DNA of 64,000 bases. Source: Saprospiraceae bacterium (GTDB lineage: Bacteria > Bacteroidota > Bacteroidia > Chitinophagales > Saprospiraceae). Numbering within the stretch: the first letter of the stretch is position 1; each line of letters opens with the position of its first letter. The stretch lies in contig CBFHTK010000004.1 in NCBI GenBank assembly GCA_965658745.1, positions 55,960 to 119,959 of the forward strand, given 5' to 3'. Shown here piece after piece: positions 1-64,000 of the stretch. A program made the translations under genes and the position numbers. The notes under the pieces were generated by a model. That model worked only from the letters and a program-made list of their open reading frames with translations. It had not been told where the DNA came from and searched no databases.

Positions 1-41
1 AAATGCACGAAAGTAATTATGCATAAACATACATTTGCGGT

Positions 42-896
42 ATGCTAAAGTGGAATTCACGTAAGTTTTTTACCTTGTTCAGTGTTGTGCTTGTTCTCAC
101 ATTGTTTGGGATCTACGGTATTACTTTATTGCATACAAGTAATATGACTAAAATCTTAAAAGAGAATATCAACTTAATTGCGGAATTAGATGCGAACCTG
201 AATGTTGATCAAGTAGATAAAATTAAGCAGGCCATAGGTCAATTAGAACAAGTAAAGGCAGAGACAATCCGATTTATACCTAAGTCAGAGGCGCTTATTG
301 AGATGAATAGTGAACTTGGTTCATCTTCTATGCTATCTGAATCTGATAATCCTTTTAAGGATGTAATTGTATTTAATGTAACTGCTGAATTTGTAGATAC
401 TGAAGGATTACAGAATGTGCGGTCGAAAGTAGAGACAATTAACGGGATTTCAGAGTTAAGCTACTATGAAAAGATCTATGAATATGTAGGATCAAATGTT
501 AGAAAGGTAATCAATGTACTTCTGGTACTGGGCTTGATCCTCTCTTTCTTTGCATTTGCACTTATCTACAGTACGATACAGCTAAATTTGTATGCTGATC
601 GTTTCAAAATCAGGACTATGGAACTTGTCGGGGCAAATTGGGCTCAAATAAGAAAGCCTTTCATTGTAGATTCCCTTCGTTTAGCGCTTCAATCTACGAT
701 AGTTTCAGTCTTGATATTATCATTACTCTTGATTCTATTGGCAACACAATTTACTCATTTCAACAAGGTGTTCAATTTTGGCTATGTTACATTAGTAGTT
801 GTTTGTATGTTTATATTCTCTGTGTTTATCACTCAATTAGCGAGCTATATGGTTGTCAATAGATACTTGGGAGCTTCAAAATCCAAATTCTATTGA
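42..896 (+). CDS. ftsX: FtsX-like cell-division permease
   Basis: 284 aa. It has one N-terminal TM helix, an extracytoplasmic domain of about 130 aa, then three C-terminal TM helices, which is the FtsX layout. It heads an ftsX-DUF3098-uppP-truB arrangement I recognise from Bacteroidota. The call comes from architecture and recollection. Confidence 0.7.
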   Translation: MLKWNSRKFFTLFSVVLVLTLFGIYGITLLHTSNMTKILKENINLIAELDANLNVDQVDKIKQAIGQLEQVKAETIRFIPKSEALIEMNSELGSSSMLSESDNPFKDVIVFNVTAEFVDTEGLQNVRSKVETINGISELSYYEKIYEYVGSNVRKVINVLLVLGLILSFFAFALIYSTIQLNLYADRFKIRTMELVGANWAQIRKPFIVDSLRLALQSTIVSVLILSLLLILLATQFTHFNKVFNFGYVTLVVVCMFIFSVFITQLASYMVVNRYLGASKSKFY

Positions 897-932
897 GATC
901 AATGGGAAGTAGTCTATTCACTAGTTTTTTAA

Positions 933-940
933 TACATTTG
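933..940 (+). promoter_or_regulatory. Bacteroidota -7 box candidate (TACATTTG)
   Basis: Matches TAnnTTTG. It lies 20 nt upstream of the ATG at 960. Confidence 0.35.
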
Positions 941-959
941 TGAAAATTATATATGAACA

Positions 960-1265
960 ATGGCAAAATCAAAAAATAAACTTGACAAACAAGGAGCTTC
1001 TACTGAAGGTCCGGCAAAAAAGTTTAAAGCGCAGTCATCGGTATCGGGCAATTCAGGAGAATTGTTATACGGTAAGCCATTTTACACTTGGATGCTGATT
1101 GGTCTAGGATTTATCGTGCTGGGGTTTATATTAATGGCTGGCGGTAATCAAGCTCCTAATGAGTGGAATGCCGACGAGATATACAGCATTCGAAGAACAG
1201 TAATAGCTCCTATAGCTATTCTGATTGGCTTGGTGATCGAGATTTACGCGATATTTAAGAAATAG
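960..1265 (+). CDS. Small two-TM membrane protein (DUF3098-like)
   Basis: 101 aa with a basic N-terminus and two hydrophobic helices (WMLIGLGFIVLGFILMAGG and VIAPIAILIGLVIEIYAIF). Its position between ftsX and uppP is typical for DUF3098. A TACATTTG box lies 20 nt upstream. Confidence 0.55.
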   Translation: MAKSKNKLDKQGASTEGPAKKFKAQSSVSGNSGELLYGKPFYTWMLIGLGFIVLGFILMAGGNQAPNEWNADEIYSIRRTVIAPIAILIGLVIEIYAIFKK

Positions 1266-1268
1266 AAA

Positions 1269-2063
1269 ATGGATATTTTCGAAGCGGTGATCCTTGGAAT
1301 CATTCAAGGTCTTACTGAGTTCTTACCAGTCAGCAGCAGCGGACATCTTGAAATAGCAAAGTATATTCTCCAAGATGAAAGTATTCAATCAAAGTCTTTA
1401 TTGTTTACAGTTCTTCTTCATTTTGGTACCGCAATCAGTACCATTGTTGTTTTTTGGAAGGACATTCTAGAAATCGTGAAAGGATTGTTCTCACGAGATA
1501 GTGAGTCGGTATCATTTACTGGGAAAATAATTATATCGATGATTCCTGCAGCAATTGTGGGAGTACTATTTGATGACTTGATAGAATCATTCTTCAATAA
1601 TCAAATCATGTTGGTAGCGACAATGTTAATTGTGACTGGAGTGCTACTGTTTGTGGCGGACCGAGCAAAAGTTACCAACAAGCAAGTTTCTTGGATAGAT
1701 GCTTTAATCATTGGAGTGGCGCAGATGGTAGCTATCCTTCCCGGTATTTCGCGTTCTGGAGCTACAATATCAACTTCAGTTTTATTAGGAATTGATCGTT
1801 ACAAAGCTGCTCGCTTTTCATTCCTGATGGTAGTACCCTTGATCTTTGGTAAAATGGCAAAGGATGTATTAGGTGGTGATTTTCAAGTAGGAAGTGAAAT
1901 TGGTGTTGAACTTATAGCTGGTTTTATCGCGGCTTTAACTACTGGATATTTCGCATGCACCTGGATGATCAGTCTAGTCAAGAAAGCACAATTGAGATAT
2001 TTCGCTTACTACTGCTTTGTAGTTGCAGCATTTGTACTCGCATACCTAATTTTTATTAACTAG
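1269..2063 (+). CDS. uppP: Undecaprenyl-diphosphate phosphatase
   Basis: 264 aa polytopic membrane protein. It carries both BacA/UppP signature blocks: GLTEFLPVSSSGHL near the N-terminus and PGISRSGATIS in the middle. Confidence 0.9.
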   Translation: MDIFEAVILGIIQGLTEFLPVSSSGHLEIAKYILQDESIQSKSLLFTVLLHFGTAISTIVVFWKDILEIVKGLFSRDSESVSFTGKIIISMIPAAIVGVLFDDLIESFFNNQIMLVATMLIVTGVLLFVADRAKVTNKQVSWIDALIIGVAQMVAILPGISRSGATISTSVLLGIDRYKAARFSFLMVVPLIFGKMAKDVLGGDFQVGSEIGVELIAGFIAALTTGYFACTWMISLVKKAQLRYFAYYCFVVAAFVLAYLIFIN

Positions 2064-2110
2064 CGATTCAAGTCGTTACTATTGGCTTTAGCTAAATCGT
2101 TAAGTTATCT

Positions 2111-2118
2111 TACTTTTG
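2111..2118 (+). promoter_or_regulatory. Bacteroidota -7 box candidate (TACTTTTG)
   Basis: Matches TAnnTTTG in the 92 nt gap before truB, 38 nt upstream of its ATG. Confidence 0.4.
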
Positions 2119-2155
2119 CGTTTTTCTATTAATTCGCTAGATTCAACATATATAA

Positions 2156-2905
2156 ATGAATCATAAATTTTTCGTTAAGTCAGACGAGTATGAACCCTTG
2201 TTTAAGGAAGGAGTTGTAATACTTATTGATAAACCTTTTAATTGGACCTCATTTGCTGTGGTCAACAAGGTGCGATATAGACTTAGTAAGATTGAAGGTG
2301 TGAAGCGAATTAAAGTTGGTCATGCTGGCACTTTGGATCCACTGGCCACAGGTTTGTTGATTCTATGTACAGGGAAGTATACCAAGATGATTGATCAGTT
2401 TCAAGGTATGAAGAAGAGATATACTGGAACAATAACATTGGGCTCTACGACTCCAAGTTATGATTTGGAAACTGAGATTGATCATAATTTTCCAACCGAT
2501 CATCTGTCGGAAGAGATGATAAGGGGTCAAGCCCAAAAATTTGTTGGTGCAATTCAACAGAAACCACCTATATATTCAGCAATAAAATCAGGAGGAGAGC
2601 GCTTATATAAAAAGGCACGAAGAGGCGAATCTATCGAAATAAAGGCGAGGGAAGTAGTGGTTGATGATTTTGAAATCGTTAATATAGAGATGCCCGAAGT
2701 AGATTTTAAGCTAGATTGTTCGAAAGGTACTTATGTGCGTTCTCTCGCACATGATTTAGGTCAAGCTTTAGACACAGGAGCGCATCTGAGTCGGCTGAGA
2801 AGAGAGCGCATTGGTGAATATGATGTCTCAGATGCTTGGAATTTAGAGGAATTAATTGAAGTATTGGATGATTTGTTATTAAAAAAAGGCACCCATGTCA
2901 GTTGA
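2156..2905 (+). CDS. truB: tRNA pseudouridine(55) synthase
   Basis: 249 aa with the TruB catalytic block KVGHAGTLDPLATGLLILCTG (catalytic Asp) and YSAIKSGGERLYKKAR. Its 3' end overlaps the next gene by 11 nt. Confidence 0.9.
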   Translation: MNHKFFVKSDEYEPLFKEGVVILIDKPFNWTSFAVVNKVRYRLSKIEGVKRIKVGHAGTLDPLATGLLILCTGKYTKMIDQFQGMKKRYTGTITLGSTTPSYDLETEIDHNFPTDHLSEEMIRGQAQKFVGAIQQKPPIYSAIKSGGERLYKKARRGESIEIKAREVVVDDFEIVNIEMPEVDFKLDCSKGTYVRSLAHDLGQALDTGAHLSRLRRERIGEYDVSDAWNLEELIEVLDDLLLKKGTHVS

Positions 2906-3815
2906 ACTAAATGAATTAACAAAAAAATTTGGTGATCAAATAGCTGTAAATGGAATTAGTTTTACAGCTAAACCAGGTGAGATAGTTGGATTTTTGGGCC
3001 CAAATGGCGCAGGTAAGTCAACTACCATGAAAATGCTGACTTGCTACAGCGAGCCAACTTCTGGAAGTGCAAAAGTTTGCGGTTTTGATATCGAGACGCA
3101 GTCGAAAGATGTCAGAGCAGCAATAGGATATCTTCCCGAACATAATCCTTTGTATAAAGATATGTACGTGAAAGAGTTTCTGGGATTTGTTGCAGGAATT
3201 CATCAAGTATCGAAACCTTCGAAGCGGATAAATGAGCTTATCGAGATGACGGGACTTGGCTTGGAGCAGCATAAACTGATTGGTGCACTTTCTAAGGGAT
3301 ATCGCCAGCGAGTTGGTTTGGCCCAAGCGATGATGCATGATCCAGAGGTTTTGATTTTGGATGAACCTACTTCAGGTCTTGACCCCAATCAATTGAATGA
3401 TATAAGACAATTGATCCAGACACTCGGTGAAAAGAAAACAGTAATTTTTTCTACGCATATTATGCAAGAAGTGACAGCCCTTTGTGATCGTGTTTTAATC
3501 ATTAATCGTGGAAATCTTGTTGCAGACGACCCAATCGAAGTATTGCAACAACGAGTTATTTCAGATCATCAGATTTATATAACCCTTGAAAAGAAAGTCA
3601 ATGAATCAGCTTTTGCTGAAATCAAAGACATCCGTAAGATCAAGAAATTGTCTGAGGTGTCGGGCTACAGATACGAGATTATGGCAGCAGCTGACATCCG
3701 AAAAGACCTTTTTGAATGGGCAGTACGCAATAATCTGGTTATTCTGGAACTTACTAAGTCACAGGTAAGTGTTGAAAATGTATTCCGTCAATTAACACAA
3801 GAAAAAAATGTTTAG
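2895..3815 (+). CDS. gldA: Gliding-motility ABC transporter ATP-binding subunit GldA
   Basis: 306 aa. Walker A is GPNGAGKST, the ABC signature is LSKGYRQR and Walker B is LILDEPTSGLD. The GldA assignment follows from the directly overlapping gldF- and gldG-like genes. Confidence 0.75.
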   Translation: MSVELNELTKKFGDQIAVNGISFTAKPGEIVGFLGPNGAGKSTTMKMLTCYSEPTSGSAKVCGFDIETQSKDVRAAIGYLPEHNPLYKDMYVKEFLGFVAGIHQVSKPSKRINELIEMTGLGLEQHKLIGALSKGYRQRVGLAQAMMHDPEVLILDEPTSGLDPNQLNDIRQLIQTLGEKKTVIFSTHIMQEVTALCDRVLIINRGNLVADDPIEVLQQRVISDHQIYITLEKKVNESAFAEIKDIRKIKKLSEVSGYRYEIMAAADIRKDLFEWAVRNNLVILELTKSQVSVENVFRQLTQEKNV

Positions 3816-4539
3816 TATTTATAGAAAAGAGCTGACAGCTTACTTTAGTTCGTTGATCGCGTACATCACACTAGGAGTTTTTCTGCTGGTGTTGGGTTTG
3901 TTTGTGTGGGTTTTCAATGATACAAGTATTCTTGCATACAATTACGCTGGGTTAAATCAACTTTTTACAATCACACCACTGGTGTTCACTTTTCTAATTC
4001 CTGCAATTACGATGCGTTCTTTTGCTGAAGAGAAGCAGAATGGAACAATCGAACTACTGGCGACGAAGCCGCTATCAGATTTTCAGATAATTATGGCGAA
4101 GTATCTTGCAGCAGCTTCGTTGATTTTGATAGCACTTGTACCGACACTTATTTATGTCTATTCTGTTTATCAACTCGGCTCACCCAAGGGAAATCTTGAT
4201 ATTGGAGCAACCATTGGTTCATATGTTGCACTGATCTGCTTAGTAGGGGCTTTTGTTGCAATTGGTATTTTTTCATCAACAGTGACAAATAATCAAATTG
4301 TAGCTTTTGTACTAGGAACATTTTTATGTTTTTTCGTTTATTGGGCTTTTTACTACATATCACGGACTCCAATTTTCGTTGGAAGATTAGACGACATAAT
4401 CGAGAAATTAGGAATATCATATCATTTTGAGTCTCTTTCCCGTGGTGTTGTAGATTCTAGGAACCTACTTTATTTTGCAAGTATCATTGTATTCTTTTTG
4501 GCAGCGACAGGTACTGTCCTTAAAATTTCGAAGAGATGA
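3808..4539 (+). CDS. gldF: Gliding-motility ABC transporter permease GldF (ABC-2 type)
   Basis: 243 aa with six predicted TM helices, matching the size and topology of GldF. It overlaps gldA by 8 nt (ATGTTTAG) and gldG by 4 nt (ATGA). Confidence 0.7.
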   Translation: MFSIYRKELTAYFSSLIAYITLGVFLLVLGLFVWVFNDTSILAYNYAGLNQLFTITPLVFTFLIPAITMRSFAEEKQNGTIELLATKPLSDFQIIMAKYLAAASLILIALVPTLIYVYSVYQLGSPKGNLDIGATIGSYVALICLVGAFVAIGIFSSTVTNNQIVAFVLGTFLCFFVYWAFYYISRTPIFVGRLDDIIEKLGISYHFESLSRGVVDSRNLLYFASIIVFFLAATGTVLKISKR

Positions 4540-6245
4540 TGAAAACAACTAGTTCTTTAGCAAATTTGTTGATTCTTCTTGGAATTCTTGTAGTATTGAA
4601 TTTGATAGGAAGTCGATTCTATACTTATCTTGATTTGACCGAAGATAAAAGATATACACTTACGGATTCCACCAAGAAATTGCTAAATAAAACAGATGAT
4701 AACTATTATGTAACTGTTTATTTGGATGGAACTTTTCCTGCAAGTATTAAGAGATTTAGAGATCGGGTGGAAGAGACCTTGAAGCAATTTCAAGGTGAGA
4801 GCGCCTATATTAATTATGAGTTTATAGATCCTATTGATGGAACTCCCGAGGAGGTCAAGTTAATGGAGAAAAATCTTGTGGATCAAAGATTGTATCCTAC
4901 TACGATCAACTACTTTGATGGTGAGGAAAACATCATGAAGCCCATCTTTCCTTATGCAGTTTTTAAGTACTTCAATAAAGAGGTCCAAGTAAATTTGCTA
5001 GATGTTGAGGGTGTCACTAACTATGATGATCAAACCTTGAACGCTGCTGAAGGAGTTTTAGAATACAAATTTGCCAACGCGATATCTAAATTGCAACTAC
5101 AGAATAAACCCATCATAGCTTATACGACAGGAAATGGAGAATACGAGATTAATCAAATTGCATCTCTAAATAGACATTTAAGGAAATACTACCGTCCTGT
5201 GCAGATAGATCTTGACACGATGTACAATCTTACTAATGCAGTAGATTTAGTGATTGTCGCTGCTCCCAAAACTGCATTTAGTGCGAGGAATCAGTTTATG
5301 CTAGACCAATATATTATGAGCGGCGGACGTGTGCTTTGGTTAATTGAAGAAATGGACATTAGGCTCGATAGCATAGCATTTGGATCTGGATATATACCAC
5401 CATTGATTGACCACGGCCTAGATAATTTATTCTTTAAATATGGCTTTAAAATACTTGACAATAGTATTTTGGACCTCGAGTCCTCTTCAATTCCTCAAGT
5501 GGTGGGTAATGCTGGAGGTACTCCACAGATGGATATGTTTAAATATTACTATCATCCATTGATTTCTTCAACATCAAGTCACCCAATTGTAAAGAATATC
5601 GATCGAATCAATATGTTCTTTCCTTCAACGATTGATACTGTTGTAACAAAGCCAGGCATCAAAAAGACGTTTTTACTGAAATCGAGTCAGTACAGCCGTT
5701 ATCAGTTAGCTCCGTTAAGTCTTGATTTTCGAATGCTGGGTATCAAGCCTCAAGTAAGTAAATTCAATCGTGGAAATCAGCCGGTTGCATTATTACTGGA
5801 AGGTGAATTTGAGTCCGCATTTAAGAATCGATTGACTCAGGAGCAGAATGAAGCTTTGGCAAGAGTTGGTCGTAAATTTCTGGACGAAAGTCCATCTACT
5901 TCTATGATTGTAATAAGTGATGCAGAATTCACAAAAAACCTCTATAATCCTGATAATAATAATATAACCCCAATTGGATTTAATAAGTGGGAAAGGAAGA
6001 TCTACGCAGGTAATAAGGACTTGATATTGAACTCAGTAGAGTATCTTTTGGACAAGGACGGAATATTGGCTTCAAGGGCAAAGGAATTTCAGATGAGACT
6101 TCTTGATGAGCAAGAAGTTACCAATCGAAAAATGTACTGGCAAAGTCTAAACATTGCTTTTCCGATTATTAGTTTAGTCGTATTTGGTTTGATCTTCTAT
6201 TTTGCAAGAAAATATCGTTTTAGTAAGAAGCGCGTAGCGCAATAA
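4536..6245 (+). CDS. gldG: Gliding-associated ABC transporter auxiliary component GldG
   Basis: 569 aa. It has an N-terminal TM helix (LANLLILLGILVVLNLIG), a large soluble domain and a C-terminal TM helix (IAFPIISLVVFGLIFYFA). This is the GldG topology and size. Confidence 0.7.
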   Translation: MMKTTSSLANLLILLGILVVLNLIGSRFYTYLDLTEDKRYTLTDSTKKLLNKTDDNYYVTVYLDGTFPASIKRFRDRVEETLKQFQGESAYINYEFIDPIDGTPEEVKLMEKNLVDQRLYPTTINYFDGEENIMKPIFPYAVFKYFNKEVQVNLLDVEGVTNYDDQTLNAAEGVLEYKFANAISKLQLQNKPIIAYTTGNGEYEINQIASLNRHLRKYYRPVQIDLDTMYNLTNAVDLVIVAAPKTAFSARNQFMLDQYIMSGGRVLWLIEEMDIRLDSIAFGSGYIPPLIDHGLDNLFFKYGFKILDNSILDLESSSIPQVVGNAGGTPQMDMFKYYYHPLISSTSSHPIVKNIDRINMFFPSTIDTVVTKPGIKKTFLLKSSQYSRYQLAPLSLDFRMLGIKPQVSKFNRGNQPVALLLEGEFESAFKNRLTQEQNEALARVGRKFLDESPSTSMIVISDAEFTKNLYNPDNNNITPIGFNKWERKIYAGNKDLILNSVEYLLDKDGILASRAKEFQMRLLDEQEVTNRKMYWQSLNIAFPIISLVVFGLIFYFARKYRFSKKRVAQ

Positions 6246-6255
6246 AATATAAGAA

Positions 6256-7266
6256 GTGAAAAGGACGCTGATCATGTTGGCTTTATTGGTAATTCTCGCG
6301 GGAGGTTACTATTTCTATACAACGCAAGAGGATGAGAAAATTGAGGCAATCAAAGCAGAAAGAGACTTTGCCGTTGACAAGGACTTGATAAAAAAAGTTG
6401 TTTTTACAACAAAAGATGGTAAGACTCAAACTGTCACAGAAAAGGGTGGAATCTGGTACATCGATGGAAAGCGAATGTCAAAGAATCAAAGTTTTCTCTT
6501 TGTAGAAGCACTATCGAGTATCCGTATGGAGAGTATCCCTCCAAAAGGAGCTTATAATCAGATCATGAAAACCATTGGTCGCATAGGTATATTGGTTCGC
6601 GTTTATGGAGAAAGTGATGAGTTGCTTAAGTCTTACTATGTAGGTGGCGTACCACCAGACGAGAGAGGAACATATTATCTGATGGATGGGGCAAAGCAAC
6701 CGTATTTACTTAATATTCCTGGTATGGAGGGAAGTACGAGAGGGCGATTTATTAAGAAGCCTGATGATTGGTTGGATCGAGCAATGTTTCGTTATCCAAA
6801 CAAAGATATTCAGGAAATAACAGTCGAGTACCCGAGATCGAAGAATGACTCTTATAAGCTTCAGAAGAAAGGTAATTCATATGATGTGACTCCATTTTAT
6901 AAATTTACACCCAAGAAGAAAGCAAGTGTAAATGAACGCCTTGTTGGGGACTATCTCGAAAACTTTCATATAGGATTCTTTACGGAGGCATATGTTAATG
7001 ATCATCCACTTAGAGATTCAATAGTGACACATATGGAGCCATTTAGTAAAATTAGGATCACCAACGAAACCGGAGATGTCAAAAGTCTGGATTTATACCC
7101 ACTTAATGAGGTCTTTAATATGCAAGGTCAAGCTATAGGGCCCAACGTAGACAAGTATATTGAGCGCTACTATGTTAATGTTGACGGTGGAGAACGATTT
7201 ATGCTTACTCAACATATCCTTGCCAAGAAGTTTTTATGGGGATATGATTTCTTTTTCAGGTCTTAA
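6256..7266 (+). CDS. DUF4340-like protein (GldG-associated)
   Basis: 336 aa with a GTG start and an N-terminal anchor (LIMLALLVILAGGYYFY). It lies immediately downstream of a GldG-type gene, as DUF4340 proteins usually do. The family call is a recollection. Confidence 0.45.
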   Translation: MKRTLIMLALLVILAGGYYFYTTQEDEKIEAIKAERDFAVDKDLIKKVVFTTKDGKTQTVTEKGGIWYIDGKRMSKNQSFLFVEALSSIRMESIPPKGAYNQIMKTIGRIGILVRVYGESDELLKSYYVGGVPPDERGTYYLMDGAKQPYLLNIPGMEGSTRGRFIKKPDDWLDRAMFRYPNKDIQEITVEYPRSKNDSYKLQKKGNSYDVTPFYKFTPKKKASVNERLVGDYLENFHIGFFTEAYVNDHPLRDSIVTHMEPFSKIRITNETGDVKSLDLYPLNEVFNMQGQAIGPNVDKYIERYYVNVDGGERFMLTQHILAKKFLWGYDFFFRS

Positions 7267-7300
7267 AAGGAAGACTAAAGATTAATCTTATCTTTAGATT

Positions 7301-8449
7301 ATGAGAATAAAGGGAGTATTGCTGTATATACTATTGGCGTCTATTGCCTTGTTATCAATGAAACCGGTCTGGGGTTTTTTTGGGCATCGACTAATTAATG
7401 AGTATGCTTGCTATACCTTACCTCAAGAATTATTTTCATTCTATAAACCTCATATAGAATATGTCCGCGAACACGCTGTAGATCCCGATAAACGCAGGTA
7501 TGCTTCCAAAAAGGAAGCTGGCAGACACTATATCGATATTGACTATTGGGGAGTTGCACCGTTCGATATATTACCTCGTGATTGGGATGAGGCTTTTTCT
7601 AAAATGCTGGACATGAAGTATGTCAATGAGGGTCTTGATACCATTGCCTTGAAAGCCACGCGAGAAATAGCTCCTGCTTCTTTGGATAGTTTATTCAATA
7701 GCCGGTTAAAACGCGACTATTTTTCAGATGAATGGGAAATTACATGTGACGATGTGAGAATTATGTTTCCTGAGGTAACAGACTGTGTTTCTGTGATTGT
7801 AGTCGATTCGTTAACTGAGTATGGAATTTTACCGTACAGTCTCGTTTACACTTATGATCAACTTGTCCGAGCTTTTGACTCTAAAAATATCAATAGAATT
7901 CTTAGGCATACAGCTGATCTAGGACACTATGTGGGAGATGCTCATGTGCCATTGCATACAACTATCAATTACAACGGTCAACTGACAAACCAGGATGGAA
8001 TTCACGCATTTTGGGAGAGTAGATTACCAGAGCTATTTGCATTGGATAACTATGATTTTTTGGTCGGTCAAGCAGAGTACATTCCCGATATGAAAGGATA
8101 TTTTTGGGAGATTGTACTTGAAACGCACACTTATTTGGATAAGGTTCTCGATCTAGAGAAATCACTAAGAGAGACTTTCCCAAAAGATCAGCAGAATTGT
8201 TTTGAGCAGAGATTAGAACGTACTGTCCGGATAGAATGTGAAGCTTTTGCTGAGGCGTATCATGATGCTCTTGACGGAATGGTGGAAGACCAAATGGTGA
8301 AATCAATATCGGCTTTGGGGAATATTTGGTACTCTGCATGGGTTGATGCTGGGCAACCTATTTTATCAAATATCAATTTTGGAAGTATCGAAGTCATGGT
8401 TGATAGTATAGAATACCAATTCAACGGTCTTGAAACACATCATGAGTAG
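7301..8449 (+). CDS. Zinc-dependent phospholipase C / S1-P1 nuclease superfamily protein
   Basis: 382 aa. After the signal peptide comes WGFFGHRLI, then HAVDPDKRRY, RHYIDIDYWG and GDAHVPLHTT. These are His/Asp-rich metal-site blocks typical of this superfamily. Confidence 0.5.
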   Translation: MRIKGVLLYILLASIALLSMKPVWGFFGHRLINEYACYTLPQELFSFYKPHIEYVREHAVDPDKRRYASKKEAGRHYIDIDYWGVAPFDILPRDWDEAFSKMLDMKYVNEGLDTIALKATREIAPASLDSLFNSRLKRDYFSDEWEITCDDVRIMFPEVTDCVSVIVVDSLTEYGILPYSLVYTYDQLVRAFDSKNINRILRHTADLGHYVGDAHVPLHTTINYNGQLTNQDGIHAFWESRLPELFALDNYDFLVGQAEYIPDMKGYFWEIVLETHTYLDKVLDLEKSLRETFPKDQQNCFEQRLERTVRIECEAFAEAYHDALDGMVEDQMVKSISALGNIWYSAWVDAGQPILSNINFGSIEVMVDSIEYQFNGLETHHE

Positions 8450-8525
8450 TTGAGATTCAAGTAATTCAGATACAATACTTATAATCAGGCTCAATACATA
8501 TCTCAATAATGTGTAATTTCGCGCC

Positions 8526-9509
8526 ATGAACGAAAAATCATCTTTTTCTATTGGCCTTTTATTAAAAGGTGCTGCTATGGGCATAGCAGAAGTCATTCCA
8601 GGTGTTTCAGGAGGAACAATTGCATTCATCACAGGTATTTATGAGAGGTTAATTAACTGTATCAAGTCTTTTGATGCGAAAGCTGTGAAGCTATTGTTGT
8701 CATTTAAGCTAAGAGAGTTGTTTCTTCATGTAGATGGTATGTTTCTTCTTATTTTATTCGCAGGAATGGTATGTGGCATTGGAGTCGGAGTTTTTGGAGT
8801 AGGTTATCTTCTTGAGTTTTTTCCTGCTCCTCTTTGGGCATTCTTTTTTGGATTGATCGTAGCATCGGCAATTTATATAGGTCGACAGATTACGAAATGG
8901 ACTGCGGTCCAAATGGTCTCGATGTTGATAGGTTTTGCAATTGCCTTGGGTGTAACATATTTTTCACCTGCAGAAGGAAGTGAGAGTTTACTATGGGTTT
9001 TTACCTGTGGAGTAATCGCAATCTCTGCATTGATTCTACCTGGAGTCAGTGGCAGTTTTATTCTTTTGATGCTTGGTATGTATACTGTTGTAAGGGGAGC
9101 AGCAGAAGATGCTATGCGAAATCAAGAGCTTTCAAGCTTGTTGATTCTTGTTGCCTTTGTGCTTGGTTGTGGTGTAGGTTTGTTGAGCTTTGCTCGGGTT
9201 ATGTCATATGCATTTAAACACTATAAAAATGCTACTCTAGCGCTTCTTACTGGTTTTATGATAGGATCTTTAAGGAAGATTTGGCCTTGGAGGAATATTG
9301 ATACTGTTTTGGATAAAGAAACAGGCGAGGTGACGCGCTATCAAGAGATGATGTACGAATCCATGGATAATCTGCAGGTTCTGCGAGAATTAAATGTACT
9401 TCCGCAAGATTATCAAGGAAATGCGCAATCTGTACTAGTAGTAATTGCTGCGGTAGTCGGCTTTGGCGTTATCTTTCTTTTTCAATATATAGCAAAAGAA
9501 TCGAAATAG
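8526..9509 (+). CDS. DUF368 family membrane protein
   Basis: 327 aa polytopic membrane protein. It has the duplicated DUF368 motif: IPGVSGGTIAFITGIY near the N-terminus and LPGVSGSFILLMLGMY in the middle. Confidence 0.7.
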   Translation: MNEKSSFSIGLLLKGAAMGIAEVIPGVSGGTIAFITGIYERLINCIKSFDAKAVKLLLSFKLRELFLHVDGMFLLILFAGMVCGIGVGVFGVGYLLEFFPAPLWAFFFGLIVASAIYIGRQITKWTAVQMVSMLIGFAIALGVTYFSPAEGSESLLWVFTCGVIAISALILPGVSGSFILLMLGMYTVVRGAAEDAMRNQELSSLLILVAFVLGCGVGLLSFARVMSYAFKHYKNATLALLTGFMIGSLRKIWPWRNIDTVLDKETGEVTRYQEMMYESMDNLQVLRELNVLPQDYQGNAQSVLVVIAAVVGFGVIFLFQYIAKESK

Positions 9510-9928
9510 CTGTCATTCTCAAGAGAGATGAGATTTCTGATATAGGGAGAGTCTCTGTTGCACTGAATTATCTAGATACAGCCTATTTCTTCAAATTAAA
9601 TCTAAGGTTACAAGTTTAAGAAAAGTGCTTGATCTCTATCGAGATGTCATGCTACGCATAGTATAAAGCTCTGATTTAGATTGTTTTATAATGATATATT
9701 ATGTGATTTTACTTAGGCTTGGTCCGTTTCAGATCAGTTTGTATGAACTCGAAAAAAGCTAGTCTGTATAGCCATTGGATTTCTATAAATGCTTATGCTT
9801 CGCTTACTATATATTGCTGATAATCAGATGAATGTGATTAAATTTTAAGTTCTCAATACCATTGATTTGCACACTTATCTGCCTTACTTTTTGGGGCCCG
9901 CAGTCCCATTATTACTAAGTTGTTCCGC

Positions 9929-9963
9929 AAAAAAAAAGCCATCTGAATTCAATCAGATGGCTT
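9929..9963 (-). terminator. Rho-independent terminator of the GEVED/T9SS gene
   Basis: The stem is GCCATCTGA (9938-9946) paired with TCAGATGGC (9953-9961), with a 6 nt loop. The plus-strand A9 run at 9929-9937 becomes a T9 tail on the minus strand. It lies 25 nt past the stop at 9986. Confidence 0.8.
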
Positions 9964-9985
9964 CATATATATTTTTTATAGTGTA

Positions 9986-11338
9986 TTACTGAATTTTTAT
10001 CGTCTTATGATACCAGATGCCGCCTTGGCTGTCTGAAAGTTCTAGCATATATACGCCTGGATTTAGATCCGTAAATTCATTGATTTCTATTTGATTTGCT
10101 CCCGAGTTTAATCTAAACGTACTAGTTGCTGTAAACCTCTGACCATTAAGTCCCACAGCACTAATTCTGATGTCCTTAGCTTCTTTTGCTTCCATATTTA
10201 ATGTAACAATGCTAGACCACGGGTTGGGATATGCAGTGATTTCAGTAATATTCAATTCTTCTGTTGCTGTGGCACAGAATGATTCAAATACAATTCGGTT
10301 TTTATACGCACTAGTATCAAAAGGACAAACGCCTCTTAGCTCAAATTCATATTCTGAACAGTCCTCAATATCAACTATAGTGGTGAAATTTTCAAAAGTA
10401 GAAAGTGTAGTCCAATCTTCTTCTGACTCACTTGTTTTCTTGTACCTGAAGTTGTATCCTGCAGCGGCATCAAGTTCTTCCCATTCAAATGTTGCAGTAC
10501 CTTCCTGGACTTCTAGTAGGGTAGTTTCAAATTCCACATCGCAAAGGGAAGGTTCTTCACCTAAACGTGCGCAGTACTCTTCTACTTCGCCCCAAAATCC
10601 ATCGTTAATGCTTTGACAGATTTCTTGATTATATGAAAAGGTGCTTAGTACAAATCTAATTCTTGTAATACCAAAGTCAATATCAGTTGGCACTGTAAAT
10701 TCCATTTCAACAGGCATGTCAAGGCCTATAAATTCATTTGCCACAAGTTCATCTTCTTCAAACACTTTATTTCGATTATAGTCGATGTACATCAATATGT
10801 CATTCTCTGCGAATGAATTCTCACTGAGTGCAATTTCTAATTCAACTATCTCTCCAGGACTTAATTGAAGATCATTACTTCCACGAAAGTCTTCGTAACC
10901 GAATCCACTCTGAGCGCTGAAATTTTCATAGTCCTTAATGCGAACATAATTAATGGCGGATATACCATCATTCAGGACTGGTATTGCGCAATATTCAGCA
11001 AAGCATGTACCGCAATTTACCGCTGCAGTGTATAATGGCGTGTTAGACGATTGTTCACTGCCACAAATAGACCTTACTCTGAATTCATACGTCTCACATG
11101 TCTCAAGAAAGCTGATGTCAAAAAATGTTTCCTTATCGACTTCAACATCTGTCCACATGAAAGTACCAGCTAGTCTATAACGAACTATATGACCTGTCGC
11201 GTTATCTTTCGCAATCCAATTCAAAAGCTCACCATCCTCATCCCAAATAATCGAAGGGGGATCACACTGTGCTTGAAGCGACTGGCTAGAAACCATCGCT
11301 AGAAAACCAACACAAAGAATAAGTACAATTCTTTTCAT
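9986..11338 (-). CDS. Secreted GEVED-domain protein with two Fn3-like modules and a T9SS C-terminal sorting domain
   Basis: 450 aa with signal peptide MKRIVLILCVGFLAMVSSQSLQA. Two Cys-bracketed Fn3-like modules (YEFRVRSIC and YEFELRGVC) flank a domain ending in FWGEVEEYC, a GEVED signature. The C-terminus YPNPWSSIVTLNM...GVYMLEL...KTIKIQ is a Por/T9SS tail. Confidence 0.7.
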   Translation of the reverse strand: MKRIVLILCVGFLAMVSSQSLQAQCDPPSIIWDEDGELLNWIAKDNATGHIVRYRLAGTFMWTDVEVDKETFFDISFLETCETYEFRVRSICGSEQSSNTPLYTAAVNCGTCFAEYCAIPVLNDGISAINYVRIKDYENFSAQSGFGYEDFRGSNDLQLSPGEIVELEIALSENSFAENDILMYIDYNRNKVFEEDELVANEFIGLDMPVEMEFTVPTDIDFGITRIRFVLSTFSYNQEICQSINDGFWGEVEEYCARLGEEPSLCDVEFETTLLEVQEGTATFEWEELDAAAGYNFRYKKTSESEEDWTTLSTFENFTTIVDIEDCSEYEFELRGVCPFDTSAYKNRIVFESFCATATEELNITEITAYPNPWSSIVTLNMEAKEAKDIRISAVGLNGQRFTATSTFRLNSGANQIEINEFTDLNPGVYMLELSDSQGGIWYHKTIKIQ

Positions 11339-11838
11339 AAAGGTAATTTAATCTAGTATTTGTATGAATCCATATAGGTTAACTACTGGTGGATTCAATT
11401 TCGGACACAATATAAAACTTTTATGTTGGTTGCTGAAATGTTATGGATTCTTAGCACGACTTTTTCTTGACATTAGCAGTTAATCGATTCCATTACATTT
11501 TCGAAATCTCTCGATGGTTGAAACCTATTGTAGTTATGAACTTGAAATTCAACCGAAGTTATTGAAAGCGTTAGTTCAGAAATCTTCTTTGTTGTATTGT
11601 GAATACAAGTCTGTTTTGAAAGACCAAAGAAATACACTTCTTAGAAACTCTGGCTTTATCAGATAATCACTCTGAAAAAATAGTAGTAGATCAACATATG
11701 TAAAAAAAATAACATATGTATATAGCTTTTTATCAGCTTTGTTTATATATTTGTTAATCCTAATGTCTAGGATTATGGCTTATTACTACTTGACAACTAT
11801 GTATAAGCTGATTAAATGACTAAGTTAATCTATTTGTC

Positions 11839-14085
11839 ATGAGCAAGAAACTACATACTCTAGTAACCATTTTTATCTGTTTGATCGGGTTTTCGTCCAT
11901 TCAAGCTCAAGATTTGTTTGCAAAAGCAAATAAGCAATTTGAACTTGGAGCATATGATCTAGCAATCAATAATTATCAGCAGTTACTAAAAGAAGATCCG
12001 GCTAACGTATCAGCTATCGGCAGTCTTGCAGAAGCATATTTTCGAACTCAAAATTATATGGAAGCTATTAGCTTATATGAGGAGTTGGCAGGTTATGAAG
12101 CGATGGAGCCAAGACATATCTTAAACTATGCACATGTTATGAAATCATTGGGCTTGTATGACAAAGCTAAGATTTGGTATTTGAAGTACGGCGATTTCAA
12201 TGCGTCAGTAGCAGAACACTACGCAATGTCTTGTGATCAAGCAACAACATACTTACAGCAGCCCGATAAATACGATGTTACACTTTTTGATGGTAATACT
12301 AGCACATCAGATTTTGGAGTTAGTTTTTACGGAGATAAACTTATATTCTGCTCATTTCGAAGCGACATGAAACGCGAGACGCGTGGAACGACATTTACTC
12401 AAACTCCAAATAAGGGCAATCGACTATTCACTTGCCCTAGCAAAATAAACGGAAGTTTCATGAATATGGACTTTTTGAGATCTGAACTGAAGGATAGCTA
12501 TAATATTGGACCTTTAAGTTACGATGGTGGGAAAGTAGTTTATACAAGAAATAATTTTGCAGATGGATTTAAGCAAGTTAGCGGTAATGAGAAAGACCTC
12601 AATATTTTTCTTGGAGAAGTAACAGATACAAACGGAGACTTTAAGGAGGAAACTGCATTTATACACAATGAAAGCGGTAGCTCGGCAGCCTTTGCTACTT
12701 TTCTTAACGAAGGGAGTTCAATAATATTTGCAAGTAATAGAATTGGTGGAAACGGAAAATTCGACCTATATATTTCCCACAAAGAGCGGGGTACATGGAG
12801 TTACCCTGAAAATTTAGGCGATATAATTAATTCCCCAGGAAATGAAATAACGCCTTTTGTACAGGGAAATAAATTATACTTTTCGTCTGATTATCATATG
12901 GGAATAGGTGGATACGATGTTTTTGAGGTATCTATCTATGAAGATGGTACATTTGGATCTGTTACAAACTTAGGTAAGGGAGTGAATTCGCCAATGGATG
13001 ATTATTACTATGTTGTTGATGCATTGAGTGATCTCGCTTATTTTTCATCCAATAGATTAGGTGGAAAAGGAAGTGAAGATATCTACATCGCAAGCAACTT
13101 AGAGCCCGCAAGCCTTGCTATTGAAAAACTTGTTCCATTGTCAGTTGATCTAGACAATTTAGTAGCAAAAAATAGTAGTTTGGAAGGAAAAGGTATGTCA
13201 TCAACTGTATCATTTGTAGATAGAGCCGTAAAGGTATCTGATAAAAATACGGCACAGACAAAAGTAGATGCGACTGCTGTTATCACAGAATACGTAGTAT
13301 TTGAGGAATCAACTCAAATTGAAAGTTTAGCTTCAGATGAACACAAGAAAGATCAGACCTTGAAGAGTCCAGCGGACATCTCCACAACTTTAGCGGGTAG
13401 CAATGATATTGCTGAGAAAACTGCTAAGGAAGTAGAGACTCCATCTCATACTGCCTCCGTCATTGTTTTTGGGACAGATAACATGTTTGATCTAAAGGGA
13501 GCGACTAAGATTGCTCATAATGATATTATTACAACGGCAAGTCATGTCTACTTTATACAATTGGCTTCTCTGTCAAATTCAAGAGGGGACATTAGACCAT
13601 TTTTGAAATTAAGTGAATTAGGTAATCTCTATAAGGTACGTAAAGGAGGTACAATTAAGATTAGAATGGGTTACTACTTTGATGAGGCCGAAGCAATGCA
13701 AAAACTGGCAGAAGTTAAGAATAGAGGTTTTAGAGACGCATTTGTTGTTTATGAACCACTAATTACCTCGCAATTGGAGTTGGTAAATGTTGCAAGTACT
13801 CAAATGTATTATGAAGGTGATTATATCCCTAAAGGCACTGTTTCAAATTATAAAATTAGACTTGCGTCATATACTGATCCACTCTGGTTTGACACAGGCA
13901 GTGTAAAGGATATTGGAGAAATTGAACAGTGGACCAAAGGAGATTTTACCATCTTTGTTTTGAGTGGGTATACCTCAATTCAAGAAGCGGAAAAAGCATT
14001 GATAAAGGCTCTAAATAGAGGTTATTCTGAGGCTCATATTGTCGAAGATATCAATGGGTATTTGAAGCGCGTGCAGCGAAACTAG
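11839..14085 (+). CDS. Exported TPR / PD40 (TolB-like beta-propeller) protein with two C-terminal SPOR-like domains
   Basis: 748 aa. It has a signal peptide, N-terminal TPR repeats, then repeated PD40-like blades (NSPGNEITPF, GVNSPMDDYY, YFSSNRLGGKGSEDIY). A low-complexity linker follows, then two units of about 75 aa resembling SPOR (VYFIQLASLS...GFRDAFVV and YKIRLASYT...GYSEAHIV). Confidence 0.6.
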   Translation: MSKKLHTLVTIFICLIGFSSIQAQDLFAKANKQFELGAYDLAINNYQQLLKEDPANVSAIGSLAEAYFRTQNYMEAISLYEELAGYEAMEPRHILNYAHVMKSLGLYDKAKIWYLKYGDFNASVAEHYAMSCDQATTYLQQPDKYDVTLFDGNTSTSDFGVSFYGDKLIFCSFRSDMKRETRGTTFTQTPNKGNRLFTCPSKINGSFMNMDFLRSELKDSYNIGPLSYDGGKVVYTRNNFADGFKQVSGNEKDLNIFLGEVTDTNGDFKEETAFIHNESGSSAAFATFLNEGSSIIFASNRIGGNGKFDLYISHKERGTWSYPENLGDIINSPGNEITPFVQGNKLYFSSDYHMGIGGYDVFEVSIYEDGTFGSVTNLGKGVNSPMDDYYYVVDALSDLAYFSSNRLGGKGSEDIYIASNLEPASLAIEKLVPLSVDLDNLVAKNSSLEGKGMSSTVSFVDRAVKVSDKNTAQTKVDATAVITEYVVFEESTQIESLASDEHKKDQTLKSPADISTTLAGSNDIAEKTAKEVETPSHTASVIVFGTDNMFDLKGATKIAHNDIITTASHVYFIQLASLSNSRGDIRPFLKLSELGNLYKVRKGGTIKIRMGYYFDEAEAMQKLAEVKNRGFRDAFVVYEPLITSQLELVNVASTQMYYEGDYIPKGTVSNYKIRLASYTDPLWFDTGSVKDIGEIEQWTKGDFTIFVLSGYTSIQEAEKALIKALNRGYSEAHIVEDINGYLKRVQRN

Positions 14086-14110
14086 AAATAAAGAGATTTA
14101 TATTTATCAA

Positions 14111-14141
14111 AAGGCTATTCATAAAGAGTAGCCTTTTTTTA
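14111..14141 (+). terminator. Rho-independent terminator of the TPR/PD40/SPOR gene
   Basis: AAGGCTA (14111-14117) pairs with TAGCCTT (14129-14135), and the stem is extendable inward. A T-run through 14140 follows. It starts 26 nt after the stop. Confidence 0.7.
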
Positions 14142-14290
14142 TTGCTAGTTGTTGATTTGTATTAGCAGGAAATCTTAAGTTAGAACTTATCATGCCCTAT
14201 ACTCATTTAGTAGCTAAGTTTATTTGTTACACAGATGTTTCTAATGATTACATATATTCGCGCGTCTTTACATAAACTCTATGTAAAGAC

Positions 14291-14704
14291 TTGCGTTACA
14301 GAAGAAATAAAATTAGAGTGTTTAAGTACTTTCGAGAAAACTATAGAAAAATGATTCCCTTCGCACTGGTTGGAGGTATATTCAATCTGATTGAACTTGG
14401 TGGAACATGGTTTTTTGTGAAGTATTATGAATTTCCTGTGCAGTTAACATATACTACCTGCTTCATCATTGCTACCCTAGTAGCTTATACACTTAACACT
14501 TTCATTACTTTTCGCAGCAGATTCAATTTTCTCAATTTCTTAATGTACTTTTCTATTTATATGGGTGCACTGTTGATAGGGAAAATCGTAATTGCCGTAC
14601 TAGAAAACAATACTGGCATTGGGCACGAACTACTGCCATTCATAGCCGCTCCATTCGTGTACATTTGGAATTTTTTCTTGACCAACAAGTATCTACAGCG
14701 TTAG
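14291..14704 (+). CDS. GtrA-family small membrane protein
   Basis: 137 aa from a TTG start, or 117 aa from the ATG at 14351, which I think more likely. It has four TM helices and a GtrA-like start (IPFALVGGIFNLIELGGTWFFV). No glycosyltransferase is adjacent. Confidence 0.55.
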   Translation: MRYRRNKIRVFKYFRENYRKMIPFALVGGIFNLIELGGTWFFVKYYEFPVQLTYTTCFIIATLVAYTLNTFITFRSRFNFLNFLMYFSIYMGALLIGKIVIAVLENNTGIGHELLPFIAAPFVYIWNFFLTNKYLQR

Positions 14705-15002
14705 TCAACTAGCTAGTTTTAAGTTTTAAAATGGTTTAATTGGCTGATAGAATATCATTCTGACGATTCAAACTTTACCTTCTAAATATTTCTTGTCAAA
14801 AAAAGCCTAGTAGGCTAGAATTCTTAGATTCTAATAATCAGTTGCCTACACATTATCAATTTGTCTTATTTGTAATACATTACAATAATACTTAATATCA
14901 AAAACTTTTTGGATACATAATTGGAACAGTAGTACCGAATGAAAGAAATAATTGTAATCAAACACATGAAGTTACTTTCTCATATATCCAAAAACTGTTT
15001 TT

Positions 15003-18000
15003 ATGAATTTACATAATACGTACTTTTCTTTGCTAAGATTTCTTGGCGGTAGGGTAGAAAGCGTTGTAAACCCAAGGCATATATTATTTCTTTTGCTTAT
15101 TGGAATTAGTTCTGTTAATATAGAAGCTCAAGTTGTTCTCGAGAGAACCGTAGAGTGTTCTTGTCTTGACAATGACGCACCAGAGGGTTTTTCCCAATTT
15201 GAAGAAGAACTCACCGTGACCAGTATGGAAGGTGAAACTTGGTATATTTCCTCGGTTAGTGGACTATTTCAGGTAGGAAGTCCAGTCCCTCCTGACGATC
15301 CTATTCCTTTTGTGTTAGGAGTCATGGGTGATACTATGAATGCTGTTGGTAACGGTATTTACGTATTAACTGGTGTGCTACAAGAGAATTTGGGATATTC
15401 AATTACATTGACTAATGGTATTGATACAGTTGAGTTAAGCAATATACTCTGTGAATATCCATCTAGCGATATAGATGGTGATAATGCAGTTTGCGATGGA
15501 GAAACTATAACTTATACAGCAGCAAATATCAATGGTGATTATGCATATGAATGGAATATTACGGGACAAGGAGTAATTATAGGCTCAAATGATGAGACTT
15601 CAGTTGTAGTCGACTGGAGCGAAAGTGGAGTAGGAGATGAAACTATATCCCTCAGAACTACTGGGCCTAATGGCTGCAGCAGCCTTGCTTTCTTGAATGT
15701 TGATTTTGAAGAGGATATTATTTTAGCCTGTAATAATTCAGTTAACATATCCGTATCAACGGATTGCATCCTTCAGTTAGCTCCGGATGACGTGCTTGAA
15801 GACATGCAATACAATAATGAGTCTTATATTTTGACTCTTACAGATCCTGAAACAGGAGAAGAGATACCACTAGGTTCACTTGCCAGCGATGTCCTATTTG
15901 ACACTTTAGAGTATTCTGTATTTCATATATGTGCTGGCAATAGCTGTTGGGGTAATGTTGTATTTGAGGATAAGTATACCCCACCTATATTTTGCTATAC
16001 TGATACAATCATTTGTACTGATGATGATAGCCCTGAGTTGCTTGGTTTCCCAGTACCTGAATCTTCTCTTGTAATATCAAACGGAAATCAAGAATATACG
16101 GTCGAAGATTTTGATCCTTGCGGAGATGCCATCTTAGTTTTTGAAGATAACGTAATAGACAATGGTTGTGCCACTGATTTCATTCAAATAGTTGAGCGTA
16201 ATTGGGTATTAACTGACTTTTCCGGCGGGACTTCAACTTGTACGCAAATAATCAACAAAACAAGAACTACAGTCGAAGATGTTGTGTTTCCAGGGGATTG
16301 GGACGGAGTAACGAACCCAGTACTTGATTGTGACGGTGATTACCCATTATTACCATCAGGCTACCCAGATCCTATTTATACTGGTTTTCCTACTGAAGGG
16401 GTATGCGATCATATGACAATAACTTACACTGATTTGGTAAGTGAAGTTTGCGGAGCTACTATAAAAGTAGTAAGAAAATGGACGGTATATGACGAATGTG
16501 CATCTCAGTTTTTGAAAAATAATCAGATCATAAAGATCGAAGACTCGGAAGCACCCGTTTTTGATTGCCCTGCCGATCAAACTTTTGAAATTACTGACGA
16601 GTCGGGCTGTGATGCAGCCGTGACTGTTTCGATTCCGGCAAATGTTGTGGATTGTTCCCAAGTAAGTTTTAGTGCGCAAATAGTTCAGATTGATAGCAGT
16701 GGAAATATCGCTGGTGCAATCACAGCTATGAATCTTGTAGGAAATGAATTCATTGCAGTTAATCGAGCAATTGGTTTACATCGAATTACCTATCTAGCAA
16801 TTGATGAATGTGGAAACGAAAGTACTTGTGACTTCACTGTAACAGTCGTAGACGGAGTTCCGCCAACTGCAGTTTGCGATTTATCCACAACAATTGCTTT
16901 AGACAATATGGGGAGTGCCTTAGTGCCTTATACAACATTTGATAACGGATCATTTGACAACTGCGAAATTGCTAAGATTGAAGTTAGTAGAGGTGACAAT
17001 GATTGTGGCTCGTATTCTGGATTCTCAGATCATATTACACTGTGCTGTGCTGATGCAAATACCGACGTTATGGTCACTTTGCGTGTCACTGACAAAACTG
17101 GTTTGGTTAATACTTGCATGGTCACAGTCACGGTGCAAGACAAAAAAATACCTACTATTAATTGTCCGTCATCTCAGACGATTTCTTGCACTGATGATTA
17201 CAATGATCTGTCCCAATTTGGTATTGCAACAGCATCAGATAATTGTACTTTTGATATTGTAGAAACTGTGGACTATCAGTTGAATGTTTGCGGAGTAGGT
17301 TCAATATATCGGACCTTTACTGCTATCGATGATGCTGGAAATGAGTCTAGTTGTACCCAGGTAATCAATGTGATTGATTACACTCCTTTTGATGAAGGAG
17401 ATATTATTTGGCCAGCGGATTATTCAACTACAGAGTGTATTAATCCTGAATTGAATCCAGATGATTTACCATTTATATATTCTTATCCACAACTCAATGT
17501 AAAGCCTTGTAGTAATGTAGTTTCAGATTACGATGATAAGATTTTTACTAACGCAAATGGAGCTTGCAAAACGATTTTTAGAACATGGACGGTTATCGAT
17601 CAATGCACAAGCAACGAATTTTCATTCTTACAGAAATTGTACGTCACAGATAATTCTTCTCCAGAATTTGAATCTTGTTCAAATAAGACTCTTGAGGGTC
17701 CATCAATAGGAGATTGTTCTTTTTTAATTACTTATGAGAAATTAGCGACTGATGAATGTACCGCACAAGAAAACCTTGTATACGAATATAGGATTGACAT
17801 CGACAATGATGGATCTCTAGATATCACTGGCTTCTCTAGCGTACTGGAGGAAGAATTGCCGTCTGGCTATCACAAAGTGAACTGGTATGTGATTGATGAG
17901 TGTAATAATGTTGAAGCTTGTCTCGAGTACATAACTATAGAAGACACAAAGAAACCTATTCCATATTGTATCGGTGGAATTTCAACGGTGATTATGCCTC

Positions 18001-19493
18001 AAGGTGGATTTATTGATGTTTGGGCAAATGATTTAGATCTTGCTAGCGAAGACAATTGTACAGACGCAGAAGATTTACATTTTAGTTTTAGTGCCGATAT
18101 AGACGAAACAAGCATCACGTTTACATGCGATAGTCTAGATGGAGCTTCTCAGAAGATATTCACATTGCCAATTTACGTTTTTGATGAAGCTGGCAATTTC
18201 GACTTTTGTACAGCAATGATTCGTATTACAGCAAATGCCGCTTGTGATACAACTAATACTGTAACATTCGACCTAGAAGGTAAAATCGGAACAGAAGATG
18301 AGTCTAGCATGAAAGAAGTAGAACTTGAACTAGTCAATACTAGCGATGCATCAACTATAACAACTAGTACCGATGAATCTGGCTTTTATTCTTTCGTTGA
18401 TCTACCTCAAGCAGTGAATTTTGAGTTGACTCCTACTTACAGCGATGAGGCAATAAATGGTATATCTACCTTAGATATTGTATTAATCCAAAAACATATT
18501 CTGGGACTTCAAACTTTTGATTCACCCTATAAGGTCATAGCAGCAGATGTTAATGGTTCTGAGAATGTTTCAGGAGCTGATATTGTTCAGTTAAGAAAGT
18601 TAATACTAGGTTACTATGATGAGTTTCCATCCAGTCCTAGTTGGAGGTTTGTTGCCTCGAGTCAGGTGTTTTTTGACAATCTAGCCCCTTGGCCACTCCA
18701 AGAATCTGTTGATTTTATTGCTTCAGAATCATTTAAGGTTGAGGACTTTGTAAGTGTAAAAATAGGTGATGTCAATTTGAGCAGAACTATGGACCTTACA
18801 GACGAAAAACCAATTGTTAGAAATAATCATTTCCTACACCTCAAGTATGAGGTTGTCAACGAGGCAATGGGTTCAAAAGTGCGTTTTATTTGTGAAGATG
18901 CGGTAGAGCTTTTGGGAATACAAATGGTCCTAGATACTGATACACCATTTTCTATCGAATCGGTACAAGCTAGGGCTCTAGAAGTTGATCATAATATGAT
19001 TAGGCAGAATGAGAACCTAGTGTCATTGTCCTATTCTATGCCTATGGCAAAGAGTATTGATGGACCTTTATTTGAATTCAATTTTGGGCATACGAGCCCA
19101 TCTACTATCACTTTAAATCAATCGAGCATGAAAGCTGAGGCTTACATTCAAACAGCTACGGGTATAGAGGTTTTTCAAGTTGACTTGCGTCAAAAAGAAA
19201 ATGCCACTCATGTGATTACCAACAAGCTTGAAGTATATCAGAATAAACCGAACCCATTTACAAATTATACTGAATTGCCTTTTGCAATAACAGAAAGTGA
19301 TTTAGTGACACTAGAAATAAGAGATGTTACTGGAGTTCTGATACTAACAAAAACATCGATGTTCCAAGAAGGTGAGAATAAAATTATAGTTCAATCATCG
19401 GATTTCACCAACCAAGTGAAAGATGGAATCTTGATTTATACAATTAGTAATTCAACTGAGCGAGTTTCTCGCAAAATGGTGAATATCAAGTAA
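15003..19493 (+). CDS. Giant T9SS-secreted multidomain surface protein, paralogue 1
   Basis: 1496 aa, very acidic and Cys-rich. A PKD-like N-terminal module (AVCDGETITYTA...YEWNITGQG) is followed by about 8 HYR-like modules. Those modules carry recurring blocks such as R(T/K/N)WT..D.CGN..(S/T)C.Q.I.V.D and FDNGSFDNC. Then come a carboxypeptidase-regulatory-like beta-sandwich, a dockerin-like module, a cohesin-like module and the tail NKPNPFTNYTELPF...KMVNIK. Confidence 0.85.
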   Translation: MNLHNTYFSLLRFLGGRVESVVNPRHILFLLLIGISSVNIEAQVVLERTVECSCLDNDAPEGFSQFEEELTVTSMEGETWYISSVSGLFQVGSPVPPDDPIPFVLGVMGDTMNAVGNGIYVLTGVLQENLGYSITLTNGIDTVELSNILCEYPSSDIDGDNAVCDGETITYTAANINGDYAYEWNITGQGVIIGSNDETSVVVDWSESGVGDETISLRTTGPNGCSSLAFLNVDFEEDIILACNNSVNISVSTDCILQLAPDDVLEDMQYNNESYILTLTDPETGEEIPLGSLASDVLFDTLEYSVFHICAGNSCWGNVVFEDKYTPPIFCYTDTIICTDDDSPELLGFPVPESSLVISNGNQEYTVEDFDPCGDAILVFEDNVIDNGCATDFIQIVERNWVLTDFSGGTSTCTQIINKTRTTVEDVVFPGDWDGVTNPVLDCDGDYPLLPSGYPDPIYTGFPTEGVCDHMTITYTDLVSEVCGATIKVVRKWTVYDECASQFLKNNQIIKIEDSEAPVFDCPADQTFEITDESGCDAAVTVSIPANVVDCSQVSFSAQIVQIDSSGNIAGAITAMNLVGNEFIAVNRAIGLHRITYLAIDECGNESTCDFTVTVVDGVPPTAVCDLSTTIALDNMGSALVPYTTFDNGSFDNCEIAKIEVSRGDNDCGSYSGFSDHITLCCADANTDVMVTLRVTDKTGLVNTCMVTVTVQDKKIPTINCPSSQTISCTDDYNDLSQFGIATASDNCTFDIVETVDYQLNVCGVGSIYRTFTAIDDAGNESSCTQVINVIDYTPFDEGDIIWPADYSTTECINPELNPDDLPFIYSYPQLNVKPCSNVVSDYDDKIFTNANGACKTIFRTWTVIDQCTSNEFSFLQKLYVTDNSSPEFESCSNKTLEGPSIGDCSFLITYEKLATDECTAQENLVYEYRIDIDNDGSLDITGFSSVLEEELPSGYHKVNWYVIDECNNVEACLEYITIEDTKKPIPYCIGGISTVIMPQGGFIDVWANDLDLASEDNCTDAEDLHFSFSADIDETSITFTCDSLDGASQKIFTLPIYVFDEAGNFDFCTAMIRITANAACDTTNTVTFDLEGKIGTEDESSMKEVELELVNTSDASTITTSTDESGFYSFVDLPQAVNFELTPTYSDEAINGISTLDIVLIQKHILGLQTFDSPYKVIAADVNGSENVSGADIVQLRKLILGYYDEFPSSPSWRFVASSQVFFDNLAPWPLQESVDFIASESFKVEDFVSVKIGDVNLSRTMDLTDEKPIVRNNHFLHLKYEVVNEAMGSKVRFICEDAVELLGIQMVLDTDTPFSIESVQARALEVDHNMIRQNENLVSLSYSMPMAKSIDGPLFEFNFGHTSPSTITLNQSSMKAEAYIQTATGIEVFQVDLRQKENATHVITNKLEVYQNKPNPFTNYTELPFAITESDLVTLEIRDVTGVLILTKTSMFQEGENKIIVQSSDFTNQVKDGILIYTISNSTERVSRKMVNIK
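18444..18611 (+). other. Dockerin-like module in paralogue 1
   Basis: The sequence is DEAINGISTLDIVLIQKHILGLQTFDSPYKVIAADVNGSENVSGADIVQLRKLILG. It has two loop-helix segments. The second loop, DVNGSENVSGAD, fits the D-x-N-x-(D/S)...D calcium-loop spacing. The first loop is degenerate. Confidence 0.55.
18813..19190 (+). other. Cohesin-like beta-sandwich module in paralogue 1 (tentative)
   Basis: About 125 aa, running ...GSKVRFICEDAVELLGIQMVLDTD..FSIESV...VSLSYS...DGPLFEFNF... The pattern of alternating beta-strands resembles cohesin. It is colinear with the clearer module in paralogue 2. Confidence 0.35.
19227..19490 (+). other. T9SS (Por) C-terminal sorting domain of paralogue 1
   Basis: LEVYQNKPNPFTNYTELPFAITESDLVTLEIRDVTG...ILIYTISN...KMVNIK. 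This is the typical type-A CTD pattern of about 85 aa. Confidence 0.75.
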
Positions 19494-22400
19494 TGACCGA
19501 ATACCAAAAACTTATGAATAATATACAATATTTAAACTCAAGCCAGATGACGCGAAAGCGAAATCATTTGGTAGCGCATTTCCGTCAAAATTTGATGGTT
19601 CTAATGCTGGTTCTATTGACGCAAATAAGCTACGGACAAGTAGCTGTGGATTTAGCATTGCGCATATTTCCAACAGAATCTAATCCAGTAGTCCCAGGTG
19701 ATATAGCCTCTTTTACTATAGAGGTTCATAATCAGGGAACAATTGCTGCAAAGAACGTAAAGCTTGTCGACTACATACCTGAGGGCTTGGAATTTGTCAC
19801 TACTGGGAATGCCGGATGGTCTTCCATAGGTGACAAGGCTATTACTACAATTCAGGATGTAATTCAGCCAGGAAGCTATGAAGCAGTTGAAATTAACCTA
19901 AAAGTAAAAGGGTCGGCGACGCCCAAGAATATCTCAAATTATGCCGAGATTGTATTAACGCAAGACATAAATGGTGTTGATACGAGTAATGACGATATCG
20001 ATTCAACCCCAGACACAGACAATACCAATGATAAAGGAGCTCAAGCTTTCAGTTCCAATGACGATTATTTACAAGGAAATGGCATCTTAGACGAGGATGA
20101 CCATGATGTGGCATTACTCATTATTTGTACCCAAAACGTATGTAACGACGATGTAAATATTTCATTAAATGCTGCTTGTGATATTGAAATCCTTGCAGAT
20201 ATGATCGTGGAAAATCCTGCGTACCCCAATGGTGCCTACACTGTAATATTAGTAGACGAAAATGGTAATACTCTACCATCTAATATGGTAAATGGTAGCC
20301 ATGTGGGACAGACTTTTCAGGTGACAGCCTTCATTGAAGGTTGCGAGCCTAATAGCTGTTGGGGATTTGCTACGATTGAGGATAAATTGGCGATTGAACT
20401 GACTTGTTCCGTAGACACAGTAGATTGTGGTATGAGTGAACCGTTATCAGTTGGATTACCAATTCCTCAGAATGCCACTTATATCCAAATTGGCGATTTG
20501 TTTATTGTCGATGGAGTCAATGGATGTTCAGATATCGAACTTAGCTATGAAGATGAACAGGAGATGCTACCATGTCAGACAGGTTCTCCTTATGTCGTTA
20601 AGATCAATAGACTCTGGACGGCTATTGATGGAGTTGGTAATGAGGTAAGCTGCACTAGTGAAATCTATGTGCGTAAAGGCTATTTGTCAGATATTACTCC
20701 TCCACCCAATTATGATAACTTAGATATTCCTGCATTAATGTGTGGTGAATATCCACAATTGTCAAATGGGAATCCAGATCCGTCATTTACGGGTTTTCCA
20801 GAAGGCTTAGCTTGCCCAAATATCATTGCAGTATATGAAGATACAGAACTTGATGTAAATCCTTCTTGTACTGGAAGTTTTGACGTGCTTCGCGAATGGA
20901 CAATTATCGATTGGTGTACAGGTGATGACACCACGTTTACACAATTGATAAAGATCATGGATATTGTGGCTCCAACATGCAATGCACCATTACCATTTAG
21001 TGGCTCCTCTTATGCTGATTTATGCATAGGGTCAGTAGACGTTGTTCCACCGTTTTTGTCTGATAATTGCAGCTCAGTTACTTACGATATTGCATATAAA
21101 CCTTACGTGGATTTTGACGATAATTTTGATAATTTACTTACCGATAACATAATTAACTCAAATGGAGATTTTAGTATTGAGCATTTGGACGTAGGCAGAT
21201 ACAGAATAGCTTATTTTGCTGAGGATGCGTGCGGAAATACATCTCAATGCTTAGGTGAATTTTCTGTCGAAGATACACAGGACCCAACTCCAGTTTGTAT
21301 AGTTTCTACAAGCGTTACACTAGATGCATTTGGTTCAGCAACACTAGAGGCTGACTTTTTTGACGCGGGTAGTTTCGATAATTGTGAGATTGACAAAATT
21401 CAGGTTGCGCGAATGACTGATGATTGTAATGACGGAGGCGATCAGTTTAAGACATCTGTTAATTTCTGTTGTGCGGATGCAGGTCAAGAGGTAATGATTA
21501 GATTCCGTGTTTCTGACAAAGCTGGAAACAGTAACTTATGCATGGTTGGAGTAACGGTTATCGACGATATTGCTCCAACTATTATCTGTCCTGCGGATAT
21601 GACTTTCTCTTGTACTGAGTATGAAGAATTTTATGGACAAATCCCAGACAGTATCGCTGGTCAAGCTATCGCTTTTGGAAATTGTGATCCAGAGCTTACA
21701 TATTACGATACACAGGTATTTAATAATTGTGGAGTAGGAATTATTGTGAGACTGTGGTCAGCTGTCGATCCAGCCGGAAATGAGACAACTTGTAAGCAGT
21801 ACTTTGAAATCGAAAGTGATTTCCAATTTGATGTGAATATGATAGAGTGGCCTTCAGATACTTTGGTAAATCAATGCTTAAATGACTTTATTGACCCTGA
21901 CATAACGGGTGTTCCATTATTGCCAACAACTAGTTGTAGCGATTTCGATATCGATTACATCGATCATATCAAGCTTAATAATGGAGCAGGATGTGGTATT
22001 GTAGAACGAACTTTTACGATAACAGATTTGTGTGCGATAGACCCATTCAATAACACTTTTTCTTATGTGCAGGAAATAGAAGTCTTTGAGTTTGAAGATC
22101 CAGAGTTTTTCTGCGAAGATATTACGGTGAGTGCAGATGATGACACTTGTGAAGGGTTTGTAGATTATACAGCTATTGCAAGTGACAATTGTACGGCAGA
22201 AGAAGACATTAAGTATTCTTTTACTGTTGATTATTTTGATGACGGAACTATTGACGAGTCTAATCAAGGGAATAATCTCAATGGAGTTTATCCTACCGGA
22301 ATCCATAAAGCTGTCTTCAGAGCGGAAGATGAATGTGGAAATGATGAAACATGCACCGTTTTCTTTACAGTTCAAGATGAAAAACAGCCAACACCTTTGT

Positions 22401-23926
22401 GCTTGCCGATTTCAGTCAGTTTGGACGAAAATGGAGAAGTAGAAATATGGGCGAGTGATTTTAATTTGAATTCATTCGATAACTGTACTTCTGCAGAAGA
22501 TTTAGTCTACTCCTTTTCTCCTGATATTGATGATCAGATCAGAATTTTTGATTGTGATGATCTTGAGAATGGAATGAATGCCGTTATTTCAATCCAAATG
22601 CACGTTTGGGATGAGGGTGGTAATTACGATTTCTGCACTGTTATTTTAACAATAACAGACACGCAAGATTTCTGTCCAGATGTAGGGACATTTTCTGCTG
22701 ATATCAGTGGTGAAGTTATGACAACAAAAAATCTCAATGCATTTCCAGAGGTCGAGATGTTGATCGAGGGTAATAGTATGGAAATGAAAAATACTATGAG
22801 CGACGAATCAGGAGAGTATACATTTACAGATTTGAGTCTTTACGATAACTACACTATTAAGCCTTACAAGAATGATGATGCATTGAATGGTATCACAACT
22901 CTGGATATCGTGCGTATTCAGAAACATATTTTGGGACTAAATACATTTACAGAGAAAGAAGAAATCATTGCTGCTGATGTTAACCACTCGGAGTCAATTA
23001 GTGGAGTCGACATCATCCAACTTAGAAAATTAATTCTAGGAGTTTATGCTGATGAGAAGTTACCTCAAAATGACTCATGGAGATTCATGCCTACAGATTT
23101 TGAATGGAATCCAGTTTTTCCTTACGAATTTCCTGAGGAAATGGTTGTTGATAATTTACTCGAATCGTATGATGATGCCTCGTTTTATGGCATTAAAATC
23201 GGCGATGTTAATAGCTCCGCGAGTGTTAATGCACAAAGTTCTGTTCAGACTAGATCGACACCAAGACGTATATTTATGGATGAAGGTAGATTTGAGCAAG
23301 GTGACTGCATCTCAGTTCCTGTGTATGCTGATTTTTCACAGAATCTTGAAGGACTGCAGCTTGGAATTAGGTTTGATGAAGATATCATAGCAATTAAGTC
23401 AATTAGCAGCCCAATTCTGGATATTCGAGCTGATCACTACAACATTATGGATGGTGAAGTTTATATGTCTTGGGATAAAATTGGTGGACTTGAAGTCCAA
23501 AAAGGTGAAGTTATTTTTGTAATCGAAATAGATGCTCAAACTGCCGGCTCTTTATCTACTGCAGGATTTGAATTGATTGAGGATTTTAATTCTGAGCTAT
23601 TTGATAGTCAGCTTGAAGTTGGATCCATAGAGTTGTCATTGAGAAACGATGATCCGGTAATAAAGGCAACGCAACTGCTTCAAAATGAGCCCAATCCATT
23701 TGCTGAAATGACACAGGTAAGTTTTGATATGGAGCATAGTGACTTAGTATATATTTACTTGTACGATGCACAGGGAAAGATGTTAGTTCAGGAAGTACAA
23801 AAGTATGACAAAGGAACACATGTAATTCAATTTACTGGAGATCAATTTAGAAGTACAGGTTTGTTCTACTTGACTATGGAGTCGAGCAGCTGGTCCTCTA
23901 CAATCAAACTAGTGCGTATACAGTAA
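19493..23926 (+). CDS. Giant T9SS-secreted multidomain surface protein, paralogue 2
   Basis: 1477 aa. The ATG shares its A with the TAA stop of paralogue 1. The signal peptide may really start at Met19 (nt 19547: MTRKRNHLVAHFRQNLMVLMLVLLTQISYGQ). A DUF11-like N-terminal module (VDLALRI...PGDIASFTIEVHNQG...) with a DIDSTPDTDNTND...DEDDHD stretch comes first. After that the domain order is colinear with paralogue 1: HYR-like modules, beta-sandwich, dockerin-like, cohesin-like, T9SS tail. Confidence 0.85.
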   Translation: MTEYQKLMNNIQYLNSSQMTRKRNHLVAHFRQNLMVLMLVLLTQISYGQVAVDLALRIFPTESNPVVPGDIASFTIEVHNQGTIAAKNVKLVDYIPEGLEFVTTGNAGWSSIGDKAITTIQDVIQPGSYEAVEINLKVKGSATPKNISNYAEIVLTQDINGVDTSNDDIDSTPDTDNTNDKGAQAFSSNDDYLQGNGILDEDDHDVALLIICTQNVCNDDVNISLNAACDIEILADMIVENPAYPNGAYTVILVDENGNTLPSNMVNGSHVGQTFQVTAFIEGCEPNSCWGFATIEDKLAIELTCSVDTVDCGMSEPLSVGLPIPQNATYIQIGDLFIVDGVNGCSDIELSYEDEQEMLPCQTGSPYVVKINRLWTAIDGVGNEVSCTSEIYVRKGYLSDITPPPNYDNLDIPALMCGEYPQLSNGNPDPSFTGFPEGLACPNIIAVYEDTELDVNPSCTGSFDVLREWTIIDWCTGDDTTFTQLIKIMDIVAPTCNAPLPFSGSSYADLCIGSVDVVPPFLSDNCSSVTYDIAYKPYVDFDDNFDNLLTDNIINSNGDFSIEHLDVGRYRIAYFAEDACGNTSQCLGEFSVEDTQDPTPVCIVSTSVTLDAFGSATLEADFFDAGSFDNCEIDKIQVARMTDDCNDGGDQFKTSVNFCCADAGQEVMIRFRVSDKAGNSNLCMVGVTVIDDIAPTIICPADMTFSCTEYEEFYGQIPDSIAGQAIAFGNCDPELTYYDTQVFNNCGVGIIVRLWSAVDPAGNETTCKQYFEIESDFQFDVNMIEWPSDTLVNQCLNDFIDPDITGVPLLPTTSCSDFDIDYIDHIKLNNGAGCGIVERTFTITDLCAIDPFNNTFSYVQEIEVFEFEDPEFFCEDITVSADDDTCEGFVDYTAIASDNCTAEEDIKYSFTVDYFDDGTIDESNQGNNLNGVYPTGIHKAVFRAEDECGNDETCTVFFTVQDEKQPTPLCLPISVSLDENGEVEIWASDFNLNSFDNCTSAEDLVYSFSPDIDDQIRIFDCDDLENGMNAVISIQMHVWDEGGNYDFCTVILTITDTQDFCPDVGTFSADISGEVMTTKNLNAFPEVEMLIEGNSMEMKNTMSDESGEYTFTDLSLYDNYTIKPYKNDDALNGITTLDIVRIQKHILGLNTFTEKEEIIAADVNHSESISGVDIIQLRKLILGVYADEKLPQNDSWRFMPTDFEWNPVFPYEFPEEMVVDNLLESYDDASFYGIKIGDVNSSASVNAQSSVQTRSTPRRIFMDEGRFEQGDCISVPVYADFSQNLEGLQLGIRFDEDIIAIKSISSPILDIRADHYNIMDGEVYMSWDKIGGLEVQKGEVIFVIEIDAQTAGSLSTAGFELIEDFNSELFDSQLEVGSIELSLRNDDPVIKATQLLQNEPNPFAEMTQVSFDMEHSDLVYIYLYDAQGKMLVQEVQKYDKGTHVIQFTGDQFRSTGLFYLTMESSSWSSTIKLVRIQ
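22874..23041 (+). other. Dockerin-like module in paralogue 2
   Basis: The sequence is DDALNGITTLDIVRIQKHILGLNTFTEKEEIIAADVNHSESISGVDIIQLRKLILG. It has the same two-segment layout as paralogue 1, and the second loop DVNHSESISGVD fits the calcium-loop spacing. Confidence 0.55.
23270..23645 (+). other. Cohesin-like module in paralogue 2
   Basis: IFMDEGRFEQGDCISVPVYADFSQNLEGLQLGIRFDEDIIAIKSISSPILD...DGEVYMSWDKIGG..VQKGEVIFVIEIDAQTAGS... This has the G-x-x-hs-VPV start, the G-hQh-x-h-x-(F/Y)D block and the later G-x-hhF-x-h-x-h block that I associate with cohesins. Confidence 0.45.
23672..23923 (+). other. T9SS (Por) C-terminal sorting domain of paralogue 2
   Basis: QLLQNEPNPFAEMTQVSFDMEHSDLVYIYLYDAQGKML...GLFYLTMES...IKLVRIQ. 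Confidence 0.75.
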
Positions 23927-23994
23927 TTGATAGAAAAGAAAACCTAGGGGTGACAGAAAGCACTTGTTGGCTGTTAGAAAGAAAAGTTTTTGGT

Positions 23995-24030
23995 AAGGCA
24001 TGATCAACGTTGAGTTGGTTGTGCCTTTTT
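23995..24030 (+). terminator. Terminator hairpin after giant paralogue 2
   Basis: A 14 bp stem pairs 23995-24008 with 24014-24027, including 3 G-U pairs, around a 5 nt loop GTTGA. TTTTCGTTTTT follows. Confidence 0.6.
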
Positions 24031-24262
24031 CGTTTTTCTTTGATTTTAAATGCAGAGTCCTATTCGTATTGCGGGTAATTGCCATAGTCATCTTGACAGA
24101 CATAAATGTTGGTGTTTTTGCCAACAGCGGTGTAGTGGAAGCTAACTGTTTGTCAGTTGTGTGCGATAATGACTTTTTACCTCGAATTGCGAATAAACTA
24201 AACAAGCCTGCGTAGAACAAGGCGCTTCACTAATGGGTATGGGATATCTGGGTAAAAAGCAT

Positions 24263-24292
24263 AAAAAACTGCTCCGAAAGGAACAGCTTTTT
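24263..24292. terminator. Terminator hairpin after the DUF2853-like gene (A-run/T-run on both sides)
   Basis: CTGCTCC (24269-24275), a GAAA loop, then GGAACAG (24280-24286), with one internal mismatch. Read on the minus strand, T6 follows the hairpin. It lies 20 nt past the stop at 24307. Confidence 0.5.
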
Positions 24293-24306
24293 CTCTTTAG
24301 TAATTT

Positions 24307-24642
24307 CTAGAGTGATTTCACTCCGTAGTGATGCATCAACAATGCATAGACTACTGCACGCTTTTTGTTTCGTACACTCATGCCATATTTTTCACCAACT
24401 GACTTTATTGCAGCATCAATGTCAGCATCAGAATCTGTTACTGCTAATTTCTTCTTAACAAAGTTCTCGCGAATCCTTGCCAGCTCATCCTTATCGCCAT
24501 AAGCAACTAGAGATGCATCTTTATTGAACAAATTCGGCCCTAGATATTTTGCTGCAGCTTCAACTGTAGCGTTTGTTATTTTGCTGTCAATTCCTTTAGC
24601 TGTTTCAAGTAAACCAGGAATAGCATCATCAATTTTACCCAT
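24307..24642 (-). CDS. DUF2853-like small soluble protein
   Basis: 111 aa, all-helical in appearance (MGKIDDAIPGLLETAKG...RKRAVVYALLMHHYGV). It matches my recollection of DUF2853. A terminator hairpin follows it. Confidence 0.5.
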   Translation of the reverse strand: MGKIDDAIPGLLETAKGIDSKITNATVEAAAKYLGPNLFNKDASLVAYGDKDELARIRENFVKKKLAVTDSDADIDAAIKSVGEKYGMSVRNKKRAVVYALLMHHYGVKSL

Positions 24643-24709
24643 GGAAATACAATTTTAATGTTATTAATATAATATATTAAACTAATAATGAATATGGAAC
24701 ATATATATC

Positions 24710-25231
24710 TTAATTCATATTTGTTTTAACACTATTGCCCCGAATCCCTAGTTCTACGACTTCAAGATCTTTTATCAGGCCCTCTCCAACGGAAAAGCGA
24801 AGCATTGTTCTCACTTTGTGAAATCCGTGATGACCAATAGCTCCTGGATTCATGTGTAAGAAATTATATTTCTTGTCAAACATTACTTTGCAAATATGAG
24901 AGTGACCACAGATAAAGAGTTTTGGAGGATCTTTTTCAAATATCATCCTAACTCTCTTGTTGTATTTTCCCGGATATCCACCAATATGAGTCATTAAAAC
25001 ATCTACACCTTCAAAGTTAAATCTCTGATTAAGAGGATATTCCTGTTTTATGCGACCGTGATCTATATTGCCATAGACCGCTTTAACAGGTTTAATAGAT
25101 TCAAGGGTATGAATCACCTCTTCATTTCCAATATCACCCGCATGCCAAATCTCATCACACTCCTGAAGATGCGCAATAATCGATTCATCAAGATGACTAT
25201 GACTATCTGAGATTAATGCTATCCTTTTCAT
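24710..25231 (-). CDS. Metallophosphoesterase (YfcE/MJ0936 family)
   Basis: 173 aa. The calcineurin-fold metal motifs appear in order: ISDSHS, HAGDIGN, GNIDH, THIGG and CGHSH. Confidence 0.8.
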   Translation of the reverse strand: MKRIALISDSHSHLDESIIAHLQECDEIWHAGDIGNEEVIHTLESIKPVKAVYGNIDHGRIKQEYPLNQRFNFEGVDVLMTHIGGYPGKYNKRVRMIFEKDPPKLFICGHSHICKVMFDKKYNFLHMNPGAIGHHGFHKVRTMLRFSVGEGLIKDLEVVELGIRGNSVKTNMN

Positions 25232-26418
25232 TTTGACTTTTCAATCGCATTTTCAATGTCCATATAGATGTCCTCGACATATTCTATCCCAACGGACATT
25301 CTGATTAGACCATCAGTAATCCCATTTTCATATCTTATACTTCTCTCAATATTCCGATGTGACATACTCGCTGGATGCAGTATTAGTGTGTCTACATCAC
25401 CAAGAGTAGGTGCAAGGCTGCTCATTTGAATTGCATTCATAAATCGAATTGCCCTTTCGATACCACCTTTCAATTCAAAGCTCAGCATGCCTCCACCAGC
25501 TTGCATCTGTTTACTTGCAATTTTAAAATCTCTATGTGAGGGTAGGAATGGATAGTTTACAACCGCTATTTCTTCATGTTTGAGGAGTCTTCGTGCAATT
25601 TCTAGAGCATTTGAGGAATGAGCATCCATCCTTAGTGCTAAAGTCTTCATGCCAGAATTTACTAACCATGCATCAAAGGGGTTGCAATTAGTACCAATTA
25701 ATTTCATAGCGTCGAGTACTGTTTGATAATAATCACGATTTTTACCAATTACAACTCCTGCTATCGAGTTTCCATGTCCGTTTATGTACTTTGTGGTTGA
25801 GTGAATAATGAAATCGATCCCAAAGTTAAATGGACGTTGTAAGTATGGAGTTGGAAATGTATTGTCAATTATTGATAGAATATCGTTCTTTTGACACAAG
25901 TCACTTATATACTGAAGATCAACGCATGCAAGGGAAGGGTTGGCTGGAGACTCACAATAAATAAGCTTTATTGATTTGTCGTTTTTGACACGTGATTCAA
26001 TTAGATCCTTTGAAGCAAAATCTATGAACTCAATTTTAACACCTAGTTTTGTGATAAATTTTCGCAGAAGTTCAGTTGTTCCACCGTAAAGATTTGCCTG
26101 TGTAAGTATGGTGTCTCCTTGTTTGAGTAATGCAAAGAGCAACGTTGAAATAGCAGACATGCCGGAGCTGACCATGATGCCAAAACCTTCCTCCTCGATA
26201 TCATAACACTCCAGTTGGACAATTTTCTCGGCAACCGTTTCTATCGTCGGATTTCCATATCTTCCATAAACATGACCTTCTTCATTTCCTTCGAAAATAT
26301 TTATTCCCTGGTCAATATCTTCAAAATTAAAGGAGCTTGTTGCGAATATCGGTAGATTATGAGGTTTAGTAGTTTGTATAAATTTACCTTCCTGTACAAG
26401 GATGCTTTTAATGTTCAT
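25228..26418 (-). CDS. Cys/Met-metabolism PLP-dependent enzyme (methionine gamma-lyase / cystathionine or O-acylhomoserine lyase family)
   Basis: 396 aa with YGRYGNPT near the N-terminus and the PLP-lysine block IHSTTKYINGHGNSIAGVV. Length and layout fit the trans-sulfuration family. The exact specificity cannot be read from the sequence. Confidence 0.8.
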   Translation of the reverse strand: MNIKSILVQEGKFIQTTKPHNLPIFATSSFNFEDIDQGINIFEGNEEGHVYGRYGNPTIETVAEKIVQLECYDIEEEGFGIMVSSGMSAISTLLFALLKQGDTILTQANLYGGTTELLRKFITKLGVKIEFIDFASKDLIESRVKNDKSIKLIYCESPANPSLACVDLQYISDLCQKNDILSIIDNTFPTPYLQRPFNFGIDFIIHSTTKYINGHGNSIAGVVIGKNRDYYQTVLDAMKLIGTNCNPFDAWLVNSGMKTLALRMDAHSSNALEIARRLLKHEEIAVVNYPFLPSHRDFKIASKQMQAGGGMLSFELKGGIERAIRFMNAIQMSSLAPTLGDVDTLILHPASMSHRNIERSIRYENGITDGLIRMSVGIEYVEDIYMDIENAIEKSK

Positions 26419-26519
26419 AGTTTCTTATTTATTGCTTACAAATCAACATAATATATAGGAGAATACCCTTCTTTCTTTTAATAAAAATGACAATGTGATT
26501 TGGTTTAACTTAAACTACA

Positions 26520-26527
26520 TATTTTTG
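26520..26527 (+). promoter_or_regulatory. Bacteroidota -7 box candidate (TATTTTTG)
   Basis: Matches TAnnTTTG, 65 nt upstream of the rluD GTG. Confidence 0.35.
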
Positions 26528-26591
26528 CAAAAAATTAAGGCTTGTCTTTTCCGAAATAGATTGAGAAGAGTCATGAAAGAAAGATCAGAAA

Positions 26592-27620
26592 GTGAAAGAA
26601 ATTGAAAAAAGGAAGATTCTCGTTGATCCTGGACAAGGTCCGATTAGACTAGATAAGTACTTAATGGATAAACTATCGGACTTATCCCGTTCCAAAGTTC
26701 AAAAGGCTATAAAGAAAGGTGCTGTTGTTGTAAATGACAAGGCGGTAAAGCCAAATCACATCCTGAAGCCTTCGGATATTATACTCTACGAAGCGCTTGT
26801 CAGTGAATACGATGGCAAAATAATCCCTGAGGATATCGACCTAAATATCGTCTATGAGGACGAATCTGTATTGATAATCAATAAGCAGGCAGATTTTGTT
26901 GTTCATCCAGGACATGGCAATTATACAGGAACACTTGTCAACGCTATAGCTCATTATCTCGGTACTGATATTCCTACCATGAGCGGTAACAGTGCAGATC
27001 GAATCGGTCTGGTGCATCGAATAGATAAGGATACGACTGGATTGATGGTTATTGCAAAAACGGATTATGCAATGACTTTTCTGGCTGATCAATTTGCTGC
27101 ACATACGATAGAGCGTAAGTATGTGGCATTGGTTTGGGGGCAGCCAGAGCCTCTAGAAGGCACCATTGAGGGTAATGTTGGAAGAAATCCGGTAAATAGA
27201 ATACAGCAAATTGTATTTCCTGATGGAGATCAAGGCAAACATGCGGTAACGCACTATAAGACCATTCAACCCATGTACTATGTCTCTTTAGTAGAGTGTC
27301 AACTTGAAACGGGAAGAACGCATCAAATTAGAGTCCACATGAAGTATAAAGGACATCCCTTGTTTAATGACGTTCGATACGGAGGCGATAAGATTTTGAA
27401 AGGGACTGTATTTTCAAAGTATAAGCAGTTTGTGCATAATTGTTTCAAGTTGTTTCCGCGTCAAGCACTACATGCGAAATCTTTAGGGTTTGTTCATCCT
27501 GAAACAAAAGAGTTTATGCTATTTGAATCAGATTTACCCGAAGATTTCTTGCAATTAGTAGATAAATGGAATTCATATTTAGACGGTCGAAAAAAGGTGT
27601 TGGATGAGGACCAAGACTGA
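26592..27620 (+). CDS. rluD: 23S rRNA pseudouridine synthase, RluD/RluA family
   Basis: 342 aa with a GTG start. It has an N-terminal S4-like domain (RLDKYL...SRSKVQKAIKKGAVVVN). The catalytic block is GLVHRIDKDTTGLMVIAK, and GRTHQIRVH lies near the C-terminal third. Confidence 0.88.
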   Translation: MKEIEKRKILVDPGQGPIRLDKYLMDKLSDLSRSKVQKAIKKGAVVVNDKAVKPNHILKPSDIILYEALVSEYDGKIIPEDIDLNIVYEDESVLIINKQADFVVHPGHGNYTGTLVNAIAHYLGTDIPTMSGNSADRIGLVHRIDKDTTGLMVIAKTDYAMTFLADQFAAHTIERKYVALVWGQPEPLEGTIEGNVGRNPVNRIQQIVFPDGDQGKHAVTHYKTIQPMYYVSLVECQLETGRTHQIRVHMKYKGHPLFNDVRYGGDKILKGTVFSKYKQFVHNCFKLFPRQALHAKSLGFVHPETKEFMLFESDLPEDFLQLVDKWNSYLDGRKKVLDEDQD

Positions 27621-28119
27621 TGTTACAAAACAATGGATAGAAAACTATATTTTCGAATTAAACTTGTGTCCATTTTCACATGTTTCATATCACAATAATG
27701 CTTTAGAATATATTGAAGTAGATTCTCTGGATGAACAGTTTGTAAAGACAGTTTTTTCTCGTTTTCTTAAGGTAGAAGCAAGCATGCAGCACTCGATGCT
27801 TCTTATTTTTGGCAATGAGTTGACATGGGATGAGATTCTTGAAGTAGAAGGTCTTCTAGAATTTTTCTTAACCAATGAGCAAGCCGAACTCATTAAGTTT
27901 GTCATATTTCATCCAGATTATGAACACGGTGAAACTGAGAATGAGTTGTTACATTACACAAATAAATCACCGTTACCAGTGATTCAACTTCTACATTTAG
28001 ATGCAGTTAATCATTCAGTACCAAGCTCATTGGTAGAAAAAATACTCTTAAACAACGAAAAAAACTTATCGTCAAGATCTGTAACAGAACTAAATAGATT
28101 ACTAGATGGATGTAAATAG
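27604..28119 (+). CDS. DUF1415-like protein
   Basis: 171 aa. The N-terminal WIENYIFELNLCPFS block resembles DUF1415. It overlaps rluD by 17 nt and the next gene by 14 nt. The family call is tentative. Confidence 0.4.
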   Translation: MRTKTDVTKQWIENYIFELNLCPFSHVSYHNNALEYIEVDSLDEQFVKTVFSRFLKVEASMQHSMLLIFGNELTWDEILEVEGLLEFFLTNEQAELIKFVIFHPDYEHGETENELLHYTNKSPLPVIQLLHLDAVNHSVPSSLVEKILLNNEKNLSSRSVTELNRLLDGCK

Positions 28120-29119
28120 GAGAGTTGAAGCTTTTAGTGAATTAGGAAGCAAACTAAAGGAAGCAGATTTAAAGGATGTCATTGATAAGGCAGTGATACA
28201 TAATTCATGGTTTACTGAACAAAGCGTTGTATTTGCACTTAATTCCGTGATTGAAGAAATGCTTGATTTGTCAAAACTCAATGAGTGGGTTTCAAAATAT
28301 TCGATTCCGGACCAAAAAGAAAATAAGATAGTTGCATTGATTCTTGCTGGAAATATTCCTGCAGTCGGGTTTCACGATGTGCTATCAGTTTTGATTTTTG
28401 GGCATCAAGCCCAAATTAAACTTAGTTCGAAAGATGCAGTCGTAATACCCTTTATTTTAGATAATTTGTTGGAAATTGAACCGAGATTTCAAGAACAAAT
28501 TGAATTCGTTGATCGCGTGCATGGCTTTGATGCAATTATTGCCACAGGAAGTGATAACACTGGATCTTATTTTGAGCACTACTTCAAAAAATACCCTCAT
28601 ATAATTCGGAAAAATCGTAAAAGTATTGGAGTAATTGATTCTTCGACTTCAGATGACGACATAAGAGCAATGGGAGAAGATATATTTAAGTTTTTCGGTT
28701 TAGGGTGTCGTAACATATCTAAATTGTACGTGCAAAATACTGTAGATCTTACTAGAGTAATGGAAATATGGCACGAACAAAAGGAGATAATCCTTCATAA
28801 TAAGTACAAGAACAACTACGATTATAACTACACCGTTTTTCTTTTGAATAAAGAGAATTTTCTAATGAATGGAGCACTTTTGCTACGTGAAAATCAATCT
28901 CTTCATTCCAGAATAGCATGTGTACACTATGAAACTTTCAATGAAATAGAAGATTTAAATTCTAAAATTGATTCAGAGAGAGATTCACTGCAATGTATCG
29001 TATATCAGAATACGGCTAAAATACCAGAGTGTATTCTTCCGGGAACAACTCAGAAACCACAGTTGTGGCAATATGCGGATAATGTAGATATTGTTCAGTT
29101 TTTAACCAGTATTGCATGA
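28106..29119 (+). CDS. LuxC-like acyl-CoA reductase family protein
   Basis: 337 aa. The block VALILAGNIPAVGFHDVLSVLIFGH and the overall length match the acyl-CoA reductase (LuxC-like) proteins I recall from Flavobacteriia. No LuxE or LuxD partner is present in the window. Confidence 0.5.
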   Translation: MDVNRRVEAFSELGSKLKEADLKDVIDKAVIHNSWFTEQSVVFALNSVIEEMLDLSKLNEWVSKYSIPDQKENKIVALILAGNIPAVGFHDVLSVLIFGHQAQIKLSSKDAVVIPFILDNLLEIEPRFQEQIEFVDRVHGFDAIIATGSDNTGSYFEHYFKKYPHIIRKNRKSIGVIDSSTSDDDIRAMGEDIFKFFGLGCRNISKLYVQNTVDLTRVMEIWHEQKEIILHNKYKNNYDYNYTVFLLNKENFLMNGALLLRENQSLHSRIACVHYETFNEIEDLNSKIDSERDSLQCIVYQNTAKIPECILPGTTQKPQLWQYADNVDIVQFLTSIA

Positions 29120-29766
29120 AACAGAAGGAAAAGGCCGCAATCATAAGCCAAAGATTAGAAGCTCTATATCCAGAAACACCTGTACCACTAGATCATCAAG
29201 ATCCCTTTACTTTATTGATAGCAGTATTGCTTTCAGCTCAATGTACGGATGCTAGAGTAAATCAAGTAACTCCTTATTTGTTTGCTAAAGCAGATACTCC
29301 TGAAAAGATGTTGAATCTCGAAGTCGAAGAGATCAGAAGTATCATCAAGCCTTGTGGATTATCACCCACAAAGTCCAAAGCTATTTATAAGCTGTCAGAA
29401 ATACTATTAGCAAAATATGATGGCGAAGTTCCCTATGAGATGGAATTACTCGAAGAATTACCTGGTGTCGGGCACAAAACTGCTTCAGTAGTCGTCTCTC
29501 AAGCTTTTGGACAACCAGCATTTCCAGTGGATACACACATTCATCGACTAGCTTATCGATGGAAATTAAGTACTGGTAAGAATGTGCAGAAGACGGAGAC
29601 TGATTTAAAAAAGCTTTTCCCTAAAGAGTCCTGGAATAAATTACATTTACAAATAATATTTTTTGGCAGAGAATATTGCCCAGCTAGAGGACATAACCCT
29701 TACAAATGCCCAATTTGCAAAGATTTTGGAAGAGCTTTGCTATTTAAGCAGTTCGATAAAAAATAG
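29116..29766 (+). CDS. nth: Endonuclease III
   Basis: 216 aa with the helix-hairpin-helix LPGVGHKTASVV and the catalytic region PVDTHIHR. It also has the C-terminal 4Fe-4S Cys cluster CPARGHNPYKCPICKDF. An ATGA overlap joins it to the upstream gene. Confidence 0.9.
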   Translation: MKQKEKAAIISQRLEALYPETPVPLDHQDPFTLLIAVLLSAQCTDARVNQVTPYLFAKADTPEKMLNLEVEEIRSIIKPCGLSPTKSKAIYKLSEILLAKYDGEVPYEMELLEELPGVGHKTASVVVSQAFGQPAFPVDTHIHRLAYRWKLSTGKNVQKTETDLKKLFPKESWNKLHLQIIFFGREYCPARGHNPYKCPICKDFGRALLFKQFDKK

Positions 29767-31029
29767 TTCTTGGCTCGATCTATTGGGATTGTTTCTAATT
29801 CCTTCGATCCAAAATACCTCGGTTTCATAGGCTAGGACCCAAAGCCTAGACCTTTCAATCTTAGGAATTTTATGCTCTAAAAAGACTTTTTTTAGTTTCT
29901 TTTTACCGTAGGGGAACTTCATATAATCACCTGCTAGCCAATTTCTAAACATTAGCTTTGAATTTTGTTTTGATAGCGGAATACCGATGATTTCTCCGCG
30001 AAATTCTTTCGGTTGGGCTTGATATATCAGGATTTTTTCCAGATCAGTATGACTAATGTTTTCAAAGGGATAAGGAATTTGGCGAGATCCAGATAATTCA
30101 GTTTTTTGATAAAGATATAAGGTTGACTGAAATAGATTTAATTGCACTTGGTCACCAATCCATATTTGACCTGAATTTTGAGCGGACAGTATTTCATTCA
30201 CTTGTGAAATATTGAAACCTCGATTCTTTAGAATTCTATGAAGTAAGAGTTTCGGACAATGATGCCTTTTGACGAGATCTAAAGGAATTGAAAGCATAAC
30301 TCGCTTTTTCTTCACATGATTCAGTGTCCAAATCTCCACCTCTTTTTCTATCCACTGATTTGCTTCTTTAAGATATTCTATCGATTTATGAGTAGACTCA
30401 ACAAAATTTTCATCCCATTTCAAAAGCTTTGGGACTACTGTATTTCTGAATTCGTTTCGGTTATAATTGTTTTGGTAGTTGCTTTGGTCAATGATATGCT
30501 GAATACCTTTATTATGACAGTACTCATCAATCTCTTCTGTAGTTAAATGGAGTAGTGGCCTTACGATATTATTTTGTTTCATTTCAATACCGAGTAAACC
30601 TTCTAGACCTGATTTTTTCGAGAGGTTGAGAAAGAAGCTCTCGACCGAGTCTTGTTGATGATGACCTGTTGCAATTACTGTATAGTTTTCTTGACTAAGT
30701 TTCTCCTGTAAAACTTGATAGCGAAATTTTCTAGCTTGATCTTGAAAATTTGAATTTTGATTTTGACTGTTATAATGGAATTTACGATAATAGTATGGAA
30801 TTTCCCACATGCTAGCTACTTTGGCAACATGCAGACTGTCACTAAAACTTTCTCCTTCTCTGCTCAGATGGTCAATATACATAAGGCCGATTGAGTATCC
30901 AGCCTCGCGCAGTAAATATGCCAGTACCATAGAGTCTCTACCGCCGCTACATGATACAAGAATTCGATCTTCAGGAGAGCAAAGTTTGTTCTCATCAATC
31001 TGAAACATGAATTTAGCTAGTAAATCCAT
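29740..31029 (-). CDS. tilS: tRNA(Ile)-lysidine synthetase
   Basis: 429 aa with the PP-loop VSCSGGRDS near the N-terminus and ATGHHQQD further on. Its 3' end overlaps the convergent nth by 27 nt. Confidence 0.85.
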   Translation of the reverse strand: MDLLAKFMFQIDENKLCSPEDRILVSCSGGRDSMVLAYLLREAGYSIGLMYIDHLSREGESFSDSLHVAKVASMWEIPYYYRKFHYNSQNQNSNFQDQARKFRYQVLQEKLSQENYTVIATGHHQQDSVESFFLNLSKKSGLEGLLGIEMKQNNIVRPLLHLTTEEIDEYCHNKGIQHIIDQSNYQNNYNRNEFRNTVVPKLLKWDENFVESTHKSIEYLKEANQWIEKEVEIWTLNHVKKKRVMLSIPLDLVKRHHCPKLLLHRILKNRGFNISQVNEILSAQNSGQIWIGDQVQLNLFQSTLYLYQKTELSGSRQIPYPFENISHTDLEKILIYQAQPKEFRGEIIGIPLSKQNSKLMFRNWLAGDYMKFPYGKKKLKKVFLEHKIPKIERSRLWVLAYETEVFWIEGIRNNPNRSSQELFFIELLK

Positions 31030-31032
31030 AAT

Positions 31033-32061
31033 CTATCGGATTCCTCGCTGGTTTAACCAACTTCTATAAATTGCGGCGTTCCGATTATGACCACTAAGTG
31101 TTTTGGCAAAAGCATGCTCACCGTTGCTTTCAGGTTTCGCACAAAAGTATAAGAAATCGTGTGCCTCTCTATCAAGTACGCTTTCGATACCCGATATAGT
31201 AGCCATGCCGATCGGTCCAGGAGGTAATCCAGGATTCTTGTAAGTATTATATGGATGGTCGATTTCAAGATGCTTATTAAGAACTCTTCTCAAGGTAAAG
31301 TCACCTACCGCGAATATTACAGTTGGATCAGCCTGCAGCGGAATGCCTTTTTCTATTCTGTTCAAGTATACCCCAGCAATTCTAGGCTTCTCATCTTGTT
31401 GAATACTTTCTTTATCCACAATACTGGCTAAAGTATAAACCTCAGATGTGGTTAAATCCAACTTTTTAGCTTTGGCTGATCTCTCCTCGTTCCAAAACTT
31501 ACCGTGCTCTTTGACAAGTCGATCAACAAGTAGTTTTGGACTTGTGTTCCAGTACACCTGATAAGTGTTTGGAATGAATAAGGTCATTTTTTCATCATTT
31601 GTTATATTGTAGGAGTTTGTAATTGTGTCAGACTCGAGAAATCGTAGCATCTCAATAGAATCTATAATCACATTTTGAGCAATTTTACCTGCTAATTCGT
31701 CTAATGTTCGCACATTGTTAATTGTGAGCTTAACAGGATCTTGATTTCCACTTCGCAAGTCCGAAATTAACGATCGGTATGAAGAATTTGCCTGAATTTT
31801 GTAGCGACCAGGTTTCACACTCTTTTGATAAGACATCAATCTAGAAACTAATTCAAAATTCGATCTGCTATCAATAAGTTTTTGAGAATCTAGAGTACTT
31901 ACTACATCATCAAAATTGTCGGAATTATCTATATAAAAGATCTTATCTTGACCATTGCGATTAACATGCTCACCGTAAATGATATTATTTCCCAAAAATG
32001 CAAGGATACCAGCCACTGCAATCAGTACCAATAGAACACCTATAAAAATCTTTTTTTTCAT
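31033..32061 (-). CDS. mltG: Endolytic murein transglycosylase MltG (YceG family)
   Basis: 342 aa with an N-terminal anchor. It has the YceG blocks ASIVDKE, AGVYLNRI, LQADPTV, YNTYKNPGLPPGPI and HAFAKTLSGHN. Confidence 0.88.
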   Translation of the reverse strand: MKKKIFIGVLLVLIAVAGILAFLGNNIIYGEHVNRNGQDKIFYIDNSDNFDDVVSTLDSQKLIDSRSNFELVSRLMSYQKSVKPGRYKIQANSSYRSLISDLRSGNQDPVKLTINNVRTLDELAGKIAQNVIIDSIEMLRFLESDTITNSYNITNDEKMTLFIPNTYQVYWNTSPKLLVDRLVKEHGKFWNEERSAKAKKLDLTTSEVYTLASIVDKESIQQDEKPRIAGVYLNRIEKGIPLQADPTVIFAVGDFTLRRVLNKHLEIDHPYNTYKNPGLPPGPIGMATISGIESVLDREAHDFLYFCAKPESNGEHAFAKTLSGHNRNAAIYRSWLNQRGIR

Positions 32062-32064
32062 GAA

Positions 32065-32883
32065 TTAGTACTGTTCTGATTCATTTGGAAAATCACCTGA
32101 TTTGACGTCCTTAATGTATTTTTCGACACCCATTTTAATGTCATCAAATAAATTTAAATATCTACGTAGAAATCGAGGATTAAACTCTTTTGTAATCCCA
32201 AGAAGATCATGCAGTACGAGTACTTGGCCATCTGCATGTTCGCCAGCTCCGATACCTATCAAAGGCACATTTACTAGTTCACTTACAGCTCTAGTAAGTC
32301 TTGCAGGGATCTTTTCGAGAACTATTCCAAAACAACCAATTGACTCTAGAAGCTGTGCATCAGAAAGTAACTTAGAAGCTTCTGCTTCCTCTTTAGCTCT
32401 CACTGTATACGTGCCAAATTTATATATGGATTGTGGGGTCAAGCCCAAATGTCCCATTACGGGAACACCTGCACTTAGTATTCTTTTGATCGAATCCTTT
32501 ACTTCTGATCCGCCTTCCAGTTTCACACCATGTGCACCTGATTCTTTCATGATTTTGATAGCGGAGTTTAGTGCTTTTTTTGAATCACCTTGATACGTGC
32601 CGAAGGGTAAATCAACAACTACAAACGCTCTATTCACACCTCTTACGACAGATTGTGCGTGATAAATCATTTGGTCAAGTGTGATAGGAAGGGTAGTTTC
32701 GTGTCCAGCCATAACATTTGAAGCACTATCACCTACTAGAATGACATCAATTCCAGCATCATCGATGATCCTAGCCATTGAGAAGTCGTATGCTGTCAGC
32801 ATACTGATTTTCTCTCCCTCATCTTTCATTTCTTGAAGTCTGTGAGTAGTGACCTTCTTTATTGAGTTTTTTGCTGTAGACAT
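32065..32883 (-). CDS. panB: 3-methyl-2-oxobutanoate hydroxymethyltransferase
   Basis: 272 aa with the blocks [27 protein letters not shown] and [10 protein letters not shown]. These are characteristic of PanB. Confidence 0.9.
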
Positions 32884-32956
32884 TTTATTTCTTTTGAAGG
32901 CGAAAGCTAAGAAAATTCGATTTAATTACTATTTTAACTTCATAAAAATTGATCGA

Positions 32957-35614
32957 TTGAAATTCAAAAGCTATGTTTTCCTATTGCTCTTATTGTGTAG
33001 TACGCCTGAAGAAGGCCTATCTCAAGTGTCGGATAAAATGCTGGATAGCTTGGTGGAAGTCTATGCTAGTATTGAAAGACCAGAGTTAGAAGAATTCTTA
33101 AGGAATTTCAATAATACAGAATCCTTGAAGGATGCTCTCACCGTTTGTTTTGTGAATATTGCTAGGAAAAATATTCATAATGGAAGTTTAGACAAGAGTA
33201 TTAGCATTCTCAGTTTGCTGATTATACAAAATGAACTATCACTTGAAAAGGAGCTACAGATTAGATACTTGCTTGGATATTGTTACTTCGCATCCCGCAT
33301 GTTTTCAAAGGCAATTGCAGAGTATAGTTTTGTTTTAGAAAATAGCCAAGTCAAATCAACTAAGGATTTATGTACATTTTATCTTGCTAATCTATACTTC
33401 TTGATGGGAGAATACAATCTAGGTTTAGAGGTGTTGAAAAGAACTGAGAACTCAATACGGAATTCCGATCTTTTAGTGAAAATACTGAACTTAAAAGCCC
33501 AGTTTTATTCAAAGATGTCGAATGAAAAGAAAGCTTTATCAACAATTGATCAGTCCATCGCTAGTTGTTCTACTTCGACAGAACTACACCAAGGCAACTT
33601 TATTAAGGCTAATATTCTTCTTAGTTATGGAAGAAATGAGAGAGCACTTCTACTTTTTAAAAGGAGTTTAGTATATAAAACAAAAGTAAGCAACATCATC
33701 AAAACCTACAACAACATCAGCTATGCATATATAAAACAGGAATCCCCAGAAGCATTAAAATATATCAATCTCTCAAGGCAATTGTTGGATTCAATGTTCA
33801 CTACGACTTATCATAATCAGTTCGCAGTAATGTTTCAAAATTTAGCTGAGTATCATGCAATGAATAATGATTATGACTTAGCGCTGAGAACAATAGATAC
33901 TTGCATTTATAATCATTGCTATGAAAATGCGATCTCGGGATCACCCACAGATTATTCAATTGAATTGTTTTTTTTGGAAGACAAGTTAAGCTTGACGGAC
34001 TTTTATGAAGTCAAATTGGACATCTTACATCAAGCAAGGGAGGCTGGAGTAGAGGGTGTAGAGCACAGAATCGAGAGTTTATATAGCGAGATAGATGAGC
34101 TTATTCAGTCAATAAGAGAGGAGCGGTTTGATGATCAAAACAGATTTTTTCAACAGTCAAAGTTATCTAGGTTCTACAGAGCTGCATACTTGTACTTTGT
34201 AGAGAAAGATGATCTTGAAAAGGCATACTACTTTCTGCAACAGATGAAAAGTATAATTTTATTAGAGAAAATACAGCATCATAAGGCACATCAGCTATTG
34301 CCTGCCAAAGAGCAGAAGATTCTCGAGTCTTTTCAAGATTCAATCAAAAGCTTAGGTAGTGAACAAAATGATTCAATTGATCGAACTGCAGATCTTCAGC
34401 GTATACAAGTGTCTTATTTGAATTATCGTAATCAACTAAAGCATCGTTTTCCGCAGTATTTCGAAGCTCGATTTTCAGAGCAAAAGTTAGATTTGAAATC
34501 AAGTATAAGCCAGATCAAGAAGGAAGAAATGCTAGTCGACTATTACCTAGATACGAGTTCCGTTCATATTTTCACTATTTCAAGAGCTGCTGGATTGAAC
34601 TATGAGGAAATCACCTTTTCTACAGAAGATCGTGAAAGACTTGAGCTTCTAATTACTGATATCCGCTCGGAACCAAGTATTATGGATTGGTCATATGAAT
34701 CTATGCAGGCTTTTCAGAATGAAAATAGACTGCTTACTCAAAAGCTGATCAGACCTTCAATGGAGAATGCTAAGCATTTGATAATTATCCCTCATAACGA
34801 GTTGCTGTATCTTCCATTTGAGGCTCTCTACAATGCTAAAAATAATTGCCCATTTCAGATATGCGAACGATCATTTTCATATGCTTATTCACATTTTCTC
34901 TGGAGCAAATTACATGCAAAGAAGTCAGATGAAGATCTTAGTGTAATGGTATACAGTCCGTATGAGAATCAAAATGAACAGGACTTTTTGCCAAATGCTA
35001 GGATTGAGTCTTCCATTATTTCTCAGTTCTTCAATACAGAGATTTTTTCAAGCTTAGAAAAAGCATCCTTTTTTGCTGAATGCGAGAATAAAACTATTCA
35101 TCATATTCTTTCACACGCAAATCTAGATGAACAGAATTCTAGCTTGACCAATGTTTCACTTGGTCCCGATAGAGAAAAAATCTACATGCAGGATATTGTT
35201 TCAAATCCGTTTAATTCTTCAATGGTCGTTCTCAGTGCTTGCAATTCGGGGAACGGGTCATTTGTGCAAGGTGAAGGGGTATTATCACTTGCAAGATCAT
35301 TCATTGAATCAGGTGCTGAATCCATAGTTATGTCAGGACACGCTGTTCCAGATTATGCGAGCAGTCAGATCATGACTGTTTTCTATGAAGAATTGGCTAA
35401 TGGTGCTTCAAAGCATCAGGCCTTGTCAAAATCAAAGAAACAGTACATAGAGTCAAGTTCTCAGATGCATCAACATCCCTATTATTGGGCGGGGTTTGTT
35501 TTACAAGGGAATGACAATGCACTTATTCAGAAAGAGATACCATATTTGGCAATCATTGGATTAACAATAGTAGCCATTGTATTGATAAGCTTTTGGTCAA
35601 AAACTAGGTCATAA
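32957..35614 (+). CDS. Exported TPR-repeat CHAT-domain (caspase-like) protein with C-terminal TM anchor
   Basis: The open frame begins at 32849 but overlaps the divergent panB start. An in-frame TTG at 32957 yields a clean signal or lipoprotein-like peptide (MKFKSYVFLLLLLCS). The N-terminal two-thirds look like TPR repeats. The C-terminus carries a CHAT domain and then a TM helix (LAIIGLTIVAIVLISFW). Confidence 0.8.
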   Translation: MKFKSYVFLLLLLCSTPEEGLSQVSDKMLDSLVEVYASIERPELEEFLRNFNNTESLKDALTVCFVNIARKNIHNGSLDKSISILSLLIIQNELSLEKELQIRYLLGYCYFASRMFSKAIAEYSFVLENSQVKSTKDLCTFYLANLYFLMGEYNLGLEVLKRTENSIRNSDLLVKILNLKAQFYSKMSNEKKALSTIDQSIASCSTSTELHQGNFIKANILLSYGRNERALLLFKRSLVYKTKVSNIIKTYNNISYAYIKQESPEALKYINLSRQLLDSMFTTTYHNQFAVMFQNLAEYHAMNNDYDLALRTIDTCIYNHCYENAISGSPTDYSIELFFLEDKLSLTDFYEVKLDILHQAREAGVEGVEHRIESLYSEIDELIQSIREERFDDQNRFFQQSKLSRFYRAAYLYFVEKDDLEKAYYFLQQMKSIILLEKIQHHKAHQLLPAKEQKILESFQDSIKSLGSEQNDSIDRTADLQRIQVSYLNYRNQLKHRFPQYFEARFSEQKLDLKSSISQIKKEEMLVDYYLDTSSVHIFTISRAAGLNYEEITFSTEDRERLELLITDIRSEPSIMDWSYESMQAFQNENRLLTQKLIRPSMENAKHLIIIPHNELLYLPFEALYNAKNNCPFQICERSFSYAYSHFLWSKLHAKKSDEDLSVMVYSPYENQNEQDFLPNARIESSIISQFFNTEIFSSLEKASFFAECENKTIHHILSHANLDEQNSSLTNVSLGPDREKIYMQDIVSNPFNSSMVVLSACNSGNGSFVQGEGVLSLARSFIESGAESIVMSGHAVPDYASSQIMTVFYEELANGASKHQALSKSKKQYIESSSQMHQHPYYWAGFVLQGNDNALIQKEIPYLAIIGLTIVAIVLISFWSKTRS
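34780..35512 (+). other. CHAT protease-like domain
   Basis: The segment runs LIIIPHNELLYLPFEAL ... HHILSHANL (His codon 35114-35116) ... MVVLSACNSGNG (Cys codon 35240-35242) ... SLARSFIESGAESIVMSGHAV ... HPYYWAGFVLQGN. This is the canonical CHAT block order with both catalytic-dyad positions present. Confidence 0.75.
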
Positions 35615-35657
35615 AAAAGGCCACCGAGCGATAACGCCGGCAGCCTTATTTTTTTCT
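35613..35657. terminator. Candidate bidirectional terminator between the CHAT gene and pdhA
   Basis: GGCCACCG (35619-35626) pairs with CCGGCAGCC (35637-35645), with a 2 nt internal bubble. An A6 run lies upstream and a T-rich run downstream. It sits between convergent stops. Confidence 0.45.
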
Positions 35658-35673
35658 TAGAATATTACAGCAG

Positions 35674-36720
35674 CTATGTCAAGTAAGGATAGTCTTCTTG
35701 TACGTAGTTTTCAGAATATAATTCAGATCCATCGGGATAGTCTGACTCATCAGCGAACTTGTATGCTGCATTGACTTCATCAACTATGCTTTTCTTGATT
35801 TCATCGACCTCTTTTTGAGACGCAATTTTGTCTTTTACGATCTTTTGTTCAACGACAATTACTGGATCTTTTTCCTTGTAGCTGTTCAATTCGTCCTTTG
35901 TACGATATTTAGCTGGATCCGAAACAGAATGTCCTTTATATCTGTATGTTTTGATTTCTAGGTAATAGGGTCCTTTACCTGATCTGATGTGTTCAGAGGC
36001 TCTCAAGAATGCTTCGTGTACTGAAGCTGGATCCATACCGTCTACTGCCTCACTTGGCATGTCAAATGCGGAACCAATTTTGTATAAATCTTGAACATTG
36101 CTGGTTCGCTCAACAGAAGTACCCATTGCATAACCGTTGTTTTCACAAATGTAGAGAACAGGAAGTTTCCAAGTCATTGCCATATTAAAAGACTCGTATA
36201 AAGCACCTTGTCTAGCTGCACCATCTCCAAACATTGTAACACATAGGTTGTCAGTTCCTTTGTATTGCTCAGCAAAAGCTATACCTGTGCCTATAGGAAT
36301 TTGAGCCCCTACAATTCCGTTTCCACCAAAATAGTTGTGCTTCTTACTGAAAAAGTGCATCGAACCACCTTTACCTTTTACACAGCCAGTTTCTTTACCA
36401 AATAGTTCAGCCATGCAAGAATCTGAACTCAGACCGCGTGCTAACCCTACTCCATGCTGGCGATATGCAGTAACTACAGCGTCTTCTTTACGAATTCCAG
36501 TTACAAGTGCAGCACCTATTGCTTCTTGACCAATATATACATGGCAAAAACCACGTATCTTTTGCTGAGAATATGCTAGTAAGGTTTTCTCTTCAAATTT
36601 TCGAATTCTATACATTGTTTCAAACCAAGTCAACCATGTTTTTTTATCGTATTTTTTTACAGACTTTTTTCTAGCTGTCGGATTTTTTCCTGTCTTCGCT
36701 TTTGCTACTACTTCTGCCAT
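35674..36720 (-). CDS. pdhA: Pyruvate dehydrogenase (acetyl-transferring) E1 alpha subunit
   Basis: 348 aa with the TPP-binding region GDGAARQGALYESFNMAMTWKLPVLYICENNGYAMGT and YRYKGHSVSDP. No E1-beta or E2 gene is adjacent in this window. Confidence 0.85.
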   Translation of the reverse strand: MAEVVAKAKTGKNPTARKKSVKKYDKKTWLTWFETMYRIRKFEEKTLLAYSQQKIRGFCHVYIGQEAIGAALVTGIRKEDAVVTAYRQHGVGLARGLSSDSCMAELFGKETGCVKGKGGSMHFFSKKHNYFGGNGIVGAQIPIGTGIAFAEQYKGTDNLCVTMFGDGAARQGALYESFNMAMTWKLPVLYICENNGYAMGTSVERTSNVQDLYKIGSAFDMPSEAVDGMDPASVHEAFLRASEHIRSGKGPYYLEIKTYRYKGHSVSDPAKYRTKDELNSYKEKDPVIVVEQKIVKDKIASQKEVDEIKKSIVDEVNAAYKFADESDYPDGSELYSENYVQEDYPYLT

Positions 36721-36784
36721 TTTCTTACTGCTTATCTTGTTGTTTATTGAAGGTCAAATTGTATTTTCGCACTTTATCGCTTCG

Positions 36785-36792
36785 CAAATATA
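36785..36792 (-). promoter_or_regulatory. Bacteroidota -7 box candidate (TATATTTG on the minus strand)
   Basis: CAAATATA on the plus strand, 65 nt upstream of the pdhA start (36720). Confidence 0.35.
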
Positions 36793-36820
36793 ATGGAATT
36801 TTAATTTTTCATACTCGGCT

Positions 36821-37927
36821 ATGCTCATATCTCACATTCATATTGTAAACTATAAAAACTATGAAGATGTTCATGTCGATTTTCATCCGCAATTTAATGT
36901 GATAACTGGGTATAATGGTGAAGGTAAAACAAATCTAATAGATGCTATTCACTATTTGGGCTTGACCCGATCATATTTTCTTTCTACAGACACCCATAAT
37001 TACCGACATGAATCGGACTTCTTTAGATTGGACGGGCTCTTTGTTCAAGATGAAACAGAGCATCGAATAGTTTGCAAAACACAAAAGCGAAAACCCAAGG
37101 TTTTTGAAAAGGATGCCAAGAAGTACGAAAGGTTGGTGGATCACATTGGCCTGATACCAATTGTCATGATCGCTCCGAAAGATGGTAATATCATCAACGA
37201 GGGCAGTGTTGAAAGGCGGCGCATAATTGATACTACAATTAGTCAGTTGGATTCCGATTATCTAGAATGTCTAATGGAGTACAATTATATCTTGAAGCAA
37301 AGAAATCAGCTGCTTAAATCTGATGAAGAACATAGGATTGATCTATCGCTACTAGATGTATACGATCAGAAATTAAGCATAACTGGTTCGACTATTTTCG
37401 ACAAAAGAAAGGCTTATTTAGAAGAGTTGAAAGACATATTTCTAGATAAATATGAATTCATAAGTGGGGGCAAAGAGATATCTGATCTAACCTACAAGTC
37501 TAAATTGTCAGAGACTGCATTGCACGTATTACTTAAGGAAAATCGAAAAAAGGATTTAATCCTGCAGCGCACATCTGTAGGTATACACAAAGATGATCTA
37601 GTTTTTCTAAATAATGGCTCACCAATAAAGTTTATTGGGTCGCAAGGACAACAGAAATCTTTTGTTCTAGCACTTAAATTAGCTCAATTTGAATTAATCA
37701 AAAAGCATAGGCAAGTTAGTCCCATCATCTTACTAGATGATATATTTGATAAGCTAGATTCTAGTCGTGTAATGCATTTGATTAAATTGCTGAATAATGC
37801 AAAACTTGGGCAAATCTTTATTACAGATACAGAGAAAGATCGTTTGAATCATATTTTTGAGGAACTGAATTTTGATTTTGCACTTTATGAAGTTGCCGAT
37901 AATCAGGTTCTTCCGGTCACATTGTAG
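36821..37927 (+). CDS. recF: DNA replication/repair protein RecF
   Basis: 368 aa. Walker A is GYNGEGKTNLIDAI, followed by SQGQQKSFVLALKLAQ and then Walker B/D-loop ILLDDIFDKLD. Confidence 0.88.
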   Translation: MLISHIHIVNYKNYEDVHVDFHPQFNVITGYNGEGKTNLIDAIHYLGLTRSYFLSTDTHNYRHESDFFRLDGLFVQDETEHRIVCKTQKRKPKVFEKDAKKYERLVDHIGLIPIVMIAPKDGNIINEGSVERRRIIDTTISQLDSDYLECLMEYNYILKQRNQLLKSDEEHRIDLSLLDVYDQKLSITGSTIFDKRKAYLEELKDIFLDKYEFISGGKEISDLTYKSKLSETALHVLLKENRKKDLILQRTSVGIHKDDLVFLNNGSPIKFIGSQGQQKSFVLALKLAQFELIKKHRQVSPIILLDDIFDKLDSSRVMHLIKLLNNAKLGQIFITDTEKDRLNHIFEELNFDFALYEVADNQVLPVTL

Positions 37928-37961
37928 CCCAAACTTACGTGCTATATTACAAAATCTTTAC

Positions 37962-38252
37962 ATGAAAAAACATAATGATCAACCGATTCAAGACATTCTA
38001 AAAGGAATGATGAAGAAGGGGCCTTTGACTTCTGGTTATTATGATACACAAGTCAAGCTAATCTGGAATAATAAATTAGGTAAATTACTCACAAATCAAA
38101 CTGTAAAGATTCACCTTAATAAAGGAGTAATCTACTTGAAGTTAAATTCAGCTCCACTGAGAAAAGAACTCTTTATGGGAAAGGAGCAATTGATCAAACA
38201 ATTTAATGAGGAGCTAGGTGAAAATCTCGTCAAGGATATGATATTTTCATAA
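37962..38252 (+). CDS. DUF721-like protein (recF-associated)
   Basis: The open frame starts at 37872 inside recF. The ATG at 37962 (MKKHNDQPIQDIL...) gives 96 aa. A small basic protein directly after recF is the usual DUF721 position. Confidence 0.55.
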   Translation: MKKHNDQPIQDILKGMMKKGPLTSGYYDTQVKLIWNNKLGKLLTNQTVKIHLNKGVIYLKLNSAPLRKELFMGKEQLIKQFNEELGENLVKDMIFS

Positions 38253-38289
38253 AAAAAAGCGTTTCACAGTTTTACCATGAAACGCTTTT
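38251..38289. terminator. Bidirectional terminator between the DUF721-like gene and the S8 peptidase gene
   Basis: A perfect 10 bp stem, AAGCGTTTCA (38257-38266) with TGAAACGCTT (38278-38287), has A8 upstream and T4 downstream. It sits between convergent stops. Confidence 0.75.
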
Positions 38290-38308
38290 CAATCAATTTG
38301 ACCTTTAT

Positions 38309-39961
38309 TTAGGCTTTATTAGCTTTAATCTTTTTCTTTCCTTTTGTCTTACTTGCCAGCTCTAAGGCTTTAAATGCATTCAAGTGACCACCTGAAGTAC
38401 TTAGTGAACTGAAGTCAACAACTTCGTCAGATCCAGGTTTGCTTACCTTGATCATCCGCTTATCACTAGATTGCTCTATGATTTCTTTTACTTGTTCAGC
38501 TGTAAGGCTAGGGTAGTATGATCGTATTAATGCAGCTACACCAGCAACTACTGGAGAAGCCATACTTGTGCCTTGAGCGTTTTGGTAATTATTGTCTGGA
38601 GTGGTAGAGTATATAGCCATACCTGGTGCAAAAACATCTACATTTTCTTTACCATAATTTGAAAATGGCGCAACTGCATCTTCTCCCTCTTTCCAATTTA
38701 AAGCACCAACCTCTAACCAATTGTCAAATGTCTTGTCCTTTTTCCAAAATAGAACTCGTTTTCTGTACATATCATTCGGGAAGTTATCTGTTACATCATT
38801 GTCCTGACTGCTGTTCCCAGCTGCATGAACCAAAAGAACATCATTCTTTTCAGCGTACTTAATTGCTTTCTCAACTACTTCTTCGTTCCATGAGTATCCT
38901 TTTCCAAAGCTCATATTAACTACTGAAGCACCGTTGTCAACTGCATAGCGAATTGCATTGGCAACATCCTTGTCACGCTCATCTCCATTTGGTACTGTAC
39001 GAACAGACATTATCTTCACATTGTCAGCAACTCCATTCATTCCCAGACCATTGTCTCTTTCAGCACCGATAATTCCTGCTACGTGCGTACCATGAAAAGC
39101 ATCTGGTCCTTCAACGTCGTTATTACCGTAGTATTTTTCAGTTTGATCTTCGTAATTGTCACCAATTACCACTCGAGAATCAAAGTCTGGATTGTAACCA
39201 TATTCAAGTTGATTGCCATAGTATTCATATGCACCCTTGTATTGTTCTCCAATTGCATTTTTCATCTCGTCAACTGTTTTTGCATCTGCATACAATTGTT
39301 TAACGATGTTACTAGCAACAACGAACTGTTGTTCACCAGTTGTAGCAAGGCTATCTGCAAATTCGGGAGTTAATTCACTACCTCCTAAAGCTGCTTCTAG
39401 CGCATCTAATGCTCCGTAGATCATACCTTCATTACCCTTGATTCTCTCAAGTGATTTTTCAGCCTTAGCTCGATTTTCTTCCAATTCCTTTTTTACCTTT
39501 TGGTAGAATTCATATTCTTTCTTGCCTTTCTTAGTCAGTTTTTCAGGATCAGCATTTTCATACTTGTAACTGTATTTTTTGTAAACTCTGGCAATTTCGA
39601 GATTGTCGTCATTCACATTTTTTCCATCAGGACCTCCGATGAAATTCCATCCGTGCACATCATCTACATATCCATTTCCATCGTCATCAATACCATTATC
39701 AGCTGTTTCGCCTGGATTGACCCACATAACATCGTCAAGATCTTCGTGCTCTGCATCAACACCTGAGTCAATCACAGCAACAACCACAGAAACACTTGAT
39801 TTTCCTTTTAGCAGTTCTTCATAAGCACGTTCAGTACTCACTCCATAGACTCCGTCTTTCTCTTTGTCTAAATTAAACCAGTTGGCTGGAGGCCCGTCTT
39901 GGGCTTGAAGTCCCATATATCCTAATGCTAGGAAAAAAGTGTATAACAATTTCTTATTCAT
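38309..39961 (-). CDS. S8 (subtilisin) family serine peptidase
   Basis: The catalytic triad blocks are VAVIDSGVD, HGTHVAGIIGA and GTSMASPVVAGVAAL. I chose the ATG at 39961 (MNKKLLYTFFLALGYMGLQA signal peptide) over the GTG at 39988, because a TATATTTG box overlaps the latter. There is no T9SS tail. Confidence 0.88.
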   Translation of the reverse strand: MNKKLLYTFFLALGYMGLQAQDGPPANWFNLDKEKDGVYGVSTERAYEELLKGKSSVSVVVAVIDSGVDAEHEDLDDVMWVNPGETADNGIDDDGNGYVDDVHGWNFIGGPDGKNVNDDNLEIARVYKKYSYKYENADPEKLTKKGKKEYEFYQKVKKELEENRAKAEKSLERIKGNEGMIYGALDALEAALGGSELTPEFADSLATTGEQQFVVASNIVKQLYADAKTVDEMKNAIGEQYKGAYEYYGNQLEYGYNPDFDSRVVIGDNYEDQTEKYYGNNDVEGPDAFHGTHVAGIIGAERDNGLGMNGVADNVKIMSVRTVPNGDERDKDVANAIRYAVDNGASVVNMSFGKGYSWNEEVVEKAIKYAEKNDVLLVHAAGNSSQDNDVTDNFPNDMYRKRVLFWKKDKTFDNWLEVGALNWKEGEDAVAPFSNYGKENVDVFAPGMAIYSTTPDNNYQNAQGTSMASPVVAGVAALIRSYYPSLTAEQVKEIIEQSSDKRMIKVSKPGSDEVVDFSSLSTSGGHLNAFKALELASKTKGKKKIKANKA

Positions 39962-39987
39962 AGTACATTTTTTTTTGTAAAGTAACA

Positions 39988-39995
39988 CAAATATA
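39988..39995 (-). promoter_or_regulatory. Bacteroidota -7 box candidate (TATATTTG on the minus strand)
   Basis: CAAATATA on the plus strand, 27 nt upstream of the S8 peptidase ATG (39961). An A9 tract follows in the presumed 5' UTR. Confidence 0.4.
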
Positions 39996-40208
39996 GTCTT
40001 GCCAACAAAATGATATAAAGATTTATGTTGTAATACTGCTATTTATGATATTATTAACGTCTCAGATATAGAAGGTTTTCAGCCTATTTGTTTTTGAGTT
40101 GATAATTTGATGCTATAATCGAGGAGTAATGTGTTGATGTTCACAAGTTCTACTGCTGATACAGCGACTTGGTCAGTTTTGACATCTTTTCTAAACAATT
40201 ATATTGTT

Positions 40209-40216
40209 TAATTTTG
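40209..40216 (+). promoter_or_regulatory. Bacteroidota -7 box candidate (TAATTTTG)
   Basis: Matches TAnnTTTG, 35 nt upstream of the ATG at 40251. Confidence 0.4.
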
Positions 40217-40250
40217 CGTAGAGATTTTATATATGTAATATTGTATTAAT

Positions 40251-41108
40251 ATGTACAAAGCTGTTTTATATCTAGTTTTTGCTTTAGTTTTTTCTATATC
40301 CTCTACAAAGAATGCTAAAGCACAGTCTTATTTTGAGCTTGGCGGTAGCGTTGGTCTGTCTAATTATAGCGGCGATCTTATCAACAGCATTAGTCTAGCG
40401 TTAAGACAGAGTCATCCTGCAGTAAGCGCATTTTCCAAATTCAACATAAATTCAACGCTTTCTACAAGAGTGGGAGTGACTTATGCTAAGGTTTCTGGTT
40501 CCGATGCACTTACTGAAAGGTCTGAGTTAATAAGGCGCAATCTAAGTTTTGATTCGGATATTTATGAAATTGCTGGGATGCTAGAAGTGAACATTTTCAA
40601 GTTTTCTGCTATTGCAAGTGAAAATATATTTACCCCATACGTAGCTCTTGGTTTTGGAGCCTTCAGATTTGATCCAACGACTGAGTATAATGGTCAGAGG
40701 ATTCGATTACAACCCTTGGGCACCGAAGGTCAAGGTACTTCAGCAGCGCCGAATAATCCAAAGTACAGTTTAACGCAACTTAATATACCTTTTGGTGGAG
40801 GAGTAAAATTCAAGTTGGCAGATAACATCACTGGTTTTGTTGACTTAACATGGAGAAGGACCTTTACGGATTATCTCGACGATGTGAGTACATCGTATGT
40901 CGATCCCGAAATTCTGCTAGCTGAAGGAGGAGAACTTACTCTTGCTTTAAGCAATAGGACAGGAGAATTCCTTGGGGAAGAAGGATACATTAGCAATGGA
41001 GTTCAGAGAGGAAATCTGACAATTAATGACTATTATTTTATGGGCGCAGTTGGCGTGAGCTTTGCTTTTTATTCAAGTGGAAGTAATGTAGAATGTCCAA
41101 AATTCTGA
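40251..41108 (+). CDS. Outer-membrane beta-barrel protein (DUF6089-like)
   Basis: 285 aa with a signal peptide. The mature N-terminus is QSYFELGGSVGLSNYSGDL. Alternating hydrophobic beta-strand periodicity continues throughout. Its N-terminal block resembles that of the protein at 58992-59723. Confidence 0.5.
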   Translation: MYKAVLYLVFALVFSISSTKNAKAQSYFELGGSVGLSNYSGDLINSISLALRQSHPAVSAFSKFNINSTLSTRVGVTYAKVSGSDALTERSELIRRNLSFDSDIYEIAGMLEVNIFKFSAIASENIFTPYVALGFGAFRFDPTTEYNGQRIRLQPLGTEGQGTSAAPNNPKYSLTQLNIPFGGGVKFKLADNITGFVDLTWRRTFTDYLDDVSTSYVDPEILLAEGGELTLALSNRTGEFLGEEGYISNGVQRGNLTINDYYFMGAVGVSFAFYSSGSNVECPKF

Positions 41109-41116
41109 TAGTTTTG
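41109..41116 (+). promoter_or_regulatory. Bacteroidota -7 box candidate (TAGTTTTG)
   Basis: Matches TAnnTTTG, 42 nt upstream of the recQ TTG start. Confidence 0.35.
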
Positions 41117-41157
41117 TAAGTAATTATTGTTGTTAAATCATCTAGCGAGTCCTCATT

Positions 41158-43053
41158 TTGTCTAAAGCTAAACAGATTCTTCAGAAGCACTGGTCCTATG
41201 ACAGCTTTAGACCGCTTCAAGCTGAGATAGTCCAAGAGATTATCGAAGGAAAACCAGTTGTAGGATTGCTGCCAACTGGTGCTGGTAAATCCATTTGTTA
41301 TCAAGTTCCTGGAATTGTTAGACCAGGTTTAACCTTGGTTATTTCGCCCTTAGTAGCGTTGATGGAAGATCAGGTTAGTCAATTAAAAGAGAGGGGGATC
41401 AAAGCAATTTTTCTTCACGGAGGCATGCATAAACGTGAGATTGATCAAGGTATAGATAACGCTATTTACGGGCAGTATGATTTTCTTTACATGGCACCTG
41501 AGAGGATTCAAAGTGAATTGTTTCAAGCAAGAATGCATAAGATGAATCTATCGTTGATTGCAATTGACGAAGCACACTGTATTTCACAATGGGGACATGA
41601 TTTTAGACCGTCTTATCTAAAGATTGATGTACTTAAGGATCACTTTCCTGACATACCTTTTGTCGCATTTACTGCTACTGCAACAAAAGAAACACTAGAA
41701 GATATTCGGTCTTTTTTACCCTTGAAAAAAGCAAAACTTTTTAGGCAGTCTTTTGCGAAAGCAAATTTATCCTACTCCGTATTGTGGACAACTGACAAGT
41801 TAAAAGAACTAAAATGCATACTGGAACGATTACAAGGAGCAGGGATTATTTATGTTCGTAATCGATCAATGACAGAGAAGATCTCTGCTATTCTTAAAGC
41901 GAAAGGACATAATGTGGACTTCTATCATGCTGGCTTGGGATACGAACAACGTCAGAAAAAACAGATGGAGTGGATTCGAAGCGCTGATGGTATTATTGTT
42001 TCAACCAATGCATTCGGGATGGGGGTGGATAAAGCAAATGTCAGGTGGGTTTTGCATATGGATATACCAACGTCATTGGAGGAATATTACCAAGAAGCAG
42101 GAAGGGCAGGAAGAGATGGTAAGGATTCTTTCGCAGTTTTGATTTATGACGACAAGGATATTGAGAATGCTTTTAGAAAAATGGAGTTAGGGCAGGTAGA
42201 TCATAAACAGATTAATGAGGTTTATGAAAAGCTCAACCAATTTCTGCATATTCCAATCGGAGATGGTCACGAGACTTGGTTTGACTTCGATATCAATCTC
42301 TTCTGCAAGTACTCTGGCTTTTCGCTCTTACAAGTTCAGGTAGTGTTTAAAATTCTTGAAGAAGCAGGAATACTGTTTGCTACTGACTCATTTTTTAAAC
42401 CCTCTACGCTGCATTTTGAAGTATCAAAAGAATCATTCATAAGGACGGCCTCAAGTTCATCTTTTCAATCCTTTTTGACAACGGTAGTGCGAACTTACGA
42501 AGGTCTTTTTTCACATCCTGTCAAAGTAAGTGAAGAAAAGATAGCTCGTTTAACTGACTTGCCAGTATCGAAAGTTATCGAGTTTCTGAGTAAGATTAAC
42601 GATCTTGAAATCGGAATTTACATCCCGAGATCAGAAATACCCCAAGTGAAATTTGCTTTTCCGAGATTTGAGGCAAAGTCCATAAATATAGATTATGCTC
42701 GAATAAATAGACAGTACAAAACGAATTGGAGAAAGCTAGAGGCTATGATTGAGTATCTGGAGTCTGCTCATTGTAGAGAACAGCATATTTTGGAGTACTT
42801 TGATGAGAGAAACACAAATAGTTGTGGTCATTGTGACTTGTGTAGGGGTAGTGCAAAAACAGATTTTTCAGTGAGGGAACTGAAGGACTTAAGGAGCTAT
42901 CTAGTTGAAAAGGTGGAGACTGAAATTGATCTTTTTGATGTTCTACATTGGTGGCCTTTCAATAAGAGAAAGAAGGTACTGCATATGCTGTCGGTTCTAG
43001 AAAATGAGAATCGTATTTCAATTAATCACTCGAAGTTAAAAGTCATCAAGTGA
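41158..43053 (+). CDS. recQ: RecQ-family ATP-dependent DNA helicase
   Basis: 631 aa with a TTG start. Motif I is LPTGAGKSICYQ, the DEAH box is IDEAHCISQWGHDFRPSY and motif VI is QEAGRAGRDG. A C-terminal Cys cluster (CREQ...CGHCDLC) is also present. Confidence 0.85.
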   Translation: MSKAKQILQKHWSYDSFRPLQAEIVQEIIEGKPVVGLLPTGAGKSICYQVPGIVRPGLTLVISPLVALMEDQVSQLKERGIKAIFLHGGMHKREIDQGIDNAIYGQYDFLYMAPERIQSELFQARMHKMNLSLIAIDEAHCISQWGHDFRPSYLKIDVLKDHFPDIPFVAFTATATKETLEDIRSFLPLKKAKLFRQSFAKANLSYSVLWTTDKLKELKCILERLQGAGIIYVRNRSMTEKISAILKAKGHNVDFYHAGLGYEQRQKKQMEWIRSADGIIVSTNAFGMGVDKANVRWVLHMDIPTSLEEYYQEAGRAGRDGKDSFAVLIYDDKDIENAFRKMELGQVDHKQINEVYEKLNQFLHIPIGDGHETWFDFDINLFCKYSGFSLLQVQVVFKILEEAGILFATDSFFKPSTLHFEVSKESFIRTASSSSFQSFLTTVVRTYEGLFSHPVKVSEEKIARLTDLPVSKVIEFLSKINDLEIGIYIPRSEIPQVKFAFPRFEAKSINIDYARINRQYKTNWRKLEAMIEYLESAHCREQHILEYFDERNTNSCGHCDLCRGSAKTDFSVRELKDLRSYLVEKVETEIDLFDVLHWWPFNKRKKVLHMLSVLENENRISINHSKLKVIK

Positions 43054-44141
43054 AACGTTTATATATATTAATTACTAATAATATATCTTTCGATCAACGA
43101 ATGCATAAGATCGCGGAAACACTTTCTATTGATTTTGATGTGAGTATTATTGGTAGCTCTACTCGTAGGCCTCAACCTTTAGAACAAAGGTGCTATAAGC
43201 AAAATCGGATAAAGACAGTTTTTCAAAGCGGCAAAGGTTTTTACATAGAATACAATCTTCGTCTACTTTGGATGCTCTTTTGGCGAAAGCCAGATGTGAT
43301 ATACTCAGTAGATTTGGATACTCTGCTTCCGGCAACTATCATAAGCAAAGCCAAGAAACTTCCGTTGATCTACGATGCTCATGAGTATTTTACAGAAGTT
43401 CCCGAGCTACAAGGGAGGACTTTCGTCCAAAATATCTGGCGGAAAATTGAGCGCTATGGTATTAAACAAGCGTCGCTATGTATCACAGTCGGCAATGAAT
43501 TGTCCAAAATCTATGAATCTTTCTATTCAAAGACATTCCATACGGTAAGAAATGTTCCGATTTTACAAGATACTCAAAATGAGGAAACGCCAAGATATGA
43601 GCGCAGGACCATTATATATCAGGGAGCGGTCAACGAAGGTAGGGGAGTAGAAGCAAGTATACGAGCAATGCAACACCTGCCACATATGCAGCTAATTATT
43701 GCAGGTGGTGGACCTTCTTTAGAAGCATGTAAGAACTTGACAGAAAAATTGGGATTAGAAAATATCGTATTTACTGGGATGCTGTCACCTAGCCAACTGC
43801 GAAACTACACTAAAAAAGCATGGTTGGGTCTCAATCTCTTGGAAGGAGGAAGTCTAAATTATTTCTACTCTCTAGCCAATAAATTCTTCGATTATACAGC
43901 TTGTCTCGTGCCTTCTGTCAATATGAATTTTCCCGAATACTCAACGCTTATTAGCCAGCACAAAGTCGGCCTACTAATAGAACCTAAGGATATTCCTCAA
44001 CTACATAAGTTTATTTTGTCTTTGGAAAAAGACGAAGAAAGATACACTTCTATGAAAAAGGCATGTCAGCAAGCAAGAGATGAATGGAATTGGAACACAG
44101 AATCCGTAAGGTTAAATCGTCTGGTAAAACGACTTACATGA
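43050..44141 (+). CDS. Glycosyltransferase (GT4/GT1-like)
   Basis: 363 aa with a GTG start in a GTGA overlap with the recQ stop. It has two Rossmann-like halves, and the C-terminal half carries LIIAGGGP...L and the E-x7-E-like region of GT-B retaining transferases. Confidence 0.65.
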   Translation: MKRLYILITNNISFDQRMHKIAETLSIDFDVSIIGSSTRRPQPLEQRCYKQNRIKTVFQSGKGFYIEYNLRLLWMLFWRKPDVIYSVDLDTLLPATIISKAKKLPLIYDAHEYFTEVPELQGRTFVQNIWRKIERYGIKQASLCITVGNELSKIYESFYSKTFHTVRNVPILQDTQNEETPRYERRTIIYQGAVNEGRGVEASIRAMQHLPHMQLIIAGGGPSLEACKNLTEKLGLENIVFTGMLSPSQLRNYTKKAWLGLNLLEGGSLNYFYSLANKFFDYTACLVPSVNMNFPEYSTLISQHKVGLLIEPKDIPQLHKFILSLEKDEERYTSMKKACQQARDEWNWNTESVRLNRLVKRLT

Positions 44142-44173
44142 TATCTGAATTACTTCAAAAGTTAGTTTTTTCG

Positions 44174-44181
44174 TAGTTTTG
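44174..44181 (+). promoter_or_regulatory. Bacteroidota -7 box candidate (TAGTTTTG)
   Basis: Matches TAnnTTTG, 17 nt upstream of the GTG at 44198. Confidence 0.35.
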
Positions 44182-44197
44182 TGGAAACTTTAAGGCC

Positions 44198-45232
44198 GTG
44201 GCACTATTCAGTCTAATTTACGATCGATTTCTACTTTCTACTAAGAAAAGAAAATTCCGAGAATCAGGTATTAAGGATCGAGAAATAGGTAATACACCCT
44301 TAATCCGACTATTTCACTACTCCTCGACGTACAGTAGACTTATGTACGCCAAGATGGAATGCGAAAATCCTACTAGATCAGCAAAGGATAGGGTAGCGCA
44401 ATACATCCTTAACAAAGCAATTGAAGAAGGAGGGATTAACAAGAATACAACAGTTATAGAAGCCTCATCTGGAAATACTGGTCTCGCTCTTGCAAGACTT
44501 TCCAACAAGATGGGCATTAAATGCATCATAACGATAAAAGATAAAGTGTCTGCCACAAAGATTTCTGATCTCAAGCAACAAGGCGCTAAAGTGATAATAT
44601 GTTCAGCAAAAGCAGACCGCTCTAGTCTTGATAATTACATTACGAAAGCAGAGCATCTTGCCGAAACAATTGAAGATGCTTTTTATGTGAATCAAAATTA
44701 CAATCCAGATAATACGGAAGCACATTATAATTCAACTGGGCCAGAAATTTGGGATCAGACAGGTGGTGCAATAACGCATCTCGTAGGAACTATTGGTACG
44801 GGAGGAACTCTTTCAGGAACAGCTAAGTATCTAAAGGAAATGAATCCAGAGATTCAAGTTATAGCTATTGATGCTAAAGGTTCCGTACTACAGCATTTCT
44901 ACGAAACTGGCGAACTAGATAAAAGTAAAGCTGGGTCTTACAATATGGATGGAGTCGGCAAGAAATTTATTCCAGCAAATGTCCGATTCGAATACTTTGA
45001 TCAAGTTTTACAGGTGTCAGATATTGAAGCCTATCATAGCTGCATCGAGTTGAATAAAGAAGAAAGTATTTTTGTAGGACATTCTTCAGGAGCGGTAATG
45101 GAAGGAATGAAACAAATCGCTCATGAATGCGACCGAAAAGCTTGCATTGTTGGAATCTTTCCCGATCATGGGTCGAAATATGAGAAATCAATATTTTCCA
45201 ATCAATGGCTAGAAGACAAAGGCTTCATATAA
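44198..45232 (+). CDS. PLP-dependent cysteine synthase / cystathionine beta-synthase family protein
   Basis: 344 aa with a GTG start. The PLP-lysine block is NPTRSAKDRVA. EASSGNTGLALA and the glycine loop GTIGTGGTLSG follow. Confidence 0.8.
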   Translation: MALFSLIYDRFLLSTKKRKFRESGIKDREIGNTPLIRLFHYSSTYSRLMYAKMECENPTRSAKDRVAQYILNKAIEEGGINKNTTVIEASSGNTGLALARLSNKMGIKCIITIKDKVSATKISDLKQQGAKVIICSAKADRSSLDNYITKAEHLAETIEDAFYVNQNYNPDNTEAHYNSTGPEIWDQTGGAITHLVGTIGTGGTLSGTAKYLKEMNPEIQVIAIDAKGSVLQHFYETGELDKSKAGSYNMDGVGKKFIPANVRFEYFDQVLQVSDIEAYHSCIELNKEESIFVGHSSGAVMEGMKQIAHECDRKACIVGIFPDHGSKYEKSIFSNQWLEDKGFI

Positions 45233-45358
45233 CCTGAGAAGACCAAATTCAATTCTTTTAAAAGTCACAGCTGACAGAAGAACAACATCGAAAAAGACAA
45301 GCATTATTGATTGTACTTTTTCAAACCTTAATCACAAATAACTGTTTATTTTTGCATT

Positions 45359-46474
45359 ATGAGTAAGAAAGGACGAGTATTAGTAGCCATGAGTGGTGGT
45401 ATTGATAGCACAGTGACAGCTATGATGTTGCATGAGCAAGGGTATGAAGTGGTAGGCATTACTATGAAGACCTGGGATTATGCAAGCTCAGGAAGTTCCA
45501 AAAAGGAAACTGGATGTTGCAGCCTAGACTCAATTAATGACGCACGTGAGGTTGCTGTTAATATGGGGTTTCCACACTTCATTATCGATATACGTGAAGA
45601 GTTTGGTGACTATGTAATTGATAATTTTGTTGACGAATATATAGCAGGACGAACTCCTAATCCGTGTGTTTTGTGTAACACCCACATTAAGTGGTCTGCT
45701 TTGCTCAAAAGGGCAGACGCTATGGATTGTGAGTTTATTGCAACTGGTCACTATGCTAAAGTAGCTGAGCACAATGGGCGCAAGTTTGTTCAGAAATCCA
45801 AAGACTTAGGAAAGGATCAAAGTTATGTATTATGGGGACTTTCTCAGGAGTGCCTGGAAAGAAGTAGATTCCCATTGGGGCCGTATACTAAACCTGAGGT
45901 AAGACAGATGGCTGCAGACTTTGGATATGAGGCATTGTCAAAGAAAGCGGAAAGCTATGAAATATGCTTTGTTCCCGATAATGATTATAGAGGCTTTCTA
46001 GATACTAGAGTACCTACTTTAGCTGCTGAAGTGGCTGGAGGGGACTTTATCGATATTTCAGGAAATGTCTTAGGACAGCACCGAGGTTATCCATATTTTA
46101 CGATTGGTCAGCGAAAAGGCTTAGGCAAAGCATTTGGTAAACCGATGTATGTGACGGAAATTAGACCAGATTCTAATACCGTAGTACTTGGAGATGTGGA
46201 TGATTTGATCAGAAATGGTATGATGGTAGGTGGAGTCAATTTGATGAAGTACGAAACTTTACCTGAAAGCTTTCAGGCTACAACAACTGTTAGATACAAT
46301 GATCCAGGAACTTTGTCTGTTCTAAAGCAGCTGAGTGCAGACTCTGTGGAGGTTGAGTTTTTAGCTAATGTACGAGGTGTCGCTCCAGGACAAAGTGCCG
46401 TGTTCTACGATGGTGATGATGTGATAGGAGGAGGAATAATCAAGACTTCGATCTTATCTTCACGCGATAATTAG
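45359..46474 (+). CDS. mnmA: tRNA 2-thiouridine(34) synthase
   Basis: 371 aa with the PP-loop VAMSGGIDSTV, then NPCVLCN, ATGHYA and KDQSYVLW. Confidence 0.9.
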   Translation: MSKKGRVLVAMSGGIDSTVTAMMLHEQGYEVVGITMKTWDYASSGSSKKETGCCSLDSINDAREVAVNMGFPHFIIDIREEFGDYVIDNFVDEYIAGRTPNPCVLCNTHIKWSALLKRADAMDCEFIATGHYAKVAEHNGRKFVQKSKDLGKDQSYVLWGLSQECLERSRFPLGPYTKPEVRQMAADFGYEALSKKAESYEICFVPDNDYRGFLDTRVPTLAAEVAGGDFIDISGNVLGQHRGYPYFTIGQRKGLGKAFGKPMYVTEIRPDSNTVVLGDVDDLIRNGMMVGGVNLMKYETLPESFQATTTVRYNDPGTLSVLKQLSADSVEVEFLANVRGVAPGQSAVFYDGDDVIGGGIIKTSILSSRDN

Positions 46475-46490
46475 AAGTAGAAGGACGTGT

Positions 46491-47246
46491 ATGAAACAAG
46501 CCACTTATATTATAGCTATACTATTAAGCCTTGCATGCTTTACATCATGTGAGGAAGTTACCGAGGACGTGACCTTAGATAATTTCGGCTATGAGTACTT
46601 TCCTCTAGAAGAAAATGCATTTTGGATCTATAAAGTAGATAGCGTTATCTATTCCCAACTCGGAGAGGAAAAGGATACAACTTCTTCATATGTCAAGGAG
46701 GAAATCGTCGAAGTTTTCGTTGACCAAGTTCAAGACACTGTTTATCGTATAGAAAGAAGTGTAAGCAAGTCTTCGGATTATGAATGGAATGTCGTTGATG
46801 TTTGGGCAGCGCAGAAGAATCAGACCATGGCTACAAAGACAGAGGATAATCTGAAGTATATGAAACTAGTTTTCCCTTTAAAAGAAACTGTAAGTTGGGA
46901 TGGAAATGCTTTTATCACTGAGGATGTAGATGTTTTTGTGGGAGGAGAGACTCTAGACTTTCATCGCGACTGGGATTACAGAGTGTTGTCGATTGAATCC
47001 GATGCCTTGATTGGAGATGAATCTTATACTGAAGTAGCTACTATACAAAATGCAGATTCGGGCGAAAACGAATTGATACACAGAAGATTTGTTGTAGAGA
47101 AATATGCTAAGGATGTTGGTTTAGTATATAAAAGGCATGTTATTCTTGATACTCAATGTATTGTAGAGTGTGAAGGCCAGACTTGGGAAGAAAAGGGAGA
47201 AAAAGGATACCTACTTGAATCAGTCTTACTTGAATATGAGAAGTAA
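46491..47246 (+). CDS. Hypothetical lipoprotein
   Basis: 251 aa with a lipoprotein-type signal (ILLSLACFTSC). I recognise no family motif. It is wedged between mnmA and rimM and overlaps the rimM start by 11 nt. Confidence 0.5.
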   Translation: MKQATYIIAILLSLACFTSCEEVTEDVTLDNFGYEYFPLEENAFWIYKVDSVIYSQLGEEKDTTSSYVKEEIVEVFVDQVQDTVYRIERSVSKSSDYEWNVVDVWAAQKNQTMATKTEDNLKYMKLVFPLKETVSWDGNAFITEDVDVFVGGETLDFHRDWDYRVLSIESDALIGDESYTEVATIQNADSGENELIHRRFVVEKYAKDVGLVYKRHVILDTQCIVECEGQTWEEKGEKGYLLESVLLEYEK

Positions 47247-47757
47247 AATAAAGCTAATTCAGGATCTTAGTTTTATAAAAGTTGCGTCGCTTGGCAAAAG
47301 TTTTGGCACTGCTGGATTCAATCGTATCAAGGTTTATGAGTCTTTTGAGAAGTTGTGTAAAAAGCAAGATTTTTTATTTCTTAAACTAGATGACACCTAT
47401 GTTCCATTCAGGGTGATGCAGTGGAAGCAGGGAGGTAGTATGGTCCGTTTTGACGATATCATTTCGCAAGATCAAGCGGATCGTTTAAATGGAGTTGGTG
47501 TGTTTCTCCCAGATGATGCGGCTGGTCACTTGGAAGTTAATACTGAAATGCCATTTGTTGGTTATACAGTTCTAAACCTTGAGGAAAAGATCGGAGATAT
47601 CATTGAGATTTACGAAATGCCCCAGCAATTGCTTGCCCTTGTTGAATACGAAGGTAAGGAAATTTACATACCTCTCCATGAGGATCTCATTGTGGAAGTA
47701 AATGACGAGGAAGAGTATCTCGTAATGGATCTTCCCGAGGGCATTCTTGAACTCTAA
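47236..47757 (+). CDS. rimM: 16S rRNA processing protein RimM
   Basis: The open frame begins at a GTG at 47170 inside the previous gene. The ATG at 47236 gives 173 aa with a RimM-like start (FIKVASLGKSFGTAGFNRIKV) and a PRC-barrel-like C-terminus. Confidence 0.65.
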   Translation: MRSKIKLIQDLSFIKVASLGKSFGTAGFNRIKVYESFEKLCKKQDFLFLKLDDTYVPFRVMQWKQGGSMVRFDDIISQDQADRLNGVGVFLPDDAAGHLEVNTEMPFVGYTVLNLEEKIGDIIEIYEMPQQLLALVEYEGKEIYIPLHEDLIVEVNDEEEYLVMDLPEGILEL

Positions 47758-47770
47758 AAAATTATTTAAT

Positions 47771-49705
47771 CTACAATACTACATTACGTAGTAGATTGTT
47801 TATTTGAGCTAAATCTGTTTTGATAGCCATTATTACCTTAAGTTTAATCCTCAGTTCATCGACGTCATCTGGCGAAATACTTTTAATGTTTTCCTGATTT
47901 TCTTCCAGAATTCGTTGAAGCTTTTTGCTCTTCAAGCGAAGGATACTTTGGGTGAAATCATTTATATAATTATCCTCCGGCATTGCTTGTGTTTGTAATT
48001 CAATACCTCGTGACTTCCAGTTTGCATACTGATATTTATCGGAATTAAGCTCTATTGCTAGTTGACTGATTTCTTCATTTGAGTGTGTAAGAAAATATGT
48101 GGGAGTAAGCACTAGTTCTTCTTCGTGTGCTTTTGCAACTTCTTGAATTACTTCAACATATAACTCATTGTCAAAGTATTCAATAATATTTATAATAGCT
48201 TGATAAACATAGTCATAGACTCGAATTTCTTTGGATTCGTCAATGAAGTTGTCTCCCAATGTCATGAGTATCCTAACTATATCTCTCTCTTGAGCTTCAT
48301 GTGAATTTACATCAAAATTAGCAGGTTGTTGCTTGGTAGGTTTAGAATCTTTATCCCATTCAGCTTCGGATCTAGGTTTCTCAAATTGTGGACTGGAGTA
48401 GCTCTTCTTGTTGATTTGCTGCTTTATAAGTTTGTTTGCTTCTTTTTGAATCGTAAGTTCAGGCACGTCGAGTAATCGACTGCAGAGCTTTACATATTCA
48501 TTGCGCTTAAGGGGGTCAGCAATCTTAGAAATAGATTCTACAATATCTTTTACTACCTTCGAACGTTTAATCGGGTCATCACCAGCTTCTTTGAGCAGTA
48601 AATCAATTTTGAAAAGAATGAAGTCTTTGGAGTTTTCACTTACGAATTCTGTAAATGCAGTGTGGCCAACTTTGCGAACATATGAGTCTGGATCTTCTCC
48701 AGCAGGTAACAACAAAAGACGAACATTCATGTCTTGCTCCAAAATCAAATCTAACCCACGTAAGGCTGCATTAATTCCGGCAGAATCACCGTCATATATG
48801 ACTGTGATGTTCTCTGAAAATCGTTTAACTAACCTGATTTGTTCAACGGTCAGTGCGGTTCCTGAGGATGCCACCACATTTTCGATGCCATTTTGGTGTA
48901 GGCTGATAACATCAGTATAACCCTCCACCATATAACACGTATCTTTCTTTCGAATCGCAGTTTTTGCGAAGTATAGTCCGAAAAGTGTCTTACGTTTATT
49001 ATAAATCTCGCTTTCTGGTGAGTTTATATATTTTGGAATTCTTTTGTTGGAACTTAGGGTACGTGCACCGATACCAATGATCTTTCCGCTTAGATTTCTA
49101 ATTGGAAAGATAATTCTTGAATGAAAAAAGTCTCGATTCTCTTTTAAAAGTCCGAGTTCATGAGCTAGTTCTAGATTGTATCCGCCTTGTTTGAGTTCGT
49201 TTAATAAAAAGTGTCGATCCTCAGGAGCATAACCAAGACCCCACTTTTCAACTGTAGATTCTAAGAATCCACGCTCTTTGAAATAGCTAAGTCCTATAGC
49301 ACGCCCTTCATTTGTTTTTAGGAGGTATTCTTGGAATAGCTTTTGTGCAAAACCATTTATAATGAAAAAACTATCCTTTTTTTGAATTTCTCGACGTACT
49401 TCTTCACTTACTTCCGTCTCTTCAAGTTCAATATTATATTTGTTAGCGATCCATCTGATCGCTTCTGGATAGCTAAGTTTTTCATGGTCCATTAGAAAGC
49501 GTACGGAGTCTCCTGCCATCCCGCATCCAAAGCACTTGTAGATTCCTTTTGCTGGCGATACAACAAAGGATGGAGTTTTCTCATCATGGAAAGGGCAAGG
49601 TCCCTTTAGATTGACTCCAGCCCGTCGCAACTCAATAAATTCACCTAACACCTCTTCAACTCGAGCTGCTGCTTTAACTTCATCTATGGATTTAGGTGTA
49701 ATCAC
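47771..49705 (-). CDS. dnaG: DNA primase
   Basis: 644 aa with a GTG start. The zinc finger is CPFHDEKTPSFVVSPAKGIYKCFGCG. The TOPRIM blocks are MVEGYTDV and YDGDSAG. Confidence 0.9.
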   Translation of the reverse strand: MITPKSIDEVKAAARVEEVLGEFIELRRAGVNLKGPCPFHDEKTPSFVVSPAKGIYKCFGCGMAGDSVRFLMDHEKLSYPEAIRWIANKYNIELEETEVSEEVRREIQKKDSFFIINGFAQKLFQEYLLKTNEGRAIGLSYFKERGFLESTVEKWGLGYAPEDRHFLLNELKQGGYNLELAHELGLLKENRDFFHSRIIFPIRNLSGKIIGIGARTLSSNKRIPKYINSPESEIYNKRKTLFGLYFAKTAIRKKDTCYMVEGYTDVISLHQNGIENVVASSGTALTVEQIRLVKRFSENITVIYDGDSAGINAALRGLDLILEQDMNVRLLLLPAGEDPDSYVRKVGHTAFTEFVSENSKDFILFKIDLLLKEAGDDPIKRSKVVKDIVESISKIADPLKRNEYVKLCSRLLDVPELTIQKEANKLIKQQINKKSYSSPQFEKPRSEAEWDKDSKPTKQQPANFDVNSHEAQERDIVRILMTLGDNFIDESKEIRVYDYVYQAIINIIEYFDNELYVEVIQEVAKAHEEELVLTPTYFLTHSNEEISQLAIELNSDKYQYANWKSRGIELQTQAMPEDNYINDFTQSILRLKSKKLQRILEENQENIKSISPDDVDELRIKLKVIMAIKTDLAQINNLLRNVVL

Positions 49706-49891
49706 GTTGTAAATATACTGGTTTTTGAAAGCTTTGGTGAACCTTCAATTTAATATTCGCAGATTGCATTTTTTTTAGAATAAATATTGATTTTGACGTA
49801 TGTATTTTGTTTATTTTAATATATTGTTGTAGTTTACAGTTGTAAAATAATAGTTTGTATAATTCGATAAGAAAAGATTTTTTATGAAATT

Positions 49892-49928
49892 AGTCGCCCA
49901 GTCGCCCAGTCGCCCAGTCGCCCAGTCC
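49892..49928 (+). repeat. Octanucleotide tandem repeat AGTCGCCC x4 plus partial AGTCC
   Basis: Read directly: AGTCGCCC at 49892, 49900, 49908 and 49916, then AGTCC at 49924-49928. The unit is GC-rich in an AT-rich region. It lies between the ATG at 49884 and the hydrophobic signal-peptide core that starts at 49931. The 8 nt unit is not a multiple of 3. Confidence 0.95.
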
Positions 49929-49930
49929 TT

Positions 49931-50734
49931 TTGCTACTTCTAGCCTTAATTTTCTGCTGTAGTAGTACCTTGCACTCACAGTCAGCCCCACTTCAAGCGG
50001 GCATTTCACCATATAATAACAGTTTGTATCACTTGAGAAACCTTGGTGTAGGTACGTCTTCACCTACCGCCTACCTCCATGTCAGAGAACGAGATTCGGA
50101 AGGTGCAAGCCAGCTTTTTACCGTAGAGAGAACAGTCAATAACTTCCCGGGTCCAGGTTTTATGCATTTTCCTGTTATTCATGCTCTATCCTCAGGAAAT
50201 GTAGGGATCGGTACATATGCTCCTACTACCAAGCTTCACGTTAATGGTGGTAATTTTAGAATAGAGGATAATATGACATTTTTGGACATGGGGATCATAG
50301 CTGGCAGTAATCCATTTGCTCGTATTCGAACCAATGGTCAGTATATTTCTTTCGATCAAAAATGTGAATTTGAAGGACTTGTTCAGCTGAATGATAGATT
50401 AATCATCAGCAACACGATCCCAGGGCAAGGAGATGTTCAGCTAGCTCTGAATGCCGACGGCACAATCAGAGCCCGAGAGGTGAAAGTTGATTTAATAACC
50501 ATACCAGATTATGTTTTTTCCGAAGACTATGATCTTATGCCCCTCGAAGAACTACGCGAATTTATTGACAGGCATCACCACCTGCCAAATGTGAAAAGCG
50601 AGGCAGAATTTCAGAAAGAAGGAAGTTATCCACTAGGTGAAATGAATCTGAAACTACTTGAGAAAGTGGAGGAGTTGACATTGTATATTATTAAGCTTGA
50701 GGAACGTATTGAAAAAATAGAAAATGATGAATAA
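49931..50734 (+). CDS. Secreted fibre-like protein with C-terminal coiled coil; 5' end subject to the repeat-dependent frame
   Basis: 267 aa counted from the TTG at 49931. It has repeated GxGTxxPTxxLHV blocks (LGVGTSSPTAYLHV and VGIGTYAPTTKLHVNGG), as in tail-fibre-like beta-helical proteins. The C-terminal block is IPDYVFSEDYDLMPLEELREFIDRHHHLPNV...LGEMNLKLLEKVEELTLYIIKLEE. The natural ATG (49884) is currently out of frame with this ORF. Confidence 0.6.
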   Translation: MLLLALIFCCSSTLHSQSAPLQAGISPYNNSLYHLRNLGVGTSSPTAYLHVRERDSEGASQLFTVERTVNNFPGPGFMHFPVIHALSSGNVGIGTYAPTTKLHVNGGNFRIEDNMTFLDMGIIAGSNPFARIRTNGQYISFDQKCEFEGLVQLNDRLIISNTIPGQGDVQLALNADGTIRAREVKVDLITIPDYVFSEDYDLMPLEELREFIDRHHHLPNVKSEAEFQKEGSYPLGEMNLKLLEKVEELTLYIIKLEERIEKIENDE

Positions 50735-51191
50735 ATTACTATTAACCTCTGTTCTCGTTTTAGCTTTATTCAGTTGTACTAGGGATGTTTGTGAACAATC
50801 TTGTACAGGCTGTGTAGAATTAGAGCAAATTTTTTATCTAAGACCTGAATGTGAAGCTCATTATAAAATAGATGAAAGCAATATTATCAAAATAGAATTC
50901 GTAGAAGTCGATGATAAAAGAGCTTTATCGGGTTCTTGTGAAGTGTCGACGGGCGGATATGCTAATGCTACTTTTAAAGTTTCTATGAATGACGAAGAAT
51001 TCACTTCAGAACTACAAGTAAGAGGTTGCACAGGAGAAGCTATTCCGTCGGCTGAAACCTCATTGCTTGAAAGTTTTGTTTGGAACGGATATAGATTTTA
51101 TTTTCATAAGATATATCCAAGGTCACGTCTAATTACGGAATATCCAAACTTAAACAATTACGAGACAGTACTATCCATGAAAAAACTTTGA
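50724..51191 (+). CDS. Small Cys-rich lipoprotein, unknown family
   Basis: 155 aa with the lipobox LALFSC. Seven further Cys lie in the mature part (CEQSCTGC..., PEC, SGSC, RGC). It overlaps the upstream gene by 11 nt and ends 1 nt before the next ATG. Confidence 0.55.
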   Translation: MMNKLLLTSVLVLALFSCTRDVCEQSCTGCVELEQIFYLRPECEAHYKIDESNIIKIEFVEVDDKRALSGSCEVSTGGYANATFKVSMNDEEFTSELQVRGCTGEAIPSAETSLLESFVWNGYRFYFHKIYPRSRLITEYPNLNNYETVLSMKKL

Positions 51192-51192
51192 T

Positions 51193-52614
51193 ATGAAATT
51201 GCCACTATTCCTCGTCTTCTTATTTATTTTTTTTCAGTCCCAAGGGCAAATTTGTACCACTCCCGATCCAACTCCAGAGCAGTTGAAGTACATAAAAAAA
51301 ATAATTAACGAATTTGATCCTTCAAGAGACTATAACGGAGAATTACCTATAGTCAGGTTATCACTTAATCGAGTCAGCAGAGATGATGGAACTGGTGGTT
51401 TTTCTTGGGTGGAAATCGACAATGTAGTTTCTGGTATGTCGACATTATATGACAATCTTATTTGTTTTACTGTTATTGAACGGAATGAAATAGACGATAC
51501 CAACTTGTTCGGTGCCCCTGCGCCAGGGGCTCTTTACGATCAATTGATTCTAACTAATCCAACTACTGAGGCAATCCGTATTTATTTAGTTAATGATGGA
51601 GATTCAGGAGGAAGAGCCACTGGACCAGTCATAACGCCAGTAATCGAAGAACAAACCGATGTGGAAGAGGTTACCAACGACCCTACAGTATATTTAAGTG
51701 ATTGGACAGGTGGTTTGTTTACCTTTACCAGTGAAGTTTTAGCCCATGAGATTGGACATTGTCTTGGTTTGTGGCATACTCACACAGAAATAAATGGTAT
51801 TGAAAATGTTGCACGCAATGGAGTAAACGCAAATTGTGATGTCAATGGTGATTTGTTGTGTGATACACCAGCTGATCCAAATCTAGAATTTCTACTTAAT
51901 CCCCTCACGGGTGACGTTCCAAGTTGCTCATATTTCGGTGCTCAAGCAGATCCAGATCCCGTTGGGGCAATTTACACACCACTTACTAACAATATAATGA
52001 GCTATACTCATCCAACTTGCATGACGTCATTGACTACGGGGCAAATAGATAGATGTTTGGATTTTATAACCCAAACAGAACTATTAGATGATATTATTAT
52101 TCCAGAAAATATAAATATCGAAGGGAGTATCTCTGATGACCGTTATTATCATGCTGACGAAACTATCATATCAACAGCAATTCACAGTAGTGGTTTGGTG
52201 GATTATAGAGCACGCGAAACCATTACACTTTCTCCTGGATTTTCTGTCATTGCTTCTACCACTACAGAATTGAGTGCGAAAATTGATAACAATCTTTGCC
52301 ACGATGAACTAATAGCAAATTCTGGATTTATTGGTAACGAAATCGAAGAAAGAAGTTCTGCTTCTGCACATAAACACTTGATGCTCTTTCCAAATCATGC
52401 AGCTGACCAGATTACAGTTCGATTAGGCGATAGTTTGTTTGACTATCAGACAGTTGTATTAACAAATATGCAAGGTGAACGGCTTGAGTTTTTTGCTACA
52501 GAAATTGTTGATAATCAATTCACAGTAGATATTTCTGGATTAAATCAAGGGATTTATCTAGTGACGGTGATTCAAGATAACTACCAAGAATCTATTAAAT
52601 TTGTTAAAATGTGA
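51193..52614 (+). CDS. M43 (pappalysin/cytophagalysin-like) zinc metalloprotease with T9SS C-terminal sorting domain
   Basis: 473 aa with a signal peptide. The extended zinc site is HEIGHCLGLWHTH (51745 onward). It is followed by CDTPADP and a Met-turn region NNIMSYT..C. A short segment, ADETIISTAIHSSGLVDYRARETITLSPGFSV, resembles the '3-coathanger stack' repeat. The tail LMLFPNHAADQITV...GIYLVTV...IKFVKM is a T9SS CTD. Confidence 0.85.
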   Translation: MKLPLFLVFLFIFFQSQGQICTTPDPTPEQLKYIKKIINEFDPSRDYNGELPIVRLSLNRVSRDDGTGGFSWVEIDNVVSGMSTLYDNLICFTVIERNEIDDTNLFGAPAPGALYDQLILTNPTTEAIRIYLVNDGDSGGRATGPVITPVIEEQTDVEEVTNDPTVYLSDWTGGLFTFTSEVLAHEIGHCLGLWHTHTEINGIENVARNGVNANCDVNGDLLCDTPADPNLEFLLNPLTGDVPSCSYFGAQADPDPVGAIYTPLTNNIMSYTHPTCMTSLTTGQIDRCLDFITQTELLDDIIIPENINIEGSISDDRYYHADETIISTAIHSSGLVDYRARETITLSPGFSVIASTTTELSAKIDNNLCHDELIANSGFIGNEIEERSSASAHKHLMLFPNHAADQITVRLGDSLFDYQTVVLTNMQGERLEFFATEIVDNQFTVDISGLNQGIYLVTVIQDNYQESIKFVKM

Positions 52615-52693
52615 TTTTGAAGCTCAATTTATAGTATGTAGAGTGTAGGTTTTACAAAACAAAAGAACAAACTTAGCAAGGAAAAGAGTTTGG

Positions 52694-53428
52694 TCATCTG
52701 AGCGAAAGGATATTTTCAATATAATCACGCATTGTAAAATAGCCTTTTTGGTCCACGAGCCATTTAGCCGCTTTAATCGCTCCTAATGCGAAACCATCCC
52801 TAGATTTAGCGACATGAGTGATCTCGATTTTATCAATCGCATTCTCATATTTAATACTATGCGTCCCAGGAACATCAGGCACTCTCAGGGCTTCTATGTG
52901 CACGGATCCCTCGACCATGGAATCATCTAATGTCCACATATTTACATCACTACGAGTATTAATAATTCCTTCAGCTAGTGTAATTGCTGTTCCACTGGGA
53001 CTATCTAGCTTATGGATATGATGAATTTCACGTATTTGAGGGTAATAGCCACCATTTTCCATGAGCTTTGCTGCATATTCATTCAAGTAGAAAAAGAGAT
53101 TCATCCCGACTGAAAAGTTGCTGCCATATAGAAATGCCGAATTTGGATATTCTTTTAGAATCTCATGAATCTCTGGAAGGCGGTCTAACCATCCGGTTGT
53201 TCCAGATACCACAGGTATGCCTAGTTCAATACATCTACAAATATTATCAAATGCTACAGTCGGTAGGCTAAATTCTATGGCGACATCACAAGTTCTCATC
53301 TGTTCTATATCCCATTTTTCATCGCCTTTGACGACATAGACTAGTTTGCAGTTTTCTTGAGCAAGAAATTCTTCAATGGCATGTCCCATGCGACCGTATC
53401 CGATAAGGCATACTTTAATTTCATTCAT
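52694..53428 (-). CDS. dapB: 4-hydroxy-tetrahydrodipicolinate reductase
   Basis: 244 aa with the N-terminal dinucleotide fold VCLIGYGRMGH and the DapB signature EIHHIHKLDSPSGTA. Confidence 0.88.
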   Translation of the reverse strand: MNEIKVCLIGYGRMGHAIEEFLAQENCKLVYVVKGDEKWDIEQMRTCDVAIEFSLPTVAFDNICRCIELGIPVVSGTTGWLDRLPEIHEILKEYPNSAFLYGSNFSVGMNLFFYLNEYAAKLMENGGYYPQIREIHHIHKLDSPSGTAITLAEGIINTRSDVNMWTLDDSMVEGSVHIEALRVPDVPGTHSIKYENAIDKIEITHVAKSRDGFALGAIKAAKWLVDQKGYFTMRDYIENILSLR

Positions 53429-53517
53429 GATCAGAATATTCTTTTACTAGCAAAGGTGGTATTTTTTTTGCCATACTTGTTCTCTAAAAATCTACTAATT
53501 GAGCTATCTTAGCCTTT

Positions 53518-53533
53518 TATATTTGTACTTTTG
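53518..53533 (+). promoter_or_regulatory. Two abutting -7 box candidates (TATATTTG, TACTTTTG)
   Basis: Both octamers match TAnnTTTG. They lie 19-27 nt upstream of the accD ATG. Confidence 0.4.
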
Positions 53534-53551
53534 CATTTCAAAATTTGATCT

Positions 53552-54418
53552 ATGGGATGGTTTAAAAGACTTAAAGACGGGATACAAACTGCCACAAAGT
53601 TTAAGAAAGAAGCACCAGATGGCCTTTGGCACAAGTGTAAGAATTGTTCTGAGACCTCTACAATGAAAGAGCTAAAGGAGAATTATTATAAGTGTTTGTC
53701 TTGTAACCACCATACCAGAATCGGAAGTCATGATTATTTCGATATTATTTTCGATGGTCAATTTACAGTACATTTTGATGATATCATCAGTGAAGATCCA
53801 CTAGAGTTTGTCGATGTTAAGACTTATCCTGAAAGACTTGAGGCTGCGTACAAAAAGTCTGGTCTTACAGATGCTATTTCAGTAGCAAAAGGGAAGGTCA
53901 GCAGAAAGCCTTTAATTATTGCAGCTATGGATTTTTCGTTCATCGGAGGATCGATGGGTAGCGTTGTTGGAGAAAGAATAGCTCGTGGAATTGACATGGC
54001 GATTGCAGAAAGAATCCCATTCATGATTATATCCAAATCAGGAGGAGCTAGAATGATGGAAGCAGCCTTTTCACTAATGCAAATGGCTAAAACTTCAGCT
54101 AAATTATCACAGCTTGCAAAGGAGGGAATACCATATTTTAGTTTTTTAACAGATCCCACAACTGGTGGTGTTTCAGCATCTTTTGCGATGTTAGGCGATG
54201 TTAATTTCGCCGAGCCAAATGCACTAATTGGATTTGCTGGTCCTCGTGTCATTAAAGAAACTATCAAACAAGAATTACCTGAAGGTTTTCAGACTTCTGA
54301 ATTTCTGCTTGAGCACGGATTTTTGGATTTCATCGTTGATAGATCTGAATTGAAAGCACGCTTGTCTGACCTTCTTACTGTCTTCGATCCATCCAAGGTG
54401 GAAGAGGTAGAATCCTAG
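53552..54418 (+). CDS. accD: Acetyl-CoA carboxylase carboxyltransferase beta subunit
   Basis: 288 aa with the N-terminal zinc ribbon CKNCSETST...CLSCNHH. FSFIGGSMGSVVGE and SGGARMMEA follow. Confidence 0.9.
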   Translation: MGWFKRLKDGIQTATKFKKEAPDGLWHKCKNCSETSTMKELKENYYKCLSCNHHTRIGSHDYFDIIFDGQFTVHFDDIISEDPLEFVDVKTYPERLEAAYKKSGLTDAISVAKGKVSRKPLIIAAMDFSFIGGSMGSVVGERIARGIDMAIAERIPFMIISKSGGARMMEAAFSLMQMAKTSAKLSQLAKEGIPYFSFLTDPTTGGVSASFAMLGDVNFAEPNALIGFAGPRVIKETIKQELPEGFQTSEFLLEHGFLDFIVDRSELKARLSDLLTVFDPSKVEEVES

Positions 54419-54479
54419 GTTTTGAGTCAAGCCCAAATAAGGTTACGCTAGAGGCATTCCTCTTGATTCTTTATATGAA

Positions 54480-56063
54480 TTAGGCTTTGAATACTTGAAA
54501 TCCTTTATTAAAGGGGTCGCAGTTTGCGATAAGTATGTCTATTAATTCCGGGCCTGCATCCAGATAGAATTCCATAAAATTGGCACGACGTTCTTGTAGA
54601 CCATCGTTCGGGAATAAATAGTCTTTGATCTTCCTTATTTTATTAAGATCAACTTCTTGTTGTTGTTTGATTTTCTTGATCAGTCTTCCTCTCAATTTCT
54701 CTAAACCATTGATTTGGTTAGTTTTCATTGCTTCGATCCTTGCCACCAGCGTATGATCAATTTCTTCCGTAATCTTTTCGATTTTCTCATGCGCTTGTTC
54801 AATTTCTGAATAGTAGTCTGTGAAATCTACGTCGAATTTACTTTGTTCGAGTGCATATTCTTTAAGTAGTAAGTCGGTATCTTTCAGTAGGTCATCAACA
54901 TGTAGACCCAGTTTGGCAAGAACTTCTTGATTTTTTTGACTCAACCACATTGCTGAAGTTCTTCTGATTAGCATCGGGAAGAACACCCTAAAGGCTTCAA
55001 ATTGAGTTTTCCTTTCCATCCAGTAAGCCAATTCTCCACCACCACCTATGTATGCAAGGTTAGGCATTATATGCTCTTGATAAATCGGTCGCATCACCAC
55101 ATTGGGAGAAAATCGCTCTGGATATTCATCTATAATTGCTTCCAACTCAGACTTAGTAAATGTAGTCTCGGAGTCAACCAAATGGTATGTATCTTCTATT
55201 TTTTCAATCCTCAATCTCTGACCATTGTGCAGGTAGAAAAAATTGATATCTCTGGCATATGCTTGGTTTGAAAAGCCATTTTCCTCCAAGAGATTCTGAG
55301 TTTCCACAACAAGTGGCTTAGAAAACTCTTCGAATATTTCCTTCTTTATAATTGGAGCAAAGCTTTTTTTGAATGCCTTATTGTCATAATTTGCAATTAC
55401 CAGACCATATGCATCGAATATTGCATGTGTAAACAAAAAACTAAACTCTCCGTAAGTCTTCGCATTCTTTTGGGCGAAAGCCAATTTTTCCCTTAGATCA
55501 TCGGCTGGTTCACTTTTCCCCAACATAGCACTTACTTGTTCTATAATTTCGTCAAAACCACTTAGATCTAATCGTCCAACACTTCCAGAGGCCTCTCGAT
55601 CCCAACTGATTCTCTTACCAAATAAATACGTGTGATTTATTTCATCGAAATCATGATCTTCTCCACCAATAATAAAGACAGGAACGATTTTGTGTGATTC
55701 AGAACTGGCCCTTTTTGCTAGATTTATGGCACTACAAATCTTTAGAATATAGTACAAAGGTCCTGTCATCAAGGATGGTTGATGCGCTGTGATTACAGTA
55801 AAAGTGCTGTCCTCTGCAAGCATTTCAATATGCTCAGCAACTAATGTAGAGTGGGGGATAGTTTTATATTGCTTTTGTAGCTCTGAGACCAAAAGGTTTC
55901 GATCAACAGGATGATTTTTACGATCCGAAATGGCTCGATCTAAAGCATCAAACTGAAAAGGATAGGCGATGAATGGATCCAGGTTTTTATTCCCTTCTTG
56001 ATATGCTATGTCTCTAGACGATAAAGCTGTCACCTTGTTGAAAGGGATCTCTTGAATTTGCAT
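54480..56063 (-). CDS. bshC: Bacillithiol biosynthesis cysteine-adding enzyme BshC
   Basis: 527 aa. VITAHQPSLMTGPLYYILKICSAINLAK corresponds to the BshC GQQ..L.GPLY..K block. A C-terminal coiled-coil region is present and the length is typical. Confidence 0.75.
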   Translation of the reverse strand: MQIQEIPFNKVTALSSRDIAYQEGNKNLDPFIAYPFQFDALDRAISDRKNHPVDRNLLVSELQKQYKTIPHSTLVAEHIEMLAEDSTFTVITAHQPSLMTGPLYYILKICSAINLAKRASSESHKIVPVFIIGGEDHDFDEINHTYLFGKRISWDREASGSVGRLDLSGFDEIIEQVSAMLGKSEPADDLREKLAFAQKNAKTYGEFSFLFTHAIFDAYGLVIANYDNKAFKKSFAPIIKKEIFEEFSKPLVVETQNLLEENGFSNQAYARDINFFYLHNGQRLRIEKIEDTYHLVDSETTFTKSELEAIIDEYPERFSPNVVMRPIYQEHIMPNLAYIGGGGELAYWMERKTQFEAFRVFFPMLIRRTSAMWLSQKNQEVLAKLGLHVDDLLKDTDLLLKEYALEQSKFDVDFTDYYSEIEQAHEKIEKITEEIDHTLVARIEAMKTNQINGLEKLRGRLIKKIKQQQEVDLNKIRKIKDYLFPNDGLQERRANFMEFYLDAGPELIDILIANCDPFNKGFQVFKA

Positions 56064-56227
56064 AGTTAGTATTTGCTAGTTTTTGAGATGAGTGGCAAAA
56101 TATTCTTTGATAATTACCACTCGAAATAGAGAAACAAGAAGATTTCAGATTAGTTCTTAGTAATCTATATCAATTCTACTAATAATATTATTATTGCTAT
56201 CTATATGTCTGTAACATCGTCCTTCAT

Positions 56228-57286
56228 ATGAAGATTTTGGCTCTTATTTCTTCTCGTTTGCTATACGGGGGACTAGTTCTTGTTCTGGTTTCTTCTTTAA
56301 TATCGACCTTGATATATCTTGGTCAAGTCGATCCCGCACGACTTAGTTTTGGACAGAGAGCAGATGTCCAAACAGTCGAGGCCAAAAGGGCAGCAATGGG
56401 ATTAGACGATCCTCTTTCGTATCAGCTTGCTAGGTATTTAGGAGATTTATCTCCTTTGCAAAGGGTTAATAATAGTAGACTTCTAATACTACCTTATCAG
56501 TATTCGAACGTGTATGTTGGTAATAGTCACACTTGGGTGTTTAAAAAACCCTATCTCCGTGAATCATTTCAGTCTGGTAGGTCTGTTGCGGATTTAATTA
56601 AAGAGGCGTTCCCTCTTACAGTAATTTTGGCAGTAAGTGCTTTTGGTATTGCTCTCTTTCTTGGCCTAGTAATGGGTATTCTTGCAGCTGTGCGTTATAA
56701 CGAGCCGATCGACCGTTTGATTATTGCGCTTAGCTCAATCGGGTATTCTCTTCCTAGTTACGTGGTAGCGATGGTTGTTGCAATTTTGTTTGCATACTAT
56801 CTGCAAGCTTGGACAGGACTAAATATTCAAGGGAGTATTTTCGAGCTGGACGAAATGGGGGATGAAATAATTGTTTGGAAGAATTTATTGCTCCCAGCTC
56901 TTGCTTTGGGAGTCAGACCTCTGGCGATCATTACGCAGATTACACGTTCATCAGTTTTGGACGTGTTATCAGCTCCATATATCAGAACTGCTCGAGCAAA
57001 AGGCTTAGCTTTTAGTAAGGTTATGAGGAAACATGTTTTGAGAAATGCTCTGAACCCGATCGGAACGGCAGTAAGTGGATGGTTTGCGTCTTTGTTGGCA
57101 GGCGCTTTTTTTGTCGAAACTGTTTTTAATTTTAAAGGTCTCGGTAGTTTGACAGTGGATGCTTTACTAAATTACGATGTACCATTAATACTGGGATGCA
57201 TCTTATTCACCTCTGTTTTGTTTGTCGTCATCAACCTGTTTACAGACTTGTTTTACATCCTAGTTGACCCACGTCAAAAAATATAG
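56228..57286 (+). CDS. ABC transporter permease (DppB/OppB-like binding-protein-dependent type)
   Basis: 352 aa with six TM helices. It has the EAA-type loop SAPYIRTARAKGLAFSKVMRKHVLRNAL. No cognate ATPase, second permease or binding protein is adjacent. Confidence 0.75.
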   Translation: MKILALISSRLLYGGLVLVLVSSLISTLIYLGQVDPARLSFGQRADVQTVEAKRAAMGLDDPLSYQLARYLGDLSPLQRVNNSRLLILPYQYSNVYVGNSHTWVFKKPYLRESFQSGRSVADLIKEAFPLTVILAVSAFGIALFLGLVMGILAAVRYNEPIDRLIIALSSIGYSLPSYVVAMVVAILFAYYLQAWTGLNIQGSIFELDEMGDEIIVWKNLLLPALALGVRPLAIITQITRSSVLDVLSAPYIRTARAKGLAFSKVMRKHVLRNALNPIGTAVSGWFASLLAGAFFVETVFNFKGLGSLTVDALLNYDVPLILGCILFTSVLFVVINLFTDLFYILVDPRQKI

Positions 57287-57527
57287 TGAATGGAATTTTG
57301 GCATAAAAAAGCAAACGCAATTAGCAGGAATAGTTTTCGATAAGATAAGAATTTTTGTTGCTTCGTTGGGACTATTGCATATGTTGCTGTGGCAAAGCAC
57401 AAAAAATCAGCAGGATATATTCAATGCCCCTGATTAATTTGTGTGGCTACATGGGCACTTATCTCCGATCTTAGATTAGGTTAAGGTGCTATTACCAATC
57501 TGATTATTAGTAAGAGTCTGACGAATT

Positions 57528-58181
57528 CTAGAATTCATAACCAATCCCCACGACCAGACGATCAGCCATGCTAGGAAAATGAAACTTATTGCCTTTATAA
57601 GTAATATGCTCACCGAAGAAGTTAGTACTCAGTTCATAGCGCAGGTCGAATCTCAATCGCCATATATCAATTCCTATTCCACCAAGATAGGAATAGGTAA
57701 AGCTTTCTGGTGTGACTGAATAACCATCAAGATTTTTTAATTCAGAAACTTGAATCAATGGAATATGTCCAGAGACGCCACCTTGGATATTGAACCATCC
57801 AAATTTTAAACCCATCACTACTGGTATGTTTAAGGAAGTGTATTGCTCTTTAAGAAATTGATCAGCTGAACTTAACTGAAGGTCTTCAATCTTGTAGTTT
57901 ACTGAATTGGAGTTGATAACTACCTCTGGCTGTAAAAATATCTTCCACACTGTTAGTCTACTGTAAAGCCCTACGTGATATCCGAAATTTACATCTTCAA
58001 TCGAAATTCTATAATCTTGTTGTGATTCATTTTGTAAAATGAGCGACTGAAAGTCACCATTTATGTATTGCATGGTATTCGCTCCAGCCTTAATACCTGC
58101 TTCAAGTTGAGGAAAACCAGTTTGTAACGACATTATTACAAACAACGCAATATATATAGCTACTTTTGAGTACCTGTTCAT
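57528..58181 (-). CDS. Outer-membrane beta-barrel (porin-family/PorT-like) protein
   Basis: 217 aa with a signal peptide and alternating beta-strand pattern. It ends in GIGYEF, an aromatic C-terminal residue typical of OM barrels. Confidence 0.5.
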   Translation of the reverse strand: MNRYSKVAIYIALFVIMSLQTGFPQLEAGIKAGANTMQYINGDFQSLILQNESQQDYRISIEDVNFGYHVGLYSRLTVWKIFLQPEVVINSNSVNYKIEDLQLSSADQFLKEQYTSLNIPVVMGLKFGWFNIQGGVSGHIPLIQVSELKNLDGYSVTPESFTYSYLGGIGIDIWRLRFDLRYELSTNFFGEHITYKGNKFHFPSMADRLVVGIGYEF

Positions 58182-58217
58182 AACGGTGATGTTTATCAGC
58201 TTTTAAAGCCAATAGTG

Positions 58218-58225
58218 CAAAAATA
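58218..58225 (-). promoter_or_regulatory. Bacteroidota -7 box candidate (TATTTTTG on the minus strand)
   Basis: CAAAAATA on the plus strand, 37 nt upstream of the start at 58181. Confidence 0.35.
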
Positions 58226-58295
58226 CAATTGATATACATAACTTGTCAAATAACAAGCCTGTCCATTTTATAAACGAATAAAAAAAGATAAAGTT

Positions 58296-58898
58296 ATGCC
58301 TCTTAATGATGTTTATTTTATTGGAAGTTTCCCAACGTACAATCAAACTCCAACTGAACAGTTTCCCGAGTTTGCATTTATTGGTAGAAGTAATGTTGGC
58401 AAGAGCTCGCTAATAAACATGATAACGGATCGTACACATCTGGCAAAGGTCTCCAATACACCAGGAAAAACACAGCTTATTAACTACTTTAAGGTAGATG
58501 AGTCATGGTATCTAGTTGACCTTCCTGGTTATGGATATGCAAAGCTTAGCAAAACTAAAAGGCTCGAATTCCGCAAAATGATTGAAGATTTTCTAGTTAG
58601 AAAACAGACTATCGTTTGCACTTTTGTTTTGCTAGATGTGCGACACGACCTGCAAGCTATCGATCTGGAGTTTATCAATTGGTGTGGAATGGCACAATTG
58701 CCTATTTGCCTGATTTTTACGAAAATGGATAAGTTGAGGCCAAATGAAAGAAAGAAGAATGTGGCGCGTCTTAAGAATTCTTTATTACAGCATTGGGAGA
58801 GTCTGCCGCCATTATTCTTAAGTTCTTCTGAAACAGCGGAAGGCAAAGATGAAATAGTAAGCTACATAGAAAAACTCGTCGAAAAAGTGTCGTCCTAA
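58296..58898 (+). CDS. engB: Ribosome-biogenesis GTPase YihA/YsxC (EngB)
   Basis: 200 aa. G1 is GRSNVGKSSLIN, the G2/G3 region is TPGKTQ...DLPGYGYA and G4 is TKMDK. Confidence 0.9.
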   Translation: MPLNDVYFIGSFPTYNQTPTEQFPEFAFIGRSNVGKSSLINMITDRTHLAKVSNTPGKTQLINYFKVDESWYLVDLPGYGYAKLSKTKRLEFRKMIEDFLVRKQTIVCTFVLLDVRHDLQAIDLEFINWCGMAQLPICLIFTKMDKLRPNERKKNVARLKNSLLQHWESLPPLFLSSSETAEGKDEIVSYIEKLVEKVSS

Positions 58899-58921
58899 AG
58901 GCTGTCCTCAAATATTTTTTG

Positions 58922-58929
58922 TACTTTTG
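58922..58929 (+). promoter_or_regulatory. Bacteroidota -7 box candidate (TACTTTTG)
   Basis: Matches TAnnTTTG, 63 nt upstream of the ATG at 58992. Confidence 0.35.
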
Positions 58930-58991
58930 ATGTAGTAAATAGGACGCAAGTAAACAGTAATCTGAAGTATAATTCTTAAAAATAGTACAAC

Positions 58992-59723
58992 ATGAAATTG
59001 ATCAGACAACTCTTAATTTTGACTTTTTGTCTTGGTGTTTTTTTGCCTAACCTAGCTGTGGCTCAAAGTAGCATCGGTTTTAATATTGGTATGGCATCAT
59101 ATGAAGGAGATTTAAACAAATTTGGTGAAGCAGATATGGACATATGGAGTTCTGGAGGCTTAAGTGTTGGTTTTTATGGTAAAAAGTCATTGGGAGACTT
59201 TTTTAATGTAGGCTTGGCTTATCAATTTGCCAGATTTACAGGTGATGATAGTGATTTTGGTGAAGGGTCTGGATTTGCAAGTCGTAACTTTAGTTTTGCT
59301 AATAGCATGCACGAAGTTACGCTTAAGGCAGATCTTGAACCCTTTAAGAGTTGGAAGGTTTCTCCGTTTCTTTCAGCTGGTGCTGGAGTAGCTTTTAATA
59401 ATCCGGGAACTATCTTCGATATTAGTAATAAATCCGACGAGCAAATTGCGAGAATTTCGCAAGATGAAACAGAAGTTCCAAGTGTTATTCTAGCAATTCC
59501 AGTTGGAGTCGGATTTAATTTCAATTTAACTGAAAAGCTAGCGATTAACTCCGAGTTTGCTATGAGACTGCCGATTTCAGACTATTTGGATGGAGTGTCT
59601 GTTTCTGCAGCTTCTGAATATAATGATTATTTCGGTTCAGGGGTAATAGGATTAACATATACTATTGGAAACACTAAAACGACTGAGGCTACTTTGCCCG
59701 CTGTCAAGGATGAAAATCTTTGA
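58992..59723 (+). CDS. Outer-membrane beta-barrel protein (DUF6089-like paralogue)
   Basis: 243 aa with a signal peptide. The mature start is QSSIGFNIGMASYEGDL, similar to the 40251-41108 protein. Beta-strand periodicity runs throughout. Confidence 0.5.
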   Translation: MKLIRQLLILTFCLGVFLPNLAVAQSSIGFNIGMASYEGDLNKFGEADMDIWSSGGLSVGFYGKKSLGDFFNVGLAYQFARFTGDDSDFGEGSGFASRNFSFANSMHEVTLKADLEPFKSWKVSPFLSAGAGVAFNNPGTIFDISNKSDEQIARISQDETEVPSVILAIPVGVGFNFNLTEKLAINSEFAMRLPISDYLDGVSVSAASEYNDYFGSGVIGLTYTIGNTKTTEATLPAVKDENL

Positions 59724-60344
59724 GAACAGATGATTCTTGAGTATCCTTCTTCAGGAGATTCTGGCGAGCAGAATCCCGCAGAGACGAAATCCAAGTAAAA
59801 GTAATAGAACTAGTTATTCAGGTGAACCTAAGAATAGCTATAAACTGTTTGTTTTATATTTTAAGCAATCGGAATTGTAATTGTACTACCTTGGAATTTT
59901 CATAACCAATTGGAAAAATTAAATTTAATCTCTTACAAGAGAAGTCGAGAGTTTTTCTGGGGATTTTGCCACATCTGATTGAGCAACTGAATCGAAGGGA
60001 ATTTGTCAAATTCTAAGGTTCCTGAATTTCTATTGAAGTTGCGAGATAAAACCGTACAATGTTCAACGATTTATTCAAGGAGTGGCAAAGCATAGAGTAA
60101 TCCAGTCTTTTTGTTTTGGTAAATGTTGATAAACAAGTTAATTGATTTAGAAGAATCTCGAAGCTCAAGTAAAAGAGATGTTATTCAATTCTGATCTAGT
60201 TTCTATTTTGTATCTATAGAAGAAAAGTTTTTACAATTATCTTTCTCACATACCTACGTAGATAAAGCTCGCTAGTAAGTCATAAGTGGAAGTTCATCTA
60301 TCGCTATTTTGGAAATAAGCTGTTTTTTAATCGTTCAATCTCAT

Positions 60345-60352
60345 TAGTTTTG
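60345..60352 (+). promoter_or_regulatory. Bacteroidota -7 box candidate (TAGTTTTG)
   Basis: Matches TAnnTTTG, 19 nt upstream of the ATG at 60371. Confidence 0.4.
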
Positions 60353-60370
60353 TAGTTTTACGACTGCATT

Positions 60371-62059
60371 ATGGCAGCAGTTTTCCCACATATTATTCCA
60401 GAGATAGAAACCTGGCCCATTTTCAAGCTCAGTCAGAGACGTGAGGCGTTTATTCAGTCCATCATTCAAGGCGTTACAGAGGAATTTCTTACAAAGCCCG
60501 ACAGCGAAATTGAAGAGATCCTTTCGAAGACTATTTATTTAGAAATTAAAAGATGTAAGGAAAATCCTTGGAAAGTTGATCCACGAAACGAAGTCAAGTA
60601 TTGGCGAAGTCTACGCAAAGAATTGGAGAATAACTTGAAAGCAGAGAACGCTACTGAACTAAATATTGCCTTGCTCCAACGAATAACGAACCGTTACTCG
60701 GAGGAGATTGTGGGTAATTTCAAAGTGCGAACATTTCGACTAGCACGGAAAGCTTTAACTTCTATCTTTAGACGTCTCCTTAATTCAGCATCTGGCAAGA
60801 ATCATAGACGTCTTTGGGGATCTCAATATCAGCTATATGAAAGATTGCTTGTTAAAGGTCCCATTGAAAAAGTTAGAACTTTATCTGAGCAAGGAACCGT
60901 AATCATTGTTCCAACGCATTTTAGCAACCTTGATTCAATATTAATTGGCTATGCTATTGATGGAATAATGGGACTTCCTGCTTTTCATTATGGAGCCGGT
61001 TTGAATTTATACGATCTTGAATTGGTCGCTTATTTCATCAATCGATTGGGAGCATACAAAGTCGATCGTAGGAAGAAAAACCCTATATATCTTACGACTC
61101 TCAAGACAATGTCTTTGAATAGTATAAAAGATGGTGTCAACACCCTGTTTTTCCCAGGAGGCACAAGATCGAGAAGCGGTGCTTTGGAAAAAACACTAAA
61201 AATGGGGCTTTTAGGTACCGTTATCGAAGCTCAACGCAAAAGACTGGAAGATGGTGACAAAAAGAAGATTTTCGTTGTTCCCCTGATTTTAAGCTATCAT
61301 TTTGTTCTTGAAAGTAAATTTATGATCGAACAGCATCTCAAGGTGATAGGACAAGAACAATATCTTGGAAGCAAGGACGCTGCAAAAAGCTACAAGAGTT
61401 ATATCAAGTTTCTTTGGGATTTGTTTGCTCAAGGATCGGAAATATACATGACACTGGGAGAACCTATGGATGTTGTCGGAAATCACGTAGATGAACATGG
61501 TGAATCATTTGATCGAAAAGACAGATCAGTAGAGATTGACGAGTACTTTAAGTTGGATGGGGAACTTGACAAGAATCCGCAGCGAGAATATGTATACACT
61601 AAGATTTTAGCAGAGAAGATTGTCGAATCTTTTCACAAGGATAATACCGTTTTGTCCTCTCATGTTGTTGCCTTTACTTTATTCAGAATGATTTTGGAGA
61701 AGTTTCCAGATGAATCAATATTCAACGTATTAGCACATGATGCTTCTAAACTTACTTTTGATTACGATGTTTTCAAAGAGAGAATCGTGCTCACACAGAT
61801 CGCATTGCAAAGAATGGCGGAAAAATCTCAATTGAAGATAACCGAGGTTCTTCGAGGTGATCCGGATCATCTAATAACAACGGGAATTAGTAATATGGGT
61901 GTTTATCACTCCAACAAGCCTGTGTTTATTAATGATCGAAACCAAATTGAAACAGAAGATTTAAAACTGCTGTATTATTATCACAATAGGTTGGATCAAT
62001 ATGAACTAGAGAAGCGAGTCGACAAAATATTGGAAAAGAAAAAAGTGGAGAAAGAGTGA
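60371..62059 (+). CDS. Large glycerolipid acyltransferase (PlsB/GPAT-like, 1-acyl-sn-glycerol-3-phosphate acyltransferase family)
   Basis: 562 aa with the acyltransferase motif I PTHFSNLDS (H-x4-D) and motif III FFPGGTRSRSG. Confidence 0.7.
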   Translation: MAAVFPHIIPEIETWPIFKLSQRREAFIQSIIQGVTEEFLTKPDSEIEEILSKTIYLEIKRCKENPWKVDPRNEVKYWRSLRKELENNLKAENATELNIALLQRITNRYSEEIVGNFKVRTFRLARKALTSIFRRLLNSASGKNHRRLWGSQYQLYERLLVKGPIEKVRTLSEQGTVIIVPTHFSNLDSILIGYAIDGIMGLPAFHYGAGLNLYDLELVAYFINRLGAYKVDRRKKNPIYLTTLKTMSLNSIKDGVNTLFFPGGTRSRSGALEKTLKMGLLGTVIEAQRKRLEDGDKKKIFVVPLILSYHFVLESKFMIEQHLKVIGQEQYLGSKDAAKSYKSYIKFLWDLFAQGSEIYMTLGEPMDVVGNHVDEHGESFDRKDRSVEIDEYFKLDGELDKNPQREYVYTKILAEKIVESFHKDNTVLSSHVVAFTLFRMILEKFPDESIFNVLAHDASKLTFDYDVFKERIVLTQIALQRMAEKSQLKITEVLRGDPDHLITTGISNMGVYHSNKPVFINDRNQIETEDLKLLYYYHNRLDQYELEKRVDKILEKKKVEKE

Positions 62060-62598
62060 ATTTTATCGTTTATGATTTAGAGGCAACTTGCTGGATGGGA
62101 AGACCTCCAGGTGGAGTTAATGAGATCATTGAAATTGGTGCTGTTAAGGTAAATAGGTATGGTGAAGTATTAGGTACATTCAACAAGTTTGTTAAGCCAC
62201 ATGTGAACCCATATCTTTCTCATTTTTGCACCAAACTTACTTCAATTCAGCAATCTGATGTAGATAGAGCTCAGAAGTTCGACAAGGTATCTGAGCAATT
62301 TCAGGAGTGGATTGATATATGGGATGAGGATTATATTTTGTGTGCTTGGGGAGATGCTGACATTCGTTTACTTCGTGGGGATTGTAAACTTCATAAACTC
62401 GACGATGATTGGCTTGATAACTATCTTAATATTAAACAACAATATCACTCCTTGGTCAACGCCGCTAGAAAAACAGGATTAAAGGCTACAATCAAGAGGG
62501 AAGGGTTTGAGTTTACAGGAATTCAACATCGAGCGATAGCAGATGCCGAGAATACAGCAAAGATATTTATCAAGTATATCGATATGTGGAGATACTAA
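62056..62598 (+). CDS. DEDDh 3'-5' exonuclease (ERI-1/KapD-like)
   Basis: 180 aa with a GTG start in a GTGA overlap. Exo I is VYDLEATC, Exo II is AWGDADIRLL and Exo III is HRAIADAENTAKIF. Confidence 0.7.
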   Translation: MNFIVYDLEATCWMGRPPGGVNEIIEIGAVKVNRYGEVLGTFNKFVKPHVNPYLSHFCTKLTSIQQSDVDRAQKFDKVSEQFQEWIDIWDEDYILCAWGDADIRLLRGDCKLHKLDDDWLDNYLNIKQQYHSLVNAARKTGLKATIKREGFEFTGIQHRAIADAENTAKIFIKYIDMWRY

Positions 62599-62652
62599 AT
62601 TCTAAATAATTCCAAAAACTTCATTTACTCTATCCATAGCATGAATGATTTG

Positions 62653-63147
62653 CTAAACTAAGTGCACACTTTTTTCGTCTACATTTTTCAATTGAACTTC
62701 GATGTGTTCGCCAATTGTTGTAGCTAATGAAAGACCAACATAGTTTGAGTGAATTGGGTAATTCTTATGCTTTCTATCAACTAGTACTGCTATCTCAATT
62801 TTTTCAGGTAATGTCTCCAAAAGGGGTTTGAACCCAAAAAAGAGTGTACGCCCAGTGTTTGCAACATCATCAACAAGTACGATAGTCTTTCCCTTGAGCT
62901 TGTCTTTGTCAATATTGATAAGCACTTCCTCAGCTATGGGATCGGCAGCATTAACTCTTACTTTTAGGTAGTGAATAGGAATATCCGTGTTGCGTTTCAT
63001 ATACAAACCAAGACTTTTTGCAAAACTTAAGCCATTGTTATTGATCCCCGCTAAGTAAATTTCGTCGACACCATAGTTCCTTTCCAGAATCTGAATCGCC
63101 AAACGTTTGGTCTTTTGTCTAATTTGCTCCTGATTTAGAATTAACAT
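62653..63147 (-). CDS. Phosphoribosyltransferase, PyrR-like
   Basis: 164 aa with the PRPP-binding loop IVLVDDVANTGRTL. Size and N-terminal region resemble PyrR/uracil PRTase proteins. Confidence 0.65.
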   Translation of the reverse strand: MLILNQEQIRQKTKRLAIQILERNYGVDEIYLAGINNNGLSFAKSLGLYMKRNTDIPIHYLKVRVNAADPIAEEVLINIDKDKLKGKTIVLVDDVANTGRTLFFGFKPLLETLPEKIEIAVLVDRKHKNYPIHSNYVGLSLATTIGEHIEVQLKNVDEKSVHLV

Positions 63148-63321
63148 AGCTTCCCATTTTTATTATAATAGATACACGTAATTGTATATTATTATGCTAG
63201 CTTTATTATTAATCATTTTTTTGACTTGAAGTCAGAAAAATTGTATTATTACCTTGATGACTATCGAACATTGGATATTGTCGAATCATCATCATGAAAC
63301 AAAAATACACATCCTTTTCAA

Positions 63322-64000
63322 ATGAGCATTAGTCAAGTACTTTTTACAATCGTTTTTTTAATAGTTCTATACTTCGGCAAGAAGTGGTACACTCGTGTTT
63401 ATCGAAATATAATGCTAGGAAAACCCGAGGCGATCGAAGGTGATGAAGGCAAACGAATGAAGAACATGCTTTTAGTGGCTTTTGGACAAAAGAAAATGTT
63501 CAAACGATTACTACCAGCCTTTTTGCACCTATTTATTTACGTAGCATTTCTATTTACTCAAGTTGAACTAATCGAAATCATCATTGATGGTTTTTCGGGA
63601 CAACACAGAATATTTGCTCCCTTTTTAGGTAGTTTTTACACATTGATAATTTCGACGATCGAGATACTGTCGGTTCTAGCACTGATTGCGACTTTTGTTT
63701 TTCTTGCTAGACGTAATCTGCTTCCATTTATGGGGAAGCCAATTTCTCGATTTGAAAAATCTGAAATGAAAGGTTGGCCAAAGTTAGATGCAAATATTAT
63801 TCTCTTTGGCGAAATAGCTCTGGTAACAGGAATCTTTATGATGAATGGAGCAGATGTTGTTCTTCAGGGTCTCGATCCCGAACATTATCACCAAACAGGA
63901 TCATTTGCCATTTCAAGTTGGCTTGGACCTGCGGTTTTCGGAGGATTACCGAAGGAACTTCTAGTACTGATAGAAAGGAGTGGCTGGTGGCTACATTTAT
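63322..64000 (+). CDS. Membrane N-terminal part of an (Fe-S)-binding oxidoreductase-like protein (partial, runs off the window)
   Basis: I translated from the ATG at 63322 (MSISQVLFTIVFLIVLYFGKKWY...GQKKMFKRLLPAFLHLFIYVAFLF...). The frame stays open to the window edge, and I count at least four TM helices. It resembles the membrane domain that precedes the Cys clusters in Bacteroidota Fe-S oxidoreductases. It is not in the supplied ORF track because no stop is reached. Confidence 0.45.
   Translation, partial: MSISQVLFTIVFLIVLYFGKKWYTRVYRNIMLGKPEAIEGDEGKRMKNMLLVAFGQKKMFKRLLPAFLHLFIYVAFLFTQVELIEIIIDGFSGQHRIFAPFLGSFYTLIISTIEILSVLALIATFVFLARRNLLPFMGKPISRFEKSEMKGWPKLDANIILFGEIALVTGIFMMNGADVVLQGLDPEHYHQTGSFAISSWLGPAVFGGLPKELLVLIERSGWWLHL

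What the first reader, a model, noticed from the sequence alone, without database searches (positions are those of the whole stretch)
15003..23926. Tandem giant T9SS paralogues that each carry both a dockerin-like and a cohesin-like module: possible self- or cross-assembling surface scaffold
Two colinear proteins of 1,496 and 1,477 aa share the same back half. That half consists of HYR-like Cys-rich modules, a beta-sandwich, a dockerin-like two-segment module, a cohesin-like module of about 125 aa and a T9SS sorting tail.

The dockerin-like modules run from DEAINGISTLDIV to QLRKLILG at 18444-18611 and from DDALNGITTLDIV to QLRKLILG at 22874-23041.

The N-termini differ: paralogue 1 has a PKD-like module and paralogue 2 a DUF11-like module.

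In cellulosomes, the dockerin and its cognate cohesin sit on different polypeptides. Here both partners are in one chain, duplicated in tandem, and attached to the cell surface through T9SS. That suggests head-to-tail or reciprocal A-B pairing that could build fibres or a lattice.

Non-cellulosomal cohesin- and dockerin-like modules are known to be widespread. I am not aware that the function of this same-chain arrangement in T9SS cargo has been worked out. The nucleotide sequences of the two dockerin regions are clearly diverged, so this is not a recent duplication. Diverged specificities are therefore possible.
Basis: partly seen in the sequence, partly recalled or inferred. Interest (0 to 1): 0.7.

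Follow-up and report, generated by a model that had tools for sequence, protein, structure and literature searches.

The report
Giant surface proteins with dockerin–cohesin base
Two neighbouring genes of a Saprospiraceae bacterium encode giant secreted surface proteins whose base carries a real dockerin and a diverged cohesin; they belong to a very large family that, in related genomes, sits beside outer-membrane-anchored multi-cohesin proteins, pointing to an apparently undescribed cellulosome-style plug-and-socket system for building the cell surface.

Summary
Two colinear ORFs (15003-19493, 1,496 aa; 19493-23926, 1,477 aa) are old paralogues: 33% identical over about 1,280 aa, so they share about 85% of their length, not half.

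Each has the same layout:
- a variable N-terminal tip (PKD-like or DUF11);
- a Cys-rich HYR-like stalk and a beta-sandwich;
- a dockerin, which passes Pfam's cutoff when scanned alone;
- a conserved 60-aa extension that packs on the dockerin;
- a cohesin-like module, invisible to Pfam here but confirmed by family profile and fold;
- a T9SS type A tail.

The locus is not unusual. The cassette occurs in at least 9,358 protein clusters, almost all from Saprospiraceae or Lewinellaceae, commonly in tandem arrays. Same-chain cohesin plus dockerin with self-binding is already known (R. bromii Amy4). Diverged dockerin specificities are not supported: the dockerin is the most conserved module.

What is new lies outside the window. 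In about a quarter of related loci, the giants sit next to genes for multi-cohesin, SprB-repeat, type B CTD proteins and their PorP/SprF anchors. Some giants carry cohesin arrays at their tips.

The best reading is a T9SS-coupled cohesin-dockerin assembly network. Actual binding, and whether it occurs in cis or in trans, is untested.

The parts
15003..19493 (+). P1: giant T9SS type A cargo protein, 1,496 aa
   Evidence: ORF. Domain scans. Colinear orthologue in L001 at 92.7% nt identity.
15465..15686 (+). P1 variable tip: PKD_6 module (aa 155-228)
   Evidence: Pfam PF19408, 26.3 bits against a cutoff of 25. The first ~240 aa or so vary across family members.
15729..18257 (+). P1 conserved Cys-rich HYR-like stalk (aa 243-1085)
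   Evidence: HYR 31.7 bits. 48 of P1's 49 Cys lie outside the last 350 aa (the cassette). Dozens of invariant Cys across 31 homologues. No sequence match in the PDB.
18273..18431 (+). P1 CarboxypepD_reg/SdrD_B-like beta-sandwich (aa 1091-1143)
   Evidence: Sub-threshold Pfam hits of 17.6-23.9 bits. The position is conserved in the family profile.
18444..18611 (+). P1 dockerin (aa 1148-1203), two F-hand segments
   Evidence: Dockerin_1 25.7 bits when isolated, against a cutoff of 22.9. The family profile hits solved dockerins at E 9e-7 to 1e-3. AF2 predicts three helices at pLDDT 96-98.
18612..18797 (+). P1 dockerin extension ('X-like' linker; SWRF...KIGDVN motifs, aa 1204-1265)
   Evidence: W68, K107, G109 and D110 are invariant. 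13 of the top 100 DCA couplings are Doc-linker pairs, including rank 1. Its length is constant.
18813..19226 (+). P1 cohesin-like jelly-roll module (aa 1271-1408)
   Evidence: No Pfam hit on its own. Family profile against PDB cohesins gives E 1.3e-9. AF2 pLDDT 91.2, and the top Foldseek hits are cohesins.
19233..19490 (+). P1 T9SS type A C-terminal sorting domain
   Evidence: TIGR04183 26.1 bits against a cutoff of 23.
19493..23926 (+). P2: paralogous giant T9SS type A cargo protein, 1,477 aa (the true start may be M19 at 19547)
   Evidence: ORF. 33% identity to P1 over 1,283 aligned columns. The signal-peptide-like segment begins after M19 (read from the sequence; inference).
19661..19996 (+). 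P2 variable tip: DUF11 module (aa 57-168)
   Evidence: Pfam PF01345 46.3 bits; TIGR01451 38.4 bits.
20141..22687 (+). P2 conserved Cys-rich HYR-like stalk (aa 217-1065)
   Evidence: Aligned to the P1 stalk. HYR is sub-threshold at 18.7 bits. Cys positions conserved.
22703..22858 (+). P2 CarboxypepD_reg-like beta-sandwich (aa 1071-1122)
   Evidence: Sub-threshold at 22.6 bits.
22874..23041 (+). P2 dockerin (aa 1128-1183)
   Evidence: Dockerin_1 25.7 bits when isolated. 70% identical to the P1 dockerin.
23042..23227 (+). P2 dockerin extension (X-like linker)
   Evidence: Conserved motifs SWRF / KIGDVN.
23252..23662 (+). P2 cohesin-like module (aa 1254-1390)
   Evidence: Hit by the scaffoldin-type cohesin HMM at E 3e-6. 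It is a row of the family profile that hits PDB cohesins. Only 12% identical to the P1 module.
23663..23923 (+). P2 T9SS type A C-terminal sorting domain
   Evidence: TIGR04183 26.5 bits against a cutoff of 23.
23995..24027 (+). Terminator-like hairpin closing the two-gene unit
   Evidence: 14-bp stem followed by a T-run. This is a consensus match only.

Best explanation
P1 and P2 are two old paralogues of a very large family of giant cell-surface proteins specific to Saprospiraceae and Lewinellaceae. They are exported by Sec and then by the type IX secretion system through a type A C-terminal domain.

Each protein is a stalk with three parts:
- a variable N-terminal 'business end' (PKD-like in P1, DUF11 in P2);
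- a conserved, disulfide-rich HYR-like shaft;
- a geometrically fixed base made of a beta-sandwich, a dockerin stiffened by a conserved 60-aa extension, a type II-like cohesin and the sorting domain.

Inferred mechanism: the conserved dockerin plugs, calcium-dependently, into cohesins in trans. Candidate sockets are the cohesin at the base of sister giants, which would give chains or lateral links. In genomes that encode them, further sockets would be the N-terminal cohesin arrays of SprB-repeat proteins held in the outer membrane by type B CTD/PorP-SprF anchors, and small cohesin-plus-type-A-CTD proteins. The result would be a modular surface on which interchangeable adhesin tips are displayed.

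Because the dockerin is nearly invariant, the system would be promiscuous among paralogues rather than pair-specific.

Shown here: the domain identities, family size, gene neighbourhoods and module shuffling. Inferred: the binding itself, and that it occurs in trans.
For: Domain identities:
- Dockerin.
- Cohesin.
- Type A CTD.

Family size and taxonomy:
- 454 hits covering the whole cassette.
- At least 589 loci in reference genomes, almost all Saprospiraceae or Lewinellaceae.
- 9,358 clusters at E<=1e-30.

Architecture:
- The body is conserved from P1 aa 243 to the end, with a variable tip (P_proprotein, Big_13, PKD, DUF11 and others).

Scaffoldin-like context:
- Dockerin-less proteins with 2-4 Pfam cohesins (up to 111 bits), SprB repeats (up to 238 bits) and CHU_C/TIGR04131 type B CTD lie immediately downstream of giants.
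- In 10 of 10 cases tested they are followed by a PorP/SprF gene (158-198 bits).
- A PorP-like gene is present in 20 of 80 loci.
- Small cohesin-plus-type-A-CTD proteins also occur.

Module independence:
- 9 of 150 representatives have 2-5 N-terminal cohesins plus the C-terminal cassette.
- Others have duplicated Doc-X-Coh units, or Doc-X without a cohesin.

Potential binding determinants:
- The dockerin's second loop has canonical Ca ligands (D36, N38, S/D40, S/T44, D47).
- H19 and R52 are invariant and K53 nearly so.
- Conserved polar residues of the cohesin (Q161, T163, S197, E233, Y235) alternate along what I assign, by strand order, to strands 3, 6 and 8 of the canonical dockerin-binding sheet (the strand assignment is inference).
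- Scaffoldin-type cohesins share G, Q and W at the same columns.

Precedent: Amy4's cohesin binds its own dockerin (PMC4611034).
Against: - No binding was tested.
- DCA on 362 cassettes shows no Doc-Coh couplings in the top 100. Power is low because the recognition residues barely vary.
- The window holds no multi-cohesin, type B CTD or PorP gene, and neither does the 21 kb fetched from its close relative L001. For this organism the scaffoldin partner is therefore only assumed.
- Module spacing is almost invariant (sd 0.5-3.5 aa over 372 cassettes), and the AF2 pTM of 0.75 for the three-module cassette suggests a rigid supermodule. That is equally compatible with the dockerin sitting on its own cohesin in cis.
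- The cohesin-like modules of P1 and P2 score in the lowest 6-9% of the family and deviate at some consensus positions (T163, N186).
- The first dockerin loop is non-canonical at position 5.
Confidence: 0.5

Rival explanations
1. Intramolecular clasp or pedestal. The dockerin-plus-extension binds its own cohesin in cis, or simply packs rigidly against it. The cassette would then be a stiff, calcium-stabilised base that spaces the shaft from the membrane and presents the CTD to the T9SS, with no intermolecular assembly role.
For: - Fixed order and adjacency in 129 of 150 representatives.
- Nearly invariant spacing between modules across 372 cassettes of about 33% identity.
- pTM of 0.75 for a three-module chain.
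- The extension clearly packs on the dockerin, like an intramolecular clasp.
- The cassette always lies directly before the CTD.
Against: - No Doc-Coh or Doc-CTD coevolution signal.
- pLDDT dips to about 62 at both inter-module junctions.
- The modules also occur apart: Doc-X without a cohesin, cohesin arrays without a dockerin, and single cohesin-CTD proteins.
- Dockerin-less cohesin arrays encoded next door would have no ligand, because every dockerin found in these loci belongs to a giant.
Confidence: 0.3
2. Neither module does its textbook job. The dockerin-like segment is only a structural Ca-binding EF-hand pair. The cohesin-like jelly-roll acts as a carbohydrate-binding (CBM2-like) or generic Ig-like spacer, for example binding the cell's own LPS or glycans, or prey polysaccharide.
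For: - Foldseek also returns CBM2 (6qfs, 1exg) at E values and TM scores similar to those for cohesins.
- Conserved aromatic residues (W198, Y235) lie on the conserved face.
- TM scores to cohesins are only about 0.5.
- Many non-cellulosomal dockerin-like modules have no demonstrated partner (own knowledge).
Against: - Sequence profiles hit cohesins specifically: more than 25 cohesin entries and no CBM2, and Pfam Cohesin in homologues.
- The dockerin and cohesin co-occur systematically, and dockerin-less cohesin arrays are linked to them in the genome.
Confidence: 0.1
3. Pair-specific A-B lattice. P1 and P2 have diverged dockerin/cohesin specificities, so that P1-Doc binds P2-Coh and the reverse, building a heteropolymer from this tandem pair.
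For: - Tandem, probably co-transcribed genes.
- An old duplication.
- The cohesin modules are very different, at 12% identity.
Against: - The dockerins are 70% identical, and identical at the canonical recognition positions.
- The dockerin is the most conserved module across thousands of paralogues.
- The residues conserved in the cohesin are the same in both (G159, Q161, S197, F211, E233).
- Tandem arrays of 2-4 genes with the same conserved dockerin are the rule.
Confidence: 0.07

Closest known systems
Ruminococcus bromii Amy4 / amylosome (Ze et al. 2015, PMC4611034)
   Same: One secreted polypeptide carries both a cohesin and a dockerin. Its cohesin binds its own dockerin, and multimerisation is proposed. 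The same dockerin also binds cohesins of separate scaffoldins, including a cell-anchored one. The system is not cellulolytic.
   Different: Amy4 is from a Gram-positive Firmicute with sortase anchoring, is an enzyme (GH13), is a single case and has been shown experimentally. Here the setting is a Gram-negative Bacteroidota lineage with T9SS export. No catalytic domain is present, the cassette is fixed directly before a type A CTD, there are thousands of paralogues, and no binding data exist.
Cellulosomal adaptor/anchoring scaffoldins with type II cohesins and X-dockerins (A. cellulolyticus ScaA/ScaB/ScaC; C. thermocellum CipA-SdbA)
   Same: The best sequence matches of the cohesin profile are type II cohesins (3l8q, 3fnk, 4u3s), sharing the GYQ..D beta-3 motif. 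The dockerin is accompanied by an extra module that packs on it, as in X-Doc. Some family members combine N-terminal cohesin arrays with a C-terminal dockerin. Anchored multi-cohesin proteins are encoded nearby.
   Different: The extra module follows the dockerin and is about 60 aa, not an Ig-like X module that precedes it. There are no CAZyme cargo and no SLH or sortase anchors. Linkers are short and of constant length rather than long and variable. The two dockerin segments are asymmetric, so a dual binding mode is unlikely.
Non-cellulosomal cohesin/dockerin modules (Peer et al. 2009; A. fulgidus AF2375, PDB 2xdh; C. perfringens NagJ/NagH/NanJ toxin complex, PDB 2ozn, 2vo8)
   Same: Cohesin and dockerin homologues lie outside cellulose degradation, sometimes in one protein. 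These structures appear among the Foldseek and profile hits.
   Different: Those are isolated cases in Archaea or Firmicutes. I could not read Peer et al., so I do not know whether Saprospiraceae proteins were catalogued there.
SprB-type type B CTD adhesins anchored by PorP/SprF (F. johnsoniae SprB-SprF; P. gingivalis PG1035-PorP, PMC9143113; Aureispira GhpA-GhpB/C, bioRxiv 10.1101/2024.01.29.577165)
   Same: The neighbouring multi-cohesin proteins have SprB repeats, a type B CTD and a dedicated PorP/SprF gene directly downstream. Aureispira is itself a Saprospiraceae member with giant T9SS surface appendages.
   Different: No cohesin or dockerin is mentioned for SprB or GhpA. P1 and P2 themselves carry type A CTDs, not type B, and have no PorP neighbour.

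Membership tests
Dockerin (Pfam PF00404, type I dockerin repeat pair) | Family HMM score above the curated cutoff | tested here: met
   25.7 bits against 22.9 for the isolated region in both proteins. On the whole proteins the scores are 22.6 and 19.2, just below the cutoff.
Dockerin (Pfam PF00404, type I dockerin repeat pair) | Two tandem segments of about 22 residues, each a Ca-binding loop followed by a helix | tested here: met
   Segments at cassette 1-22 and 36-57. The AF2 helices are 10-20, 29-35 and 45-56, at pLDDT 96-98. The family profile aligns to solved dockerins.
Dockerin (Pfam PF00404, type I dockerin repeat pair) | Ca-coordinating D/N/S/T at loop positions 1, 3, 5, 9 and 12 in both loops | tested here: inconclusive
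   The second loop is canonical (D36, N38, S40, S44, D47). The first loop has I/L at position 5, and the Pfam match omits it (profile positions 10-57 only).
Dockerin (Pfam PF00404, type I dockerin repeat pair) | Calcium-dependent binding to a cohesin | not testable with these tools
   Needs ITC, pull-down or a multimer model.
Cohesin (Pfam PF00963) | Family HMM score above the curated cutoff on the protein itself | tested here: not met
   No hit on P1 or P2 modules even at E<=10. 11 of 31 full-length homologues do pass the E<=0.001 filter, with a best E of 1e-9.
Cohesin (Pfam PF00963) | Profile-level homology to experimentally defined cohesins | tested here: met
   The cohesin-only family profile, with P1 and P2 as rows, hits 3l8q at E 1.3e-9 and 4uyp_A at E 3.7e-6 (profile 9-133 to chain 2-134), plus more than 25 further cohesin entries. 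The scaffoldin-cohesin HMM hits P2 at E 3e-6, but not P1.
Cohesin (Pfam PF00963) | Nine-stranded jelly-roll fold | tested here: met
   AF2 pLDDT 91.2, pTM 0.81. Foldseek top hits are cohesins at probability 1.00, but TM is only 0.45-0.53, and CBM2 of the same superfamily also appears.
Cohesin (Pfam PF00963) | Binds a dockerin through the 8-3-6-5 sheet | not testable with these tools
   Conserved polar residues fall on what I assign to strands 3, 6 and 8. That is suggestive only.
T9SS type A cargo | C-terminal type A sorting domain (TIGR04183 / PF18962) above cutoff | tested here: met
   26.1 and 26.5 bits against 23 on the isolated tails. On the whole proteins the scores are below cutoff.
T9SS type A cargo | N-terminal Sec signal peptide | tested here: inconclusive
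   Hydrophobic segments ending in ...NIEAQ (P1) and ...ISYGQ (P2) were read from the sequence. No signal-peptide predictor was available.
T9SS type A cargo | T9SS machinery encoded in the genome | not testable with these tools
   The window holds only gldA/F/G and a PorE-like gene that is below cutoff. Core genes (SprA, PorU/V, GldKLMN) are not in the 64 kb.
Cellulosome / scaffoldin system | A scaffoldin with multiple cohesins, encoded in the same genome | tested here: inconclusive
   Present in 13 of 80 related loci as multi-cohesin genes, and confirmed by Pfam in the 6 tested. PorP-like genes are in 20 of 80 loci. Both are absent from this window and from the fetched part of its close relative L001.
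Cellulosome / scaffoldin system | Dockerin-bearing carbohydrate-active enzymes | tested here: not met
   No catalytic domain in P1, P2 or 29 homologues. Every dockerin found in 80 loci is in a giant of this family. It should therefore not be filed as a cellulosome.
Self-recognising cohesin-dockerin proteins (Amy4 type) | Cohesin and dockerin in one polypeptide | tested here: met
Self-recognising cohesin-dockerin proteins (Amy4 type) | The cohesin binds the dockerin of the same protein species | not testable with these tools
   No Doc-Coh coevolution was detected, but the power of that test is low.

The most novel reading that the evidence does not exclude
Saprospiraceae and Lewinellaceae possess a T9SS-coupled cohesin-dockerin surface-assembly system, an 'adhesosome'. 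SprB-like filaments, anchored in the outer membrane by type B CTD/PorP-SprF, carry N-terminal cohesin arrays. These arrays capture a near-universal dockerin at the base of thousands of interchangeable giant type A cargo adhesins. Each adhesin's own basal cohesin allows further chaining. This would be a Gram-negative, non-enzymatic counterpart of the cellulosome. It would also give a non-covalent route for retaining type A cargo on the cell, possibly on mobile gliding adhesins. P1 and P2 would be two cargo units of this system.
Probability: 0.35. Interest if true: 0.8.

Novelty: new variant of a known kind. Interest (0 to 1): 0.55.

Why it matters
Cohesin-dockerin pairing is the textbook plug-and-socket of Gram-positive cellulosomes. 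Bacteroidota are usually described as lacking it; PMC5831590 says so for Bacteroidetes genomes.

This work shows that one Bacteroidota lineage has expanded a dockerin-cohesin cassette into at least 9,358 protein clusters of giant T9SS cargo, and links it genomically to outer-membrane-anchored multi-cohesin proteins.

If binding is confirmed, three things would follow:
- an explanation of how very large type A cargo are held and organised on the surface of filamentous, gliding, often predatory or epiphytic Saprospiraceae;
- a link between the two T9SS anchoring routes, type A and type B;
- a new, apparently promiscuous Coh-Doc pair for surface display in Gram-negative bacteria.

For the two genes taken alone the result is more modest. 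They are ordinary, rather divergent members of that family.

Tried and rejected
1. Direct Pfam scan of the cohesin-like segments gave no hit. The assignment had to be reached through the family profile, homologues and fold.
2. Foldseek with the whole three-module model returned generic two-sandwich proteins and was uninformative. It was repeated with the isolated domain.
3. Mean-field DCA on 225 and then 362 cassettes, run to detect a Doc-Coh interface, found only intradomain and Doc-linker couplings. Other interdomain pairs at ranks 73-100 are at noise level.
4. A relation to the Aureispira grappling-hook protein GhpA was rejected: that paper mentions no cohesin or dockerin, and GhpA is described with PorP/PorE-homologue anchoring.
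5. A functional link to the PorE-like gene upstream of P1 is unsupported: only 3 of 79 other loci have such a neighbour.
6. phmmer of the stalk (P1 aa 1-1086) against the PDB gave no hits.
7. Peer et al. 2009 could not be retrieved by PubMed id or PMC id.
8. Literature searches for T9SS or Saprospiraceae together with cohesin or dockerin found no description of this system.
9. The 'diverged specificity' idea was rejected on conservation grounds.
10. The AF2 tool returns no coordinates or PAE, so cis packing could not be read from the model.
Full report
**1. Observation**

The two ORFs exist exactly as described: P1 at 15003..19493 (1,496 aa) and P2 at 19493..23926 (1,477 aa), both on the + strand. 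The P2 ATG overlaps the P1 stop by one base. A strong terminator-like hairpin follows at 23995-24027. P2's signal-peptide-like segment starts after Met19, so its real start may be 19547 (read from the sequence; inference).

BLASTP aligns P1 243-1496 with P2 217-1477 at 33% identity. The paralogues therefore share about 85% of their length, not just the back half.

Pfam and NCBIfam confirm the differing tips: PKD_6 in P1 and DUF11 in P2. They also show HYR signal in the stalk and a sub-threshold CarboxypepD_reg/SdrD_B-like beta-sandwich.

**2. Dockerin**

On the whole proteins, Dockerin_1 falls just below Pfam's cutoff (22.6 and 19.2 bits against 22.9). Scanned as an isolated region, both score 25.7 bits.

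A profile of 111 family cassettes hits solved dockerins at E 9e-7 to 1e-3. AF2 models the segment as three helices at pLDDT 96-98.

The second Ca loop is canonical (D36, N38, S40, S44, D47). The first loop has a hydrophobic residue at position 5 and lies outside the Pfam match.

**3. Cohesin-like module**

Homology to cohesins is nevertheless well supported by five results:
- About a quarter of the 120 closest cassette homologues carry precomputed PF00963 hits.
- 11 of 31 full-length relatives match it at E<=0.001 when scanned here (best E 1e-9).
- A cohesin-only profile that includes P1 and P2 hits type II cohesins (3l8q at E 1.3e-9) and ScaC cohesin 4uyp_A over its full length (E 3.7e-6). 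It also hits more than 25 other cohesin entries, including the non-cellulosomal A. fulgidus one. The invariant family motif GYQFTL..D aligns to the type II GYQVNIKYD strand.
- The AF2 model of P1's module alone (pLDDT 91.2, pTM 0.81) has cohesins as its best Foldseek matches, at probability 1.00 and TM 0.45-0.53. CBM2, from the same superfamily, appears at similar scores.
- An HMM built from bona fide neighbouring cohesins hits P2's module at E 3e-6, though not P1's.

Compared with the family, the P1 and P2 modules are simply divergent. They fall in the 6th-9th percentile of family scores for linker, cohesin and CTD alike.

**4. T9SS tail**

The isolated C-termini pass TIGR04183, at 26.1 and 26.5 bits against a cutoff of 23.

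**5. The pair is one instance of a very large family**

The whole Doc-X-Coh-CTD cassette recurs widely:
- 454 word-indexed hits;
- 9,358 clusters at 50% identity with E<=1e-30, in proteins of up to 5,918 aa.

Locus L001, from an uncultured Saprospiraceae MAG (isolate AK_MB52), is colinear with window 11694-29489 at 92.7% nucleotide identity and has the same tandem pair. The window therefore comes from a Saprospiraceae bacterium.

In the 80 loci fetched, 2-4 colinear cassette genes in tandem are common, and ORFs range from about 820 to 3,690 aa.

An alignment of 31 full-length members shows that everything from P1 residue 243 to the C-terminus is conserved, with dozens of invariant cysteines. 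The first ~240 residues or so vary. The tips seen in relatives include P_proprotein, Big_13, PKD variants, Big_3_4 and DUF11.

The proteins thus look like stalks with exchangeable tips. No catalytic domain was found.

**6. Anatomy of the cassette**

Conservation is very uneven across the modules:

| Module | P1/P2 identity | Mean information (bits) |
|---|---|---|
| Dockerin | 70% | 3.15 |
| Linker | 27% | 2.41 |
| Cohesin-like | 12% | 1.72 |
| CTD | 28% | 2.35 |

Residues invariant in the 111-sequence cassette alignment include dockerin H19 and R52, linker W68, K107, G109 and D110, and cohesin Q161; K53 is nearly invariant.

P1 and P2 are identical at the canonical dockerin recognition positions. 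The two dockerin segments differ from each other (T-L...Q-K-H against G-x...R-K-L in P1 and P2), which argues for a single binding mode.

Mean-field DCA on 362 non-redundant cassettes (Neff 352) gave a clean result. The top 72 couplings are all intradomain or dockerin-linker. Thirteen of the top 100, including rank 1 (A4-F62), join the dockerin to the linker. None joins the dockerin to the cohesin. The 60-aa 'linker' is therefore a structural extension of the dockerin, like a clasp or X module.

Spacing between the modules is almost invariant across 372 cassettes (sd 0.5-3.5 residues). AF2 gives pTM 0.75 for the three-module chain, although pLDDT dips to about 62 at both junctions. The cassette therefore behaves as a geometrically constrained supermodule. 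It is unlike cellulosomal beads joined by variable linkers.

**7. Context that changes the picture**

Module HMMs run on all ORFs of the 80 loci found 116 canonical cassettes. They also found dockerin-less proteins with 2-4 tandem cohesins in 13 loci, and small (about 267 aa) cohesin-plus-CTD proteins in 3 loci.

Pfam confirms the first group as Cohesin (up to 111 bits, four copies), SprB repeats (up to 238 bits) and CHU_C, with TIGR04131 type B CTD. It confirms the small ones as Cohesin plus a type A CTD.

The gene order is stereotyped: giant, then multi-cohesin protein, then a roughly 310-345-aa gene, often followed by another giant. All ten of those third genes tested are PorP/SprF family outer-membrane proteins, at 158-198 bits against a cutoff of 90.6. 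PorP-like proteins anchor type B CTD cargo (PMC9143113, abstract seen). A PorP-like gene lies within 10 kb of the cassette in 20 of 80 loci.

Among 150 family representatives:
- 129 have the canonical cassette;
- 9 add 2-5 scaffoldin-type cohesins at the N-terminal tip, the layout of an adaptor scaffoldin;
- several have duplicated Doc-X-Coh units, or Doc-X units with no cohesin.

Scaffoldin-type and cassette cohesins share the conserved G, Q and S-W columns. Every dockerin detected in these loci belongs to a giant.

The window itself has no multi-cohesin, type B CTD or PorP gene.

**8. Mechanism**

The best-supported reading is a T9SS-coupled cohesin-dockerin network. The near-invariant dockerin of the giants would plug into cohesins in trans. 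Those cohesins are on sister giants, on PorP-anchored SprB-like multi-cohesin proteins, and on small cohesin-CTD proteins. Giants with different tips would thereby be retained and arrayed on the cell surface.

The domain identities, family structure, synteny and module shuffling are shown. The binding is inferred.

The main rival is that Doc-X sits on its own cohesin, or merely packs rigidly with it, as a stiff pedestal before the CTD. The constant spacing and the pTM favour this rival. The modular independence, and the dockerin-less cohesin arrays that would otherwise have no ligand, argue against it as the whole story.

A CBM-like or purely structural reading is less likely, because the sequence profiles are cohesin-specific.

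**9. Comparison with what is known**

Same-chain cohesin plus dockerin is not new. Scaffoldins have it. R. bromii Amy4's cohesin binds its own dockerin and also shares that dockerin with a cell-anchored scaffoldin, and the authors cite further cases in R. flavefaciens and A. fulgidus.

The setting appears to be undescribed in the searchable literature. That setting is T9SS type A cargo, a fixed cassette before the CTD, expansion to thousands of paralogues in one Bacteroidota lineage, and genomic linkage to type B CTD/PorP-anchored multi-cohesin proteins. One paper states that Bacteroidetes genomes typically lack cohesins and dockerins. I could not read Peer et al. 2009, which may list some of these proteins.

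The system should not be filed as a cellulosome, because no dockerin-bearing enzymes were found.

**10. Verdict**

- As a locus it is an ordinary, divergent member of a large family.
- As a system it is a new variant of cohesin-dockerin assembly that deserves experimental testing.

Noticed in passing
L067:6866-18339; L080:1-8403; L002, L005, L009, L017, L020, L021, L030, L040, L057 (coordinates): A conserved gene module in relatives: a giant Doc-Coh-CTD(A) gene, then a Cohesin x2-4 + SprB repeats + type B CTD gene, then a PorP/SprF gene. In L053, L067 and L080 a cohesin-plus-type-A-CTD gene of about 267 aa lies in between. This module is not present in the window.
   Followed up: yes
Proteins P0134, P0149, P0164, P0186, P0204, P0250 (N-terminal cohesin arrays); P0121, P0127, P0135 (Doc-X units without a cohesin): Family members with 2-5 scaffoldin-type cohesins at the tip plus the C-terminal cassette. 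Others have up to four Doc-X units and only one cohesin. The modules are shuffled within the family.
   Followed up: partly
window 2895-6245 (+): A gldA-gldF-gldG gliding-motility ABC transporter operon. GldF scores 308.6 bits and GldG 494 bits, both above their cutoffs. GldA scores 401.3 bits against a cutoff of 402.6.
   Followed up: partly
window 11839-14085 (+): The gene upstream of P1 resembles PorE / the CHU_0125 family in its N-terminal part (TPR plus PD40 beta-propeller; 142-191 bits, far below the cutoffs). By eye it ends in two SPOR-like repeats instead of OmpA_C. Similar genes lie near giants in only 3 of 79 other loci.
   Followed up: partly
window 9986-11338 (-): Another T9SS type A cargo protein: GEVED domain, sub-threshold fn3, and Por_Secre_tail at 31 bits.
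   Followed up: no
window 14291-14704 (+): A small GtrA/DPMS-family membrane protein lies between the PorE-like gene and P1. An undecaprenyl-phosphate translocase-like gene lies at 8526-9509. Both may relate to surface glycan synthesis.
   Followed up: no
window 32849-35614 (+) and 38309-39988 (-): A TPR plus CHAT-domain protein (CHAT 140 bits) and a subtilisin-like S8 peptidase. Neither has an evident link to the finding.
   Followed up: no
L012 (JAHDEJ010000080.1, 3.9-kb contig): A cassette-bearing gene sits on a contig binned as an Acidimicrobiales MAG. Given the Saprospiraceae restriction of all other hits, this is probably a binning error.
   Followed up: no
window 19493-19547: The first ATG of P2 overlaps the P1 stop. 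The signal-peptide-like segment (MTRKRNH...LLTQISYGQ) begins at Met19, so the true start may be 19547, leaving a 53-nt gap.
   Followed up: no

Follow-up and report, generated by a model that had tools for sequence, protein, structure and literature searches.

A candidate slipped-strand switch at the signal peptide of a fibre-like gene in an environmental Saprospiraceae bacterium

In Bacteroidota, phase variation is nearly always put down to DNA inversion, and most contingency loci driven by repeats come from host-adapted pathogens such as Neisseria, Haemophilus, Campylobacter and Helicobacter. In a Saprospiraceae bacterium, a perfect octanucleotide repeat lies between a start codon and the hydrophobic core of a signal peptide. 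Does slippage in the tract switch the gene on and off, or has a mutable repeat inactivated an accessory gene that is on its way out? The window, that is, the whole 64-kb stretch of DNA analysed, contains the following features.

49706..49883, plus strand: intergenic or promoter region separating the fibre-like gene from the divergent dnaG (minus strand), with an A-rich leader directly 5' of the ATG
49884..49891, plus strand: ancestral ATG with the AAATT that follows it, together opening the n-region of the signal peptide (M K L), assigned from the sequence, the frame rebuild and homologue N-termini
49892..49927, plus strand: octanucleotide repeat tract, (AGTCGCCC)x4 + AGTC, stop-free in all three frames and encoding the cyclic peptide SRPVAQSP
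49884..49943, plus strand: out-of-frame leader ORF of the four-unit state, MKLVAQSPSRPVAQSFCYF, ending at TAG 49941-49943 with a 13-nt overlap from TTG 49931
49928..49981, plus strand: signal-peptide h- and c-regions, LLLLLALIFCCSSTLHSQ, in the main ORF frame, followed by the conserved mature N-terminus SAPLQAG..
49931..50734, plus strand: ORF of a predicted fibre-like secreted protein, 267 aa from TTG, with a GIGT-type beta-helix fibre segment and a conserved helical C-terminal domain
50724..51191, plus strand: cassette gene 2, a small 155-aa protein with a lipoprotein-like signal (..LALFSC), overlapping the upstream gene by 11 nt
51193..52614, plus strand: cassette gene 3, an M43-like zinc metalloprotease with a C-terminal sorting domain for type IX secretion (T9SS)
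49732..52709, no strand assigned: accessory island of ~2.98 kb comprising the promoter and three genes, absent from a sister lineage

The repeat tract and the frames it sets

The ATG at 49884-49886 lies in the context aagaaaagattttttATG and is followed by AAATT, four units of AGTCGCCC (49892-49923) and AGTCC. A sequence-only reading of the locus had described this fourfold repeat, and Tandem Repeats Finder recovered it as a perfect array (49892-49927, period 8, 4.5 copies, 100% matches) with a score of 72, the highest in the window. All four occurrences of the octamer within the 64 kb fall in the tract, against 0.37 expected from shuffles, and the 16-mer dimer had no match in 100 shuffles. The published in-silico cut-off for tetra- to octanucleotide repeats is at least three units (PMC7383803); the window has 4.5 perfect units, and the related contig L130 has up to 7. 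The unit is conspicuous, as had been remarked, because its G+C content is 75% against ~0.32-0.40 locally.

The non-triplet unit begins 8 nt after ATG 49884, inside the reading frame and upstream of the signal-peptide core. The first canonical start of the ORF at 49931-50734 is TTG; on the 5' side, TAA 49868-49870 closes the frame with no ATG, GTG or TTG between, and ATG 49884, 47 nt upstream, is out of frame with it. Frame reading thus bore out the earlier statement that the ATG frame stops at TAG 49941-49943 and that the long ORF can be reached only from TTG 49931. When the locus was rebuilt with 0-9 units, the ATG was in frame with 0, 3, 6 and 9 units and out of frame with 1, 2, 4, 5, 7 and 8, which is exactly the rule proposed beforehand (multiples of three ON, four and five OFF).

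Homologues, including P0002, P0004, P0005, P0008 and P0009, carry canonical MK... signal peptides directly 5' of a conserved 'SAPIQxG..YN..LYH' mature N-terminus. The 0-unit reconstruction reads MKLVLLLLLALIFCCSSTLHSQ directly before SAP; it shares the homologues' architecture with the 3-unit reconstruction, and 0, 3, 6 or 9 units all yield the textbook signal peptide that had been predicted for an ATG-started product. Because homologues carry MK signal peptides and multiples of three units restore one here, ATG 49884 is the ancestral start. The gene call for the product is 233 aa, from an internal TTG.

The product itself resembles fibre proteins. A profile search against the PDB retrieved the Bdellovibrio fibre Bd2133 (8ond_A, E 5.3e-16), 8oml_A (3.9e-07) and 8ojn_C (4.9e-07), and PHROG tail-fibre families matched at E 2e-05 and 1.5e-04; the similarity, at the level of sequence profiles, is to the beta-helix fibre segment of trimeric fibre proteins. 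The monomer AlphaFold2 model (pLDDT 76, pTM 0.42) shows beta strands followed by a long C-terminal helix; Foldseek found no match to it at E<=0.001, and the sequence profile was the more informative. The C-terminal domain (IPDYVF...HLPN..SE.E...LLEKVEELTLY) matched no Pfam or NCBIfam model. Signal peptides of homologues, the fibre-like segment and the T9SS sorting domain of the operon partner would be compatible with a surface-exposed or secreted product. Fibre proteins are a typical phase-variable gene class, and the apparent likeness of the product supports a switch. Homologous cassettes contain a small ORF equivalent to the 155-aa gene, and neighbouring genes in the window are dnaG, rimM and dapB. 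PADLOC matched none of the three cassette proteins to a defence system, and Rfam matched no RNA family within 49600-50200.

We favour, with moderate confidence, a slippage-driven ON/OFF switch of the opa type at the signal peptide, the four-unit state of the window being OFF. A hypermutable non-triplet repeat would have been inserted between the n-region (MKL) and the hydrophobic core, and slipped-strand mispairing during replication would add or remove 8-nt units, and so put ATG 49884 in or out of frame with the protein. A full signal peptide would be made at 0, 3, 6 or 9 units, and the protein could be exported; with other numbers, translation from the ATG would end after 19-28 codons, leaving at most a trickle from a poor TTG without an n-region. 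The OFF state would probably also lower expression of the small lipoprotein-like gene, because of the 11-nt overlap, and perhaps of the T9SS protease. We infer that switching would be frequent within a population and reversible to ON, and that it may be maintained because varying a surface or secreted fibre is useful, e.g. against phage or predators or for adhesion.

Tract length in close relatives and repeats in homologues

Tract alleles were read in the window and seven related metagenome contigs (n=8). Related strains had been proposed as a check on copy number, and they did not uniformly carry four units: six of the eight alleles, the window included, have 4, one has 5 and one has 7, a result that favours the switch. 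With G for AGTCGCCC and A for AGTCACCC, the alleles are GGGG (window, L005), GGGGGGG (L130), GGAA (L001, L004), GGGA (L002) and GGGAA (L003), and these internal patterns differ by single-unit gains or losses between near-identical strains. L001 and L003 align with 0 mismatches in 4469 nt and one 8-nt gap, L002 and L003 with 0 mismatches in 3814 nt and one 8-nt gap, and the window and L130 with 5 mismatches in 7422 nt and one 24-nt gap. Since whole-unit gaps stand amid 0-5 flanking mismatches, changes in the tract outpace point substitutions, and the pattern identifies the tract, at the sequence level, as hypermutable by unit slippage. In the intergenic region, a T8 run at 49769-49776 is T7 in the L001-L004 lineage.

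The same relatives might have shown the ATG frame open, and here the expectation failed: none of the eight alleles, a small sample, has a multiple of three units. A search of a 5.8-billion-cluster protein collection with the 3-unit ON protein returned only the truncated 233-aa call (100% identity) and no protein of ON length; the ON version of P0032, the second octamer-bearing homologue, searched likewise, returned OFF gene calls only. Scans of JGI metagenomes, one using the leader and repeat and the other the 3' flank, gave 0 matches each and hence no further alleles. Four and seven units set the same frame, perhaps a sign that cells tolerate or even prefer it.

In five homologues, the corresponding part of the signal-peptide sequence likewise holds a short tandem repeat that is out of frame. 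The units are 8, 7, 4, 4 and 2 nt long: (AACTCCAC)x5.75 directly after ATGAAA in L145, (AAACTCC)x2 in L136, CTTT repeats in L142 and L143, and (GT)5 in L129. In each, a change of one unit restores a textbook signal peptide. These homologues were picked for abnormal-looking N-termini, so the sample carries an ascertainment bias. A homology search with P0015 for ON and OFF alleles of the CTTT-type tract found no closer relatives. We put forward only tentatively the idea that fibre-like proteins of environmental Bacteroidota, with the small protein and T9SS-sorted protease, form a family of slippage-driven contingency genes that has repeatedly and independently gained non-triplet repeats (2, 4, 7 and 8 nt) where the signal peptide is encoded.

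Switching, decay and expression from the TTG

The main rival to a reversible adaptive switch is non-adaptive decay, in which a slippage-prone repeat inactivated an accessory gene that is being lost and tract length varies through mutability, with no functional ON/OFF role; we consider it rather unlikely. The lack of any in-frame allele among the eight, or of an ON protein in the collection, fits decay. So does the downstream protease: where the window has CGA at 52420, the L001/L002 lineage has the stop codon TGA, which cuts off the T9SS sorting domain. Changes in the lipoprotein-like and M43 genes of the L001 lineage are, taken together, 0 synonymous and 4 non-synonymous, and these sequences show signs of relaxed constraint on the operon in one lineage. 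A sister lineage has ~48 bp in place of the island 49732..52709, with flanks 96.5-98.9% identical, and the 5' end is disrupted in roughly one in three close homologues. The fibre gene itself tells against decay: its 804-nt ORF is intact in every contig, and its mature part differs between two lineages by 3 synonymous and 0 non-synonymous changes, although three substitutions are few and the argument is weak. The tract also keeps a perfect or near-perfect sequence and has grown to 7 units. Five homologues have independently gained non-triplet repeats at this site, a recurrence that resembles a repeated solution more than random damage. The slipped-strand switch as first proposed thus keeps its frame logic, its ancestral ATG and its length polymorphism, while the missing ON allele and protein, the relaxed constraint and the absence from the sister lineage count against it. 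An adaptive, reversible switch is accordingly plausible but unproven, because no allele with a multiple of three units was found, the downstream protease carries a nonsense codon in one lineage and a sister lineage lacks the cassette.

The protein might instead be expressed in the 4- and 7-unit frame from TTG 49931 or from the near-cognate ATT 49889, so that repeat number would tune the level without an OFF state. At the TTG, termination-reinitiation might follow translation of the 19-codon leader ORF, whose stop is 10 nt downstream. The commonest states, 4 and 7, share the frame in which the leader ORF ends at TAG 49941-49943 and overlaps TTG 49931, and P0003, P0010, P0017 and P0032 are likewise called from GTG or TTG at the start of the h-region. 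By chance, however, hydrophobic cores should contain such Leu and Val codons anyway. The 5-unit allele (L003) falls outside the shared frame, and the TTG product (MLLLALIFCCSS..) lacks the charged n-region of intact homologues. TTG 49931 is also preceded by the G+C-rich repeat, whereas ATG 49884 is preceded by the A-rich leader. Initiation in Bacteroidetes depends strongly on AUG in an A-rich context. Shine-Dalgarno guidance of initiation is generally absent in Bacteroidetes (PMC3155529), and this too speaks against the TTG. We give tuning a low probability. An assembly or sequencing artefact behind the copy-number differences is more improbable still. The comparison sequences are all metagenome assemblies, compared at the level of contigs, but the arrays span only 32-56 nt, less than a read and less than the k=141 word that contig names of the form k141_... 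imply, which makes misassembly unlikely. Alleles differ by complete 8-nt units in ordered G/A patterns, and some turn up again in independent samples (GGAA in ERZ24794625 and ERZ24794579; GGGG in the window and ERZ23491063).

For an invertible promoter of the Bacteroidales type, the sole candidate was a weak and unconvincing 14-nt inverted pair (86%), one arm of which lies within dnaG; the ORFs listed for 47000-53000 include no recombinase. By eye, no slippery site of the X XXY YYZ type for programmed ribosomal frameshifting appeared in the ATG frame around the tract, and that mechanism was rejected on this ground. A sigma-70 promoter scan was run, the sigma-70 model being uninformative for Bacteroidota promoters.

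Related systems and significance

Neisseria opa genes carry CTCTT pentamer repeats in the leader-peptide coding region. The slippage switch favoured here would resemble them in having a non-triplet repeat that lies past the ATG, in the stretch coding for the signal peptide and ahead of the mature protein, a frame set by unit number (a translational ON/OFF predicted here from sequence), a predicted surface or secreted product and many genomic copies in the OFF state. It differs in unit size (8 nt against 5) and copy number (4-7 against roughly 7-28), in that the repeat forms a polar, proline-rich extension of the n-region whereas the opa repeat is part of the hydrophobic core, and in its environmental Bacteroidota host as opposed to the host-adapted Neisseria; the tract is also known only from OFF alleles. 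Localised slippage hypermutation and tract lengths that differ between close strains are shared with Haemophilus influenzae and Campylobacter contingency loci, although the classic loci there have units of 1-7 nt and occur many per genome, against one such tract in the 64-kb window. Units of 8 nt are not without parallel: in H. influenzae biogroup aegyptius, octanucleotide GCATCATC repeats in the promoter upstream of hmwA modulate transcription (PMC3309571); the present tract lies inside coding sequence. Bacteroidales invertible promoters, in the same phylum, give stochastic variation of surface structures by recombinase-driven site-specific inversion between inverted repeats (PMC11868660), in contrast to the single weak inverted pair and lack of a listed recombinase described above. 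The literature searched contained no report of repeat-mediated phase variation in Bacteroidota; octanucleotide units as such were already on record in work on phase variation (PMC3309571, PMC7383803). At the sequence-profile level, the beta-helix fibre segment is shared with Bdellovibrio bacteriovorus fibres (PDB 8ond Bd2133; 8onb, 8onc Bd3182) and phage tail fibres, from which the organism and the end domains differ.

Short tandemly repeated (STRR-type) sequences of cyanobacteria consist of the heptamer CCCCAGT and its relatives. They and AGTC[A/G]CCC arrays are tandem and have units similar to those here (AGTCGCCC or AGTCACCC against AGTCCCC). A genome-collection scan with (AGTCRCCC)x3 found at least 119 loci in many phyla, the window's own genome not being among the loci examined. 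Among the matches listed, none was near a homologue of the fibre-like protein, and those in the low-G+C subset were mostly intergenic, often long and degenerate and several per genome, whereas the present tract is single, perfect and coding. We treat these arrays as an unrelated repeat class. An STRR-like class, with many dispersed and mostly intergenic arrays per genome, also fits poorly within the 64 kb, where the octamer occurs in one array only, a coding one.

If the switch is real, a frame-setting octamer in a fibre gene of an environmental Bacteroidota would extend the repeat strategy to a new phylum and lifestyle, the more so in view of the parallel repeats in homologues, and the fibre, small-protein and T9SS-protease cassette would be under fluctuating selection, e.g. 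as a phage or predator receptor or as an adhesin. If the family-wide reading holds as well, it would be the first phase variation described for the phylum that is based on repeats and not on invertases, and it would act in bacteria that are free-living, not host-adapted. There is also a consequence for annotation: gene callers truncate such genes, as in the 233-aa call here, and because truncated calls drop the signal peptide, the secreted nature of the products is missed.

Repeat tract and reading frame of the fibre-like gene

A hypermutable repeat sets the reading frame of the fibre-like gene, within its signal-peptide coding region. Direct reading of window positions 49500-50900 placed an A-rich leader (aagaaaagattttttATG) before an ATG, with the following arrangement downstream:

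49884: ATG, followed by AAATT
49892-49923: four perfect units of AGTCGCCC, followed by AGTCC
49931-50734: fibre-like ORF (267 aa), in the +2 frame relative to ATG 49884
50724-51191: small lipoprotein-like gene
51193-52614: M43/T9SS protease gene

The tract is real and well above chance expectation. Tandem Repeats Finder returned it as the top array of the window (49892-49927, period 8, 4.5 copies, 100% matches, score 72), and within the 64 kb the octamer is confined to this array, against a shuffle expectation of 0.37 copies and an octamer dimer in 0/100 shuffles. The sequence-only reading was correct that the four-unit tract leaves ATG 49884 out of frame: the resulting peptide is MKLVAQSPSRPVAQSFCYF, ending at TAG 49941-49943. 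The frame of the fibre-like ORF has an upstream stop at TAA 49868 and its first canonical start at TTG 49931. Rebuilding the locus with 0-9 units bore out the proposed rule that multiples of three are ON (ATG in frame) and four or five OFF, with 0, 3, 6 and 9 in frame and every other number out.

A protein collection search with the 3-unit reconstruction yielded 2,071 homologues. The closer full-length ones (P0002, P0004, P0005, P0008, P0009, P0011, P0012, P0019 and others) start with MK-type signal peptides. The mature N-terminus that comes directly after these is conserved as (A/S)Q(S)APIQxGxSxYNxxLYH, and its window version is SQSAPLQAGISPYNNSLYH. The 0-unit reconstruction of the window gene (MKLVLLLLLALIFCCSSTLHSQ followed by SAP) has the homologue-like architecture, and the 3-unit reconstruction reads MKLVAQSPSRPVLLLLLALIFCCSSTLHSQ followed by SAP. 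The product from TTG 49931 (MLLLALIFCCSS...) has no charged n-region, as had been claimed. By this comparison, ATG 49884 is the ancestral start. TTG 49931 is unused by public gene callers; the sole identical protein in the collection, P0001, was called with only 233 aa, starting at an internal TTG (50033).

Tract length among related contigs

Copy number varied among contigs encoding P0001 or neighbouring proteins, with 4, 5 and 7 units found rather than the uniform four that had been named as counting against a switch.

Unit composition of the tract (G, AGTCGCCC; A, AGTCACCC)
GGGG, 4 units: window; L005 (ERZ23491063)
GGGGGGG, 7 units: L130 (ERZ23491248)
GGAA, 4 units: L001 (ERZ24794625); L004 (ERZ24794579)
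GGGA, 4 units: L002 (ERZ24794580)
GGGAA, 5 units: L003 (SRR26630451)

Flanks of L003 matched those of L001 (0 mismatches / 4469 nt) and L002 (0 mismatches / 3814 nt) with one 8-nt gap each, and the window differed from L130 by 5 mismatches / 7422 nt and one 24-nt gap. Loss of one unit from GGGAA gives GGAA or GGGA, a single-unit difference that slippage predicts. At 32-56 nt, the arrays all fall short of the assembly word (k=141, as implied by contig names), so the length differences are real consensus differences between samples, and an artefact is very improbable. The tract is hypermutable.

We file it as a candidate member of the class of repeat-mediated translational switches; ON alleles, one of the features that define this class, were looked for and not seen in this small sample of 8 alleles (six with 4 units, one with 5 and one with 7). 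The ON-length protein was likewise absent from the protein collection searched with the 3-unit reconstruction.

Between the divergent dnaG and fibre genes, their promoter region holds a T8 homopolymer (49769-49776) that reads T7 in contigs of the L001-L004 lineage; this second length-polymorphic tract could affect promoter spacing.

Repeats in homologues and known systems

The 5' DNA was examined for seven homologues that had been called without a normal signal peptide at the N-terminus. Since these loci were picked for oddness, the result (5/7) is no unbiased frequency estimate: five have a canonical ATG or GTG plus n-region in a different frame from the ORF, with a short tandem repeat in between, and a one-unit change gives a textbook signal peptide.

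Repeats between start and ORF in five homologues
L145, 34-120 (P0032): (AACTCCAC)x5 + AACTCC (x5.75), directly after ATGAAA; +1 or -2 units restores the frame
L136, 552-650 (P0010): (AAACTCC)x2; -7 nt restores MKTPKKQKLAKLFLVLVLLFVAQFSFAQ
L142, 107-200 (P0006): (CTTT)x3.5; -4 or +8 nt restores MKKFLSFFLIINLLTIKNVNG
L143, 36-100, and L144 (P0017): CTTT duplication; -4 nt restores MKNILSFFLIINFLTVDLNAQ
L129, 252-300 (P0003): (GT)5; +2 or -4 nt restores VIRYIIETFKLVCVCALLSLITTDSIIAQA

The P0032 octamer is a second one, unrelated to that of the window. The protein sequence of P0015 contains an in-frame LSFFLSFF, as expected from a +12-nt expansion of a CTTT-type tract. In P0024 (L138-L141) the signal peptide is in frame with ATA at the expected ATG site (ATA AAA AAC AAA ATT...), either a start-codon knockout or a non-canonical start, and this sequence is identical across four contigs from four runs; the start of P0047 was not recognisable.

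In the Neisseria opa genes, CTCTT repeats lie inside the leader-peptide coding region, and the window tract follows the logic of opa and of contingency loci generally. The mechanism is classical; phylum, lifestyle, unit length and family-wide recurrence are its new aspects. A full-text literature search found no relevant slipped-strand or contingency-locus report in Flavobacterium or Bacteroidota, which is no proof of absence, and phase variation in Bacteroides is put down to invertases in a recent review (PMC11868660). Octanucleotide units have precedents: in H. influenzae biogroup aegyptius, GCATCATC lies upstream of hmwA (PMC3309571), and published screens for phase variation take in octanucleotide tracts of at least 3 units (PMC7383803).

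A genome contig scan for AGTC[A/G]CCC tandem arrays found at least 119 loci (L006-L124) in many phyla; those listed take in Anaerolineae, Vicinamibacterales, cyanobacteria, Planctomycetota, Streptomyces and Anaplasma, with 45-49 units in Anaplasma phagocytophilum. Single genomes hold several (one from Vicinamibacterales has at least 5 loci), degenerate forms are frequent (AATCACCC, TGTCACCT, AGTCCCC), the low-G+C subset is mostly intergenic, and no homologue of the fibre-like protein lay near them among the matches listed. We regard them as a separate phenomenon that resembles cyanobacterial STRR repeats.

The cassette and competing readings

The 267-aa protein had no match in Pfam or NCBIfam. 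A profile of 27 homologues matched Bdellovibrio bacteriovorus fibre structures (8ond Bd2133, E 5.3e-16; also 8oml, 8ojn, 8ol4 and 8on4) and, weakly, phage tail-fibre PHROGs. The AlphaFold monomer model (pLDDT 76), for which no significant fold match was found, predicts a body rich in beta structure and, within the highly conserved domain IPDYVF...HLPN..SE.E...LLEKVEELTLY, a long C-terminal helix. The order of fibre-like protein, small protein (about 120-155 aa) and T9SS-sorted protease, M43 in the window and S8 at other loci, is repeated at homologous loci; homologues come, by name, from Flavobacterium, Algoriphagus, Fulvivirga, Flagellimonas and Crocinitomicaceae, and these sources together with the T9SS domain assign the organism to Bacteroidota.

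A slippage-driven ON/OFF switch, at present OFF, is probably the best account of the tract: frame logic and variable copy number favour it, and the lack of an ON allele among 8 counts against it. Inactivation by the repeat could instead be non-adaptive, in a decaying accessory gene, which we consider rather unlikely. In a sister lineage (L132, L133; flanks 96.5-98.9% identical), 49732-52709 (2.98 kb; promoter plus three genes) is swapped for about 48 bp, leaving dapB 55 bp from dnaG, with no clear target-site duplication in this comparison. Window position 52420, in the protease gene, is CGA and in L001 and L002 TGA, which detaches the T9SS sorting domain (gene calls of 409 + 48 aa) and suggests that this lineage has relaxed constraint on the operon. 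The cassette is thus an accessory one, possibly in decay in one lineage. Between the window and the L001 lineage, synonymous and non-synonymous changes number 3 and 0 in the mature fibre protein, 0 and 1 (L to F) in the signal-peptide core, 0 and 1 in the small downstream gene and 0 and 3 in the M43 protease. Same-site non-triplet repeats in divergent family members argue for more than random damage.

That the repeat tunes expression through TTG 49931 seems improbable. Four and seven units share a frame, keeping the idea of a tolerated frame alive in a sample too small for much weight, and the 19-codon leader ORF of that frame ends 10 nt past the TTG, so reinitiation is conceivable. No known RNA family, defence-system protein or invertible promoter was found at the locus.

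dnaG (47771-49705, minus strand) carries 49 substitutions, 41 synonymous, between the window and L001-L004 (about 2.5%), and the adjacent cassette (2.9 kb) only 8 coding substitutions between the same lineages, indicating a recombination mosaic or recent spread of the cassette. The locus of P0002, the closest full-length homologue (51% identity; L125, L126), adjoins an IS110-family transposase fragment with a TraG/T4SS-coupling-protein gene nearby, a setting that suggests spread of such cassettes by mobile elements.
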